The translations under genes were made by a program, and so were the position numbers. Below the pieces are notes generated by a model. The model did no database searches, was not told the DNA's origin, and saw nothing but the letters and a program-made list of their open reading frames with translations. Positions 1-64,000 of a DNA stretch of 64,000 nt are shown here, one piece after another. How positions within the stretch are numbered: position 1 is the first letter of the stretch; each line of letters starts with the position of its first letter. The DNA is from Squalus acanthias. Its lineage: Eukaryota. The stretch is from the NCBI GenBank assembly GCA_030390025.1, contig CM059432.1:89344001-89408000 (forward strand), given 5' to 3'.

Positions 1-394
1 TTGGAGTCCTTCCCCCCTGTGGGTACAGGACATCCCTCCTCCTCTGGACCTTCTCCACCAGGACCTCCAGTGCCGCATCCGAGAACCTGTGTGCCCTCTC
101 CCTCGGTTCCTGAGCCATCCTACAACATGCCACTGTATGTCAGCCAGCACACTCCACACCTTCAGTGGGTGCAGAGCCCACATATACTGCACCACAAAAA
201 TGATGTTTAATCAGCACTTGGGTGCTAAACCTGCAGATGTGTGGTTTAGCACCCACAGGCAAGTTCAAATTATGGTAATCAGCAATTAGGACCAAAATTG
301 TGCGCTAAATCCAACCTTTCAAACAGGCGTGTCTTATTAGCACAGCACCCATATAGCACCTGTTTTCACCCTTTGGCCAAAATAATTCCCCTGA

Positions 395-640
395 TGTTTA
401 ATCTTATATCTAAGCCCCCTCATTTTAGACCCCTTAACTACTGGAAACAGTCTGCTTGCATCTACCCTGACCCATTCTTTTATAATTTTAAACACTACTA
501 CCAAATCGCCTCGTAATCTGCATTATTCTGATGAAAAAAGCCCCAATTTTTCAAATTGTTTATTGTAATTTTATTTTCTCATACCAGGCAGCATCCGAGT
601 GAATCTACGTTGCACCCTCTCTGAGGCCTCAATATCCTAG
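395..640 (-). mobile_element. Old degraded CR1 LINE fragment (RT C-terminal region)
   Basis: Resembles the minus-strand CR1 3' regions at 2750-2970 and 17800-17980 (e.g. 'gtgaatctacgttgcaccctctc...atatcct'). Confidence 0.6.
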
Positions 641-1610
641 AAAGAAAGGAAGGTTAGAAATGGGACAGTCGGTATCAGTTGATTTGGTCAATAGCTTTCT
701 CACCTTTACTTTTGATGTCCTTGTCCCAACAAAACCTATATTCCCACTATAATGGGCCTCAGAGAATCAAACAATCTGAAAAGGAATGCCTGAGAAGAGT
801 GAACCATTTACAATATCAGCTATCATGGGGTCCAGCAGAAGTTCTTGAGATTGGTGAGAATCGGGTGCGGGTGGAAAAGATAAGTCTCATGGACAAAATT
901 AACTTGTAAAGAATGGGTGGAGAAACTGAAGAGTGACAGGGGATCAGAGCTAGGGTAGGAGTAGGACTGGGGGGAGGGTTAGCTAAGAGTAAAAGGGGAA
1001 GGGGAAGCAGAGGTGGCAGCTGACCTGATGGTGTTAGAGGTGATGGTAGAGAAGCCAGGGGAGAGGGGTTTTAGAAGGCAGTCAGCATTAGAGAAAAGGG
1101 CCCTCCAGGATAATCCTAGAGTGGTTTGACAGCAGAATGTACGTCACAGTAGAGATTGATGTGGCCAAGTCATATCTGGCGATGAATGCCTAAGCCAGTT
1201 GTGCACGTACATTTGTACCCCTATGATTTGAGGCCTTAACAGGGGAATGGGAGGGATGAGAGACAGTGCAGGGTTTGCTGGGACAAGGACATCAAAAGTA
1301 GAGGTGAGGGAGCTGTTGAGCAAATCAACAGCAGCAGGGGTGTCAAGGTTAATAGAGGGCCACAGGCTAGGCAGTTGGAATTTAGAAAGTGCAATTGTAA
1401 GCAAGTTAAGGAAGATATTTTTCAAAGCTTGAATGCTAAAGGAAGTGGGGTTGAAATGGGGTAGGGGAATATGGATGGCGAAGAAGGCAAAGAAATGGTT
1501 TGGGAAAGCCTTGTCAGTGTTCAAGATGACAACAAGAGATGGTGCTTTGAAGGGGATGTGGATTTTATATTGAAGAATAGTGAATTCAGAGGTTAATAAG
1601 AGGAGAGGAA
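640..1610 (-). mobile_element. Degraded L2 LINE fragment (post-endonuclease linker to start of RT)
   Basis: ORF 1144-1524 (DKAFPNHF...PSLWPSI...DLLNSSLTSTFDVLVP) parallels the L2 at 7835-8714 (DKAISDHF...SLWPSIQ...DLFNHTHTTTFDDLVP). Positions 640-680 read as a PISNLPF-like motif on the minus strand. Confidence 0.7.
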
Positions 1611-1614
1611 TTTG

Positions 1615-1965
1615 AAGGGGGGACAGGAGAAGAGCTCGGAGAGGGGAGAGGAGAAGAGCTCAGAGGCGGGGAGAGAAGGTCACCAGCTCGAGGTGGGGGG
1701 AAGGTCAGGAACTTGGGGGGGGTGAAGGTCTGTAACTTAGGCAGGAGAGAAGGTAAGGAACTTGGGGGGAGAAGGTCAGGAACTCGGGCAGGAGAAAAGG
1801 TCAGGAATTCGGGGGGACAAGGTCAGGAACATGGGGGGAAGGAGAAGGTCAGGTACTCGGGGGGGGGAGGAGAAGGTCACAAATTCAGGGAGGGGGGGAT
1901 AGGGCACGGAGAGAAGAGTGGGGATGGGGGAAGAATGTGATCCAGGTCTAAAGGGGGAGGGATGA
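1615..1965. repeat. G/purine-rich degenerate tandem repeat (unit approx. GAAGGTCAGGAACTCGGGGG)
   Basis: Repeated 'aaggtcaggaac' variants separated by G runs. Confidence 0.7.
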
Positions 1966-2029
1966 GAGCAAGAACATGATCCAGATCATATTCTCCCCCT
2001 TGGTTATACGTGGATCACATTCTTCCAAA

Positions 2030-2205
2030 TGGATGCATTTGTGAATCCCTTCTCACACACTAAGCAGGTGAACGGCCTCTCCCCAGTATGAACTTGCTGG
2101 TGTAACAGTAGGTTGGATGACTGAGCAAATCCCTTCCCACACGTGGAGCAGGTGAATGCCCTCTCCCCAATGTGAACTGGCTGGTGTGTCAAAAGGTTGG
2201 ATATG
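2030..2205 (-). pseudogene. Isolated C2H2 zinc-finger array fragment (about two fingers)
   Basis: Translation [53 protein letters not shown] shows CxxC-12-HxxxH fingers and a TGERPF linker. It is truncated on both sides; the ORF start lies in a CA-rich repeat. Confidence 0.8.
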
Positions 2206-2312
2206 CACATGCACCCCACACACCAACACACCCACACACCCCACATACGCATACCCCACACGTGCACCACACACACGTGCACCACACATACGTGCACCAC
2301 ACACACACACAA
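2205..2312. repeat. CA-rich degenerate microsatellite with repeated CACACGTGCAC units
   Basis: Visible directly in the sequence. Confidence 0.8.
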
Positions 2313-2540
2313 TCACAAACCCGCACCTATTGGGTTATTGACTGGCAAATCCTTACCAGTTTCCTGCTATAATAGCACCACCCTGAGATCCAGAGGCCAT
2401 TGCATTTTTGCATTTACTTTTTTCCATTTCCTATTTCAATGAGCGTTTCTTAGAAACATAGAAGATAGGAGCAGGAGTAGGCCATTCAGCCCCTCGAGCC
2501 TGCTCCGGATTTCGATGAGATCATGGCTGATCATCCAAAC

Positions 2541-5374
2541 TCAGTACCCTGTACCTGCCTTCTCCCCATATCCCTTGATACCTTTAGCTTTAAGAAATAT
2601 ATCTAACTCATTCTTGAATATATTTAATGACTTGGCCTCAACTACCTTCTGTGGTAGAGAATTCCACAGTTTCACCACTCTCTGGGTGAAGAAATTCCTC
2701 CTCATTTCTGTCCTAAATGGCTTACCCCCTATCCTTAGATTATGACCCCTGGTTCTGGACTCTCCGACCATCGGGAACATTCTTCCTGCATCTAGTTTGT
2801 CTAGACCTGTCAGAATTTTATATGTTTCGATGAGATCCCCTCTCATTCTTCTATACTCCAGCGAGTATAAGCCCAATCGACCCAATCTCTCCTCATATGT
2901 AATTCCTGCCATCCCAGGTATCAGCTTTGTGAATCTTCGCTGAACTCCCTCCATGGCAAGAACATCCTTCCTCAGATAAGGTGACCAAAACTGCACACAA
3001 TACTCAAGGTGTGGTCTCACCAAGGCCCTGTACAACTGCAGCAGGACATCCCTGTTCCTATACTCAAACCCTTTCGCTATGAAGGCCAACATACCATTTG
3101 CCTTCTTCACCGCCTGCTGCACCTGCATGCTTACCTACAGCGACTGGTGCACAAGGACACCCAGGTCTCATTGCACTTCCCCTTCTCCCAATCTATTGCC
3201 ATTCAGATAATAGTCTGCCTTTCTGTTTTTGACACCAAAGTGGATAACCTCGCATTTATCCACGTTATATTGCATCTGCCACGCTTCTGCCCACTCACCC
3301 AACCTGTCCAAATCATCCTGGAGTTTCTCGGTATCCTCCTCGCAGCACACACTCCCACCCAGCTTTGTGTCATCTGCAAACTTGGAGATATTACATTTAG
3401 TTCCCTTATCTAGATCATTAATGTATATTGTGAATAGCTGGGGTCCAAGGACCGATCCCTGCGGTACCCCACTAGTCACTGCTTGCCACTTGGAAAAAGA
3501 CCCATTAATTCCTACTCTTTGCTTTCTGTCCACCAACCAGTTCTCTATCCAAGTAAATACCTTGCCCCCAATCCCATGTGCCTTAACTTTACCCGCTAAT
3601 CTCTTATGTGGGACCTTATCGAAAGCCTTTTGAAAGTCCAAATACACCACATCTACTGGTTCTCCCTTATCTATTTTCCCAGTTACATCCTCAAAAAATT
3701 CCAGTAGATTAGTCAAGCACGATTTACCTTTTGTAAATCCATGTTGACTTTGTCCGATCCTGTCACTGTTTTTCAAGTGCTCAGCTATTACATCCTTTAT
3801 AATGGACTCTAGCATTTTCCCCACTACCGATGTCAGGCTTATCGGTCTGTAATTCCCCACTTTCTCTCTACCACCCTTTTTGAATAGTGGGGTAACATTA
3901 GCTACCCTCCAATCCATGGGTACAGTTCCAAATTCCATCGAATGTTGGAAGATGATCAGCAATGCATCTACTATTTCTAGGGCCACTTCCTTAAGTACCC
4001 TAGGATGTAGATTATCAGGCCCTGGGGATTTATCGGCCTTCAATCCCGTCAATTTCCCTAACACCATTTCCCTGCAAATACTGATTTCTTTCTGTTCCTC
4101 CCTTTCATCAGACCGTATGTTCTCCAACATCTCTGGGAGGTTATTTGTGTCCTCCTTTGTGAAGACAGAACCAAAATGTTCCCCATTATAACTTCCCCCG
4201 CTTCTGACTGCAAGGGACCTACACTTGATTTCACTAATCTTTTTCTCTTCACATATCTATAAAAACTCTTACAGTCAGTTTTTATGTTCCCTGCAAGCTT
4301 ACTTTCATATTCTATTTTTCCCTTCTTAATTAATCCGTTTGTCCTCCTTTGTTGAATCCTAAACTGCTCCCAATCCTCAGGGTTACCGCTTTTTCTGGCC
4401 TATTTATATGACCTCTCCTTGGATCTTATGCTATCCCTAATTTCCCTTGTTAGCCACGGTTGAGTCACCCTTTTTGTTTTATTCTTATGCCACACTGGGA
4501 TGAACAAATTCTGTAGTTCATCCATGCAGTCTTTGAATGTTTGCCATTGCCTATCCACCGTCAACCTCTTGAGTGACATTCCCCAATCAATCCTACCCAA
4601 TTCGTGCCTCATACCATCGTAGTTTCTTTTATTTAAATTCAGGACCCTAGTCTCTGATTCAACTACTTCACTCTCCATCCTAATGAAGAATTCTATCATA
4701 TTATGATCACTCTGACCCAAGGGGCCTTGTAGAACAAGATTGCTAATTAATCCTTTCTCGTTACATAATACCCAGTCTAAGATGGCCTGATCTCTGGTTG
4801 GTTCCTCAACATATTGTTCCAGAAACCCATCCCGTAAACATTCTAGGAATTCCTCCTCCACAGTATTTTTACTAATTTGGTTAGCCCAATTTATATGTAA
4901 ATTAAAATCACCCATGATGACTGCTGTGTCCTTACTGCATGCTTCTCTAATTTCCCTTTTAATGCCATCCCCAACCTCCATATTAATGTTTGGAGGTCTA
5001 TATACCACTCCCACTAATGTTTTCTGCCCCTTGTTATTTCTCAGTTCTACCCATACAGATTCCGCATCATCAGAGCTAATATCCTTCCTTTCAATTGTGT
5101 TAATCCCCTCTTTAACCAGCAATGCTACCCCACCTCCCTTTCTTTTTTGCCTATCTTTCCTAAATATTGAATACCCCTGGATGTTGAGTTCCCAGCCTTG
5201 GCCACCCTGGAGCCATGTTTCTGTAATCCCAATCAAATCGTATTCATTTACCTCTATTTGCGCAGCTAATTCATCCACCTTGTTCCGAATGCTCCTTGCA
5301 TTAAGACACAAAGCCTTCAGGCTTGTTTTTTTAACGCTCTCAGACCTATATGAATTATTATTTACTGTGACCAT
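2541..5374 (-). pseudogene. CR1 ORF2 (APE endonuclease + reverse transcriptase), disrupted
   Basis: LNARSI, ITETWL, GDFN and SDH motifs (4400-5374); NYRPISL, LDFQKAFD, GVPQGSVLGP and FADD (3168-4130); C-terminus 2541-3128. Stops at 4400 and 3168, and a deletion/frameshift near 4175. Confidence 0.93.
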
Positions 5375-5472
5375 GTTTGATTTAAACCGTTGAGTTCTTT
5401 GCCTTCTACTTTTGTTTTTCTCCTTCCTGTCTTTTGCTTTTATCCTTGTTTCCCTTTCCTCTGTCTCCCTGC

Positions 5473-6447
5473 TCAGGTTCCCAACCCCCTGCCACTTTTG
5501 TTTAAACCCTCCCCAACAGCACTAGCAAACACTCCCCCTAGGACATCGGTCCCAGCCCTGCCCAGGTGCAGACCATCCCGTTTGTACTGGTCCCACCTCC
5601 CCCAGAACCGGTTCCAATGTCCAAGGAATTTGAATCCCTCCCCCTTGCACCATTCCTCTAGCCACGTATTCATTTGAAATATCCTCCTATTTCTACTCTG
5701 ACTAGCACGTGGCACTGGTAGCAATCCTGAGATTACTACCTTTGAGGTCCTATTTTTTAATTTACCTCCTAACTCCCTATATTCTGCTTTTAGGACCTCA
5801 TCCTGTTTTTTACCTATATCGTTGATGCCTATGTGCACCACGACAACTGGCTGTTCGCCCTCCCCCTCCAGAATGTTCTGTAGCCGCTCTGAGACGTCCT
5901 TGACCCTTGCACCAGGGAGGCAACACACCATCCTGGAGTCTCGTTAGCGGCCGCAGAAACGCCTATCTATTCCCCTTACAATTGAATCCCCTATCACTAT
6001 AGCTCTTCCACACTTTTTCCTCCCAGCCTGTGCAACAGAGCCACCCATGGTGCCAGGAAGTTGGCTGCTGCTGCCTTCCCCTGATAAGCCATCCCCCCCA
6101 ACAGCATCCAAAGTGGAATATCTGTTTGAGAGGGGGATGGCCACAGGGGACCCCTGCACTACCTGCCTGCACCTCTTACTCTGCCTGGTGGTCACCCATT
6201 CACTTCCTGCCTGTACACCCTTTACCTGCGGTGTGACCAACTCTCTAAATGTGCTATCCACGACGTCCTCAGCGTTGCGAATGCTCCAATATGCATCCAT
6301 CCGCAGCTCCAGCACCGCAATGCGGTCCATCAGTAGCTGCAGCTGGATACACTTCCCACACACATGGTCGTCAGGGACACAGGAAGCGTCCCTGATTTCC
6401 CACATATAGCAGGAGGAGCATATCACAGGGCGGAGCTCTCCTGCCAT
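5473..6447 (-). pseudogene. CR1 ORF1: N-terminal CxxC...CxxC zinc finger/leucine zipper plus SGNH esterase; one in-frame stop at 5944-5946
   Basis: CSSC...CGKC, GDSIVR, VHIGINDIG and DGLHL motifs. ORFs 5944-6447 and 5473-5931 are in the same frame, separated by TAA-RDSR. Confidence 0.9.
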
Positions 6448-7419
6448 GACTTACCCTTTAATTAATAAATTAAAATCAAATTAAATGAATCCCACCAATT
6501 TCACTTCAATTAAATGATATACTCAAGGGCCCTTGTTTAACCGCAGTCCCCGCTACACCACAGAGACTCTAGAAACTATAAACCACAGAATTTAAGTATG
6601 GAAAAAGGAGAAAGAGAGAAATACTCACCAACCAATCACTTACCTGCTTTCTGGTGACGTCACACTTCGATTACTTTTTACTTCTGTCACCCGCTCTGAG
6701 ATTGGTAAACCTACCTGCTCCTGGGGCTCCCTTTTGTACTCTTCCGCCGCCGCTCCTCCGAGGTCCGCACCGCCGCTGCTGTGGGCCTACCTGCTCCTCG
6801 GGCTCGCCTTTATACCCTGCCGCCGCCGCTCCTCCTAGGTCCGCAACGCCGCTGCTGTTGTTGTTGTCTTGACCTTTGTGCCTTCATTTTGAATTAAAGA
6901 TTTTTATCACTTCCAGAAGGAAAATAAAACATAAAACACCAAAGAAGTAACTAACCCACTAATTAGAGTATAATAGGCCAGGAAATTCCCTACTTACCAC
7001 CACAAGTTAACACCGCAATTCTGGCGAAAAATGGCGGCCGCCACTCTAACGGATCTCTCTGGCGCAGGACTCAGCGACTGCCATTTTTGTGAGGGCCTTA
7101 ATGCTGCTGATAGCAGAGCCAGCCCTGGAGATGCAAATATGGAGAACATGACATCAGTCGGCGTGCAATGCCAACTTAACATCAGCGCTGGGTTCTAAGT
7201 TCACCATGAAAACCCAGCATTCAGACAGAGGCGCTGTCATTGTCATCACACACATCTTTCAGGTACGTTTACATTTAAGCTTTTGGTCTGGATATTTTAT
7301 ATTTTATTGAAGTAGTGGCTTGGTGCAAAACATATTAAAAGTTTTTTTAAGTGCGCAGGGAGAGCAGGGAGTGCTGCTAGATGCTAGCAAGGCCTCGGAT
7401 GGTAAAGGAAGGTCTCTAA

Positions 7420-7545
7420 GAAGACAGAAAATGCTGGAAATACTCAGCAGGTCAGGCAGCATCCATGGCAAGAGAAATAGAGTTCACCTCTCAGGTCAAG
7501 GTGCTGCCTGACCTGCTGATACTTTTATTTCAGATTTACAGCATC
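7420..7545. mobile_element. Decayed inverted Penelope-like short element, same family as 52740-52844
   Basis: cagcaggtcaggcagca (7445-7461) is inverted at 7502-7518. 'cagaaaatgctggaaatactcagcagg' is the reverse complement of the 3' part of the 52740 element. Confidence 0.55.
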
Positions 7546-7754
7546 CGCTCGCAGAGGGAAGAGGAAGACGCAGAAGTGGAGGAAGCAGAAGAGGAGGAAG
7601 CAGAAGGAAGGATGGAATCATCCGCCTGCGGTACAAGTGGCCACAACCCCAATTCCCTTTTCAACATTTATCCCACACCTTACTTTCCCTCTGTTACTGA
7701 CCATCACAGCTTCCTCTTGGCCACAATGCTTTTTTTGCTGGGATGTGGGCATCG

Positions 7755-10140
7755 CTGGCACTGCTCTCCTCCCTCAACCTCTGCACTGAACGACTTCTCA
7801 TCTTCGGTGATTTCAACCTCCATTTCAATTCATCATGCTCTTCTCTTCTGAGTTCACTAGTCTCCTATCCTCCCTTAATCTCTCCCTCCATGTAAACACC
7901 CCAACCCATATTCATGGCCACCCCCTCGACCTTGCCATCTCTCGTGGCCTTGCTACTCCCATCATGTCAATCGCAGATAAGGCCATCTCTGACCACTTCC
8001 TCATATCGCTCTCCACCCACATCCCCCTTCCACCCACCCCCAAACCTACTTCCTTCTATGTCCGCCCTAGAAAAATCTCTCTCCCAACTCTCTTACAACT
8101 ATATTTATGAAATCCCAACCGCCAGCCTTTGGCCCTCCATTCAGCATGACATTTCTGCAGCTACCGATCTGTTCAACCACACTCACACCACCACCTTTGA
8201 TGACCTCGTCCCTACTAAAACAATTACTTTCTCTCACCCTGGCTGTTCCCCCTGGTACCACCCTCATCTTCACTCCTTTAAGTCCAAGGGACGCAGACTT
8301 GAACGAAAATGGTGGACAACTGGTTTAGCCATTCACCGCCAGATCTGGCTGGACAACATAAAGCATTATCCGGTCCTGCTCTCGTCTACCAAAATTGCTC
8401 ACTATTCCAGAATCATTCTGGAATGCAAAGATAAACCCCGGCTCCTATTCCCTACTGCTAACCGTCTTCTTAAACCCCTCTCTCCTGTCTCCTCCACCCT
8501 CACCTCCAACAACAAGTGTGAGGAGCTCATGGACTTCTTTGTCTCTAAGATTGAGACAATCCGTTCAGTTGCCTCTGCCACTTTCCTTCCTTCCCTTAGC
8601 CCACTTTGCCAAACTTCCTCTAAGGTTTCCCCCTCCCGAGCCCTGAACTCACATCTTTCTCCAGTTTCTCTCCGATCTCCCCTCATGACCTCTCCACACT
8701 CATCATGTCCATGAGACCCACCTCCTGCTCCCTCGACCCTATTCCCACCAAACTGTTGACCATCCAACTTCCTTTTCTGGCTCCCATGTTAGCTGACATT
8801 GTTAACAGTTCTACCACCCCATCTCCAACCTCTCTTTCCTCTCCAAAGTCCTTGAACGTGTTGTTGCCTTCCAAATCCATGCCCATCTTTCCCTCAATTC
8901 TAAGTTTGAATCCTTATAATCAGGTTTCCGTCCTTGCCACAGTACCGAAACAGCTCTCATCAAAGTCACAAATGACATCTTTTGTGACTGTGACAAAGGT
9001 AAAGTATCCCTATCCCTATCCCTCCTCGTCCTTCTTGATGTGTCTGCAGCCTTTGACACAGTTGACCACAGTTCACCATCCTTCTCCAAAGCCTCTCCAC
9101 CGTTGTCCAGCTGGGTGGGACTGCACTCGCCTGGTTCAATTCTTATCTATCTAATCGTAGCCAGAGAATTACCTGCTTCTCTTCCCGCTCCCACATCATT
9201 AACTCTGGTGTCCCCCAAGGATCTATCCTTGGCCCCCTCCTATTTTTCATCTACATGTTGCTCCTTGGCGACATCATCTGAAAACACAGCATCAGTTTCC
9301 ACATGTACGCTGACGACACCCAACTCTACCTCACTACCACTTTTCTCAACCCCTCCACGGTCACTAAATTGTCAGACTGCTTGTCCGACATCCAGTTCTG
9401 GATGAGCAGAAATTTTCTCCAATTAAATATTGGGAAGACCGAAGCCATTGTTTTTGGTCCCCGCCACAAATTCCATTCCCTAGCCATTGACTCCATCCCT
9501 CTCCCTAACATCTGTCTGAGGCTGAACCACACTGTTCGCAACCTTGGTGTCAAATTTGACCCTGAAATGAGCTTCCAACCACATATTCGCAGCATAACTA
9601 AGACCAACTATTTAAACCTCCATAACATCGCCCATCTCCGCCCTTGCCTCAGCTCATCCGCTGCTGAAACCCTCTTCCATGCCTTTGTTACCTCTAGACT
9701 TGACTATTCCAATGCACTCCTGGCTGGCCTCCCACATTCTACCCTACATAAACTTGAGGTCATCCAAAACTCGGCAGCCCGTGTCCTAACTCGCACCAAG
9801 TCCCGTTCACCCATCATCCCTGTGCTCGCTGACCTACATTGGCTTCCCGTTAAGCAACGCCTCGATTTCAAAATTCTAATCCTTGTTTTCAAATCCCTCT
9901 ATGGCTTCGCCTCTCCCTATCTCTGTAATCTCCTTCAGCCCCACAACCCCCTGAGATATCTGCGCTCCTTTAATTCTGCCCTCCTGAGCATCCCTGATTA
10001 TAATTTCTCAACCATTGGTGGCCGTGCCTTCTGTTGCCTATGCCCTAAGCTCTGAAATTCCCTGCCTAAAACTCTCCACCTCACTACCTCTCTTTCCTGC
10101 TTTAAGGCGCTCCTTAAAACCTACCTCTTTGAATAAGCTA
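7755..10140 (+). mobile_element. L2 LINE, 5'-truncated, with frameshifted EN/RT ORF2
   Basis: PTHIHGHPLDLAI...ISDHFLI (EN end), [49 protein letters not shown]: the characteristic L2 ORF2 motif series. Confidence 0.92.
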
Positions 10141-12285
10141 AGGAGGGTTTCCTTAGTGTGAAGATGGGACTTCGTCTCCACAAGGACTGTGCAGTGGTCA
10201 CTGCTGCCAATGCTGTCATGAACAGATGCATCTCCAACAGGTAGATCAGTGAGGAAGAGGTCAAGTCGGTTTTTCCTTCATGTTGGTTCTCTCACCACCT
10301 GCCGCAGGCCCAGTCTGGCAGCTATGTCCTTCAGGTTTCCTTGTCGATGCTTGATCTGAAGCCATGAGTCTTCATAGGGGTCTGGAAATAGACTAGTCTG
10401 TGGGACAGCTCTCACAATTTTGGCACAAGTCCCCAGATGATGGTGAGGAGGACTTTGCAGGGTCGACTGGGCTGGGTGTGCCTTTGTCGTGTCTGAAGCC
10501 GGTGCCGAGGTCGATGCCAGGTGGTCCTTCTGGTTTTAATCTAATTAATGTTATTCGTAGCGGTATGGTACAACTGAGTGGCTTGCTTGGCCATTTCAGA
10601 GGGCAGACAAGATTTTTTTTTATTCGTTTATTGGATGTTGGCGTCGCTGGCAAGACCAGCATTTATTGCCCATTCCCTAATTGCCCTTGAGAAGGCGGTG
10701 GTGAGCCGCCTTCTTGAACCGCTGCAGTCTGTGTGGTGAAGGTACTCCCACAGTGCTGTTAGGTAGGGAGTTCCAGGATTTTGACCCAGCGACAATGAAG
10801 GATCGGTGATATACTTCTAAGTCAGGATGGTGTGTGACTTGGAGGGGAACTTGGAGATGGTGGTGTTCCCATGCGCCTGCTGCCCTTGTCCTTCTAGGTG
10901 GAAGAGGTCGTGGGTTTGGGAGGTGCTGCTGAAGAAGCCTTGGCGAGTTGCTGCCGTGTATCTTGTAGATGGTACACACTGCAGCCACGGTACGCCGGTG
11001 GTGGAGGGAGTGAATGTTTAAGGTGGTGGATGGGGTGCCAATCAAGCGGGCTGGATGGTGTTGAGCTTCTTGAGTGTTGTTGGAGCTGCACTCATCCAGG
11101 CAAGTGAAGAGTGTTCCATCACACTCCTTACTTGTGCTTTGTAGATGGTGGAAGGGCTTTGGGGAGCCAGGAGGAGAGACACTCGCCGCAGAATACCTAG
11201 CCTCTGACCTGCTTTTGTTGCCACAGTGTTTATGTGGCTGGTCCAGTTAAGTTGCTTGTCAATTGTGACCCCCAGGATGTTGATGGTGGGGGATTTGGCG
11301 ATGGTAATACTGTTGAATGTCAAGGGGAGGTGGTTAGACTCTCGCTTGCTGGAGATAGTCATTGCCTGGCACTTCTGTGGTACGAATGTTACCTGCACAA
11401 GCCTGAATGTCATCCAGGTCTTGTTGCATGCAGGCATGGACTGCTTCATTATCTGAGGAGTTGTGAATGGTGCTGAACACTGTGCAGGCATCAGCGAACA
11501 TCCCCATTTCTGACCTTATGTTGGAGGGAAGGTCATTGATGCAGCAGCTGAAAATGGTTGGGTCTAGGACAATCCCCTGAGGAATTCCTGCAGCGATGTC
11601 CTGGGGCTGTGATGATTGACCTTCAACCAGCACAACCATCTTCCTTTGTGCTAGGTATGACTCCAGCCAGTGGAGCATTTTCCCATTGACTTCAGTTTTA
11701 CTAGGGCTCCTTGATGCCACACTCGGTCAAATGCTGCCTTAATGTCAAGGGCAGTCACTCTCACCTCACCTCTGGAATTCAGCTCCTTTGTCCATGTTTG
11801 GACCAAGGCTGTAATGAGGTCGGGAGGTCGGGAGCTGAGTAGTCTTGGCGGAACCCAAACTGGGATTCTGTGAGCAGGTTATTGGTGAGTAAGTGCCACT
11901 TGATAGCACTGTCGATGACACCTTCCATCAGTTTGCTGATGATTGAGAGTAGACTGATGGGGCGGTAATTGGCTGGGTTGGATTTGTCCTGCTTTTTGTG
12001 GACAGGACATACCTGGGCAATTTTCCACATTGTCAGATAGATGCCAGTGTTGTAGCTGTACTGGAACAGCTTGGCTAGAGGTGCGGCTAGTTCTGGAGCA
12101 TCAACCACATTGTTGTGGGTCAGGAGTTACATATAGGCCAGACCAGGTAAGGACGGTAGATTTCCTTTCCTAATGGACATTAGTGAACCAGATGGGTTTT
12201 TACAACAATCCAGTAGTTACATGATCACCATTACTGACACTAGCTTTTTATTCCAGATTTATTTAATTAACTGAATTTAAACTGA
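10140..12285 (-). mobile_element. Older LINE 5' portion (SINE-like head plus endonuclease fragments), split by the 10613-12100 insertion
   Basis: 10575-10612 and 12101-12285 join into the same core found in the SINE at 52225-52555. 10140-10460 matches endonuclease sequence of the copy at 26590-26820. Confidence 0.7.
10613..12100 (-). mobile_element. 5'-truncated CR1/L2-group LINE (RT and 3' end with A-rich tail)
   Basis: NYRPISLLSIISK, QFGFR, GIPQG and FAD motifs in frameshifted ORFs. The 3' end GGGCAATAAATGCTGG...AAAAAAAA lies at 10613-10690. Confidence 0.88.
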
Positions 12286-14929
12286 AATAAACGCCTCCAC
12301 AAAGCAAACTTTCCATTCCAATTTTATATATCTATCCATCTCATATGACATCAAGAAATTAACTCATCACTCTGACGCATTCTCTTAGTGACTGTCTTGT
12401 GTGTGCCTTTGCCTATCCTACTGATGTCATGCAGTGCTACCCCCATGGTTGCAGCATGGCTAGTGGAAGGCTGCTGACTTTCAGTGGGGGACACTACAAA
12501 TGGCCTTGTTGGTCAACCTTGAGGAGCTGGTGGCTGGGAGTGTCAAATCGAGCAATGGTGTTTCTTCTTCTTCTTCTTCTCCTCTCTCCTCTCCCTCTTC
12601 TTGGTCACCCATTGGGTGGGCAGGCTGCATTTCTTGGGTGTGTGAAATGAGGAAGACACAAGGGTGGAGTTGTGGTGAGGGGTGGGTGGGAAAGCAAGCA
12701 TTGCATTTGAGAAGGAGGATAATGTATGACGATACCAACATCTTGTATCCTTTCTGCCCTGCTGCTGGCCAAGGGCTCAGCCATGTCCCTGCCAAGAATG
12801 ACCAGCACCATCTCCTTCAATACGGTGAAGTGAAGCTAGGAATGGGAGGTGTGCTCGTGTTTGGTACAGACTGTTGGTAGGTGAGTGATTGGGGGGAGGT
12901 CGTGCATTGTGAAGTGTGTGAGGCTGGTTGTGCAGTTGGTAGGAGATGGCTTTTGAAGATGCATTCACTGACCTTGACCACTGGTCTGAGGTCATGAAGC
13001 TTCTTGGGGCACTGGAGCCAGGTCCTGGGGGCAACACTGCTGGCAGTGACTGCCTCGGTGATGTGGCCCCACATCATTCTTTCTGGAGGGCCTTCTGGCC
13101 TCTGTGGGTAGAGGACCTCACTTGCTGTGTTGACCCCTGCACCAAGCTGGAGTGTTATATGTGAGTCCCTGGGTGCCCCTTCCCTGGCTTGTTGAATCAG
13201 TTGTGTTAGTGTTGAAGCACTTTTAGGATTTTTTTTAGATGCGGAATGGAATTCAGTTTTAAGAGCTGAAGACTCCCATTTGGGAATTATTTCTAATTTT
13301 TTTTTTCAGAAGGCAGTTGAGCTGTAAGGGATAAATGCAGCCTATTTTTATATGATTTTTATTTTTTTCATTTCAGAAGGCAGTTCCCCTTCAAGTGACG
13401 GAACTGCCTTCTGAAATGACAGCCTTGCTTTAAGAGAAGGCTGTTCTTGCTGCAATGACGCTACAGCCACATTACATTGGGGCCTCCTGCCAGGACGAAT
13501 GCCACCAGAATGGCATTGCACAGTAAGTTTAGCACTGGGCTAATGTTAATTAGCCACCAGCGCCAATTTACCGGTCCTGCCAGTGCCATAAATTTTGGCG
13601 GCCATTAACTCCAACTAGCAGTGGCAGCTGCAAGCTTTTAGTGATCTCCAATTTCTAGGCCAAAGTCTTTTGTTTTATCAGCCAAGGACAACTATAATTA
13701 CAATTGCAGAACACTAGATTACAGAGGATCTTCACAAAGCTAACTACAGTTCCACTTTCTGTAGACTGCCTGACAAGACTGGATCAAATTACACATTGCA
13801 GGGTTGTCTACAGCAGGCAGGATCAAATTACACATTCCAGACAAACTGTTGAGTGTGTCTTGACCTCCAAGGGGATCAATCAGAAATCTGGTCCAACCCA
13901 TTGGTGTTGCAAATAAACACAGCCTGTTAAGATCGAAGCCAATGGCACTTTGCTTTGTTATTAGTCACATTCTTTAAAGGCAAAGAACAACCTGTGAGCA
14001 GTCAATCTATTCTTCACACGTGTCTCAGATTTACATAAAGAGCAAAGACCTATTAACGGTACAGCTACAAATTTCGCGTCTGCACTTTTTTCATGGGTAC
14101 AGCAGTGCTAGCCACTCCCATAAACAATCGGAGCATCTGCCATTCAGGAGTGTATCCACACTGCCCCATATCTAATTATAGGATAGCCATAGCCTGAGGG
14201 TGTAACAATAATACCCTTTGTGATCTGAACGGGAAATCATCTTTCACTAAATGACTTTGCAGTTGCTTCTCCAATATTTTCAAAGGCAGTCAAGAAACAC
14301 TTGATAAGATAAGGCCAGGTACAAGTTATTAAGTGGCTTTATTTCACAGACAGAAAGTGAACATACAGAGTGACAGTCAAAGCAAATTCCACTTACTTGA
14401 CTCAATCTCACTTCTCTCCTTGAAAAATGGGGGATAAAGTAATAAACTACAGGCCCTATCCCTTTCATGGACTGATTTATTTGTTTTTGGCATTAGCTAA
14501 CGGCAGAAACTGACCTCATGCATTTTAGCTTCCAGCTCTGGGTCAACGACTTTGCCTCAACAGTACTTCCTTCAAAACCTGACTGCCTCCAATCATGGGC
14601 TTTTGTCCTTCCTTTTTGTTTGTTCTAATCCCAGGAAGTAGAAGGGCAGTATCCCTGACACCATCCCATGCAAGAACTCACCAGCAGGCCTGTCAACCAA
14701 ATCTAGTATCCTCCTCTTCCAGGAGTATATTCTCCGCAGACACCCCATGCCATGCCCACTTGAACAGAGTCAACCCTACCACAATTTGTAAAATAAGATA
14801 ATAAATTGCATGCTTAATGTCCCCAGTCACCTCACTAATAGACCTGGGATGAAACAATAGGCTTCCATTGTATCTGTTTGAAATAGGCTGTGAGCTGACA
14901 TTGCACAAACTGGCCTGTCTGCCTTTAAT

Positions 14930-17345
14930 AAAATGATACAGCACCGAAGGAGGCCATTCGGCCTGTGCTGGCTCTTTGAAAGAGCTATCCAATTAGTCCC
15001 ACACCCTGGCTCTTGCCCCATAGACTGGCAAATTTTTCCCCTTCAAGTATTTATCCAGTTCCATTTTGAAAGTTACTATTGAATCTACTTTAACCACCCT
15101 ATCAGGCAGTGCATTTCAGATCATAACAATTTGCTGCATAATTATTTTTTCCTGATGTCGCCTCTGGTTCTTTTGCCAGTTACCTTAAATCTGTGTCCTC
15201 TGGTTACTGACCCTTCTGCCAGTGGAAACAGTTTCTCCTTATTTACCCTTCGTGATTGTGAACACCTCTATCAAATCTCCCTTTAACCTTCTCTGCCCTC
15301 AGGAAAACAACCCCAGTTTATTTAGTCTCTTGACGTAACTGTAGTCGTTCATTCCTGGTACCATTCTAGTAAGTCTCCACTGCACCCTCTTTGGCCTTGA
15401 CATCTTTCCTAAAGTGTGGTGTCCAGAACTGGCCACAATACTCCAGATGGGGCTTAACCAGTGTTTTATAAAGTTTGTCATAACTTCTTTGCTTTTGTAC
15501 TCTGTGCTAAGAATCCCGTATTCCTTTTTAACAGCCTTCTCAGTTTGTCCTGCCACCTTTAAAGACTTGTGTACGTACACCCCCAGGTGTCTCTGTTCTT
15601 ACACCCTGGTTGAAATTGTGTCATTTAGTTTATAGTGCTTCTCCTCATTCTTCCTACAAAAATGAATCTGTGTTAAATTTCATCTGTCATGTGTCTGTCC
15701 ATTTGACCAGTCTATGTCCTCCTGAAGTCTGTTACTATCCTCCTCACTGTTTACTACATTTCCAAGTATTGTGTCATCTGCAAACTTTGCAATTATGCCT
15801 CCTATACCTAAGTCCAAGTCATTAATATATGTCAAAAAGAGCAGTTGTTCCAACACCGATCCCTGGGGAACATCACTGCACACTTTCCTCCAGTCTGAAA
15901 AACAACCGTTAACTACTCTCTGTTTCTGTCCCTTTGCCAATTTCGTATCCATGCAGCCACTGCCCCTTTAATCCCATGGACTTCAATCTTGTTAACAAGT
16001 CTATTATGTCTGTTATGTACTGGCCCAGAAATTCGTCCGAATACGGGAGAGTACGCATTGTGTACTCACCCATATTCAGTCCCGAAGTGCCGGTTTCCTG
16101 CATGCACTGCGCATGCGCGGGAAACCGGCACTTCCGATATTGCGAAGGGGCCGGTTCCTAAGTGAACCGCGTGCGCACTACAGGCTGTGCGCACGCAGCA
16201 CACTTAGTTTTTTTTTCAGGTTTGAACGCGAAGGTAAGTGTTGAAGATTTTACACATGAAGAAAGGAGGCGTAAGACCCCCTTTTAACAAGGTAAGTAGT
16301 TAATTAAGTATTATTTAAAAAAAATTTCAACAGGTTTATCTTTTTTAGAGACTTTAAAGAAAGGTAAGTTTATTTTTATAACTTTTAAAAAGAATTTAAA
16401 TTTTTTCAAAAATTTAAATTTTTGTTTAAAGTGGTTAATTTATTTAACTATGGTTATTTTATTAATGTGATGTTTTTTAAATTTAATTGAGGTTTAGCTA
16501 TTCTTTTGGGGGCAATTTGTATTCATAGTTTTAACAGCTCTTCCTGTCAAAACTATGAATGAAAGATGGTGTGCTGCCATTGGCTCTAACTGGCCCACGT
16601 GATCCCAGAGGTTGCATCGAACTAACTGCGCCTCTGAGACACGCACACACTGTGCACCGGCACCAGGGAGAGGCCCAGGAACTGAAGTTCGTGTGGGCCA
16701 AAACCATAAAGGCAGGCGCGGAGTGCGATATCGCGGGGGATCCTTACCCCCGCGGCAACCATCGAAGTCCAATTTCTGGGCCCTAGTTTATCAAAAGCCT
16801 TTTGAAAGTCCATATGTACAACATCAACTGGACTACCCTCATCAACCCTCTCCGTAACTTTATCAAAGAACTTTAGTCAAACACAATTTGCCTTTAACAA
16901 ATCTGTACTGGCTTTCATTTATTAACCCATATTTTCCAAGTGCTAATTAATTTTGTCCCAGATTATTGTCTCTAAAAGTTTCCCCACCACCAATGTTAGG
17001 CTGACTGGTCTGCAGTTTCCGGGTTTATCCCTCTCCCCTTTTTTGAACAGGGATGCAACATTTGCAATCCTCCAGTCCTCTGGTACCACTCCTATATCTA
17101 TAAGGATTGGAAGATTGTGGACAGAGCCTCTGCAATTTCCAACCATACTTCCCTCAGCAACCTAGGATGCATCCCATCCGGACCGTGACTTTTCTACTTT
17201 GAGTGCTGCCAAACTTTTGAGTATCTCCTCTTTATCTATTTTTATCCCACCCAATTTCTCTATTACCTCCTCCTTTACTGTGACATTAGCAGCATTCTAA
17301 TATTTAGTGAAGACAGATGCAATGTATTAATTTAGTACTTCAATG
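14930..17345 (-). mobile_element. Degraded 5'-truncated CR1, split by a MITE at 16022-16782
   Basis: VPEDWRIANV, DFQKAFDK, VPQGSVL and FADDT fragments; CR1 3' tail at ~14935-14970. Confidence 0.88.
16022..16782. mobile_element. Harbinger-type MITE, family A copy 1 (761 bp)
   Basis: TIRs GGCCCAGAAATT...AATTTCTGGGCC; interrupts the CR1 RT just after DFQKAFDK; highly similar to 22160-22903. Confidence 0.9.
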
Positions 17346-17496
17346 TCTGCAGCCTGAGATCTTTATTCAAACCCATGCAAATTCATTTGTTTTAACACAC
17401 AACACTTCAACATAACTTAAACAGAACATCTGGAAGCTGTGACATCCCAGGAGATTTCTGTGGCATTAATAGCTTCTAAAGGCAATAGTGACTTCC

Positions 17497-19395
17497 ATAG
17501 AATCATAGAAATTTACCGCACAGAAGGAGGCCATTCGGCCCATTGTGTCTGTGCCGGCCGAAAAAGAGCTATCTAGCCTAATCCCACTTTCCAGCTCTTG
17601 GTTGGTAGTCTTGTAGGTTATGGCACTTTAAGTGCATATCCAAGTACTTTTTAAATGTGATGAGGGTTTCTGCCTCTACCACCCTTTCAGGCAGTGAGTT
17701 CCAGACCCCCATCACCCTCTGGGTGAATAAAGTTCCCCTCAACTCCCCTCTAATCCTTCCACCAATTACTTTAAATCTATGCCCCCTGGTTGTTGACCTC
17801 TCTGCTAAGGGAAATAGGTCCTTACTATCCACTCTATCTAGGCCCCTCATAATTTTATACACCTCAATCAAGTCTCCTCTCAGCTTCCTCTGTTGCAATG
17901 AAAACAACCCCAATCTTTCCTCATAGCTAAAATTCTCCAGTCCTGGCAACATCCTCGTAAATCTCCTCTGTACACTCTTTACTGCAATCACATCTTTCCT
18001 GTAATGTGGTGATCAGAACTGTACACAGCTGTGGCCTAGCTCGTGTTTTATACAGTTCAAGCATAACCTCTCTGCTCTTAGTTTCTATGCTTCGGCTAAT
18101 AAAGGAAATTATCCTGTATGCCTTCTTAACCACCTTATCTACCTGTCCTGCTACTTTCAGGGATCTGTGGACATGCACTCCAAGGTCCCTCTGTTCCTCC
18201 ACACTTCTCAGTATCATACCATTAATTGTGTATTCTCTCGCCTTGTTAGCCCTCCCCAAATGCATTACCTCGCACTTCTCCGGATTGAATTCCATTTGTC
18301 ACTTTTCTGCCCACCTGACCAGTTGATATCTTCCTGCAGTCTACAGCTTTCTTCCTCACTATCAACCACACAGCCAATTTTTGTATCATCTGCAAACTTC
18401 TTAATCATGCAACCTACATTGAAGTCTAAATCATTGATGTATACCACAAAAAGCAAGGGTCCCAGTACTGAGCCCTGTGGAACCCCACTGGAAACAGCCT
18501 TCCAGTCACAAAAACACCCATCGGCCATTACCCTTTGCTTCCTGCCACTGCGCCAATTTTGGATCCAACTTGCCACTTTCCCTTGGATTCCCATGGGCTT
18601 TTTCTTTTCTGACCAGTCTGCCATGTGGGACCTTGTCAAAAGCCTTGTTAAAATCCATGTAGACTACATCAAATGCACTATCGTTTTCAACCTTCCTTGT
18701 TACCTCCTCAAAAAATTCAAACAAGTTAGTCAGATACGACCTTCCCTTAACAAATCCATGCTGACTGTCTTTGATTAATCCATTCCTTTCAAATGATGAT
18801 TAATACTGTCCCTCAGAATTTTTTCCAATAATTTGCCCACCACCGAGGTTAGGCTGACTGGCCTGTAATTACTCGGTCTATCCCTTTCTTCCATTTTAAA
18901 CAATGGTATAATGTTAGCAGTCCTCCAGTCCTCCGGCACCACACCTGTAGCCAGAGAGGATTGGAAAATGATGGTCAGAGCCTCCGCTATTTCCTCCCTG
19001 GCTTCTCTTAACAGCCTGGGATACATTTCATCCGGGCCTGATGATTTATCTACCTTAATACTTCCTCTCTCACAATGTTTATCTCATCTAATATTTCACA
19101 CTCCTCCTCCTTAACTACAATGTCTGCATCGTCCCTCTCTTTTGTGAAGACAGACGTAACGTATTCATTCAGAACTATACCCACGTCGTCCGTCTCCACA
19201 CAAGCTTCCTTTTTGGTCTCTAATAGGCCCTACTCTTACTTTAGTTATCCTCTTGCTCTTTATGTATTTGTAAAACATCTTTGGGTTTTCCTTGATTTTA
19301 TTTGCCAATATTTTTTCATGTCCTCTCTTTGCTTTCCTAATTTCCTTTTTAATTTCACCCCTGCACTTTCTACACTCCTCTAGGCTTTCTGCAGT
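17497..19395 (-). mobile_element. Degraded 5'-truncated CR1
   Basis: RT fragments (NYRPVSLT, MDFNKAFDKVPH, GVPQGSVLGP, FADD) and a 3' tail with catagaat repeats at ~17497. Confidence 0.9.
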
Positions 19396-20209
19396 GGCAA
19401 CTAAGAGTGCTGCCAGAGATGCTTTGAACAGAACACTTTCACAGGGCTTCCAAAACTTTGTTGGTACTATTCAGTCTGTACTGACACTGATCAGTAACTC
19501 CTCTGAGCCTGTGCCCAGCAACACTTAGCTGCAAGGAGTGGATACCGATGTCACTGGCTTTCTAGAGAGTAATATTGAGCATCCCTGAGGGCACTTCAGA
19601 CATGGGCCTGGCACCCCTGCCACTGTGTGAGAAAGGATGCCAGATGTTGGTCCATCTGGGACAGCTCCTTCTCCTAGATGTGAGTCAACTAAGGCCACTG
19701 CAGCTCCAAAGGAGCCCCAGACATCCACTGATCAATTTTGTGTCACTCAGGGAACACATTGTAGGAGTTGTGCATGAGGAGCATTATCAAGTAGGGTAGT
19801 TGGCACAGAGGTAGACACAACGTTAAAAAGCACTTGTAGATAGTGTGATTGGAATGTGATGTTCTGTAAACATAGCTTATGCAAATACATTTCTGAGTTA
19901 ATTTCTGCATATTCATTCTGTTTTTAGGTATTTGGATAATAGCAGGGGAAATGTAGACATTTGCCTTATGAAGGAACTTGGCAGAAGTCTTTGCAAGCAA
20001 GGGACTTTATGAGGGTGGGGTGGAGAACAGGCAGGTGTGAAGTGGCTTGATTTGGTGAGTCAACCTTTATTTATTGGAGGCACTGGGCTATCAGTTGTGC
20101 TTTTCTTTCTGCAGCCGATAGCTGTTCTGTCCCACATCGTCTCCTTCCTGTGCACACTCTTCAAGCAATGGGGAGGGAGATACTTTCACTCCCCTCTTCA
20201 TCATCATTG

Positions 20210-20930
20210 TTTTCAGCTTCCAGAAGTGACAAGCCTTTCTTCATTGTGATATTATGCAGATTCAGCAAACTACATTGATTCTTGAGACTCTTGCAGGGCT
20301 CCACCTGATTTATTCAGGCAGCTGAAACAGGTCTTCAGAATTCTAGACACTTCTTGTAGAGGCATGTGTGTCATTGTATCTGCTGTCTCCTTCTGTCTGC
20401 AGATGCCTTACTGCAGTCATCAGCCATGGTGAAAGCATCATGGCAGATGCCTCGGAATCTGGCACTGGTGTGCAGGATAAAGTGCTTGGCATCACACATT
20501 AACTGGACATTAATCGAATGAAAGCCTTTTCTATTCATAAAATTCAGGGGATTATCATATGGGGCTTTTAATTCCAATATGTTCCATCAATTAGTCCTTG
20601 CACCATTTGGAACTTTGCCAGTCTGTAGCTCTGGATAGCTCGCTCTTTGTCTGCTTCCATTGGGAAGGATATGAATTGAGAAGTCCTTTTGAATAGAGCA
20701 TCAGTTATCTTATTGATACAATGGTGAGCAGCTACCTGACTAATGTGGAAAAAGTCAACTGATGCTGCCTGGAAGGATCCAGACACAAAGAAATTAATGG
20801 CAGTGATGACCTTGACTGGTACAGACAATATGGTTGTCCTGATGGAAGTGAGCTGCAGATCTTCAGCCAACTGTTGACATATTTTCTCAATAACCTCCAG
20901 GGGTAAGTGCCGCCATCTGAGGTTCTGACA
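20210..20930 (-). pseudogene. Harbinger (HARBI1-like, DDE_Tnp_4) transposase remnant; element probably spans ~19400-21185
   Basis: VKVITAINFFVSGSFQ, VQGLIDGT, NRKGFHSINVQLMCD and HDAF motifs in frameshifted ORFs 20568-20870 and 20371-20577. Confidence 0.85.
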
Positions 20931-22159
20931 GTTAAAGCCTGTGAGGCCTGACTCTAAGAGCTTTTAATATAGCCCATTCCATATCGTCCTCCTCCAATAT
21001 AAAAATAGAGAAATTCCCATTGAGAATGCAAATCAATGCAAATCAGTCCTGTGAGCAGAGCTGATTGAAACTAGCAGCAAAGGTTCTGACTGAACATTCA
21101 AAGTACTAATAGGTTCAATATGCAGGCAAAGTACCACCAATCTCAGCACACAAAACGGCCTCCCAAATTTTGGCATCGCCCTCAGGGATTTAAATGAATA
21201 TTTTGCATCTGTGTTCACTATGGAGAAGGACGATGTAGGCATAGAAATCAGACAGGGGGATTGTGATATATTTGAACAAATTAGTATTGAGAGGGAGGAG
21301 GTACTAGCGGTTTTAGCGGGCTTAAAAGTGGATAAATCCCCAGGCCCAGACGAGATGTATCCCAGGCTGCTGTGTGAGGCAAGGGAGGAGATTGCAGGGG
21401 CTCTGACACAAATTTTCAGAACCTCTCTGGCAACAGGGGAGGTGCCAGAGGACTGGAGAACAGCTAACATAGTACCATTGTTCAACAGGGGTAGTAGGGA
21501 TAAACCAGGGAATTACAGGCCAGTGAGCCTAACATCAGTGGTAGGGAAATTAGTGGGAAAAATTCTGAGGGACAGAATTAGTCTCCACTTGGAGAGGCAG
21601 GGATTAATCAAGGATAGTCAGCATGGCTTTGTCAGGGGGAGATCATGTCTGACCAATTTGATTGAACTTTTCGAGGGGGTGACTAGGTGTGTGGATGAGG
21701 GTAGTGCAGTTGATGTGGTCTACATGGACTTCAGTAAGGCTTTTGACAAAGTCCCGCATGAGAGACTGGTCAAGAAGGTAAGAGCCCATGGGATCCAGGG
21801 CAACTTGGCATATTGGATCCAAAATTGGCTTAGTGGCAGGAGGCAGAGGGTGATGGTCGAATGTTGTTTTTGTGACTGGAAGCCTGTGTCCAGTGGTGTA
21901 CCGCAGGGATCGGTGCTGGGTCCTTTGCTGTTTGTAGTGTACATTAATGATTTAGATATGAATGTAGGAGGTATGATCAGTAAGTTTGCAGATGACACGA
22001 AAATTGGTGGGGTGGTAAATAGCGAGGAGGGAAGCCTCAAGCTACAGGACGATATAGACGGTTGGTCAGATGGGCAGATCAGTGGCAAATGGAATTTAAC
22101 CCTGAAAAGTGTGAGGTGATGCATTTTGGGAGGACTAACAAGGCAAGGGAATACACAAT

Positions 22160-22903
22160 GGCCCGAAAATTAGACCTAATACGCGAGAGTACGCACTGTG
22201 TACTCTCGCGTTTTAGGTCTCCAATTGCCGGTTTCCAGCATGCACTGCACATGCGCGGGAAACCGGCACTTCGTGAACTCAAAAGGGGGCGGTTCCTAAG
22301 TGAACCGCGTGTGCGCTACAGGCTGCGCGCACGCAGTGCACTTAGTGCTTTGAACGCGCAGGTAAGCATGGAAGATTTTGCACATAAAGAAAGGAGGCGT
22401 AAGACCCTCTTTTAACAAGGTAAGTAGTTAATTAAGTATTATTTTACATTTTTTTCAACAGGTTTATCTTTTTTAGAGACTTTAAAGAAAGGTAAGTTTA
22501 TTTTTATAACTTTTAAAAAGATTTTAAATTTTTTCAAAAATTTAATTTTTTGTTTAAAGTGGTTAATTTATTTAACTATACTTATTTTATTAATGTGATG
22601 GCTTTTTTTTTAAATTTAATTGAGGTTTAGCTGTTCTTTTGGGGGGGTATAGATTCATAGCTTTGACAGGTCTTCCTGTCAAAACTATGAATGAAAGATG
22701 GTGTGCTGCCATTGGCTCTAACTGAATCACGTGATCCCAGAGCTCGCACGAACTAACTGCGTCTCTGGCTCACGCAAGCACTGCACAGCTGCAGCCTTGA
22801 AACTAAAGTTCGTGTGAGCCCGGAGGGAAAAGGTAGGCGCGCAGTGAGATATCGCGGGGAAGCCTTACCCCCGCAGGAACGCTCCGTGTTTAATTTCTGG
22901 GCC
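22160..22903. mobile_element. Harbinger-type MITE, family A copy 2 (744 bp), 3-bp TSD AAT
   Basis: TIRs GGCCCGAAAATTA / TAATTTCTGGGCC; AAT at 22157-22159 and 22904-22906. The empty site ATACAC-AAT-GAATGG is present in the sister CR1 at ~59531-59545. Confidence 0.95.
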
Positions 22904-23054
22904 AATGAATGGTAGGATCCTAGGAAGGACAGAGGATCAGAGGGACCTTGATGTGGATGTACATAGATCCCTGAAGGCAGCAGGACAGGTAGCTAAGGTG
23001 GTTAAAAAGGTATATGGGATACTTGCCTTCATTAGCCGAGGCATAGAATATAAG

Positions 23055-23270
23055 TCATGATGCGGAGATGCCGGTGTTGGACTGGGGTGGACAAAATTGA
23101 GAGGTCGCACAACACCAGGTTATAGTCCAACAGTTTTATTTGAAATCACAAGCTTTCGGAGCTATCGATTGCTCCTTCCTTCACCTGAGGAAGGAGCAAT
23201 CGATAGCTCTGAAAGCTTGTGATTTCAAATAAAACTGTTGGACTATAACCTGGTGTTGTGCGACCTCTCA
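23055..23270. mobile_element. Fold-back Penelope-like mini-element with hammerhead motif; 12-bp TSD
   Basis: TSD ATAGAATATAAG at 23043-23054 and 23271-23282. Inverted arms 23096-23180 and 23188-23272 match at 84/85. The empty site is present in the sister CR1 at ~59676. Confidence 0.9.
23181..23222 (+). ncRNA. Minimal type I hammerhead ribozyme motif
   Basis: TCAC-CTGAGGA-A-GGAGC(aatcgata)GCTCT-GAAA-GC-TT-GTGA: helix I TCAC/GTGA, core CUGANGA...GAAA, palindromic AGCT in place of helix III, and a UH cleavage site. Confidence 0.75.
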
Positions 23271-24077
23271 ATAGAATATAAGAGCAGGGAGGTTATGATG
23301 GAGCTGTACAAAACGTTAGTTAGGCCACAGCTGGAATACTGTGTGCAGTTCTGGTTGCCACACTATAGGAAGGATGTGATTGCATTGGAGAGGGTGCAGA
23401 GGAGATTCACCAGGATGTTACCTGGGCTGCAGCGCTTCAGCTATGAAGAGAGACTGGACAGGCTGGGGTTGTTTTCCTTAGAGCAGAGAAGGCTGAGGGG
23501 GGACCTGATTGAGGTGTACAAAATTATGAGGGGCATAGATAGGGTAGATAGAAAGGACCTTTTCCCCTTAGTAGAGTGGTCAATAACCAGGGGGCATAGA
23601 TTCAAGGTAAGGAGCAGGAAGTTTAGAGGGGATTTGAAGAAAAACTTTTTCACCCAGAGGGTGGTTGGAATCTGAACTCACTGCCTGAAAGGGTGGTAGA
23701 GGCAGGAACCCTCACAACATTCAAGAAGCATTTAGATGAGCACCTGAAACGCCATAGCATAAAAGGCTACGGACCAAGTGCTGGAAAATGGGATTAGAAT
23801 AGACAGGGCTTGATGGCCGGTGCGGACATGATGGGCTGAAGGGCCTCTTTCTGTGCTGTATAACTCTATCTATGACTCTATGACCTTCCTGCAGCTCTTA
23901 CCACCACTTATAAAGTGATGGTAATTGTTTGGGGCAGATAATGGGTACAATGGATCGATGGAATTAGCTACACCCCATTTACATAAGGCAGATTGGGCTC
24001 CTGATGGGTCTTGAAGGGGACTAATGTTTTTTTTGGTGGGTTAACTCAGGTGCAAGCTTTCAGCAGTGAATTTGATT

Positions 24078-24474
24078 TGAGCACAAAAAATCTAGGCTAG
24101 CACTCCAGCGCAGTACTGAGGGAGTGCTGCACTGTCAGAGGTGCCACCTTTCGGATGAGACGTTAAACCAAGACCCGTCTGCTCTCTAAGGTGGACGTAA
24201 AAGATCCCATGGCACAATATCAAAGAAGAGCAGGGGAGTTATCCCCGGTGTCCTGGTCAATATTTATCACTCAGTCAACACCACTAAAACAGATTATCTG
24301 GTTATTATCACATTGCTGTTTATGGGAGCTTGCTGTGTGCAAATTGGCTGCTGCGTTTCCTACATTACAACAGTGACTACACTTCAAAAAGTACTTCATC
24401 GGCTGCAAAGCGCTTTGGGGCATCCTGAAGTTGTGAAAGCCACTACGTAAATGCAAGTCTTTCTTTCTTTCTTT
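24078..24474 (+). mobile_element. Deu-domain SINE (SacSINE1/AmnSINE1-like) with L2-type 3' tail; head truncated
   Basis: Deu-like core 'cagtactgagggagtgctgcactgtcagaggtgcc...tttcggatgagacgttaaacc...gtaaaagatcccatggcac' recognised from memory; tail 'gtaaatgcaagtctttctttctttc'. Confidence 0.8.
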
Positions 24475-24866
24475 GAAGCAGTAGCCTCTAAGATCTCATT
24501 TTATTCTGTTTACCACCCCAGAGCACACATAAAGACATTGATGAGGAATTGTGCATCCAGAGACTGCGCTTCAGCAAGGATGCCCTGGATGATCAGTGCC
24601 ACCTTCTGGACCCAGATCTACAGCCCAAATCCAATGCATACTCGGTGCATAGCTCTCAGTTTGTATACTAATGGCTCCTTCCAGACTTCAGTATGCAATA
24701 TTAGCCAGTGTGGTGTTTAATTTCTGCCTTTGCCAAGTCATGGGTAAACTCTTTTGCAATGCTGGGTTCTTTACTAATTTCTGCACTGTCCTCACTATAT
24801 ATTAGCCCCACTCCCAGTGCCTATGCAATAAATCGCAGCCCTTAGGGTGCAACCTTCAGACGTAAA

Positions 24867-25147
24867 GGGCTGGATTTTGTCTTGGGGTCGGGTTGGGGTC
24901 GTGTAATCCGCATTTCGTGTTTCCCCCCCGACTCCAGATGAATGTGGGTGCCTGATGCAATTTTCACTTAATTGGGCAATTGAGTTGGAGCATGTGGGAA
25001 CCCATGAACTAATTAGTGTTTTCAGTCTGAAAGTCGCCTCTGATGATGTCATCATTACTGACTGCCTAGTCTCAGATACTGTTGGTGAGAGAGGACCTGC
25101 CTGGCTTTTGATGTGAGTGGACCTGGATGCAAATATGGGGGTGGTAG

Positions 25148-25181
<34 letters not shown>

Positions 25182-25624
25182 ATTTTTTTTGCCAAGTAAG
25201 TCCTCCCAGGCAGTCATTCAATGCAACAGCATCAGAGGCAATGTTCAGACCTAACTACTACTACCACCTTCATCACATCTCTGTCGTAACAGTAGACTTG
25301 CAGCCGATAGTCAGCTATCCACTTGTGCTCCCGCCAGGTTTCACTGGAGTGTTTCACATCAGGCGTGCTTCACGTCAGAAGAGGGTTAAACTAGCTAAAA
25401 TGTGTCAAAATGGCATTACAGAGCCAATTTAGAGCTTGTTAAGGGCTTTAATGGCCTCTCCCGCCTCTTGAAGGCGGGACGGAGTCGGGAACCCCGCGAC
25501 TGATTATGTCAAAATTGCGTGGAGGCGGGATGGAGTCGGGATGGGGTCGGAAACCCCGACCCCACAAATTTAACCCCCCACACACCTCCAAACCCGACTC
25601 CATGGGTCATTCAAAATCCAGCCC
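24867..25624. mobile_element. Harbinger-type MITE, family B (758 bp), TSD AAA
   Basis: Perfect 13-bp TIR GGGCTGGATTTTG / CAAAATCCAGCCC flanked by AAA on both sides; internal (AG)n at ~25150-25180. Confidence 0.85.
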
Positions 25625-26589
25625 AAAGCCTCTGAGAACACAAAAGCCACTTCATTCCTCCTCCCTGCCCATCCCAATATTATACAATTAAAGGAAATCA
25701 CTGAGCACAACAACCAGTTTACAAACCAAATGATGGTTAGCACAGTGGCCCTCTCTATCCCCACACCTTACTGCTGATTATCACTGCGATTCCCCTGGTT
25801 GCCAGTATACAACTTCCTATGATATATTCTAATGTTACTTATAGGTACCATTTGAGGGTCAGTTTCATAAGAGATGGTTGGCACACAAACATGGATTAAA
25901 AGTCTCTTGAGACTGAGGTGGACTTTGTCTGATGACAGTCAATGTTTGGGATGGACCTAGTGAAGGCTGCATTTCTGTTTCTGCCTGGGCAGTTTGACCC
26001 AGTAGACCTGGTACTATCCTGAGAGAAGAGTATCATGTGAGTGAACTCCGGCTGTGTCACTGGTACTGGCACCAGCTTCGAGATGGCCATGAATCAGCGG
26101 CAAGGCTGACCAAATGATTCCTATCGAATTGTGGAAACGCTGAGAGATACCAACTTCAAACAATCGGAACCTACAATACAGAATTCTTCAAGTCTCTCTC
26201 CTTAGACCCAAGGGCTTCAGTCTGTGCATCACTTGATGAGGCACTCATTTGTCCTGGCCACTTATCCTGGGGGGGATGGTTGTAAATGTGCCTGGAACTG
26301 CCATACACTCTGGCAAAGAAGGACTTTGCTGATGCTGCACACAGGATGGCAGTTTGACTCCTGCCACCTGCTGCACATCCTGACAAATGGACCTCAGTGC
26401 CTGGATATAGATGTGTTTCTCACTAAACAGCCTTCCTTTCAGAACTGGGCTCATGACATCTGAGTCCACTAGCTCTTCAGCAGAGAAGTGCACTCTCCTA
26501 AACCTGCCCTTAGGACTGTTACTCTTAGAAATGTTGCTCCTTTGGCTCCCTCATGCTCTGTGACCCACTATCTTTCTCATCCCAGGTGA

Positions 26590-27466
26590 ATGTCTCTGAG
26601 TGGCTCGGTAGCACCACTACTGATGGAGTTGGCCGAGTCCTGAAGGACATAGCTGTCAGACTGGGCCTGCGGCAGGTGATGAGAGAACCAACACGAGGGA
26701 AAAACCTACTTGACCTCATCCTCACCAATCTACCTGTCGCAGAGGCATCTGACCATGACAGCATTGGTAGGAGTGACCACCGCACAATCCTTGTGGAGAC
26801 GAAGTCCCGTCTTCACACTGAGGACACCCTCCATCGTGTTGTGTGGCACTACCACCGTGCTAAATGGGATAGATTCAGAATAGATCTAGCCGCGCCAAGC
26901 TGTTCCAGTACAGAAACAACAAAGTGAAAAATTGCCAGATATGGCCTGTCCACAAAAAACAGGACAAATCTAATCCGGCCAATTACCACCCCTTCAGTCT
27001 ACTCTCAATCATCAGCGAAGTGATGGAAGGTGTCATCGACAGTACAATCAAGCGGCAATTACTCACCAATAGCTTGCTCACCAATGCTCAGTTTCGGTTC
27101 CGCTAGGACCACTCGGCTCCAGACCTCATTACAGCCTTGGTCCAAACATGGACAAAAGAGCTGAATTCCAGAGGTGAGGTGAGAGTGACTGCCCTTGACA
27201 TCAAGGCAGCATTTGACACCACCACCTCCAAGTTCCCCTCCAGGTCACACACCATCCTGACTTGGAAATATATTGCCATTCCTTCATCATCACTGGGTCA
27301 AAATCCTGGAACTCCAGAGCCTACCTAACAACACAATACCTTCACCACACGGACTGCAGTGGTTCAAGAAGGTGGCTCACCACTACATTCTCAAGGGCAA
27401 TTAGGGATGGGCAATAAATGCTGGCTTTGCCAGTGATGTCCACATCCCATGAATGAATTTTAAAAA
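26590..27466 (+). mobile_element. Internally deleted copy of the CR1/L2-group LINE (EN fragment, RT fragment, 3' tail)
   Basis: PTRGKNLLDLILTN...SDH, NYHPFSLLSII and ALDIKAAFD motifs, then a jump to the same 3' tail as 10613-10860. Confidence 0.85.
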
Positions 27467-27467
27467 A

Positions 27468-28470
27468 GGATGTGAGAAGGAGGATTAGGTATGAGGATAC
27501 CGTCATCTTGTATTGTTTCAGCCCTGCCACTGGCCACGTGCTCAATGATGGCAGCTCCAATTACCTCCAACACCATCTCCTTCATGGGAGTTAGTTCATG
27601 CAGGCAAGCCTATCTCCCTGCAAGTAGCTCCTGCTGCCGCCGGTTGTGAGCCACCTTAACCTGCAAGAGAAAGGGAAGTTTCTCAGTGAGTTTGGTGCAA
27701 TGTGCTTGGGTGATGTGCCTGTCATGGTTGAATAGTTGGCAGTGTGTGAAAGCTGTGAGATGTGGGTGTGAGGCTTGCAGCAGTGGTAAGTGTGTGAGGG
27801 TGAGGTGAAGCTATGAATGTGAGGTCTAAGTCATGTTTGACAGAGATTGTTGGTAGGTGAGTGATGGGGGTGTGGTGCATTGAGCAGTGTATGAGGCTAG
27901 TGGTGTAGATGGTGGGATATGGCATTTGAAGATGAATTTACTGACCTTGACCACTCGTATGAGGTCATTAAACTTCTTCCTGCACTGCATCCATGTCCTC
28001 GGGGCTACACTGCTTACATTGATAGCAACAGCTATCAGCTCCCATTCCCTTTTCAGCATGTGTCTGGAGGGCCTCCTGGCCCCCTGTGGCTAGAGAACAC
28101 CTCTCCTCCTGTCCACCTCCTGCACCAGGACCTCGAGTACTGCATCTGAAAATCTGGGAGCCCTCTCACTGCCATGTTGCGCCATCTTCACGCTCCCTGT
28201 AGGTCACACACTCCTCTAAGAACGACTTCCAGTACCTGCTGCAGCCAGAATGCACCTCCCCTTTAAGAGGTACAGGCTGACTTTATGAAGTACAGGCTAG
28301 CTATAATTGGTGCTAGCCTCACACAAACTTGGCCACCTGCTAAGGCGTGCAGCCACTCACAGTGCGTTTAGCAAAGGGCTGCACATGCTGTCATTTAAAT
28401 TAGCAGGCAGCCCGAAGTTTGCGTGCTGCCTGCATTGGAACAAACAGTCGCCCGTTTTCGGGCCTTATCC
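27468..28470 (-). mobile_element. Harbinger remnant carrying Myb/SANT-like (MADF-type) gene exons; probably continues at ~26100-26590
   Basis: WELIAVAINVSSVAPRTWMQCRKKFNDLIRVVK (27940-28060); homologous to 12600-13150 and 41640-42330. Confidence 0.82.
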
Positions 28471-31400
28471 AATGTGTACTATCATCTGATATAGCACCAA
28501 CATGCTGCTTAGGCTGGAAATGTGAACCAGAATCATCTGTTGAACATGTTTTCAGGTTAAAAAAATGTTAACAGTAACATTTTTTATGTTATAATCTTTC
28601 TAACTTTTAGTATAATGATTTACATCCATTCATATATTGTAATACTTTTGAAACTTTTATATTACAGAGCTTTAATTCACAAAGCAGATAAACCATGATA
28701 ATGATGACATACTTCATAAAGCCTTCCACTTAAGGCATCTTTATTGTTCATAACTGTTATAATTGCTGCTTTATTACATTAGTCCATTGTGCAGTATAAT
28801 TTCCTGTTATTAATGTAATGTAGGTTAAATAACAATCTAATAACAATTCAGAGTGTGTTGTAGATCGCTTTTAGCTAATGTGCTATTTTATGAGATGGGT
28901 TAGCCATCTTTTTCAAATGAAAGTGAATCTGAATACTCTTCATGGTAATGTGCCTTAAGCTTGTACTATGTTTCTTGCTAGTCTTCACTTGCCAGTACCT
29001 GTAGTGACCAACAGCAGAACTAGATCAATCCCTGTCAGGCCAGTAATTGAGCACTTCCCTAATTTATAAGGCAGCTTTTCCATTAACAACAAAATCTTCA
29101 GAATTAAATAAAAAACAGACCTTCACAAGTGCTGCTGCATAGGTGAAAAAGGAGAGAAAAAAAAGAAGTGATAAATTGGTGCCCCCCTCTCTGGGTCTGA
29201 CTTTGAAAAATAAGGTCTTCAAGTTTCAGGTCTCATTCTGACAACAATTAAGAACAGTGAAATAAATAGGCCACAATCTTTCTTTATGACATAATGTGTA
29301 AAAGCTACTCCACATATAAATGGTTCATTAAAGCTAATATAATTGGAAGCATATAATGTGTATTATTAAAGAAACTGCTTGGTAGCTTTTTAAGTGCAGC
29401 GTGCATTAGACAAGCATTAGTCAAAACTGTGTGACATGTTTTGCAATAGTCTCCTTTTTCTGTTTTTTAAGGGCTCCAGTTCATTGTGCAATAAATTGGT
29501 ATGCCATAATCCACCACGTAGTGTTGACTCTGATGATTTTAGGTTAACAGCATTTTACTTAACCAATCAGCAGCTTGAAAACAATGGCACAAACACAAGC
29601 TTCCCTGGATGCCATAGTGTAAATGTATTAGTTGTACTAAGAGACCCACTCCTGATATAATTATGTTAGGAACCAATAAGACAGTTCAGAAATCAATATG
29701 CTAAGACAGATAGAGTAAAGAACTATGGCTGGCAAACAGGGAATAGATTAGTCTGGCAGGTACCTCACCCAGTTATGAGGTACAGGAGACTCTTTACTAC
29801 TATAGGGGGGGGGGGGGGTGCAATTAATAGCATATTTTTCAAACAAGGAGAATGGAACTGAAAGTTGACTTGATTATTATTCATATTGAACAATATATGC
29901 ATGTGTTAAAAATAAACCTGCTTCAACAAGGTCTTTTGCATGTTTTGCCTTTGTTTTAGAGAATACAAGCATATAGATAAAGGAGACAAATTTTAGGAAT
30001 CCTCAATGCAGATTTACGATAACTACTTTTTAAATGTAGCTTTGTGAAAACAAACATAACATTAGATTATGTTTTATGGATCCTTTTCTATTATACTTAT
30101 GAGTTTATTTTTTAATCATCCACTACTCTACATGTACAACCTTCCTAATCTGAATATTGTTTTTCCCCTTGCAGCATATAACCTACTGCATGGCATGAAT
30201 TACAATAGAATAGATCAAAAATAGTCTTTATAAGTGTGTAAAAGCTCATCTTTGTTGATCAGCTATGCTTAGGCTTAGCTGCTACCCCCAACCCAACCCC
30301 ATCTCCTTTTAATGATAAACCTGTCATGCTATTGTTTCGCGAATAACTATGCCCATAAAACAAAAGGCAAGGCCTAATGTGGAAATTATTTTTGTAAAAA
30401 GAGAAAAAGCCAAAGCCAGTCCTTTGTGAGCACAGCGTGCCACATTTACTCATGTCCAATCAAGCTTCACATAACTGCCGTGAACAAAAGCAGCCATCAA
30501 GCAGGGACAAAGTCAGAGACATAAGTGGTTAGAATGAGTGTGCAATTTCTGCCCATATGACTATCCTGACACAATTGCTCTAATTTTCTTTCCAGAAATG
30601 ACTGATAAAAGACTTGGGTAATTGCTATGGAGACAGACTTCCTTCCATCAAGGGCTATCTCAAATAATACAGCCTCAGGGTCATAAGATGGCGTGTCAGT
30701 TTCTGCAAAGTCCTAAATTAATACTTGTCCCTGCTTCAGCTATACTTCCTGTACATCTAATTAAGTGAACGTAATTTATCTTGACAATGTATCGGAAATC
30801 ACTCGATCAAGTCAGTATTCAGTAATGATCACGGAACACAAAAACATGACACTGTGCTGAAAATGAGAATACATCAGGGTACATGTTTAGTCATATGCAT
30901 GAATCTTTGTACTAATGATTATTTTCCGTTACTAAAGCACTTTTAAACCTGCAGATAAACAAAATATTTTTTGCAATACAACGCATGCTAATCCAAGGCA
31001 GTGTTAAAAAAAAACAGCCTGCAGTGACGCCTCCTTTCGACCTGTGTCCATTCAACTCATGACCTTGTCCTCTGTAATCAAACTTAATTTAGCCAGCTGA
31101 TCTCTGTATCCCCAGTATTGAGCAGTGTTCACAAGTAAATTCAGAGGAGCCACCAACAAGCTAGTGATTAGAAAGACCCTTGAAAGCACTGCACGTCAGC
31201 ACAGAGCTGACACATGGGGCAAATTAGGGCCTCAGACCACAAAGGTCCATTATTTAGATGTAGTGAAAACCTATACTGCAACATTATACATCCTAGCAGA
31301 ATTATCCTAATAAAGCTGCTGAATAATATATAATTACTACAATGAACACGATACATAAAACACAAAATGAAGGCAGTTACTGTAAATGTCAAGTTTACCC

Positions 31401-34124
31401 AATTAGTCCTAGAATTAAAGAATCTCACAAGTTAGAACAATTATTGTATACTGATGACTGCATTATTCAGGAAAGATGTATTTTGGTTCTCAGTTTGTCT
31501 CTATGGTTTTATACACTTCTTGTCACATTCCCAGCTGGCCATGCCCTTTCAATAAAGGATTTCAGAGCTATGCAACTCACCTCTATCTGCCTTATCAAAA
31601 ATTGTGTGAAACTTTTACAAGGTATCTTGGTCCATAACAGGGACAGTCTTAAAGGTGTTATTCTGTGCTTAAGTACAGTCAAGGCGCAAGATAGTGGATA
31701 ATACACAGTAATGGGTTAATCAATACTTATTATGGTTTTATTGGTTCACTAAAGAGAGAACAGAACCTGGTGAGCATAGAGTAGGGAAAAAAATCACTGC
31801 ATCTGATCTAGATAACGTCTATGCTCCCTAAGGGATTTCCCTATTCAAGAATCCAATTTACCATGCCTGATTGACAAGGATTGGATCCTGGGGAATCACA
31901 TAACTCTTTTAGGAGCTAATAAAACCCTAATGGATTTGTCCAACTGTTCAGCAGATTTCAAGTTTTACTAAACTGTGGTGGTTTGTGACGATTAGCCTTT
32001 GTTCCCTGTCATAATGAGAAAACAGGACTATTAAGATTTGTTTTCCCTATAAAAGCCTAAACCCTAGCCATGCAATCCATCTCTGCTACACTGGTCTAAA
32101 GATAATATTTGTACTTGGTAGGTGAGTTATGAAATCATGTTTTCGTATGTATAAGGAAAAGGCAGAATGATTAGAGATGCAGTTCACTTTAGTTTACAAA
32201 GCCCACTCCACTCTTCAAATGAGCTGCATGATTTTTTGCCACTACACCAAGTTAGCAGTGTAGTTGTATGATGAACTAAACTTCCAATATGGATCAAGCA
32301 TCCCTTCATTTATTTTTAATTATTGTCGTTAATGTAGCTGCCCGTTACACATAATATAGTCACTCTGTATCTGTCTGCTTCACACTGGGTTTCAGAGTAA
32401 CTATTGACAGGATTATTCGGATTCTTTCTTACGTCTTAAGAAAATCCTCCAGCTAATAGTTAAGCCTGTAGTGTTGGCCCACAGAAAGTGTTAAAGGAGC
32501 TTTTCTGTTGTCTGCATTCACTTATATAATCAGAAACCCATTTTCACTCTGTGGCAATTATCTGCACCTCGGATCAAAAGACAGATTCTGCTTTAGCCTG
32601 CTCATAGATGCCTTCAGATCAATTTAAGATCATAGGAAACAAAATATTATCAGAAATATTGTCTGAAAACAAATACCTGTTCAGTAACAACTGAAGCTAA
32701 CAAAAAAAATGGTGACCTTTTTTTCTGGGTTTTACTTTACTAACCATTGTTTCAAGACTATGTACTTTTACCTTTTAATGACCTTGGACTTTTACATTTT
32801 ATAAGACTACAGCAGCGTGGATGAGATAATTGGCAAAATCCCCTGTGGCATTTTTTTGCTGGCTGTGACCCTTGTGGGCTTCTGATACCTTTGAGTTCAT
32901 TGTGAGAGGTATTAGGAAGAATACTTACATTACATATTTTAAGCTCCAAGGTTAGGATCTTCAAACTGTGTGTTCGCATGTGCATGTTTTTGTGCATTGA
33001 CTGGGGGGGACGGGGGGACGAGAGGGGTCACACAACAAGATGAGAAAGACTGAAACCTCAGGTGCTTTGAGATACAGCTAATTAAAATGATAATTAAAGT
33101 TATTATCTTACCTGTTTATTCAAGGGCACATGGACATCTAATGGGAACAAATCAAGAAAGAAAGGCTTCCTGTCAATTAGTCCTAAAGAATTCACAAAAT
33201 AATCAAGGAGGTGAGGGGCTCAGATTACAGCACTGCACAATAACAAAAAACAGTAATTCAGCACCTCTTCCTTTTCTTGGAAACAACCCAAAGGTACGGG
33301 AGAGGAAAGACAAGAAGATTACCTGTGTAACTTGATCTTAAGAGTACCAGAGAATAATGGTGTTCTCCCTGATCCCTGTCTATGGTAGAACCTGCTGCCA
33401 ACAAAAGATGTGTCCAGTACAAATATAGGCCTGTCAAGCGAGGAACAACAAAAGTCTTCAGCCTCTTGTCACAGATCCTGACAGTACAGTGTAGTCCAGA
33501 GAAAGAGGGCAGAAACGTGACTCCATTGTGGTCTTTGCATCGCTCCCCAGACCTTGTCTTAGCGAAATGGCATGACGTGACTGGCACTACTTTCACTGAG
33601 ATGCAATTTTGGGCTGACAGTAGATTGGAAACATCCTTTTGTTGATCATTTTCTCAGACAATGCTCCTCCATTAAAACAGTGGATGAAGAACAATGACAG
33701 TGCCTCTCAAAAACATGAAGAGATCAGATCAAAATAATACATCATTAAAGCCGTATGTTAGGTGCATACAGTTTAGTGACAATGCGTTGGCAGTACAACA
33801 AATGCTGCCTTATACAGACAGGAAGAAGATCACATAAAATGAATTGATTTTTAACATGTTTCAGCCATCTTACAAAGCGTGTATTTTATGGATGACTTAA
33901 GTCGGGTTATGAGCAACAACAAAAAATTCTAAACTGTCAGTAGAGACCTCAAACTTAAAATTATCCTAATAAACTAGTAACTAAACTAGTAACTTAGTAA
34001 GTAACCAACAATTAAAATAATGTGCAATGAACTGCTGAGAACCTAAAGGTTGCAGCTTGAGGCTTTGTTTTCATCTGGTGCTTTGTACCTGCTGCACTGC
34101 TGATTCTCTATCTGAAAACTTGTT

Positions 34125-34830
34125 GGGCTAGAAATTGCTGGCAAAATAATAGTGAGTTTAATGGCGCACGCTGTTATCAGTGTGTAAATCATCTAGCAAC
34201 TTGTGGCGAGGAAGAGATACCCCTTGAGTTGCAAATCACCACAAATTGCTGGATGATTTGCGCCACTCCGCTGTTAGCCTCGCAAAAATGGCAGGTCGCA
34301 CTCAACCTCCCCATGTGTTTCAAGAAATTACTGCATGTGCGCATTAATTACCAATTAACCTCACCGCCGAAAGTTAGGGCTGGTATTTAACAGTGTAAGG
34401 ACCATTTTAATAAGGAGATATATGTTCCTGCAATGCCAGTCAACCGCTCCAGCCCAGAAAGGGAACAATTTAAACTGTGGAGTCTCATTCCTGCATGTAG
34501 TAAATTGTTCTTAGAGATTTTTTAAATTTAAAATTTTTTAACTTTTTATTACTTTTCCTATCTATCTCTTTTTTCTCCCTCTTAATCCAATCTTCTTTTC
34601 CCTCTCTATTTCTCTTTCTGTACCTGATTTGACATTGAATTCATTCTATTTTCTTCTCCATTGTTTCTGTTTCTTTCCCAATCCTTAAACCTCATTGGTT
34701 AAAGAGATACTGTTGGTTCACCAAGATCCCAGATGCCTTGTTCCCCTCGCTCGCACTTGCAGTAATTTGGGGCAGAAATTTTTTTTGAGTTGGAGGGTGA
34801 GGGAAAAAGTCTAACTAACTTGGTGTAATT
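34125..34830. mobile_element. Old Harbinger-type MITE (right end uncertain)
   Basis: Starts with the TIR-like GGGCTAGAAATT and has the same layout as family A (GC-rich ends, AT-rich core). Confidence 0.5.
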
Positions 34831-36189
34831 CTTTTTCAGGTGATGCACTTTTAAGAAAAAATGTCAGATTATCTATGTTGTGCACTTCAGGTTTGCTGTG
34901 TAATGTAGATTTTCCACAAAATAATTTTGTTTTAGGCTTAGCACAAACTGTAATATTTGATCCTGCAATATTGATACATTTTTGCAGATTCTACAAGGTA
35001 CCACATACTAGCTGTTACACGCTATGTAAAAATTAAGTAGAACTTGCAAGAGAATAGAGATATGTCAAAAGGATTTCCTTGTGGTTTCATACGATACATG
35101 TAGATCTTGGTAAACAAAGTGATGGTACAGAAGTATAGTTCTTTAAATCAGACACTAATCATACTTAAAGACAATATATGACTTAATATTTTTAATTAAC
35201 TTCTAACTGTGGTACTATAGTCAAGAGATCTTTAACTGTGGTATCATGGTTCTGGTGAATATTTATCAGACTCGTGAGCCTAGAAATTTGATGGTGCCAT
35301 GCCCGTTTTTGAGGCACAAAACATGTGCCTAAGCATCCACATATGGTGAGTGGGGTGCACACGCTAATTACATGCTGGAAGAGCACCGCCCATCATATTG
35401 GTGAAGACAGAAAAAAAGACATCCAGGGCTTGTGCCTGAAACAGGCATTAGGCCCTTTGCACTTGCAAAAAAGGGCTTCACGCCTGTTTGAGACCCCCAT
35501 GCCCTTAACGCAGCCTGCAATGGATCACCTGTGTTCAAGAAAACATGGTCTACATCTCGCCTAACCAATCTCCTTAGAGAGACCGCTGGAGGCCACCACC
35601 AAAAAGGTGCCTTTTTGTAATACTTACCAGAATGTGGAGCTGGGAGGAGTAGGAGAGCATGAGGAGCTCTTAAAGGGGCAGAGGTGATTTTGTGTCATTT
35701 ATTTTCATTGTCTCCCTGGTGCTTTAGTGCTGGTGGCTTTGTTTTATTGTTTCAGTATCATTTTATTTTTTTTATTTTTTGTTTTTTCAGGGGATGTTTA
35801 TGTAGAAAAAAAAATAAAAAGGAACATTATCTGAAAAATCACTGGAAAGCAACCTGCAATTGAAACATCAACTTGTTTTACATTTCTAACAGAAAGGTTG
35901 TAAAAGATGAGTAAATATGAAAAGGGGCTTTCACAATACAAGCTTTCACTGCAGCTCTGGGAGTGACAAGCTACTTATCTAAGCTGTCCTGTACTGGTTG
36001 ACATATCAATGTAAAATTAATAATAGGGGATGCTTCTGAAGTGATCTAAATACTGTATTACATGATTGAAGGTACGTCAGGGAGATCAGCTGGCACTAGT
36101 GCTGGACTGTTCACCCCCACCGTCATATCACCAAATGTATCTGCTGGCTCTGGCGCACCTGCCTGGCCATGACCAAGAGTAGCTCCCAG

Positions 36190-38738
36190 TCAGTACGGAA
36201 GCAATTTCAGAGTGGTAGCACCTACTGCAAGGGCACCTACAGCCAACATGCAACATAGGAAGCTCCTCACCCAGTGGAAGAAGAAGAGAGAGATAATGAA
36301 GCTGCACCGTCACTTGATCTTACTCTGGCAGCCTCCAGCTCAGAGACTGACTTTACAAGCTAGGATAGAGCAGAGACCTGCACGTGGTGAGTCACCGGGC
36401 ACAAGTGCGCAGGAGCCAGGGCAGGGGGACAAGGATGCCACAGGTGTCAGCTTGCTGGAGAGCAAGGTCACATACTTGTTCTGCTGCAGAGGACTCAGAT
36501 GGTGACTTCAATGGGCTAGGCTACAGAAGAAGGTTGATGGGCATACATCATGAAATGCTTGGTGCACTGGGAATTCTGCCGGGAAGTTTGCGCACAATAT
36601 CAAGGAGCATGGAGGAGTCCAGCTCCAACTTGGCACAGGGCTTTGTGCAGGGTTTGGAGTCCATCCTTTCCAACGTGGAATGGGTGGTCACTTTGATTAG
36701 CACAGCTGAGTAACCCACCAAGATGGAGTGCTTGTTGACCAATCTGACAGCTTCCATCGCTGCACAAAATGCTGCCATGGAAATTCAGACTGCTGCCATC
36801 ATGGCTGTGGGTGCCACGGTTCATAGGGGCTGCCAGGGCATCACAGCAGTCCATCAATCTGTTCTCCAACAGATCACTAGGATTGCTGAGGTGTTGCCCT
36901 GGGAGAGTGGCAGTGGCTCCATGGAACACGAACCTGCTGTTGTCTCTCAGGATGACAGCACACCTGCTTCCACCCCTGCCACTCCATCAGTGCCCTTACT
37001 GTTGCCTGTCAGCCAGCCAGCCCAGACTGCTGCAGCCCATGGTGATAAGGTGACATCTACAGCTGGATCCTCTAGGCCCAGAGCTGCTCAGTATCATCCT
37101 CCAAGGCCATCTGCGGTCTTCTCAATTGAAGGTCAGCAGCCTTCCACCTCTCATGCTCCAGCTACTGGGGAAGCAGCTCATATGAGCAGCAAGTTAAGCA
37201 AAGGCACATGGAAGAAGGGCACTAAGGGAATGCACAATGGTGATTAGTTTCATTTTGTATATAATGTGCAAAGATTAATTTGATAAATTTTGATTTGCTT
37301 TTGCATTTGATATTGTTTTTTATATCTGCAGTCAAGTGAGGGAGGCACCAATAAGTGTTGACAGAAAGAAGATGATTTGATGGCTACTAAGAGAGGAAAG
37401 GTAAGGAGTGTGGGGCTGCTGGTGAATGGGGAGGTGTAGCTGAGGTTAGTGGAAGCGCTCCTCAATGAGCTGATCTCGTAAAACCCTGGCAGAAAGGGGC
37501 TGTCTAGGTTGCAGCCTCTTTCTCCTCCTCTTCCTCTGCATCCACCTGTTCTGCCTCCTCTTACTCCTCCTCCTCAGCTTGTCGGCTGACAGGTGGTGGC
37601 AAGGGCTATTCCCTCATGATGGCATGCAGCACATGACCACAAATCTGGATACTCACTCAGCTGAGTACTGTAGGGCTCCTCCTGAACCATCCAGGAAGCA
37701 TAAGCATTGTTTGAGGATGCCGATGGTGTACTCTATGATGTTCCTTGTGGCAGCATAGCGCTCATTGTACTCCTACTGTGCAGGTGTACGCAGGTTCCTG
37801 ACCGGAGTCATGAGCCATGTCAGGAGGGGATAACCTTTGTTGCCCAATTGCCAGCCTTTGACCTGGAGGGCTAGTTGGAATATAGGAGGCACAATGGACT
37901 ACCGTAGAATGAAGGTGTCATGATTGCTGCCAGGATAGCGGGCACAGATCTGCATGACGCATTGCCTGTGGTCAAAAACCAGCTGTATATTGATTGAGTG
38001 GAATCCCTTTCTATTGATGAAGATTGCAAAGTTCTCATGAAGAGCCCGCAATGCAATGAGCAGGCAGTCAATGGCACTTTGCACCGTGAGGAAGCCTGCA
38101 ATGTGGGTGAAACCTCATCCTCCCTCCTCCTGCTTATCTTTGGCCATTGAGAAGCAGATGCAAGTATTTCTCTTGGTATAGAGAGCCTCAGTGTCCTCCT
38201 TGATACAGCAGAGCACTGCAAACTGGGAGATGTTGCTAATATCTCCAGTTGAAGCCTAAAATGAGGCCATTGCATAGAAGTTTAGAACAGCAGTTACCTT
38301 GACAGCCACAGGCAGTGCTGTCCTTGCCCTGCTTTGAGGCTGCAGTTGTGGCTGCAGCAGCTGACAGATCTCAGTGACAACCTTCTTGTTGAAGCTCGTC
38401 CTGCTCTGCGTGGCCTCTCTTCATTCTCCCAGTCATGTTCAATTCCCAGAGGTAGCCCGACCAGACCGCCCATGTCTGGAGGCAAATCATTTGTGCAGTA
38501 GATAATAGCCACAGGAGTGCAAGAGCAGCCGGACCTCTCTCTCTGTAAATTGCCGAATCTTTCAATAGCCCTAGAAGTAACTAGAATATCAAGCAGCAGC
38601 CAAAAGTAATAATCCAGCATTTGCCTGTGGCTCCTGCATGATCCCTTTAAATAGTGCTGGTGGGGAGACACCATTTTCGGACCTCAGGTCACCGTGTAGC
38701 ACTTAAAAAACGGGCGCGAAATGGCAAAATTTAACCCC
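36190..38738. mobile_element. Decayed autonomous-type Harbinger with convergent Myb-partner (+, ~36200-37247) and transposase (-, ~37440-38450) remnants
   Basis: AIDC...NRKGFHSINIQLVFD...ARYPGSNHDTFIL on the minus strand. The plus strand is homologous to 42330-42740 (YRRRLMGIHHEMLGAL). Terminal AAATTTAACCCC at 38727-38738. Confidence 0.85.
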
Positions 38739-40651
38739 AGCAGTTTTATTTGATGGGCCGAATGGCCTACTCTGTTTCTATGTAAAAATGCACTGAAGAA
38801 TAGGCTGTGCTGTTCAGAGGTAAAGAAATGTGCAGTGTTATTGAGCGAATCATGGATTACACCTGGCATAAGATTATCATAAATAATTGCTCTATATATG
38901 TAATATGTGCCAATAGTTATAGCATTTCTGTACTTGACTCTCAATTGGGAAATCCCGATTAGAATCTTGGTCTTAACTAACATTTATGATCAGAATAGTT
39001 TCCTACGGAAGTGAGAGTAAGTTCCTACAAATTACTCAAGTGGAGCTGGTCGAGGTTCAGCTAGGAAGTGTATTGCTGGTGTCTGTGGCGGTGTGGTGGG
39101 CTCAATTGCGCCAATTTCCCAGCTAATAATTATGAGCATTAATAATGACGAATAAAAATAGTGAAAGTGGTACAAACAATGGATATTTCAAGAATAGAAA
39201 AGGGGTAAAGAAGAACTGATCAAAAGAAAGACAAAGACCGTTATGAAAATCTCGGGGGGTTGATAGCATTGTAAACTGCCGCAGGGTCACTGTGAAGGTG
39301 CCTGTTAACCAAAGCCCCTCATCTGTGGGAGTCACTTGGAATTCATGCATAGCCATTTACTAACATATTTGCTCAATTTTATATGTCCCTGCATCATGAA
39401 CCAATCCTTGTATTCTGTGCACTTCGTATTTTAGAAATTTCAGTCCCATTTGTATCATGTGAAGCAAGCTTCATTAGCACCATTCACTTATTATATTGGC
39501 TGATTTGTTTGATCTTGTAATTGTGACCTGGTGCCCACTTTTCTTTTCATGCAATCAAAAGGGCGAGCCCTAACCATGTAACCTTTGACAGGTATTCAAT
39601 AAAAATCTTCTGGAAAACAAGTTGTGGGACACTGAGCTGTTAGTTGTGAAAGACAAGAATTGCATCATGGACTGTTGTTAGTGTGTAGTCGATGAAGTCT
39701 TAAGTTGGTCTTTTTTCTTCATAACTATTCACTACGCTCCTCGATAGTTATTAAGTTTCCATTTAAATAGCAAAAAGAAACATTTTAATCTAACTTTTTC
39801 TCTGTCTGGCATCAAAGAGCATTTATTTACAACTATTCTAAATTTAAAACAAATGATAAATATAAAATACAATGGTTACTAATCTTTGTGAAGGTCCTTG
39901 CATTTACTAAGGTGATAAAGGTAGGAATTATTATAATGCATTGGTAAATCATGAATTATTCACAAGTGCAGTACTTTCCGACAAATTCCGACAAACCAAA
40001 AAAGACTTTGAGCCATATTTTCTCTTAATCAATAATTTTAGAGAAAACATAGATGGGGCCGAACATCTGTTGCCTTTCGAGCGCACTCAGGCGTGACTCT
40101 GGTGTGATTCCGGCATGACTCTGGCATGATTCCAGCATGGAAGGGCCATGAATTAAGCCTGAGCCTGGATACGCTGGGTCCTGGCTTGATATCAGAGTTT
40201 CCACAGGCCCTGTAAGAGCGGAGCCATCATCCTACCCAAACAAGACCAATGATGTAGGAGGGTGCAGGTATTCCCAAGGCAGAGTACCCATGTCCCCGGC
40301 CTGGGTGCAACTCAGCGCAAAATCAGCGGCTAGTTGGCATGATCAGCGATAGCAGGTGTACCAGCCTACTGATTGGTGCTTGTGGGGACCACTGGCCTCA
40401 ACCCTTGAAAATTGAGTAACTTTTTAATTAAAAATTTGGAAGAGGGATGAGGAGACATTATAACATTGTTTATCCTTCTCCCCCATTCCCACATTGAAAC
40501 TGGCACAGTATTCTCCTACAGTATGCTATCTCCTTCGGCAGGCAGCTGCTTGAATTTGTCCCTTTGTGGTGAAGTCAGTGCTGGAGGTCCCAGATGGGCA
40601 CATTCCCACACAACTGCAGGGTTACAGCCACTGTAGATTTTCAGCCACAAT

Positions 40652-41395
40652 GGCCCATATTTTCCGATGCCTAAGGGTGTGTACGAGGTGTGTACACACC
40701 CGTAGGGACCTCGCAAATGCCGGTTTCAGGCATGCGAAGAGCATGCGCTGAAAACCGGCATTTCCGATCTGTCAAGAATTCTCTTGACAGATCGCATGCC
40801 TGCCCTGGAGAAGGGCCTCTGCGGGTGGAGAGTTCGGCTTTCTGCACAACCTCCGCCCGCTGAAATCCCTTAAAAATCTTACACCTGGTAAAAGCACGCC
40901 TGCTTTTACCAGCATAAGAGTTTTAAAAAGTTTTAAAAATTTCACTCATTTATAATTTAAAAATACATTAAAAAAGATAAGTTTATTTTTAGCCCCGTAA
41001 AAAACTTGAATTTTTTTCAAAAAATTAAATTTTTGTTTAAAATATTTAATTTAATGTAATTTTAACTAATTTTAAAAACATGTTTTTTTAAAAAAATTTA
41101 TTGAATGTTTTGATGTGTTTTTGGAGTGATCTCCATTTATACTTTTGACAGGTCTAAGCTGTCAAAAGTATGAAAGGAGAGTCCCTTCTCCCATTGGCTC
41201 CCCATGGCCCACGTGATCCCAGGGACGCTTGCGAACCGCATGCACCCCCGGGATACGTGGGCCCTGCGCATTTCGTCGTGGAGAGGCCCAGGATCAGAAG
41301 TGGCCAGACCTCTGGAGCCCTCAGGTAAAGGCGTAGATTTTTTCCAGATCGGAGGCCTCCGCACGCAGGAAGCCTCCGATCGGAAAATACGGCCC
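40652..41395. mobile_element. Harbinger-type MITE, divergent relative of family A (744 bp)
   Basis: 17-bp TIR with two mismatches (GGCCCATATTTTCCGAT / ATCGGAAAATACGGCCC), flanks AAT/GAT, and the same hairpins, AT-rich core and CCAAT/E-box module as family A. Confidence 0.85.
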
Positions 41396-41639
41396 GATGT
41401 GTGTAAACAGTGGTAGACTTCCAGTACAAAGTGTGGACGAGTTATTTGTTTGTGTTTAGTGCTGCTTTGAGGATTGCGGCTATCATAAAATGGCTACATG
41501 AAATTTAAGGAAAAGTGAAAGAAAAATCTTTATTATTAAAGGACAATCATAAAAACTTCATGTAGAATGAAGCAGAGTAGAAGAAAATCAGAAAGGGAGT
41601 ATTTGGGGGCTAAATTGGATAGCCCTCGAAAATGGGCGC

Positions 41640-42744
41640 TGGGATCGCGATGCCGTTGATGCCAGGAGTCTTGGCCCGAGGAATTGGATGCAGTGCCGCA
41701 AGAAGTTCAATGAGCCCACACGAGTGGTCAAGGTCAGTGAAAGCATCTTCAAATGCCATATCCTAACAACTGCACCTCTAGCCTCAGCCACTGCTCAATG
41801 CACCACACCCTCATTGCTCACCTACCAACAATCGCTATCAATCAGGACTCCTACCCAACATCCATAGCTTCACCTCACCCTCACACACTTAGCACTGCTG
41901 CAAGCCACACATCCACATCTCACAGCTTGCACACACTGCCAGCTATTCAACCATGACAGCCACATCACCCAAACAGATTGCACGACACGCACTGACAAAC
42001 TTCCCTCTCTCTTGCAGGACAAGGTGTCACACAACCGGAGGCAGCAGGAGCTAACCGGAGGGGGACAGGTGTGCCTGCATTTCCTAACCCCGTTGGAGGA
42101 GATGGTACTGGCCATTATTGGAATGGCCATTGCTGAGGCCGTGGCGGGGCTGAAACCATCGAAGGTGACGGTATCCTCATACCTAATCCTCCTTCTCACA
42201 ACCCACTCCCCCCTCATCTCACAATCTGTTCTGATTTACAAGCTGCAGATGGTGTAACCATGCACCTCTTACTTCCCCCCTCCCCTCACCACAACACCAC
42301 CCTTGTGCCTTTTTTCTTTCAGATATCCAAGAGGTGCAATCTGGCCAGGCAGTGGAGGAACACCAAGAAGAGAGTGATGATGAAGACACAGCACCATCAC
42401 TTGATTTCACGCTCGCAGCCACCTGCTCAGATACTGACACTGCGAATATCTTAGGGAATAGATGAGAGGCGGGATCGGTATGTGGTGAGACACCGGGCAC
42501 GGATGCGCTGCAGCCAGGGCAGGGGGCAATGATAGCGCAGATGCCAGCTCACCGGAGGGCGAGATCGCGCACGGGTTCCGCTACAGAGGTCTCAGATGAG
42601 TTCGATGGGGCAGCCTACAGAAGAATGCTGATGGGCATGCACAACGAAATGCTTGGTGCATTGGGAAGCCTGCCAGAAAGCTTGTGTTCAATGTCAAGGA
42701 GCATGGAGGATTCCAGAACCAATTTGGCACAGGACAAGCACTAA
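41640..42744 (+). pseudogene. Harbinger Myb/SANT-like partner gene remnant, three exons
   Basis: PRNWMQCRKKFNEPTRVVK then donor AAG|GTCAGT (~41731); acceptor CTTGCAG (~42017) then DKVSHNRRQQELTGGG; acceptor CTTTCAG (~42322). Confidence 0.75.
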
Positions 42745-42949
42745 GGGAATGCACAAAGTTGATTAATTTACGTTTGAATGCAATACAGCATGATTTAATT
42801 TATAAATTTGGTTTGGAATGTTTATTTTGTGGTGGCTTTTATGTTTGCATTGTGGCCAAGCAGACACTGTGATGGTGAGTGACAGAGGGAAGGTAAGGAG
42901 TGTGGGACTGTTGGTAAATGGAGAATTGGGGTTGCGGTTATTGGATTCG

Positions 42950-43915
42950 CACTGCTATAGTTCTTTTCAGACAGCCCCGGCAGAAAGGGACTATCTAGGT
43001 TGCCTTCTTCCTTCCTCTTCCTCCTCTCCCTCTTCTTCCACCTCCTCCTTCTCCTCCTCTTCATGCTCCTCCTGCTCAGCTGCTCGCTGTATAGCTGGTG
43101 GCAAGGGCTGTGCCCCTCAGGATGTCGAGTTTGTGCAGCATGCAGCAGACCACCATGAATCTTGACACCCGCTCTGCCGAGTACTGCTGGGCTCCTCCAG
43201 AGCAGTCCAGGCAGCAGAAGTGTTGTTTCAGCACGCCAATGATCTGCTCTATCACATTTTTTGTGGCAGCATGGCTCTCATTGTATGCATGGTGCGCACG
43301 TGTGCGGGGGTTGCAAACCGGAGTCATGAGCCGTGTCGTCAGCGGGTAGCCCTTGTCACCCAGTAGCCGTCCTTTGGTTTGCCATGGTGGCTGAAATGCA
43401 GCTGGCACAGCGGACTGCCACAGAATGAAGGCATCATGACTGCTGCTAGGATACCGGGCATTGACCTGCATGATTCATTGCCTATGGTCGCACAGCAGCT
43501 GGATATTGAGGGAGTGGAATCCCTTTCGGTTCCGGTATATGGCAGAGTTAACATGCGGCACCCGCAAAGCAATGTGTGTGCAGTCAATAGCACCCTGCAC
43601 CATGGGGAAGTCTGCAATCCTAGCGAAGCCCGTGCTCGCTCCGCCTGTTCGTCTCTGGCAAGGAAGAATGAAATGTAGTCAACTCTCTTTGAATAGAGAG
43701 CCTCAGGCAACAGTGCATGGCAAACTGCAAGATGTTGCACAAAACTTCAGCACCAGTCTGAAAGGAGTCAGATGCATAAAAGTTCATGGCCACAGTCACC
43801 TTCACAGCCACTGGCAATGAGGTCCTCACCCTGCTCTGCAGTTGCAGTTGTGGCTGCAGCAGGTGGCAGATCTCAGTGAGGACATCCTTACTGAAGCGCA
43901 GATGTGCTCACCAAG
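42950..43915 (-). pseudogene. Harbinger HARBI1-like DDE transposase remnant
   Basis: VAVKVTVAMNFYAS, ARYPSSSHDAFIL, LLGDKGYPL, LMTPV, YNESHAATKNVIEQIIGVLK and CCMLHKL motifs plus an acidic tail; several frameshifts. Confidence 0.92.
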
Positions 43916-46377
43916 ATGGCGTCTGGCACGATTCGTGGAAGAACTGTGCGCACATACATCGAACGCCACTTTGGTCCCCGAATGACACCTGTAGCACCCA
44001 AACAACGGGAGCCATCGAGCCCAATTTTGCCTCCTCTAAGTCCGGGTCAAGACCTGGAGTTGGTAATCTTCATGGAGGTTAACATTTTGAAGCATAAGCA
44101 CAACAATAACGGTAGAGAGCTGCATATCTCATATCTACTGTTAAATTTACTTAGATTTTCTACAGAATGAAAGCTTGACAGTCTGCAAGATATATTAAAA
44201 GTGAACAAATTACGAGTCATTTTCTAAGTCTGTGTTGCTGTTGGGAACCTTGCCCGTCTGCCCACACTACATGTTGGAGAGTAGGGCATGGCTGTGCATG
44301 ATTTTCCAACCAAAGTGCTAGAAAATTATGAAGAGCACGCACCCAAATTTTCAATATACACGCGCTGACAGACAAGGTTTGATTTTATTCTGTGGTCCTG
44401 TGCATTAGGTCTAATGTTTAATGAGTTGGTTGATTGATTTTTCTTCTTGTATGATGTGAATGTCTGCATGTTGGTTCTTGATCTGCCCGATGAGATTTTG
44501 CTCCCCATCATTGGTGGGTGACTGCACAGGCTACTGGCTAGTTGTTGGGAATAAGGATCACTAACTGGTTCTGTGATTAACTCTAACACATATTTATCAG
44601 TACTAGGACCTTTGTTGCTGTTGTCTTTCAGGGGCAGCACCAATTGTTACTCATCCTTGTCCTCTTCCTTCTCCTCCTCCAACAAATCTTTAATGTAAAA
44701 CTGTCCCAAGGTGGTTTAAAATGGAAATAATGAGGGGTTACAGGATGGCAGAGAACTCCTGTTAACATGACTGGCGGCCGACGACTTTTGTGCAAATCTT
44801 TCCAAACTTCCCACTCAGCCGTTCTTCAAAACTATTGTGAGCTTTACATCTAGATTACTGAACTTCTCACCATTTATACTGGTAAAGTGACTGATTAGCT
44901 GTTTGAGAAATGTTAAAAGATTGTATTACAGGTTTACTGTAATTGGCTGCTTATTTTCATTCCCACTAATGAAACACATTCCACAAAATTGCACATTTCA
45001 AAACCAAATGTTCCTGCCATTTTGTTAGCAGCACATAAACAACAATGAGAAACAGCTACTTAACCTATTTTCCAAGGAAAATGTAAACCATGGTGTCTGC
45101 AACTTGATCCTAGAATTAAAGAATGTTATGGCACAGAAACAAGCCACTTGGCCAATATTTTTCCCCTGTGAGCCAACTAGTTCAATCTTACCCTCCTGCA
45201 CTCTACCCACATCCTTCAACATGCCTTTTTTTTAAAGCAACAACCTCATTTCCTTTTAAAAGAATTTATGGACTCTGCCTCAACAATGTTTTGTGGCAGA
45301 TAATTCCAACTATCCTCTGTGTAAAGACATTGGCCCCAAAATTTTGTGGGAGTTCCACCAGTCTCCCAATATAACTCCAGTACAAGTTACACTGGCTGTG
45401 TCCTTCATGGGTCCAGGTCAAGACCATGGCTGGGCACCATATCCACCAGCTAGGAGGATTTTATGCCGCCTTGCACCTGGTGTACTGGCCACCCAGGTTG
45501 GAGTAGAGGAAATTGCCAAGCTGGGAATCCTTCGCCCACCGGCCACACACCCCATCTGATGTTTGGATGGACGGAGGTTCCGTTCCAAACAAGACCTCAC
45601 TAAAATTAGCAGCAAATGCTGGGACCAGGTGTATCTGGGTTCCAGTTTAATTCACAGGCCTTCTGACGCATTCACACCCACTTTATGGCAGGATGTACTC
45701 GACATCCTGTGGATGGTTGGGGCCCTTATATTTACAAAAACGTTACTTTTTTTAAATGTTCCAAGAAAATGTTTGGCAGTGACTATAGGTTCCTGTTTAA
45801 TCAGGAAATGAAAGTCAGCATTTTTCTGCCACATCTAATGCAAACTTCAGCACCCAACTTGGCTTCACAGGAGCATTCTGTTAATGAGGCATTTAAATAC
45901 AGTTTTTGTTTTTCATCCCCTTTGTTGTTCTATAAATACATAATATGGCCCTTCTTGCTTCCTGTGTCACTGATGGGCTATACCTCTTCTTAAAGCTCTA
46001 ATCCAAAGCTTAACTTGGCTAATTCAGTGTAAAAAACCATACTTCACACCTCGTGCATGAATAGTATAAACCCAATGTTGTTCTAGTGCGAGAGTTAGTG
46101 TCACTTGAAGGTAATTCTAATCAATGTGACATTTACAGAGCGAACCTCATTCAGTTCAGCACTGCCCTTTTTTACTACCTATAATATTGAAAATGTGCAG
46201 TTCTTCTGGCTGAAGACCACCATCACTCCAGTGGGAGTGCAGCAGAAGGTCCAGAATATAGGCCAGAACCAAAATACACCAGGCTCGGAGATGGTAGCTA
46301 GTTTCCAGGTGGAAGCTCCACCTGCCTCAAGCATGGTCCCTCTGCTTTAGGGCAGTGACAGGGGCAGGAGCTCTTTA

Positions 46378-47512
46378 CATAAGAAATAAGAGAAGGAGTA
46401 GGCCATACGGCCCTTCGAGCCTGCTCCGCCATTCAATAAGATCATGGCTGATCATCGACCTCAACTCCACTTTCCTGCCCGATCTCCGTATCGCTTGATT
46501 CCCCTAGAGTCCAAAAACCTATCTATCTCAGCCTTGAATATACTCAAAGACTCAGCATTCACAGTCCTCTGGGGCAGAGAATTCCAAAGATTAAAACCCT
46601 CTAAGTGAAGAAATTCCTCCTCATCTCAGTCTTAAATGGCCTACCCCTTATCCTGAGACTATGCCCCCTAGTTCTAGACACTCCAGCCAGGGGAAACAAC
46701 CTCTCAACATCTACCCTCTCAATCCCTTTCAGAATCTTGTATGTTTCAATGAGATCACGTCTCATTCTTCTAAACTCCAGAGAGTATAGGCCCATTCTAC
46801 ACAATCTCTCATCATAGGACAGCCCTCTCATCCCAGGAATCAATCTAGTGAACCTTTGTTGCACTGCCTCCAAGGCAAGTATATCCTTCCTTAGATAAGG
46901 AGACCAAAACTGTGCACAGTACTCCAGGTGTGGTCTCACCAAGGCCCTGTACAATTGTAGCAAGACTTCCTTACTCTTATACTCCAAACCCCTTGCAATA
47001 AAGGCCAACATGCCATTTGCCTTCCTTATTGCTTGCCGTACCTGCATGCTAGCTTTCTGTGTTTCTTGCACGAGGACACCCAAATCTCTCTGAACACAAA
47101 CATTTGAAAGTTTCTCACCATTTAAAAAATATTCTGTTTTTCTATTCTTCCTACCAAAGTGAATAACCTCACATTTCCCTAAATTATACTCCATCTGCCA
47201 CCTTACTGCCCACTCACTTAGTCTATCTATATCCCTTTGCAGACTCTTTGTGTTCTCCTCGCAGCTTACTGTCCCACCTAGCTTTGTATCCTCAGCAAAC
47301 TTGGATACATTACACTCAGTCCCTTCATCTAGGTCATTAATATAGATTGTAAATAACTGAGGCCCCAACACTGATCCTTGCGGCACCCCACTAGTTACAC
47401 CCTGCCAACCTGAAAAAGATCCGTTTATCCCTACTCTCTGTTTTCTGTCCATTAACCAATCCTCTATCCATGCTACTATATTACCCCAACCCTGTGAGCC
47501 CTAATCTTGTGT
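46378..47512 (-). mobile_element. 5'-truncated CR1 (RT C-terminal half and 3' tail)
   Basis: ORF 46601-47452 with GVPQGSVLGP, FAEDT (DD mutated) and RPHLEYC; tail at 46378-46430. Confidence 0.93.
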
Positions 47513-47909
47513 ATTTAAGCTGGGATTTCCTGCTTCCTAGGCCTCATTGGTACCTAGCATAAGTTTAGTGATTTGAGGCAATCAAGCCTCCGAAAGGGTG
47601 CAAGTGGGCTTCACTGGGGGCATCCAGGCCAGGGTCGGGGCCTGAACCCTCTAAGAGCGGGACAGAAATGTAATTTTCACAATCTTTAAAGTGGCCCACT
47701 GACATAGGGTGCTGTTGGAGCCATTATCCTCCACTTTCCGGGGGGCGTCTCCCAGCACCCCAACCCTCGCCCAGCCAGCTTTCTCCACAGAAGCCTGCTC
47801 ATATAGGCCTCTCCCACTGACACCACACACTTCAGAAGTGTCAGTGCCAAAGCTTCACGAGTTCCATAACTGCTGGGATTGCACCCTCAAAGGTTTCTGG
47901 GGTCATCAT

Positions 47910-47995
47910 ATTTGGGACGTCCTGATGTTGTGAAAGGAGCTATGTAAATGCAAGTCTTTCTTTCTTTCTTTCATTCATTCATTCATTCATTCATG
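47910..47995 (+). repeat. SINE/L2 3' tail followed by (TTTC)n(TTCA)n microsatellite
   Basis: Matches the tail of the SINE at 24415-24474. Confidence 0.7.
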
Positions 47996-49064
47996 TCTTT
48001 GTGTTATAGTGTTGCAGTGCTGTAGAGTCTCTTGCTCAAGCCAATTGTGGAAACAGCAACCAGTGTCCTTCTAACCAATCATATCACAGAACTTCACTCA
48101 ATGAAATGGCAGAGATTACTGTGGCCTTTAATGTGTCTATTTAGCCAATCAGATCCAAAAACCAATCAAATTTCAGACAATGTTAGTAGGTACCAATCAG
48201 ATCCAAAACCCATCTTTGTAGGATCATCTCTGGTTATTAGTTTTTTCACTGAAGCAATCACATTCTACAAAAATACAAATACTAACATACCTTACCTCCT
48301 CCACTATCTACGCCCTGAAAAATAAACTTGATCACATAATTAGCACATCAAAAATGTAATCTTTCACAGAAAGAATCATCAACTTGTCCACAAATTTTCT
48401 CATTCCATCTTCCAATTGCTCCATTGTCTTCCTCCCCATCCAAAGTCAACAGCGCTGACCCAGGTGTACCTTTCTCTGTCAATATACAGAACCTAACCTG
48501 CCCCCAAATCTGTACTCCAGGGCCCGACTGAGCTCAGGCCCAAAGTCTGAAAGCCAATGTGAAGAATCCATGTGGTGTGCAGCAGGCCTCAGGCAGGTGC
48601 AAGTTGACAACTCTGGACCACCATTTCCATGTGTTCATAATAAATGGGCATAAAATCCAACACTCCTTAACTTCCGGCACTTCGTTGCTGGCTTTAGCTA
48701 CTTCATGGACTCCCATTTGCTTTCTCTGCAGTTCTGCTCTTCAGGGTTGTCTCCAACTGCTGCCTGACCCCTTCCATGGTTCTCCTCAGTGCTCTGAAGT
48801 TCCATAGTTCTGGTTCTAAGAAGAGAGAAACTAAAAGAGCAAAATTTGCAGGATTTGTGACCATGTCAAAACAATTAGTCTAATAAGTGTTGGACAGCAG
48901 CTGTGTTGGCCTGCCTCTTATTGACCAGCCTATCCCTTTTCTTGATCTCTCAGCAGTTGGGTCCTACCATTGCCACTCTAGAAAAGGGGGGCATTGGATG
49001 CTTGTCATTAGCCCATTAATTTCTCGTTGAAGTGAGTGATGGAGTTATTTCATCAATAGTAATT

Positions 49065-49256
49065 GGGATTCTCTACCCCAGAGGACTGTGGATGCTCCGT
49101 CGTTAAGTATATTTAAGGCTGAGATTGATAGATTTTTGGACGCTAAGGGAATCAAGGGATATAGGGATCAGGCGGGAAACTGGAGTTGAGGTCGAAATTC
49201 AGCCATGACCTTATTGAATGGCCTACTTGTGATTCTTATTTCTTATGTTCTTATGT
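49065..49256 (+). mobile_element. CR1 extreme 3' fragment
   Basis: 'tttaaggctgagattgatagattttt...ggaatcaagggatat...ttcttatgttcttatg' matches the other CR1 ends in the window. Confidence 0.8.
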
Positions 49257-52224
49257 AACATTGAGGGAGAAATCTTGTGCCATTTCTGGTTCTGTCAATC
49301 TGCCACTAGAAAACCCCTTGGAAATTCCGGGTGATTATGAATGTGTTTCACTATCTTGAAATGACATTAAATATGAGTATACAAATGGTAAATGAATTTG
49401 TATGAAATTACTTTGTCCAATTTTTTAATGGAGGTGTTATTCAATTTAAAGTAGGGTTAAAGTAGGGTTTAATACCTCTGTTAAAGTAGCAAAATGTTTG
49501 TACGCTAAAGTTCACGCAGCATAAGTTCAAGGCCTGTGTCACTTTTGTTTGGCTCAGATCTGTATTGAATAGCTGCTCTACAGAAGCAAGGGCTCAGTGG
49601 CACAAAAGGCAATTGATGCATTCAAAATGGCAAATCTATAATTCTATAGTTCTCTTCCAATATTGAAATTGAGCACCTTTCACAGGATGTGAGAGTCTGC
49701 TGTACATTCCCGGTTTTACAATTGAAAACTCAATGATTTGCCAAACGATAAAGTATGAAGTGATGTTGGGGTTATATATGTCACTAAGTTAAGCAGAGTA
49801 AAATGTGATTACAAATATGCAGAGTTTTAAGAAATAAAATGCTCCTTGCAAGCTAACTTACCATTACAAAATATTACTACAAAAACTAGGACAGACCGAC
49901 TTGCAGTTTAGCAATACAATCACACTCATTACTTTTGAGCATGGGGAGCTCAAGATTTTGGCAGTTATACTGGTTATTTACATTTAGACCCCATTTTTGC
50001 AGAACTTACGCCAAAATTGCTGACAGAACTTGTTTTCTTAACCTGGAATGTAAAAATTGGCACAAAACAAGCTCAAATGCAGTGGCACCAACAGAAGTAA
50101 TAGTGAGTGAGCTGCTGACTTCTGCCATGACGCCTCACTCTCCGAACCTCTTGCCTCGCTGCTCCTCTTCCTCTTCCCCTTCCTTATATGCAGAGCAGGG
50201 GTATGCCTATTAGGAAGGCCATTTCAGCCTCTGAGTCCTTCCGAACGCATGAAGGGCACGGGAATCGGAGGAAATTCTCATGTCCCAATATTTCAGCTTA
50301 AATCTGGCATAAATTAGTTATGCACAAATTTCCTCAGAAAAAAATGGCACAATACCGCTCTTACACCGTAGTTACACTGAAGGGTTTCAGGAAATTCCAG
50401 GTTTAGTGTGTGTAGGGAGATTGAAAGGCTACCATTGCAGTCTGTCTTAACATATTAGTGTGCATGTGCATCTGGTGATGCATCACATGACTTCTAGAGT
50501 TAAACTGTGAACAAGCATTTTAATGAGAGCATGTCAGATAAAGATACTTTGGCCTAGATTTTCCATTCCCCTCCGCAGATTTTTAAGTGGATCTAAGGCA
50601 GGGAGTGGGCACATTTCCTCCCACCCAGCCCTGTAACCAGGCCACCGCACAGTATATCTCCCCTAGCATTGCTTGTGGGCTAGGAGTAGAGGCCTAAGAG
50701 CAAGTTTTAAAGCAGGTTTGAGGCAGGATGGCACACAAAGAATGTAGCAAGCACTGGGAGTGGGGCTGGAGCAGGGGAGAGTTGCTTTGGTCTGAGAGCA
50801 GTGGTGACTGGGAAGCGAATGAATCAGAAGAGAGTTGAAGAATGAGTGGGGAATGCATTATGGCTGCACTGATTTTCTCTGTAACTGATTCTCTCAATAT
50901 GATTGGTCCGTAGTGACAACATGACCAATAACTTTATTTGGTTAGAACGTCTCAATAAGCAATGTTGGAGGCTCTGTACTAATCAGTACAGTCTCTTCAA
51001 ATTCATGCTTTTACAGGCTCAAAAAGGTATTCTCCACTTTAGGACGGAATGCCATCGGCCCAAAGGGACATGCAGTGGTGCTGCTTGAGGCGGATGGGGC
51101 AGGAGTGAGCAGCAGTGGTCCTGGTGGGTGGCAAAAGGAAGGAAATCCCGGTTGGGGCAGTGAGCTGGTGGTAAGCCTCACTGAATTAATTTTCCCTCAT
51201 TCTCCACTGCAATCCCACATGATTTTAGGTGGGATCATGGAGGAGAATTCCCTCCAAAGTTTCTAACAGTGTTGTTTTTTGAGTTGGACAAGATTTTTAA
51301 AAATTTCATACAGAATGTCATGATAAAGTACAAAACATTACTGGTTTTTCTTCACCAATAAATGGTTTCTGGTTAGATATTATCTTGAAATACAGTAAAG
51401 AATTAGGCACAATGTGATAAAATAAAGCTTGTTGTTGTAACTTGGAGAGGACTGATGTTCGATCAACCCTCCTCTCCTAAAAAATACATTTTGAGTATGA
51501 TGGCTTTTGTGTTCTGCCGAAACTTGCTCCCCATAAGTGCCTATGTTTTGTAAATGCAAGTGTTCTTTGTACTCACAGAGTAAATGAGAAATCACCAGGA
51601 TACTTGAGCATTTCTCCAGTTACAAAGACAAGCAGGGCACTGGAAAAATTGGCACTCGTCTCATTTTATGACCTGAAAGCCATGCAGAAAAAAGAATTTT
51701 AACAACCAAATTACTTTTACGAAGCTCTGTTGGTAGCAGAGATCACTAGCTGCTTCCTAGCTGCGATACCTAATCTGTATCGATGCCTTAGAGACAGTGG
51801 GCTATTGATTTTTACCTGCCTGTACTCTATGACCATATCCTCAGCTTTTTAGACATCTGTGAAAATATAAACTGGGCTTTCAGTACAACTTCTATCACCA
51901 CCACAAACTGTGTTCGAGAAAATCTTTACCAAAGTAAATAATCTCAGAGAGACATTTAAAAAGAACAACAACACTGCCAAGTTGTTTCTCTAATGTTATA
52001 TAGTGATCCTCCAAATATTACAGTAAAGGAGAGCAAAAGTAATTGTCGCAAATCTTTGGTTAAAACTGAGTTCTTTATTCAGTGGCTTTAGAGATAGATA
52101 GGTTTGCACAATGCCAATCCTTTTGTAGCTGAGATAAACGGTGCAAGTTCACAGCACTGAAACAAAGAATTAGTGTTACAAGACAACTGAACCGTTGCCA
52201 TTTGCTTTGCCTCAAATGTTTTAA

Positions 52225-52555
52225 AAATATATTCTTGGGATGTGAGCATTGCTGATAAGGCTGGCATTTATTGCCCATCTCCAATTGCCCTGCAAAGGTG
52301 GTGGCGGCTCTGGAACTGAAAAGCTTGCTAGGCCACTTCAGACGGCATTGGTGTAGGACTGGAGTCACATATTGGCCAGACCGGATAAGGACGGCAGGTT
52401 TCCTTCCCTAAAGAACATTAGTGAACCAGTTGGGTTTTTACAACAACCTGACAGCTTCATGGTCACTTTTACTGATACCAGCTTTTGTTTTATTTCCATA
52501 TTTTTTAAACGGATTTCAATTTCTCAAACTGCTATGGTGGGATTTGAACTCACGT
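52225..52555 (-). mobile_element. tRNA-derived SINE with Meta-like core and a 3' tail shared with the 10613-12100 LINE family
   Basis: Minus strand: B-box-like GAGTTCAAATCCC (~52540-52552), core TTTAGGGAAGGAAACCTGCCGTCCTTATCCGGTCTGGCC...GTGACTCCAG, tail GGGCAATAAATGCC...CACATCCCAAG. The Meta-domain assignment is from memory. Confidence 0.7.
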
Positions 52556-52739
52556 TGCTGGGAACTGAAAATAAAAATAGAGAATGCTAGAAATACTCAG
52601 GATATTATTTTGTGAATCTGTATGCAGAGATTAGACAAGCGTGTAGCAAAGGCAGAGTGGTTTTAATGGGGGATTTTAACTTTCATATAGATTGGGATAA
52701 GCAGACTAGCATCCTGTCTGAAAGGTAATGAATTTCTTG

Positions 52740-52844
52740 CTCTTTCAGTTCCGACGAAGGGTTTCGACCTGAAACGTTAACTCTCTTTCTCTCTCCTCGG
52801 ATGTTGCCTGGCCTGCTGAGTTTTTCCAGCGTTTTCTGTTGTTA
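52740..52844 (+). mobile_element. 105-bp Penelope-like insertion with minimal hammerhead motif; 14-bp TSD
   Basis: TSD TAATGAATTTCTTG at 52726-52739 and 52845-52858. Motif AGTT-CCGACGA-A-GGGT(ttcg)ACCT-GAAA-CG-TT-AACT at 52747-52782. Confidence 0.8.
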
Positions 52845-54604
52845 TAATGAATTTCTTGAGTTGTCCGGGATAGTTTTCTGCAGCAATATGTCCTGGAGCC
52901 AACAAGGGGGCATGCCATATTAGATTTAGTAATGAGTAATGTGTAATGAATAATGAGCCAGATTTAGTTAACAGCCTAACTGTGTGTGAACATTTACCTA
53001 ATAGTGATCATAACATGATCAAGTTCAACACAGTGTTTGAAAGGGAGAAATGCGAAACAGCTATGAAGATTCTAGATTTAGGTAAGGCTGACTTCAATGG
53101 GATGAGGCAGAGACTGTCCACAGTAAACTGGACAAATCTGTTAATGGGTAAAACGACAGAGGATCAGTGGGAGGTGTTCAAAAAGGAATTTAAAGTGATA
53201 CAGAACCAGTTTATACCCCTAAGGGGCAAGAGCTCTACTTGCCATAAAAACAGCCATGGACGACTAAAGAGGTAAGAGACAACATAAAAGAAAAAGAAAA
53301 AGAAAAAGCATACAAAAATGCAAAAAATAGCACAGATCCTGGTGAATGGGAAAGATACAAAGAACAGCAAAGGGCCACAAAACAGATAGTAAGAGCTACA
53401 AAAAGGGAACTTTCAAGGGCTATCAAAATCAACACACAAAATATTACAATTACATTAGGAAAAAGAAGGTGGTCAGGAGCAATGTTGGCCCCTTGAAAAC
53501 CAATAACGGTGATATTTTCAATGATAATAAGGAAATGGTGGACTTGTTGAATAATTACTTTGCGTCAGTATTTACAGTAGAGGAAGATCCATGGAAACTA
53601 ATATTGAATCAGGGACAGGGACTCAACAAAATTAGCGTAAGCAAAATAACAGTAATGAAGAAAATAATGGCACTAAAGAGTGACAAATCCCCAGAACCAG
53701 ATGGTTTCCATCCCAGAGATTTAAAGGAAGTATGAGAGCGCATTGCAGATGCCCTAACTATAATCTTACAAAGTTATCTCGATTCATGAACCGTTCCTTT
53801 AGATTGGAAAATTGCTCATGTCACTCCGCTATTTAAGAATGGCAAGAGAGGAAAACCAGAGAATTATGACTAGTTAGCCTAACATCTGATGTCAGGAAAT
53901 TACTAGAGTCTATAATTAATGATAGAGTGACTGAACACCTTGAAAATTTTCAGCTGATCAGAGAAAGCCAGCACAGTTTTGTGAAAGGTAGGTCATGCCT
54001 GAGGAACTTGATTGAATTTTTTGAAGAGGTGACTAACGTAGTGGACAGGGCAATGTCTATGAATGTTATATATATGGACTTCCAGAAGGCATTTGATAAA
54101 GTCCTCAGAAGAGATTGTTAACTAAGGTTGAAGCCCATGGAATTGAAGGCAAATTATTGGCCTGGTTAGGAAATTGACTGAGCGGAGGGAATCAGAGAGT
54201 AGGGATAATGGGCAGGTACTCAAATTGGCAGTGGTGTCCCACAGGGATCTGTGTTGGGGCCTCAACTATTCACAGTATTTATTAACGACTTAGATGATGG
54301 CATAGAAAGTCATATATCCAAATTTGCCGATGACACAAAGATAGGCGGCATTGTAGGCAGTGTAGATGAAAGCTTAAAATTACAAAGGGATATTGATAGA
54401 TCAAGTGAATGGGCAAAACTGTGGCAAATGGATTTCAATGTAGGCAAATGTGAGGTCATCCACTTTGGACCTAAAAAGGATAGAACATGGTACTTTCTAA
54501 ATGGTGAAAGGCTAAAAACAGTGGACGTCCAAAAAGACTTGGGGGTCCAGGTACATCGATCATTAAAATATCATGAACAGGTACAGAAAATAATCAGAAA
54601 GGCT

Positions 54605-55217
54605 CATAAGAACATAAGAAATAGGAGCAGGAATAGGCCACTTGGCCCCTCAAGACGGCTCCGCCATTCAATAAGATCATGGCTGATCTTGGGCTCAAAG
54701 CCACTTCCCCGCCCGCTCCCCATAACCCTTTACTCCGTTATCTTGCAAAAATTTGTCTATCTCCACCTTAAATGTATTTAATGACCCAGCCTCCACGGCT
54801 CTCTGGGGCTGAGAATTCCACAGATTTACGACCCTCTGAGAGAAGAAATTCCTTCTCATTTCAGTTCTAAAAGGGTGACCCTTTATTCTAAAACTCTGCC
54901 CCCGCGTTCTAGATTTCCCCACGAGGGGAAACATCCTCTCTGCATCTACCTTGTCATGCCCCCTCAGTATCTTATATGTTGCAATAAGATCACCTCTCAT
55001 TCTTCTAAATTCCAATGAGTATAGGCCCAGCCTGCTCAACCTTTCCTCATAAGTCAAACCCCTCATCTCGTGAATCGTCTCTGAACTGCCTCCAATGCAA
55101 GCATATCCTTCCTTAAATAAGGAGACCAAAACTGTACGCAGTACTCAAGGTGTGGTCTCACCAATACCCTGTACAGTTGTAGCAGGACTTCCCTGCTTTT
55201 ATACTCCAACCCCTTTG
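54605..55217 (-). mobile_element. CR1 3' fragment inserted in opposite orientation into the host CR1
   Basis: ORF 54695-55129 is a CR1 C-terminus, with tail cataagaacataag at 54605. The host reads AAAGGCT|AATGGCATGCTGG across the insert. Confidence 0.88.
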
Positions 55218-56631
55218 AAATGGCATGCTGGCCTTTATATCTAGAGGACTAAAATACAATGGTGCAGGAGGGAGGGCTTTAGATTCCTGAGGCATTGGGA
55301 CCATTTCTGGGGAAGGTGGGACCTATACAAACTGGACAGGTTACACCTCAACAGAACCGGGACCAATATTCTCGCGGGGAGGTTTGCTAGTGCTGTTGGG
55401 GAGGGTTTAAACTAGCTTGGCAGGTGGATGGGTACCAGCATATAGGAGTAGAAAAGAGGAATAAGGTGCATGAAAGAGTGAGTGTGTTGGATAGTACTAG
55501 AGAAGAAATTAGTACTTGAGGCGGAAATAGTACCATATTAGATAGGAGCAGACCAAGAAAGACTACGAAAAATTCAAAAATGGGTTTAGAATGCATGTAC
55601 GTAAACGCACACAGTGAGGTAAAAAAGGTTGGTGAGCTACAAGCACAATTAGCCATGTGGCAATATGATGTTGTGGCAATAACGGAAACGTGGCTTAAAA
55701 ACGGTGAGGACTGGGCACTTAATATTCAAGGGTACAAAGTGTTCAGAAAAGATAGGGAAGGAAAAAAGGGAGGTGGGGTGGCAGTGCTGATTAAGGAAGA
55801 CATTGTAGTGCTGGAAAGGGAGGATGTTCTTGAGGGGACAAGGACAGAATCCATTTGGTTAGAGTTGAGGAGCAAAAAGGGTATGATCACGCTATTGGGG
55901 GTATTCTATAGGCCTCCAAATAGTGAGAGGGAGGTAGAGGAGCAAATCTGCAGGGAGTGAAATTAAGAAACACTTCTACACACAAAGGGTGGTAGACGTT
56001 TAGAACTCCCTTCCGTAAATGGCAATTAATGCCAGATCATTTGTTAATTTTAAATCTGAGATTGATAGATTTTTGTTAACCAAAGGTATTAAGGGATATG
56101 GGCTAAAGGCGGGTATATAGAGTTAGGTCACAGAGCAGCCATGATCTCATTGAATGGCGGAACAGACTCGAGGGGCTAAATGGCCTACTCCTGTTCCTAT
56201 GTTTAGTTGGGCATATAAATTAACATACGTCATAGGGAACCTTAAAGGGTGCAAAAGAAAGACGAAATTATGGAGTAAGTTAATCAGGGTTCTATGAGTC
56301 AGAATCTGAAAGAGAAAGCTAGTTTAATGTTTTGAAGCTGCGCTGAAGAGTTTACACCGAATGCATTAACCTCTCAGAGAGATGGAACAGCTGTAACAGG
56401 CCGAATGGCTTCTTTAAGTGCTATAAAACTCTATGAGGTGACGTTTCCTCCTGAGTGCACATCGTGCAGGCGGGCGGGCAGCCACCCAGTAGTCACAGCA
56501 GGAGACCTGGTTCGTTTTGCGGGCCGAGGTTATTTGCATCAGGACAGTGGGCTGCAACCGGCTTCGAGCTCGGGGCTGCCGGAATATCATGTGGCACAGC
56601 AGGGCTATAGCCAAATAAGACAGGTGCATTG

Positions 56632-57066
56632 GAGGCAGGGGGCGGGGCAGCTCCTTCCCGGGAAGGGGCGTTGCAGCTCGATCTCGGGAGGGGCGGGGCA
56701 CCGCGATCTCGATCTCGGCAGGGGGCGGGGCAGCTCCTTCCCGGGAAGGGGCGTTGCAGCTCGATCTCGGGAGGGGCGGGGCACCGCGATCTCGATCTCG
56801 GCAGGGGGTGGGGCAGCTCCTTCCCGGGAAGGGGTGGGGCAGCTCGATCTCGGGAGGGGCGGGGCACCGCGATCTCGATCTCAGGAGGGGGCGGGCCAGT
56901 TCGATCTCGGGAGGGGGCGGGGCAGTTCGATATCGGGAGGGGGCGGGGCACATCGATCTCGGGAGGGGAGAGGCAAATCAATCTCGAGAGGGGAGGGGCA
57001 GATCGATCTCGGGGGGGAGGGGCAGATCAATCTCGGGAGGGGGAGGGGCAGATCGATTTCAGGAGG
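56632..57066. repeat. G/CpG-rich minisatellite, left part; includes three 83-bp higher-order units
   Basis: Core GGGGCAGCTCGATCTCGGGAGG; CAGCTCCTTCCCGGGAAGGGG recurs at 56648, 56731 and 56814. Confidence 0.9.
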
Positions 57067-57260
57067 GGATATGGAGTGGAACTATAGTAGGGGGTGATGC
57101 ACAGCCAAATATAGAGGAAAAAACAAGTCAGCCTGGAAGGCAGAGCAAATATGTAATGGCACAAGGGAGTATGACAAGGCTGGTTGGCATTTATTTTAAT
57201 GCAAGGAGTCTTGCGAGTAAGGCAGATGAATTGAAGGTGTTGATGAACACATGGGACTAT

Positions 57261-57468
57261 CCATGATGTGGAGATGCCAGTGTTGGACTGGGGTGGACAA
57301 ATGTGAGAAGTCACACAACACCAGGTTATAGCCCAACAGCTTTATTTGAAATCACAAGCTTTCGGAGCGCTGCTCCTTCGTCAGGTGAAGTGATGAAGGA
57401 GCAGCGCTCCGAAAGCTTGTGATTTCAAATAAAGCTGTTGGACTATAACCTGGTGTTGTGCGACTTCT
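57261..57468. mobile_element. Fold-back Penelope-like mini-element with hammerhead motif; ~13-bp TSD
   Basis: TSD CACATGGGA(C/G)TAT at 57248-57260 and 57469-57481. Inverted arms 57301-57383 and 57391-57473 match at 80/83. Confidence 0.9.
57352..57388 (-). ncRNA. Minimal type I hammerhead ribozyme motif (intact core)
   Basis: Minus strand reads TCAC-CTGACGA-A-GGAGC(agc)GCTCC-GAAA-GC-TT-GTGA. Confidence 0.8.
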
Positions 57469-60282
57469 CACATGGGAGTATGATATTGTTGCTATCACAG
57501 AGACATGGTTGAGGGAGGGGCAGGACTGGCAGCTCAATATTCCGGGGTATAGAATCTTCAGGCGAGACAGAGGGGGGTGTAAAAGAGGAGGGGGTGTCGC
57601 AATATTAATCAAGGAGTCAATTACTGCTGTAAGGAGGGATGATATCTTAGCAGGTTCCTCTAATGAGGCCATATGGGTAGAACTTAAAAACAAAAAGGGG
57701 ACAAGCACTTTGCTGGGAGTGTACTATAGGCCCCCAAACAGTCAGGGGGAGATAGAGGAACAGATATGTAGGCAAATCTCAGAGAAGTGTAGAAATAATA
57801 GGGTAATAATAGTAGGGGATTTCAACTTCCCCAATATTAACTGGGATAGTCAGAGTGTGAAAGGCTTAGAGGGTGCGGAATTCTTAAAGTGCATCCAGGA
57901 GAGCTTTTTGAGCCAGCATGTAGAAAGTCCAACAAGAGAGGGGGCGGTACTGGACCTAATTCTAGGGAATGTATCCGGGCAAGTGGTAGATGTGTCAGTA
58001 GGAGAGCATTTTGGTGACAGTGACCATAATTCGGTGAGATTTAAGGTAGTCATGGAAAAGGACAAAGATGGACCGGAAATAAAGGTTCTAAACTGGGGGA
58101 AGGCCGATTTTAATATGATAAGGCAGGATCTGGCCAAAATGGACTGGGATCAGCTACTTGTAGGAAAATCCACATCAGAGCAATGGGAGTCTTTCAGAAA
58201 GGAAATAGAGAGAGTACAACGCCAACATGTTCCCGTAAAGGTCAAGGGTGGGACCAACAAGCCCAGGGAACCCTGGATGTCAAGGGATATACAAGAATGG
58301 ATTAGGAAAAAGATGAAGGCTTTTGGCAGATACAAAGGACTAAAAACAGTGGAAGCCCTAGAGGAGTATAGAAAGTGCAGGGGGGTACTTAAAAAAGAAA
58401 TTAGGAGAGCAAAGAGGGGGCATGAAAAAACACTGGTGGACAAAATAAAGGAAAATCCAAGGTGTTTTATAAGTATATTAAGGGCAAGAGGATAACCAGG
58501 GAGTAAGTAGGGCACATTAGGGACCAAAGTGGCAATCTGTGTATTGTGCCGGAAGATGTAGGTGAGGTTTTAAATGAATATTTTGCATCTGTGTTCACTA
58601 TGGAGAAGGGTGATGTAGGCATAGAAATCAGGCAGGGGGATTGTGATGTACTTGAACAAATTAGTATTGAGAGGGAGGAGGTACTAGCGGTTTTAGCGGG
58701 CTTAAAAGTGGATAAATCCCCAGGCCCTAACGGGATGTATCCCAGGCTGCTGTGTGAGGCAAGGGAGGAGATTGCAGGGGCTCTGACACAAATTTTCAGA
58801 ACCTCTCTGGCCACAGGGGAGGTGCCAGAGGACTGGAGAACAGCTAACATAGTACCATTGTTCAACAGGGGTAGTAGGGATAAACCAGGGAATTACAGGC
58901 CAGTGAGCCTAACATCAGTGGTAGGGAAATTAGTGGGAAAAATTCTGAGGGACAGAATTAGTCTCCACTTGGAGAGGCAGGGATTAATCAAGAATAGTCA
59001 GCATGGCTTTGTCAGGGGGAGATCATGTCTGACCAATTTGATTGAATTTTTTGAGGGGGTGACTAGGTGTGTGGATGAGGGTAGTGCAGTTGATGTAGTC
59101 TACATGGACTTCAGTAAGGCTTTTGACAAAGTCACACATGGGAGACTGGTCAAGAAGGTAAGAGCCCATGGGATCCAGGGCAATTTGTCACATTGGATCC
59201 AAAATTGGCTTAGTGGCAGGAGGCAGAGGGTGATGGTCGAAGGTTGTTTTTGTGACTGGAAGCCTGTGTCCAGTGGTGTACCGCAGGGATCGGTGCTGGG
59301 TCCTTTGCTGTTTGTAGTGTACATTAATGATTTAGATATGAATGTAGGAGGTATGATCAGTAAGTTCGCAGATGACACGAAAATTGGTGGAGTGGTAAAT
59401 AGTGAGGAGGGAAGCCTCAGGCTATAGGACGATATAGACGGGATGGTTAGATGGGCAGAACAGTGGCAAATGAAATTTAACCCTGAAAAGTGTGAGGTGA
59501 TGCATTTAACAGGACAAACAAGACAAGGGAATACACAATGAATGGTAGGATCCTAGGAAGGACAGAGGATCAGAGGGACCTTGGTGTGCATGTACATAGA
59601 TCCCTGAAGGCAGCAGGACAGGTAGATAAGGTGGTTAAAAAGGCATATGGGATACTTGCCTTCATTAGCCGAGGCATAGAATATAAGAGCAGGGAGGTTA
59701 TGATGGAGCTGTACAAAACATTAGTTAGGCCACAGCTGGAATACTGTGTGCAGTTCTGGTCACCACACTATAGGAGGGATGTAATTGCATTGGAGAGGGT
59801 GCAGAGGAGATTCATCAGGATGTTACCTGAGCTGGAGCGCTTCAGCTATGAAGAGAGACTGGACAGGCTGGGGTTGTTTTCTTTAGAGCAGAGAAGGCTG
59901 AGGGGGACCTGATTGAGGTGTACAAAATTATGAGGGGCATAGATAGGGTAGATAGAAAGGAACTTTTCCACTTAGTAGAGGGGTCAATAACCAGGGGGCA
60001 TAGATTCAAGGTAAGGAGCAGGAGGTTTAGAGGGGATTTGAGGAAAAACTTTTTCACCTAGAGGGTGGTTGGAATCTGGAACTCACTGCCTGAAAGGGTG
60101 GTAGAGGCAGGAACCCTCACAACATTCAAGAAGCATTTAGATGAGCACATGAAACGCCATAGCATACAAGGCTACGGACCAAGTGCTGGAAGATGGGATT
60201 AGAATAGACAGGGCTTGATGGCCGGCGTGGACACGATGGGCCGAAGGGCCTCTTTCTGTGCTATATGACTCTATGACTATGA

Positions 60283-60790
60283 GGGCGAGGAGGGGGAGGG
60301 GGAGGGTAGCTCGATCTCGGGAGGGGGTGGGACAGGCACGATCTCGGAAGGGGGAGGGGCGGGGCAGCTCGATTTCGGGAGGGGGCAGGGGCAGCTCGAT
60401 CTCGGGAGGTGGAGGGGGCGGGGCAGTGTGATCTCGGGAGGGGAGGGGTCGGGGCAGCTCGATCTCGGGAGGGGGAGAGGGCGGGGCAGCTCGATCTCGG
60501 GAGGGGGAGAGGGCGGGGCAGCTCGATCTCGGGAGGGGGAGGGGGCGGGGCAGCTCGATCTCGGGAGGGGGAGAGGGCGGGGCAGCTCGATCTCGGGAGG
60601 GGGAGGGGGCGGGGCAGCTCGATCTCGGGAGGGGTAGAGGGTGGGGCAGCTCGATCTCGGGAGGGGGAGGGGTCGGGGCAGCTCGATCTCGGGAGGGGGA
60701 GGGGGCGGGGCAGCTCGATCTCGGGAGGGGGCGGGGCAGCTCGATCTCGGGAGGGGGCGGGGCAGCTCGATCTCGGGAGGGGGAGGAGGC
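60283..60790. repeat. G/CpG-rich minisatellite, right part (about 16 units of ~26-33 bp)
   Basis: Tandem GGGGCAGCTCGATCTCGGGAGGGGG with variable G/A spacers. Confidence 0.92.
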
Positions 60791-60819
60791 CGGATTTGTG
60801 AAGTCTGGAGGTGCCCTCT

Positions 60820-61075
60820 TCCTCTTTTAATGTAAACCAATCAATTATCTGTAACTAAATAAAACTTTAAAGGAAACTTAACAAATCAAATTAAAATTTG
60901 GTAGTCCGGGGTGACGATGCACTCCAGCCCCCGCGGCGCCCACCGGTCGCGGAAAAACTCAAGCGTGCCGGCGGACACCGCGTGCTCCATCTCCAGGGCC
61001 ACCCGGGCACGAACATGGCCGCGGAAGAGAGGCAGGCAATCGGGCCGAACGAGGAGGTGCCCTCTTGCTGCTCCC
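60820..61075 (-). mobile_element. Tx1/L1-group LINE ORF2 C-terminal fragment with short 3'UTR
   Basis: DCLPLFRGHVRARVALEMEHAVSAGTLEFFRDRWAPRGLECIV...stop resembles Tx1-type ORF2 C-termini (recognised from memory); CpG-rich. Confidence 0.6.
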
Positions 61076-62785
61076 AGCTTCACAAAAAGAAAGAGAAACT
61101 TACTTTTGGGATCGTCTTCAGCTCGGCCACCAGCTGATACAGGTCGGAGCATGCACGGTACACACGCCAGCCATTTCAGTCCAAAAAGGGCAGTCAAGGT
61201 CCTATTGATGGCATGGAATCCTGATTAATTTACTCCATAATTTCATCTTTCTTTTGCGCCGTTTAAGGCTGCCTATGAGAGAAGTTTATTTTTATGCCCA
61301 ACGAACCAGACAGATTCACAAAATAATACAATACAATACAAATGAAATGATAAACATAGACTATCACAAAAATTACTGCAATGTGGTATCCAGTAGGCTC
61401 TGTGCTGGAATAGCATACTTCAACTACCACTTTAAGTTGTATTCCAGTGTTTCACTATTAATTGTCCTGTGACATTCATGAGAACTGTTGTTATCATCTT
61501 CATGCATTATCATTTGAAGTAAATACAGCATGGTCAGAAGATTATCAAGGTGGATACTCACAGTCAATGGTGGTCCACGCTGATATCACTGTAACCACTG
61601 CATATTATTCTATAGAAAGTAACAACTCAGTTGGAGTGAAGGGTTTCATTTCACATTCCCAGGGTTCAGATGACACAAGCATCTGATAGTTTTTAATGTT
61701 ATCTGAACTGGGAGATTGTGTCACAGCCTTCTACCATACTACAATCCAATTATATATGTAAAAGTACATTGGAAAATTCAAAGATGTGTAAAAAAAAATG
61801 CAGCAAAAGTGCCACAGAATATGCAGAGGTGGATAAAAGAATCTGTAGCATAGCCTTGGTATGATAGGTTTCAGATTTGAAGTGCACATTAGATCATGTA
61901 GTGTTCCAATCAAATGCATAGCAGTGGAATAGGTGAAACATTCTCTTATTGTAATTCATGTATTTCAGAGGGTGTGCTACTTCATTGCAACTGGGCAGAG
62001 GAAAGCTCTGACTTATTTTTAACAACCTGAATGTTTTATGGTCTGCATATTATTAGTGATGCAGTGTAAAGCACCAGATTACTGCAGTAAGTGATGGAAC
62101 AAGTGAAATGTTTGCTTCAGAGCACTTTCCTGTTAACTTTTGTTGATAAGAAAACACTGGTTCAGCTAAAAGGAGACACAAGTGTAGAAACTTTAGGGTT
62201 AAGTAAAATGAATAAACCAAAAAATGTGGATGATTACCATTTAAGTTCCAAGAAAGGAAGTGCAAACACATATTGTGTATCTAGCTGTGCAAGTCACTGC
62301 AAAATGACAATTTAAAACAATTCAAAGTGAGTGATCTAGAATAGAAATATCAGCAAGAGCTTTTGATGTGCTCAACAAAGAGGGATATGAAACAGACTCC
62401 AAGACAAGATGGACTTAGGAATTCATTCCAATTTAGACTCCAAACTTTGTTGTCTGATATTATTCAGACCACTTTGTGCATTTATATCTTTTATTCATTG
62501 CCCCTTTCTGCCAAATGTTTCTTAATGTAAATTTAAAAACAGGCATGAAATTACATATAGAAAGCAAAAACATCAATAATGAGTGTCACTCAAAAAATTC
62601 TGTTTTAACATAAATAAGATATTTTAACCTTGCGTTCAATAAAACAGCATTGTGTCATTAAAAAATGAAGCACTAGTGAAATAAATTTATGTATTTCAGC
62701 CTCTTCTCCTTTTCAATTTTTTATTTGAGAATTTAGAGAAAGTGTGATAGCGCTTGAGTTACTCCAATGTGCAAGTGTTTGACCT

Positions 62786-63180
62786 ACAACAACAACTCTT
62801 ATTTATATAGTGTCTTTAACATAGTAAAACGTCCCAAGGCACTTCACAGGATCAATTATCAAACAAAATTTGACACCGAGCGACATAAAGAGATATTAAG
62901 ACAGGCGAGGTAGGTTTTAAGGAGCATCTTAAAGGAGGAGAGAGTGGTAGAGAGGCAAAGAGGTTTAGGGAGGGAATTTCAGTGCTTAGGGCCAAGGCAA
63001 CTGAATCCACGGTTGCCAATGATCGAGCGAAGAAAATCAGGGATGCACAAGAGGTCAGAACTGGAGGAGCGCAGAAATCTCGGAGAGTTGTAGAGCTTGA
63101 TGAGGTTACAGAGATAGGGCAGGGCGAGGCTATGGAGGGATTTGTAAACAAGGATGAGAATTTTAAAATCGAGGCGTTAC
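62786..63180 (-). mobile_element. L2 3' end fragment
   Basis: Reverse complement of the L2 end at 9870-10130, plus a (CAA)n tail and 'aaaacgtcccaaggcacttcaca'. Confidence 0.85.
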
Positions 63181-64000
63181 CAGCCTACCTTGTTTGTCTT
63201 AATATTTATATCATGAAACAAGAGCTGCAAATGTGAATTCCTGAACAATAAAGTTCTGCTGGTAAGTGAAACAGACCACTGCTTCCCAAATTCTGTTTAG
63301 CATATGCAGCAATTTGAGTGTTAAAAAAAGTCCTATAAGTAACTTGTATGTTTCCTCCCTAGAGCAAAATTATTTCTCCGAATGCAACTGTCTGGTCGAA
63401 ATGATCCTAACCCTGCTTGCTGACCGTTTTTAATGGCCTTGTTACTGCTGAAAACAATAATCGATAATTGCTGCTTTCAGTCTTTATTCGGGCAATCCAG
63501 AATTTTTCATCTCAATCCAATCTAAGCCTATTTTAGCAAATAAAATGATATTTACCTCACTCACTGTTACAAGCTTTCCAGATTACGGGCTTCAAGAAAA
63601 AAAATCAATACAAAATACTAACTTATCAGTAGGTTTAAGTTTAGAATGCTAACTTTTCCTCCCTGCATTTTCTGGCACTCAGCTCCTCTAGTATTAAGGG
63701 TAGAACACGAAGCTAAAACCATAGAAAGTACTTGAATGATCTGTTTCCTACTTACTTGGGAAACCACTGTTGAGTTTATAAGCCAAAGTGTAGTGTCTGG
63801 TCAAGTACCTAACCTTTTGCTCCTGTTCCTGCTCTACACCTCTTACAAAGTTCATGGTAAAGAAAGATCTTGACCTCTCAGATGATTTCTGGGACTCAAA
63901 TATCTTCATGTATTATTCATTTATCTCTAGCATCTGAGACTGAGGTATCATCATACCTGACTGATTGATGTAAAAAAATAACCATGGTTCTGTGGGGAGG

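Follow-up and report, generated by a model that had tools for sequence, protein, structure and literature searches.

Penelope-like elements with an endonuclease (EN+ PLEs) encode a single ORF with GxKF and DKG motifs, a reverse transcriptase (RT) and a CX2-5CxxC linker, and their endonuclease is a C-terminal GIY-YIG domain with CCHH (Craig et al. 2021, PMC8557442). Canonical elements of the Neptune/Nematis type, which are defined by this linker before the endonuclease and by two Cys residues between GIY and YIG, have partial-tandem pLTRs, an adjacent inverted and 5'-truncated copy, and a tail of 30 to 40 bp at one end. In the parts of that paper available to us, the tail is ascribed to endonuclease resolution, and the route of inverted, tailed Penelope insertions is still described as undefined (PMC8557442). 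The minimal hammerhead ribozymes of metazoan PLEs have a short helix I, an extra nucleotide that separates position 9 from 10.1, a G10.1-C11.1 pair and a palindromic 15.2-16.2, and two motifs often lie on opposite strands 100 to 700 bp apart (Cervera and De la Pena 2014, PMC4209133). Pen2a of the rotifer Adineta vaga has an inverted pLTR with a TATA box and an Inr-like motif, a one-sided 31-bp tail and a TSD of 9 to 10 bp (Arkhipova et al. 2013, PMC3846280). The Poseidon protein cuts and extends both target strands in vitro from two start sites that bound the tail, is predicted to be dimeric and mainly uses uncut RNA (Frangieh 2024, PMC11167929). Animal non-LTR retrozymes are short, hammerhead-bearing units that derive from PLE pLTRs and are amplified as such, head to tail (bioRxiv 10.64898/2026.07.22.740005). 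The available text of these sources already describes copies that are inverted, truncated and tailed on one side (PMC8557442, PMC3846280), hammerheads in pLTRs (PMC4209133) and a pair of internal start sites (PMC11167929).

The window analyzed in this study is a stretch of 64,000 nucleotides of the Squalus acanthias genome (assembly GCA_030390025.1, contig CM059432.1, positions 89,344,001 to 89,408,000), and it contains a hairpin insert with a one-sided tail. The anatomy given in the first-pass annotation was confirmed in every dimension in the window sequence: a 12-bp TSD, ATAGAATATAAG, is present on both sides (23043 to 23054 and 23271 to 23282) and encloses 216 bp, which consist of an unpaired tail of 41 nt (23055 to 23095) and two arms (23096 to 23180 and 23188 to 23272) that are complementary at 84 of 85 positions around a 7-nt spacer (23181 to 23187). 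The tail, on the minus strand, is the final 41 nt of the leader of an element described below, and it ends in the start codon of the element's ORF (ATG, 23058 to 23056 of the minus strand). The left arm is an inverted leader copy, also on the minus strand, which is 5'-truncated within the hammerhead core, as had been claimed, and lacks C3-U4-G5. The arm junction overlaps by 2 nt (23179 and 23180), and the true sense copy on the plus strand is therefore 23179 to 23270, which contains the spacer. This sense copy begins 1 to 3 nt after an Inr-like A (position -128 of the parent) and reaches to a proximal end, "A" (about -38), while the tail extends to a distal end, "B". A minimal type I hammerhead motif is located at 23181 to 23222 (+), with helix I TCAC/GTGA, CTGAGGA, an extra A, stem II, GAAA and an AGCT palindrome; its predicted cut, after 23218, had been read at the correct position. 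It is followed within the leader by AATAAA (23228 to 23233, +), a candidate poly(A) signal by sequence. The last base of the left TSD also matches the element end, and the first 2 nt of the right TSD (AT) likewise match the element; this target microhomology of 1 to 2 nt is a difference from Poseidon of Anolis carolinensis (PAc) as described in the available text of PMC11167929. The hairpin folds at -169.3 kcal/mol (z = -25), and none of 200 shuffles folds equally well.

The insert interrupts a LINE copy (21186 to 23875, +; RVT_1 in 21094 to 22116), presumably CR1-like from its resemblance, which is 95 to 97% identical to a paralog at 58566 to 60282. The TSD sequence is present once in this paralog, at about 59676, which represents the empty site. 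This host LINE is interrupted by a different repeat as well (22159 to 22616), some 150 bp upstream of the stub; a second copy of that repeat lies 6.1 kb away at 16021 to 16488. The paralogous LINE copy is flanked by G-rich minisatellite arrays with units of 26 to 32 nt (56630 to 57090 and 60290 to 60820).

A parent with RT plus GIY-YIG that ends in the sequence of the insert, the search for which had been proposed, was found in the genome. A search with the ORF start yielded tandem head-to-tail arrays of a 3138-bp unit, with a period of 3137 to 3142 bp in three arrays, in which eight of the nine ORFs started are intact at 892 amino acids and one is cut at 367 amino acids. At the unit junctions, the stop codon is followed by about 460 nt of noncoding pLTR, the hammerhead, the tail and the ATG, the tail ending in the start codon. 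The 892-residue protein matches RVT_1 (E = 2.7e-8); its C-terminal part matches GIY-YIG with E = 7e-4, which is below the Pfam curated cutoff, and no GIY-YIG is listed for the whole protein, while PF01541 is present in many of its relatives. The protein carries GxKF, DKG, YIDD, a CX4CxxC linker (CHGKLCKTC) and two Cys residues between GIY and YIG (VVYLIRCRKEC...YIG), and its best named relatives are uncharacterized shark proteins (80 to 94%). On these sequence grounds, the parent is a young EN+ PLE with RT plus GIY-YIG and, because the linker and the two Cys residues fit the definitions of PMC8557442, it is placed in the Neptune/Nematis type, the two clades being left unseparated. Its single ORF resembles that of canonical EN+ PLEs, whereas the window insert, unlike the canonical unit in the available text of PMC8557442, consists of leader only, without the ORF body. 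A 30-mer from the arm has 20,243 exact matches in the genome of 3.7 Gb, and a control has none. The 216-base hairpin is a short insertion (stub) of this abundant young element and not a separate mini-element.

To compare such stubs, a census was made of 71 regions on contig C1, which cover the first 100 exact 30-mer matches listed and form a sample biased to young copies; positions are given in the coordinates of one natural unit with the A of the ATG as 0, and arm ends were taken from BLAST with an error of a few nucleotides. The 3' ends of the arms are bimodal, at about -38 (A) and at about +1 to +5 (B), approximately 40 nt apart. As in PAc, two 3' ends bound the tail and the hammerhead lies in the pLTR; the PAc start sites are 111 to 118 nt inside the ORF, whereas the shark sites are at and before the ATG, and in the available text, which does not analyze inverted inserts, the PAc hammerhead overlaps the start codon and Poseidon, unlike the shark element, has no linker zinc finger (PMC11167929). 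All 33 simple head-to-head pairs combine one A end with one B end, i.e., they have exactly one tail, the chance of which with independent ends is about 2e-11. Another 50 arms (38 A and 12 B) lie outside simple pairs, singly or in complex inserts, and such products are common. TSDs are 10 to 14 bp, mostly 12 bp, in 28 of the 33 pairs. Close pairs at less than 250 nt number 12 among the 71 regions. Arm lengths range from about 50 to 1600 nt and correlate within pairs (Spearman 0.62, p = 1e-4; 0.66 when restricted to the 21 pairs in which an arm extends beyond -135), with some pairs very unequal (e.g., -664 versus -122). The first option of the annotation, a stereotyped minimal Penelope product, is supported as to its Penelope origin, for which the parent has been found; the stereotypy is only loose, given this range of lengths and a pileup of ends immediately 5' of the hammerhead. 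In 19 of the 33 pairs it is the tail-less arm that extends further upstream and in 8 it is the tailed arm; in the other 6 the two are equal. In the 28 pairs of sufficient length, the arms diverge by 0.2% within an insert and by 2.9% between inserts, and the length of the stem-II loop agrees between arms in 21 of 21 scorable pairs, compared with 37% expected by chance. Both arms carry the same source variant.

The same target 12- to 13-mers recur as TSDs in independent inserts (L106, L108, L295, L303, L164, L277, L025 and the window insert at 23043), several of them within LINE copies, which suggests a sequence preference of the endonuclease or hot spots in abundant repeats. Short templated insertions of 5 to 15 nt from arm ends lie between the arms at the junctions of L240, L253, L182 and L199; insertions of this kind resemble those of polymerase-theta-type end joining.

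The 5' ends of the arms accumulate at a narrow wall. In the census, 34 of 115 fall within -132 to -119 (2.4 per nucleotide versus 0.3 to 0.4 on either side, p = 5e-12). The A at -128 lies in TTACTTC, about 30 nt after TATATAT; the two resemble the consensus sequences of an initiator (Inr) element and a TATA box, respectively. The promoter of Drosophila virilis Penelope is TATA-less, which counts against the TATA reading (PMC2377424), although an A. vaga pLTR combines a TATA box with an Inr-like motif (PMC3846280). Across the genome, a purine replaces T at -129 in 747 of 14,116 copies (5.3% at one base), while the background further upstream amounts to a loss of 0.9% per base (8,065 to 7,552 copies over 7 nt); the drop from 14,116 to 8,065, attributable to a subfamily without one A there, was left out of this background. 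This purine is G in 78 of the first 100 such copies listed, while hand counts of G/(G+A) at control junction positions gave 20/87 and 9/53, the control patterns having required three mismatches and the test pattern one. At 72 junctions from 70 loci, the target or the other arm accounts for 26 G and 8 A but not for 10 G (one of which, at L266, rests on a weak 7-mer) and no A, and 28 junctions are ambiguous; the split into templated and untemplated bases does not differ significantly between G and A (Fisher, p = 0.17). The arms of L240 stop at -128 on both sides, as do those of L253, and every one of these arms has a G of its own. In LINE-1, an additional G is known to result from cap copying. 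A bias of terminal transferase toward C could give the same signature, and microhomology could account for much of the G excess as well. Contigs from runs presumed to be RNA, four of which were compared, contain the sequence with its two 3' ends; they give no starts, strand or level and were left out of the evidence.

From these features, we consider it probable that the insert is a two-armed copy of the 5' leader, formed by two cDNAs that were primed at both target nicks on a capped sense RNA. The RT-endonuclease would nick both strands of the target with a stagger of about 12 bp, and each nick would prime a cDNA on the RNA. A (about -38 relative to the ATG) would be the start of one cDNA and B (about +1 to +5) that of the other, leaving the one-sided tail, and both would run toward the 5' end of the RNA. 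The protein would engage the leader at the front of the transcript, and synthesis would stop after about 90 to 130 nt at the start (the Inr-like A at -128, with the TATA motif approximately 30 nt upstream), where the cap would often be copied as an extra G. The two cDNA ends would then join head to head via microhomology of 0 to 8 nt (CT in the window copy). The hammerhead, which would occupy the first 40 nt or so of the leader, would simply ride along, with uncut RNA as the main template. The likeliest reading is that both cDNAs come from one RNA molecule, the alternative being two RNAs of one source locus. In LINE-1 twin priming, both target nicks likewise prime cDNA and the products join head to head with microhomology, and the two pieces cover different, nonoverlapping parts of the RNA. 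The shark arms, unlike these, begin close to one another and are duplicates of one sequence.

Self-priming or fold-back is an alternative that we regard as unlikely. A first cDNA or an antisense RNA would fold back at a palindrome or microhomology and be copied into the second arm, and endonuclease resolution would leave the one-sided tail. Identical arms and correlated lengths are together accounted for by this route, some junctions do lie in natural palindromes (TATATA at -159 and ATCGAT at -109), and antisense-RNA self-priming was proposed for rotifer Penelopes and is favored by the Pen2a authors, in the portion of the paper available (PMC3846280). Simple fold-back of a cDNA, however, requires that the tailed arm reach at least as far upstream as the other, which is contradicted by the 19 pairs in which the tail-less arm reaches further. 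An antisense template provides no reason for stops at the sense Inr with an extra G, and fold-back does not fit the two loci at which both arms end at -128 with a G of their own. The shark copy statistics, i.e., the one-tail rule, the shared variant, the pileup at the Inr-like A and the extra G, favor dual priming on capped sense RNA. These four are what the census adds to the published picture; in the literature searched, we found no cap-derived G, strict one-tail rule or shared-variant arms in Penelope inserts and no paper on this shark family, and the available text of PMC8557442 contains neither the strict one-tail rule nor the 5' wall. As constraints from in vivo products, the one-tail rule, the shared-variant arms and the cap-like G fit the in vitro work of 2024 and argue against antisense self-priming.

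It appears improbable that the pileup itself reflects hammerhead cleavage, or RT that stalls or RNA that breaks where the folded hammerhead has its 5' edge, instead of the transcript start. The pileup does adjoin helix I, and junctions that start at the predicted cut (-91) number 122 in the genome, compared with 74 at -92 and 85 at -90, a mild excess of about 1.5-fold; of 30 that were inspected, the majority are genuine 5' ends. The main peak, on the other hand, is 30 to 37 nt upstream of the cut. GAA precedes GTG in 18 of the first 100 -91 junctions listed; GT microhomology with an arm whose end is at -128 explains these 18 and, in part, the excess. Stalling does not predict the extra G, and the natural leader folds no better than its shuffles (z = -0.18). 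The counts at -92, -91 and -90, confounded as they are, thus show no clear 5'-end pileup at the ribozyme cut, and ribozyme-cut RNA is a minor template at most, which agrees with the in vitro result for the lizard element (PMC11167929); judging from the motifs around -128, a transcription start is the likely and better explanation of the wall. In the region L051:1410-1470, the tail segment can pair with a stretch upstream of site A, which puts site A in a loop, the whole fold being not above shuffles.

The hammerhead claimed for the plus arm was recovered by a descriptor of minimal hammerheads at 23181 to 23222 (+), while an Rfam scan gave no hammerhead match and only subthreshold miRNA hairpin models, which are generic hairpins. 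Over all loci examined, the descriptor has 349 matches (overlapping loci being counted more than once), compared with none in three shuffles of 945,698 bases. Conservation of the core and helices across genomic copies, raised earlier as a check, is apparent: the extra A is present in all 349 matches, UH is TT in 348, and the palindrome is AGCT or ACGT in 346. Helix I occurs as TCAC/GTGA, TTAC/GTAA and AGTT/AACT and stem II changes from C-G to T-A and G-U, a covariation that the pairing required by the descriptor biases toward the positive; the compensatory changes span subfamilies and a second family. The short helix I, the extra nucleotide and the palindrome are those of the minimal PLE hammerheads. 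The window motif differs from those in the available text of PMC4209133 in that C11.1 is replaced by T, the motif is locked in a hairpin, and stem II has 5 bp and a palindromic loop. The replacement is the only position at which the arms differ, a C-to-T change at a CpG (23210); C11.1 is a conserved base of the complete motif, and its loss turns G10.1-C11.1 into G-U. With the arms paired, the hammerhead of this copy is predicted to be buried and inactive, for which reason a cleavage test should be negative; such a result would not refute the Penelope identity of the insert.

A further reading of the dual-priming mechanism, which we put forward tentatively and would not yet back over its opposite, concerns the role of the ribozyme. 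A dimeric RT-endonuclease might make two copies of one capped RNA, starting at sites that lie 40 nt from each other and using both nicks, and extend them to the cap, and the hammerhead in the first 40 nt of the mRNA might switch off the message of the element instead of serving to make templates, because cleavage there would remove the cap. If this is true, the stubs are a fossil record of how Penelope integrates in vivo, and thousands of genomic junctions would locate the start site and discriminate dual priming from antisense self-priming. The intact ORF and the natural templates make the mechanism directly testable. While the stub itself is ordinary debris of a known retroelement class, the value lies in the family, which is very young, with some 20,000 ends that are nearly identical and with tandem ORFs that are intact.

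The other option offered by the first-pass annotation, a nonautonomous hairpin (retrozyme- or SINE-like) that is transcribed and reinserted as a unit, does have an exact central junction that occurs 64 times genome-wide in its favor, but it is very improbable and largely refuted, since among 30 of these 64 same-junction copies the tail is on the right in 17, on the left in 11 and uncalled in 2, where a replicating unit would keep one layout, and three stem-II subtypes occur among the 30, matched on both arms. Census junctions are also diverse, no tandem hairpin arrays were seen among the loci examined, and the transcript of such a unit would be one 85-bp duplex. The variation in tail side and subtype instead indicates that the junction re-forms independently at a favored microhomology by the wall. 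The stub, which like the retrozymes is short and hammerhead-bearing and comes from a PLE pLTR, is a head-to-head one-off, whereas retrozymes in the available text are head-to-tail units (bioRxiv 10.64898/2026.07.22.740005).

A second two-armed stub, of an older subfamily, is located in the window at 57262 to 57470, at the front of another LINE copy. Its tail is on the left, its left arm ends exactly at the Inr-like A, and it contains an intact hammerhead motif at 57352 to 57388 on the minus strand. A minimal hammerhead of a second family, with helix I AGTT/AACT and an ACGT palindrome, is present at 52747 to 52782 (+) and also in at least 10 of the fetched loci.

What the first reader, a model, noticed from the sequence alone, without database searches (positions are those of the whole stretch)
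52726..52858. A second, sequence-unrelated hammerhead family: 105-bp insert with a perfect 14-bp TSD
Seen: helix I AGTT/AACT, core CCGACGA (U4 to C, probably inactivating), the same extra A, stem II GGGT-TTCG-ACCT, GAAA, palindrome ACGT and UH. All helix sequences differ from the first family while the topology is identical, which is covariation-like support for the ribozyme reading of both. Inference: 3' terminal remnant of another Penelope-like lineage; the insert again begins just upstream of the ribozyme.
Basis: partly seen in the sequence, partly recalled or inferred. Interest (0 to 1): 0.7.

Follow-up and report, generated by a model that had tools for sequence, protein, structure and literature searches.

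The report
Penelope-type retroelement stub with damaged hammerhead
A 105-base scrap from the end of a Penelope-type jumping gene sits inside an older, dead jumping gene and carries one damaged copy of a small self-cutting RNA motif that is already known to be typical of such elements, so the catch is real but ordinary.

Summary
A 105-bp insert (52740-52844) lies between two exact 14-bp repeats inside the endonuclease region of a dead LINE. Without it, the LINE aligns gap-free to an intact paralogue. The insert matches the published minimal-hammerhead descriptor of Penelope-like elements (PLEs) except for U4C. About 0.02 such hits per window arise by chance. Corrections: the family stem II is 5 bp with a 3-nt loop, so UUCG is peculiar to this copy; U4C is known to weaken, not always abolish, cleavage; unrelated families do not show covariation; and truncation points vary. 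A second copy (7424-7546) is head-to-head inverted with a one-sided tail, a PLE hallmark. No parent ORF was linked, so PLE origin is inferred (about 0.8). The class was described in 2014, and this scan has noted it several times elsewhere in this genome. New member of a known kind; low interest.

The parts
52726..52739 (.). Left copy of the 14-bp target-site duplication (original LINE sequence)
   Evidence: LINE paralogues in public runs carry this stretch once, running straight on into the right flank (tables 5c and 7)
52740..52844 (+). 105-bp insert: 5'-truncated end (pseudo-LTR part) of a high-copy Penelope-type family, without the optional tail
52740..52746 (+). Pyrimidine-rich leader before helix I; with 52747-48 it reads like a splice acceptor (YnCAG), untested
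   Evidence: U-rich flank is part of the published min-HHR consensus (PMC4209133 Fig S3)
52747..52750 (+). Hammerhead helix I, 5' strand (AGUU)
   Evidence: same letters in the loose-end consensus of 4 of 4 runs
52751..52757 (+). First core strand C3-A9, CCGACGA; 52752 is U4C, where related copies have CUGA
   Evidence: table 7
52758..52758 (+). Extra nucleotide between A9 and 10.1, typical of PLE min-HHRs
   Evidence: PMC4209133
52759..52770 (+). Stem-loop II: 4 bp with G.U at 10.1-11.1 and a UUCG loop in this copy; 5 bp with A-U at 10.1-11.1 and a 3-nt loop in related copies
52771..52778 (+). Second core strand GAAA, palindrome ACGU (52774-77, loop-less helix III that can pair only between two copies) and H17 = U52778; predicted cut between 52778 and 52779
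   Evidence: no other letter listed at 20% or more over 52766-78
52779..52782 (+). Hammerhead helix I, 3' strand (AACU)
   Evidence: A>G at 52779 in 22% of depth in one of four runs keeps a G.U pair
52783..52844 (+). Downstream part of the element up to the point where the optional tail begins, 66 nt after the cut site
   Evidence: (loose ends behind 52845)
52845..52858 (.). Right copy of the target-site duplication
52627..55221 (+). Host: dead, 5'-truncated LINE of the APE-endonuclease/RT type (CR1/L2-like; limits approximate). The insert interrupts its endonuclease region
   Evidence: tblastn 54% over 65 codons, no gap across the empty site; blastn to paralogues; RVT_1 at 54209-54781; the paralogue at 3168-5943 has esterase, Exo_endo_phos and RVT_1
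7424..7546 (.). Second element of the same family: head-to-head inverted pair. Minus arm 7499-7424 (84% identical, truncated inside stem II, no tail); plus arm 7502-7546 (internally deleted, with tail)
   Evidence: no convincing TSD
52560..52601 (-). Degraded fragment of the same family's 3' end and tail, about 125 bp upstream of the insert
   Evidence: weak (blastn-short E 0.009 to the 7424 arm)

Best explanation
The insert is a heavily 5'-truncated retro-copy of the 3' end (pseudo-LTR) of an endonuclease-bearing Penelope-like retroelement. Inferred steps: the element's RT/GIY-YIG protein nicked an AT-rich site in an old LINE, and staggered nicks 14 bp apart gave the TSD. Reverse transcription began inside the RNA, 66 nt downstream of the hammerhead cut site (the tail-less start). 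It ran through the uncut ribozyme and stopped 7 nt upstream of helix I. Shown here: the insertion, the TSD, the empty-site LINE, the min-HHR layout, a CUGA core in related copies, and an inverted-plus-tail sister copy. In the intact family the motif is a minimal type I hammerhead with no helix III of its own; it would cut only as a dimer through the ACGU palindrome and/or with the element's protein. This lone copy has U4C and a shortened stem II and is most likely inert.
For: TSD and gap-free empty site. LINE paralogues with a single copy of the target (26 contigs in X5 at the loose end behind 52711; table 5c). Descriptor match versus 2 hits in 100 shuffles. Family core CUGA in 104, 117, 152 and 100 contigs' loose-end consensus in four runs of four organisms. 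Summed contig depth over 52766-52843 of 3e4-6e6, against 36-3119 over 52714-39, marking a discrete, very abundant repeat (not a copy number). Loose ends behind 52845 begin TTCAGATTT in 4 of 4 runs and match the tail on the 7502-7546 arm. Head-to-head inversion, one-sided 30-40-bp tail and 5' truncation are PLE traits (PMC8557442 passages; PMC3846280 passages), and family 1 shows them too. PAc starts reverse transcription internally, uses uncut RNA and prefers ATT targets (PMC11167929); ATT lies next to the predicted bottom-strand nick.
Against: No PLE RT or GIY-YIG ORF was found in the window (Pfam on 22 of 35 long ORFs; motif scan) or linked to the family (no genome held). The TSD (14 bp) is longer than the 8-10 bp examples seen in PMC3846280 passages. 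The conserved G10.1-C11.1 pair is absent (G.U here, A-U in related copies). Rfam gave no hammerhead hit. The active dimer fold scores -3.7 kcal/mol against -18.7 for the best two-strand fold. The runs hold at most 0.51 of the words and no listed contig spans this locus, so they show relatives of the family, not necessarily this genome. One loose-end row (X5, 52763, 12 contigs) does not show the core, and 1010 rows were not displayed.
Confidence: 0.8

Rival explanations
1. Monomer of a non-autonomous PLE derivative (non-LTR retrozyme or SINE-like mini-element): a short hammerhead RNA with its own unit length, mobilised in trans by PLE protein, rather than a random truncation of a full element.
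For: The family is far more abundant in the laid contigs than the host LINE, and agreement among loose ends upstream of helix I is low (0.53-0.57 over 30 letters), as expected if many copies start there. Retrozyme units of 51-972 bp with dispersed monomers are reported in vertebrates, including one chondrichthyan (bioRxiv 10.64898/2026.07.22.740005, passages and part 2 of 5).
Against: No tandem unit at this locus. The four family-2 pieces in the window have four different 5' ends. The inverted-plus-tail form is that of ordinary PLE truncation. Low upstream agreement also fits several subfamilies or random truncation.
Confidence: 0.13
2. The 3' end of an ordinary LINE or SINE inserted by an APE-type LINE enzyme, with a hammerhead-like motif that is incidental or borrowed.
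For: A 14-bp TSD and a T-rich 3' end fit LINE-type insertion (general knowledge). No PLE ORF is linked.
Against: No match of the insert to any LINE in the window. No tRNA gene found. All diagnostic min-HHR features are present. The sister copy is inverted with a one-sided tail.
Confidence: 0.05
3. The hammerhead reading is a chance pattern in a real but unrelated short insertion.
For: No Rfam hit. Folding is no better than shuffles. The copy fails the strict core.
Against: 2 hits in 100 shuffled windows. Related copies restore exactly the missing U4 and have a perfect 5-bp stem II.
Confidence: 0.02

Closest known systems
Minimal hammerheads (min-HHR) in the pseudo-LTRs of metazoan Penelope-like elements (Cervera & De la Pena 2014, PMC4209133; results, discussion, part of methods and the supplementary PDF read)
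   Same: Type I layout, 4-bp helix I, extra nucleotide between 9 and 10.1, GAAA-C-G-U-H with a palindromic loop-less helix III, U-rich flanks, mostly single dispersed copies from truncated PLEs, several sequence-unrelated families per genome (6 in Latimeria, 8 in Xenopus), and opposite-strand pairs.
   Different: This copy has U4C. The 10.1-11.1 pair is G.U here and A-U in related copies instead of G-C; both exceptions occur in their Fig S3. No cartilaginous fish is listed in the Fig S3 text I read. No ORF is linked here.
PAc, Poseidon-type PLE of Anolis carolinensis (Frangieh et al. 2024, PMC11167929; main text read, parts 1-2 of 4)
   Same: Hammerhead near the element end, copied uncut. The genomic end lies some tens of nt downstream of the cut site, with an optional tail beyond. 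AT-rich target with ATT.
   Different: The end is 66 nt after the cut site here, against about 85-92 nt for PAc (derived from their coordinates). No start codon at stem II here. No sequence comparison was made.
Non-LTR retrozymes of animals (bioRxiv 10.64898/2026.07.22.740005; passages and part 2 of 5)
   Same: Short, non-coding, type I hammerhead, PLE-derived, with dispersed monomers.
   Different: Defined there by at least two tandem hammerhead units; this locus is a single copy with a TSD.
Hammerhead family 1 of this window (23099-23269, 57301-57473)
   Same: Same min-HHR topology, 4-nt palindrome, inverted pair with a one-sided tail of about 30 nt.
   Different: No sequence similarity beyond the core. 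Palindrome AGCU instead of ACGU. Intact CUGA. G10.1 start of stem II.

Membership tests
PLE minimal hammerhead (min-HHR) | First core strand CUGANGA, in this copy | tested here: not met
   CCGACGA; the strict descriptor misses it
PLE minimal hammerhead (min-HHR) | First core strand CUGANGA, in the family | tested here: met
   Loose-end consensus before 52764 ends AGTTCTGACGAAAGGTCA in 4 of 4 runs; CTGATGA in a further X13 row. Relatives, not shown to be this genome
PLE minimal hammerhead (min-HHR) | [quoted passage not shown] | tested here: met
   A52758
PLE minimal hammerhead (min-HHR) | Helix II of 3-7 bp with a loop of 3-10 nt | tested here: met
   4 bp + 4 nt here; 5 bp + 3 nt in related copies
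PLE minimal hammerhead (min-HHR) | G10.1-C11.1 pair (consensus feature, not required by the descriptor) | tested here: not met
   G.U here, A-U in related copies; exceptions of both kinds in PMC4209133 Fig S3
PLE minimal hammerhead (min-HHR) | GAAANNUH with palindromic 15.2-16.2 | tested here: met
   GAAACGUU
PLE minimal hammerhead (min-HHR) | Helix I of 3-7 bp closing the core | tested here: met
   AGUU/AACU
PLE minimal hammerhead (min-HHR) | Self-cleavage after H17 (as a dimer or with protein) | not testable with these tools
   Needs an in vitro assay
Penelope-like element (EN+) | ORF with telomerase-like RT and GIY-YIG endonuclease linked to this repeat | tested here: inconclusive
   None in the window; peptide search empty; no genome held
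Penelope-like element (EN+) | Tandem or partial-tandem arrangement forming pLTRs | not testable with these tools
   No long copy available
Penelope-like element (EN+) | 5'-truncated copies, head-to-head inverted copy, optional one-sided 3' tail | tested here: met
   7424-7546 pair and loose ends behind 52845; one example in the window
Penelope-like element (EN+) | Short TSD at an AT-rich target | tested here: met
   14-bp TSD, 11 of 14 A/T, contains ATT; longer than the 8-10 bp examples read
Non-LTR retrozyme | At least two tandem units each with a complete hammerhead | tested here: not met
   Single copy at this locus; elsewhere in the genome not testable
Rfam hammerhead families | Covariance-model match | tested here: not met
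   None of 13 matches at E<=5 is a hammerhead or overlaps the insert
tRNA-derived SINE | tRNA-like Pol III head | tested here: inconclusive
   ARAGORN found 0 genes in the window; a truncated copy would lack the head anyway

The most novel reading that the evidence does not exclude
The changes at the 5' side of this copy (U4C, G.U at 10.1-11.1, one base lost from stem II) are the mark of a subfamily that spread with a crippled catalytic core, not private decay. Three changes fall in 13 nt, against three in the following 80 nt. Some depth aligns across 52745-63 with no alternative letter or gap listed. If so, it would be in-genome evidence that hammerhead cleavage is dispensable for Penelope retrotransposition and that the motif serves as an RNA signal. 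The missing row may simply reflect short contigs with the difference near their ends.
Probability: 0.08. Interest if true: 0.45.

Novelty: new member of a known kind. Interest (0 to 1): 0.15.

Why it matters
It matters little by itself. It is a clean, datable example (intact TSD, nested in an older LINE) of a very abundant min-HHR family, apparently not listed in the papers searched. The family's A-U closing pair of stem II is a minor variant. It would matter more only if the U4C form proved to be an amplified subfamily, because the role of PLE hammerheads in vivo is still open (PMC8557442; PMC11167929 found cleavage unnecessary for insertion in vitro).

Tried and rejected
No whole genome is held, so there is no in-genome consensus, copy count or parent search. 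Exact-pattern scans found 0 loci in viral contigs, metagenome contigs and prokaryote genomes; these collections are not expected to hold this animal. Rfam: no hammerhead among 13 matches. Single-strand folding gave no support, as expected for a motif without helix III. A six-frame scan for recalled short PLE protein motifs gave 1 isolated match at 24213(-), which I did not follow up and treat as chance. The insert has a stop-free frame, so I tested whether it encodes the start of a PLE protein: 4 candidates, 0 hits at E<=10 among longer proteins, which is weak evidence. No RNA holder listed; no RNA run was laid, so expression is untested. No orthologous filled or empty locus was seen among the listed contig pieces (32 shown, 48790 not shown), so age across species and polymorphism are open. 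Lunse et al. (dimer cleavage of PLE hammerheads) is not held; I saw only its citation and summary in PMC6765202 (passages). No similar stretch among earlier findings by sequence or nearby. Rejected: chance duplication; the insert as part of the LINE; homology to family 1; UUCG as a conserved family tetraloop.

Full report
Observation. The coordinates are right. TAATGAATTTCTTG occurs at 52726-39 and 52845-58 and nowhere else in the window on either strand, and the 105 nt between are the insert. An exact 14-mer at one given place has a probability of 1.2e-8. Of 29 exact repeats of 14 nt or more at 60-300 nt spacing in the window, 25 lie in two tandem arrays. The insert interrupts a dead LINE. 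With the insert and one repeat removed in silico, 65 codons align without a gap (54% identity) to the endonuclease ORF of the paralogue at 4400-5521(-); with the insert in place the alignment splits. That paralogue carries esterase, Exo_endo_phos and RVT_1 domains, a CR1/L2-type layout by general knowledge. In public runs, LINE paralogues carry the target once and run straight into the right flank (26 contigs in run X5 at the loose end behind 52711, and rows of table 5c). So this is a true insertion with a true TSD.

The hammerhead. I implemented the min-HHR descriptor printed in Fig S7 of Cervera & De la Pena 2014 (PMC4209133, supplement read). Strict, it finds 2 motifs in the window, both family 1. 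With position 4 free it finds 3, the third being this one. Allowing any single mismatch in the first core strand adds none. In 100 dinucleotide shuffles the counts were 1, 2 and 7. The copy has every feature that paper lists as emerging independently (extra nucleotide after A9, palindromic 15.2-16.2, short helix I) except G10.1-C11.1. Against: Rfam shows no hammerhead among 13 matches at E<=5; the strand folds no better than shuffles; and the nearest-neighbour energy of the active dimer (-3.7 kcal/mol) is far above the best two-strand fold (-18.7). Weak folding is expected for a motif without helix III, but it gives no support.

The family. No genome is held, and five pattern scans of viral and prokaryotic collections were empty. 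One search listed 24 runs, 20 holding part of 52300-53300 (best share 0.51). I laid 4 DNA runs from four coded organisms on 52610-52980 at 80% likeness; 6930, 13846, 23684 and 3986 contigs were laid. Summed depth over 52766-52843 is 3e4-6e6, against 36-3119 over 52714-39, so the insert is a discrete, very abundant repeat (depth is not copy number). Most contigs stop matching at 52764. Their loose 5' parts (104, 117, 152 and 100 contigs) have a consensus ending AGTTCTGACGAAAGGTCA in 4 of 4 runs, and a further X13 row (69 contigs) has CTGATGA. One small row (X5, 12 contigs) lacks the core, and 1010 rows were not shown. Read with the shared downstream letters, the family motif is AGUU / CUGAYGA / A / AGGUC-3 nt-GACCU / GAAA CGU U / AACU. 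This copy differs by U4C, A to G at 10.1 and one lost base, which creates the UUCG loop. Downstream it differs from most laid contigs at only 52785 and 52797 (4 of 4 runs) and 52804 (3 of 4). Caveats: the runs are relatives, no listed piece spans this locus, and no T row is listed at 52752 among the minority of contigs that align across it. That last point leaves a U4C subfamily open, though clipping at short contig ends explains it as well.

Anatomy pointing to Penelope. Behind 52845 the loose ends (180, 510, 1177 and 69 contigs) start TTCAGATTT and then lose agreement (0.40-0.45), which suggests an optional extension. The same extension is on the plus arm of a second family element at 7424-7546. 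That element is a head-to-head inverted pair, one arm without and one with the tail. 5' truncation, an adjacent inverted truncated copy and a one-sided 30-40-bp tail are described as PLE traits (PMC8557442, passages; PMC3846280, passages, with TSDs of 8, 9 and 10 bp and some copies with none). Family 1 in this window shows the same build with unrelated sequence. The four family-2 pieces have four different 5' ends, so starting just upstream of the ribozyme is not a fixed rule in this small sample. No PLE ORF was found: Pfam on 22 of the 35 ORFs of 150 aa or more gave only LINE-type domains, a motif scan gave one isolated match, and a peptide search was empty.

Mechanism. Shown: insertion, TSD, motif, family core, inverted-plus-tail sister. 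Inferred from PAc of Anolis (PMC11167929, main text): the PLE protein nicks AT-rich DNA, preferring ATT, and ATT lies beside the predicted bottom-strand nick here. It starts reverse transcription inside the RNA downstream of the hammerhead, at one of two sites that define the tail. It uses uncut RNA; the hammerhead cuts only with protein and is not needed for insertion in vitro. This fits an insert that holds both sides of the cut site and ends 66 nt after it without the tail. For the intact family, cleavage would need a dimer through ACGU; monomers were inactive and dimers weak in PMC4209133. U4C lowers activity considerably in vitro but was tolerated in a viroid (PMC3088659, passages). A lone min-HHR with U4C is very likely inert. 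I put this reading at 0.8, a non-autonomous retrozyme-like monomer at 0.13 (bioRxiv 10.64898/2026.07.22.740005, passages and part 2 of 5; its supplements are closed and may list this family), a LINE or SINE end at 0.05 and chance at 0.02.

Membership versus resemblance. The family meets the min-HHR descriptor; this copy fails it at U4 and is a degenerate member. It behaves like a PLE end, but the defining RT + GIY-YIG ORF was not linked, so PLE membership is inferred. It is not a retrozyme by the tandem criterion at this locus.

Novelty. The class, its multiplicity of unrelated families per genome and its dispersed truncated copies were described in 2014. I did not find this particular family in print (searches; subscription papers and Repbase/Dfam are not covered). 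Earlier notes of this scan report the same kind of motif, including two-family cases and intact PLEs, elsewhere in this genome, and call the genome shark-like. These are unchecked AI notes: I did not test the host identity or whether their families are this one. One of them led me to the PAc paper. Verdict: real, correctly read in outline, ordinary. Interest 0.15.

Noticed in passing
window 57270-57473 and 23070-23269: Both family-1 fold-back elements share a tail of about 30 nt on the left side only, outside the inverted arms. A 12-bp direct repeat (23043 / 23271) flanks the 23099 element and may be its TSD; the 57301 element has only an 8-bp candidate that overlaps the arm.
   Followed up: partly
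window 52740-52748: The leader plus the first half of helix I reads like a 3' splice acceptor (pyrimidines then CAG). In D. virilis Penelope the intron end maps to the 5' end of helix I (PMC4209133). CAG is in the loose-end consensus of only 2 of the 4 main rows.
   Followed up: partly
window 52750-52845 (+): The insert has a stop-free frame of 32 codons from the core to its end; pLTRs of some PLEs include the first codons of the ORF. A protein search found nothing.
   Followed up: yes
window 52219-52560: A short dispersed repeat just upstream of the LINE, with relatives at 12108-12266, 27394-27466 and 10633-10701. It looks SINE-like on the minus strand (recalled resemblance, not tested). The family-2 tail fragment sits between it and the LINE.
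   Followed up: no
window 56604-57074 and 60289-60850: Two related G-rich minisatellite arrays (26-32-nt units, with an 83-nt higher-order unit in the first) lie on either side of the LINE at 57.4-60.3 kb.
   Followed up: no
window 16083-16135 (with repeats 16021-16488 and 22159-22616): A short strong palindrome inside a two-copy repeat of about 460 bp.
   Followed up: no
window 52779: A>G at hammerhead position 1.1 in 22% of depth in run X6; it keeps helix I as G.U or may covary with position 2.1 (linkage not visible).
   Followed up: no

Follow-up and report, generated by a model that had tools for sequence, protein, structure and literature searches.

A Penelope-like hairpin insertion in Squalus acanthias, probably primed from both strands of its target

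How does a mobile element come to leave a hairpin in which the same short stretch stands twice, head to head, with a tail on one side and none on the other? The question is raised by positions 57248-57481 (TSD to TSD) of the window, by which we mean the whole stretch of 64,000 nt of Squalus acanthias DNA analysed here. Here a Penelope-like element (PLE), from a family with a reverse transcriptase (RT) and a GIY-YIG domain, has inserted as a short head-to-head copy, and such hairpins are the shortest class of ordinary PLE insertion. The element itself is ordinary and its layout is already published; its value therefore lies in the population-level signatures of its relatives. From these we argue that the PLE enzyme probably nicked the two target strands at points about 12 bases apart, with each cut end then priming reverse transcription of the RNA's front part. 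The mechanism proposed in an earlier note on this DNA proves largely right, its argument from private variants does not.

The insertion, its hammerhead and its parent family

The described layout of a 13-bp TSD, 40-nt tail, 83-bp arms and 7-nt spacer is all present at 57248-57481. The left TSD copy (57248..57260, plus strand) bears one later substitution and differs by one mismatch from the right copy (57469..57481, plus strand), and empty copies of the host LINE site (L153, L063) hold the duplicated sequence once. On the minus strand lie the 40-nt tail (57261..57300) and the tail-bearing arm (57301..57391), which reaches the A of an initiator-like motif at 57391, the putative RNA start, 7 nt before C3 of a predicted hammerhead core (C3 at 57384). 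The tail-less inverted arm (57391..57473, plus strand) begins one base inside the core, and the full core is on the minus arm, as claimed; this arm ends at an internal start zone and does run into the TSD, with a 5-nt overlap (57469-57473). Paired as repeats, the arms (57301-57383 and 57391-57473) match over 83 bp with three mismatches, two at CpG sites and one elsewhere, around a 7-nt spacer read from the sequence (57384-57390). Counting arm positions from core C3, as we do throughout, the tail arm extends to -7 and is joined to the other arm through a 3-nt overlap visible in the sequence, the head-to-head junction (57391..57393, unstranded). The same junction occurs 228 times genome-wide, on varied subfamily backgrounds.

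An element of a younger subfamily with the same layout and a 12-bp TSD lies on the minus strand at 23043..23282. Its arms measure 85 bp counting a 2-nt overlap, with one mismatch and a 7-nt spacer, and here the tail-less arm is the longer and bears the full core. The note had given both elements the same geometry: their sizes are indeed similar, but the 83/7 geometry is not fixed, since the distance between the two arm motifs ranges from 61 to 3,494 nt across the sample, and the near-equal size arises because the tail arm ends at -7 in 57248-57481 and the tail-less arm at -6 in 23043-23282. Both elements are inserted in a LINE. The insertion at 57248-57481 breaks the endonuclease domain of a LINE ORF (57150..58500, plus strand, frames open on both sides; Pfam Exo_endo_phos, E 9e-14), which we take to be of CR1 type. 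The LINE copies hosting the two elements (21186-24000, 58566-60274) are 95-97% identical, so both insertions struck one young LINE family. G-rich tandem repeats of 26 and 32 nt flank the host LINE (56604-57074, 60289-60823), which suggests head-to-tail LINE copies or an untranslated-region repeat.

A minimal type I hammerhead is predicted on the minus strand at 57352..57388 from sequence, fold and covariation; at gathering scores Rfam gives no match anywhere in the 64-kb window. Stem I pairs 57385-57388 with 57352-57355 and stem II pairs 57372-57376 with 57364-57368; the core occupies 57378-57384, with an extra A at 57377 and GAAA at 57360-57363, a palindromic AGCU stands where helix III would be, and the predicted cut falls between 57356 and 57355. 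Across 23 distinct rows, 98.1% of cells in stems I and II pair, compared with 24-49% in slid controls, with C-G to U-A changes in both stems (15/8 in stem I, 19/3 in stem II); the rows are related and hand-picked (24 of 37 variants), so these changes represent few events. The stems thus covary as the note's proposal of selection on RNA structure would have it, but that selection would act most simply on coding source elements rather than on stubs. One subfamily (L040, L092, L114, L165, L170) has C instead of U at core position 4, mostly together with a compensatory change of a stem II pair. In a predicted fold of the leader, the tail pairs with the arm and the internal start zone lies at the top of the stem, with weak z-scores (-1.1, -0.2) and with the fold only partly recovered in the other lineage.

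The parent family is large. Searching the 3.7-Gb genome with 31 nt of the tail gives 33,913 exact matches; the reversed-pattern control gives none. Copies were sampled from the first 100 listed tail matches (first 9 Mb, contig C1) and from 20 random 10-kb stretches, so that the sample requires an exact tail match and comes mostly from the first 9 Mb of one contig; a genome query with the whole hairpin is biased to its own junction, and its 30 copies were excluded from counts or kept apart. Among 103 distinct tail-anchored copies, a tail-less inverted arm lies within 4 kb in 85 and within 200 nt in 51, and none has a tail on both arms. Long arms extend into sequence coding for RT and GIY-YIG, read in the same direction as the hammerhead. 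Full-length units form tandems spaced 3,137-3,138 bp, which create pseudo-LTRs, and in them the tail finishes at the ORF's first ATG. The arrays whose 3,138-bp units are intact (L206, L207; G000:C2 211.21-211.22 Mb and C1 223.72 Mb) encode 921 codons from stop to stop and 892 from the ATG, and one of them includes a full-length inverted unit; from these arrays the family looks recently active. The intact ORF belongs to the lineage of the first element (23043-23282), and pieces of the ORF are also found in arms of the 57248-57481 lineage (L107, L116). At 3.5 kb, the insertion L157 (G000:C1 2.014-2.018 Mb) shows the same internal ORF rearrangement on both arms, a candidate for a variant private to one source locus.

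In the parent ORF, Pfam identifies RVT_1 above its cut-off (E 2.7e-8) and GIY-YIG just below its own (E 2.9e-4; 21.5 bits against a curated 22.6), and it finds no family in the N-terminal 500 aa of L160. The linker between RT and endonuclease carries C-x4-C-x2-C before the GIY-YIG motif, in agreement with the CX2-5CxxC trait of Neptune. The motif also occurs in Nematis (PMC8557442), and a clade label taken from the linker alone would fit either.

Target sites, junctions and arm ends

Of 119 two-armed copies, 109 have a TSD and 81 unbiased ones were scored. The duplication is 12 nt long in 41 of the 81 and 13 nt in 21, and the 41 copies of the 12-nt class share T-G-N-Y before the site (25, 30, -, 39 copies) and G-N-C-A after it (28, -, 23, 24). 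The target thus has dyad symmetry and a stagger of 12 nt, the pattern that a single specificity acting on both strands would be expected to give. Recurrent independent insertions at the same positions of other repeats, mostly LINE (L010/L021/L026/L100/L117; L033/L152/L154; L083/L128/L147), are consistent with this consensus.

Both outer junctions show more microhomology than chance predicts. The mean is 1.80 nt at the tail-less junction (71 clean of 81) against a null of 0.90+-0.11, and 1.45 nt at the tail junction (58 clean of 81) against 0.62+-0.12; neither mean was reached in any of 2,000 permutations, with the qualification that 10 and 23 of the 81 outer junctions had negative overlaps and were dropped and that the TSD finder, which maximises matches, may inflate overlaps. 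Tail-less arms end within a zone of about 12 nt, with microhomology to the target, and an overlap of at least 5 nt occurs in 2 of 71, which makes the 5 nt of 57248-57481 unusual. The idea that the second target strand primed by microhomology thus stands as to enrichment at the tail-less end, but the matches are short and the tail end is enriched too. Central junctions average 2.57 nt against a null of 0.72+-0.18, with no permutation as high, in the 30 of 70 that are clean; the other 40 contain inserts or have no close reference. Some carry short inserts that repeat nearby sequence, resembling polymerase-theta end joining. Inversion points and microhomology are accordingly both non-random across the sampled copies, the pattern that the note's proposal called for.

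The most informative ends are those at the head of the RNA. Among genome-wide arm starts matching the exact core of the 57248-57481 subfamily, 375 begin at -8, 2,411 at -7 and 1,531 at -6, and of 184 sampled arms 31 stop between -7 and -4 and a further 37 between -3 and +10; end positions in this sample can lie a few bases too far upstream (the -13 to -8 bin). The base at -7 is the A within TCACT or TTACT, a motif that matches the initiator consensus, and TATATAT lies 30-34 nt upstream of this A in 73 long arms. Hand counts over the first 100 rows put a G directly before the arm in 40, 68 and 23 cases for starts at -8, -7 and -6 (Fisher p 1e-4, 2e-10), although the excess at -7 is partly explicable by a GA overlap with the partner arm and the -7 count contains a native T variant (T in 20/100 rows). 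In the younger lineage, where 46 of 47 have T as their native base at -8, the preceding base is G in 43, C in 45 and A in 12 of 100 among 246 matches, a weaker result; symmetric junctions of this lineage with a single central base have G:C in 39 of 49 (p 4e-5), three of the 49 lying within 71 kb and being possible duplicates. The extra G is on the tail arm in 10 of 19 and on the tail-less arm in 9 of 19 (20 fetched, one without a tail), and the junctions that carry it span several loop variants and mostly different targets. Judged from sequence, the pile of arm ends together with an untemplated G is what run-off to the end of a capped RNA would be expected to leave, with the A at -7 as the probable RNA start site. 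Untemplated G in L1 and SVA insertions has been attributed to copying of the cap (PMC3287187).

Hammerhead cleavage does not create this pile, because the predicted cut lies 36 nt downstream of it. There are 559 arm-start matches at the cut and 354 two bases downstream, several of them sharing a GT or GTGA overlap; of 20 looked at for each, 15 (14 by eye) and 9 are real truncations. Arm starts at the predicted cut may thus be about 2.5 times as numerous as those 2 nt downstream, a small excess that the overlap explains in part.

Templates and the integration reaction

The reaction that we propose would begin with the PLE enzyme nicking both strands of a dyad target about 12 bases apart. One cut end would prime at the end of the tail, beside the start codon; the other would start from an internal site, placed at the top of the predicted stem-loop, each event aided by one or two paired bases; the copies show two fixed start zones about 40 nt apart. 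The template transcript would have started at the TATA/initiator promoter in the terminal repeat, and the two cDNAs would run about 130 and 90 nt to its capped 5' end, where their ends would be trimmed and then joined through microhomologies of 2-4 nt, short inserts being added in some cases. Both arms of a young copy would stem from one RNA or one source locus, and long arms would come from priming on the 3' repeat of a read-through transcript. The hammerhead would ride along in the stub because it sits at the front of the RNA; the stub, lacking TATA box and ORF, is likely a dead end. We hold this reaction to be probable. The stronger reading, that PLEs integrate by double-ended priming on one capped mRNA (symmetric enzyme, dyad site, 12-nt stagger, two fixed sites, run-off at the cap, end-joined heads), is a tentative proposal that we do not call probable.

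The earlier note had likened the origin of the hairpins to twin priming. In L1 twin priming, the second nicked strand primes on the RNA and the resulting inversion is joined by microhomology; the internal site where the second primer lands varies, and the two parts are copies of different stretches. The likeness holds insofar as both target strands likely prime. It fails in that both PLE arms copy the same stretch from two fixed sites: tail-less ends fall within about 12 nt and the arms overlap fully, unlike twin priming as generally understood for L1.

What the arms say about their template depends on the lineage. The three differences between the window elements are mirrored on both arms of each, as the note stated, but they are not private: they are subfamily markers also present in long copies, so two elements alone are unable to show one template. 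The wider comparison rests on 84 elements, with 7 entries dropped for misalignment, nesting or duplication. Distance between an element's own left and right arms is 2.2% (78 elements), compared with 6.0% for left-left, 6.3% for right-right and 6.2% for cross pairs between elements; arms cluster by element and not by side, and a fixed palindromic master, under which left arms would group with left arms, is refuted. Inheritance of the junction-side A/G mismatch from a master was likewise ruled out: by hand count of the first 100 rows, a CpG change by the junction appears in 10 cases on the tail-less arm, in 7 on the tail arm and in 1 on both (0.7 expected if independent), and since CpG changes fall on either arm independently, the mirroring does not come from routine arm-to-arm conversion. 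The simplest reading is that at integration both arms derive from a single template or a single source locus, and one RNA molecule is indistinguishable from two transcripts of one locus.

Two-nick priming could also involve an enzyme dimer carrying two RNA molecules, for the most part transcripts of a single active locus but at times of two, a reading that we regard as possible but rather unlikely. It would account for the older lineage, that of 57248-57481, in which loops are discordant between the arms in 8 of 37 copies (16 expected at random, in a set that includes loci chosen by junction patterns), several of the discordances being linked haplotype swaps that match real subfamilies (L099, L135, L141). 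Arms also differ more at diagnostic sites (20/526, 3.8%) than at invariant ones (62/4,667, 1.3%), and a predicted dimer is reported for the anole protein (PMC11167929). The younger lineage speaks against two RNAs, with no discordant loops in 47 copies where random pairing of its 8 coexisting loop variants would give 27.3 (other lineages, 0/5), and discordance tracks age (arm divergence 31/1,620, or 1.9%, in the older lineage and 5/2,115, or 0.24%, in the younger; Fisher p=0.0009). One template per insertion, as the note had it, therefore fits the younger lineage and not all of the older. A complex central junction and a private variant are common to copies at two targets (L093:4240-4560; L097, L098); only these three copies have the junction, all within 550 kb (G000:C1 3.43, 3.97, 3.98 Mb), and conversion between neighbouring copies plus local duplication is the likely cause. 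This points to later conversion by neighbours as a source of mismatches, and together with the absence of young discordance it weakens discordant arms as proof of two RNAs.

The remaining alternatives dispense with some part of the two-ended reaction. The pile at -7 could be a stop of the RT at the folded edge of the hammerhead on a longer RNA rather than a transcription start; the pile does coincide with the 5' edge of stem I, and the sampled ends spread from -7 to -4 and on to +10. We consider this improbable, because the step from 375 to 2,411 is sharp and one-sided, the 73 long arms have TATA at promoter spacing, an untemplated G is present at junctions, and stem I is just 4 bp and ends at -4. 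Less probable still is self-priming, the route suggested for rotifer PLEs: a single cDNA (or an antisense template) would fold onto itself and be copied again. The concordant arms of young copies and the native palindromes at some junctions (L040, L125, L145) would suit it, and palindrome priming at inverted junctions has been proposed in PMC3846280. Yet of 84 elements 27 have the longer arm on the tail-less side and 24 on the tail side, in 19 the two lie within 5 nt and in 14 both are long; snap-back of a tail-primed cDNA cannot produce a tail-less arm that reaches further upstream, as in those 27, which include 23043-23282. Nor would it put the extra G equally on either arm or restrict the tail-less end, with its target microhomology, to a zone of some 12 nt. 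That the hairpin is itself a non-autonomous mobile unit, a palindromic master or retrozyme-like element copied whole, is very improbable, although the exact junction of 57248-57481 recurs 228 times and one complex junction is common to two target sites: left arms do not group with one another, junctions as well as sizes grade continuously, copies with the same junction differ in subfamily markers, the shared complex junction is confined to three local copies, and the stub has no TATA box.

Relation to known elements and meaning

Insertions of EN+ PLEs typically include an inverted 5'-truncated copy, a one-sided tail of 30-40 bp and a TSD (PMC8557442), and the rotifer Pen2a_Av has an inverted pLTR, tail, TSD, TATA and TCACT, for which self-priming was proposed (PMC3846280). 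The Squalus copies resemble those described in the accessible text of both papers in their head-to-head inverted copy, tail at one end and TSD, and also in the TATA and TCACT of the terminal repeat, partial tandems and a tail beside the start of the ORF. They differ in a TSD of 12-13 bp, against 8-10 in the rotifer (PMC3846280), and from the complex PLE insertions described there in that about half of the copies are ORF-less stubs. The initiator pile with its extra G and the dyad target are seen here and were not found in the accessible text of PMC8557442 and PMC3846280.

Biochemically, the closest comparison is PAc (Poseidon of Anolis carolinensis), which in vitro cuts and extends both strands and has two internal RT start sites bounding the tail, in a stem-loop (PMC11167929). 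As in PAc, a hammerhead lies upstream, and the PAc reaction needs no cleavage. PAc belongs to the Penelope/Poseidon clade, unlike the Neptune-type linker here, and its tail is inside the ORF, whereas the Squalus tail ends at the ATG. The accessible text on PAc reports no strand bias of start sites and no target homology; here every inverted copy has one tail end and one tail-less end, and outer junctions show microhomology, a contrast that counts against the proposed reaction. The main text of that paper leaves inverted copies unexplained. The predicted hammerhead resembles the minimal hammerheads of metazoan PLEs (PMC4209133) in its extra base after A9, G10.1-C11.1 pair, 4-bp helix I, palindrome where helix III would be, many loop variants per genome and opposite-strand pairs 100-700 bp apart; it departs from them, as far as they are described in the accessible text, in a helix II of 5 bp and in a cleavage triplet that ends in U in the 57248-57481 lineage.

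Relative to the literature found, what is new is the pile of arm ends at the initiator A and the untemplated G. In the open literature, which the survey covered (subscription papers and supplements being outside its scope), we found no account of run-off to the cap, untemplated G or two-ended priming in PLEs, and no mention of cap copying in the accessible text of PMC2881922.

The origin of the inverted ends and one-sided tail of PLEs has been ascribed to self-priming (PMC3846280), and the later steps of integration stand as unvalidated in the accessible text of PMC11167929. More than 33,000 copies in this genome yield sharp predictions about the geometry and consensus of the cut, the two start zones, a one-base start, a cap-derived G and concordant arms, and these population signatures make a model of PLE integration testable. 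If double-ended priming on one capped mRNA is true, the inverted repeat and the tail of PLEs would be one outcome of a single reaction, and thousands of copies in the genome would record where transcription starts, the cap and how templates were paired.
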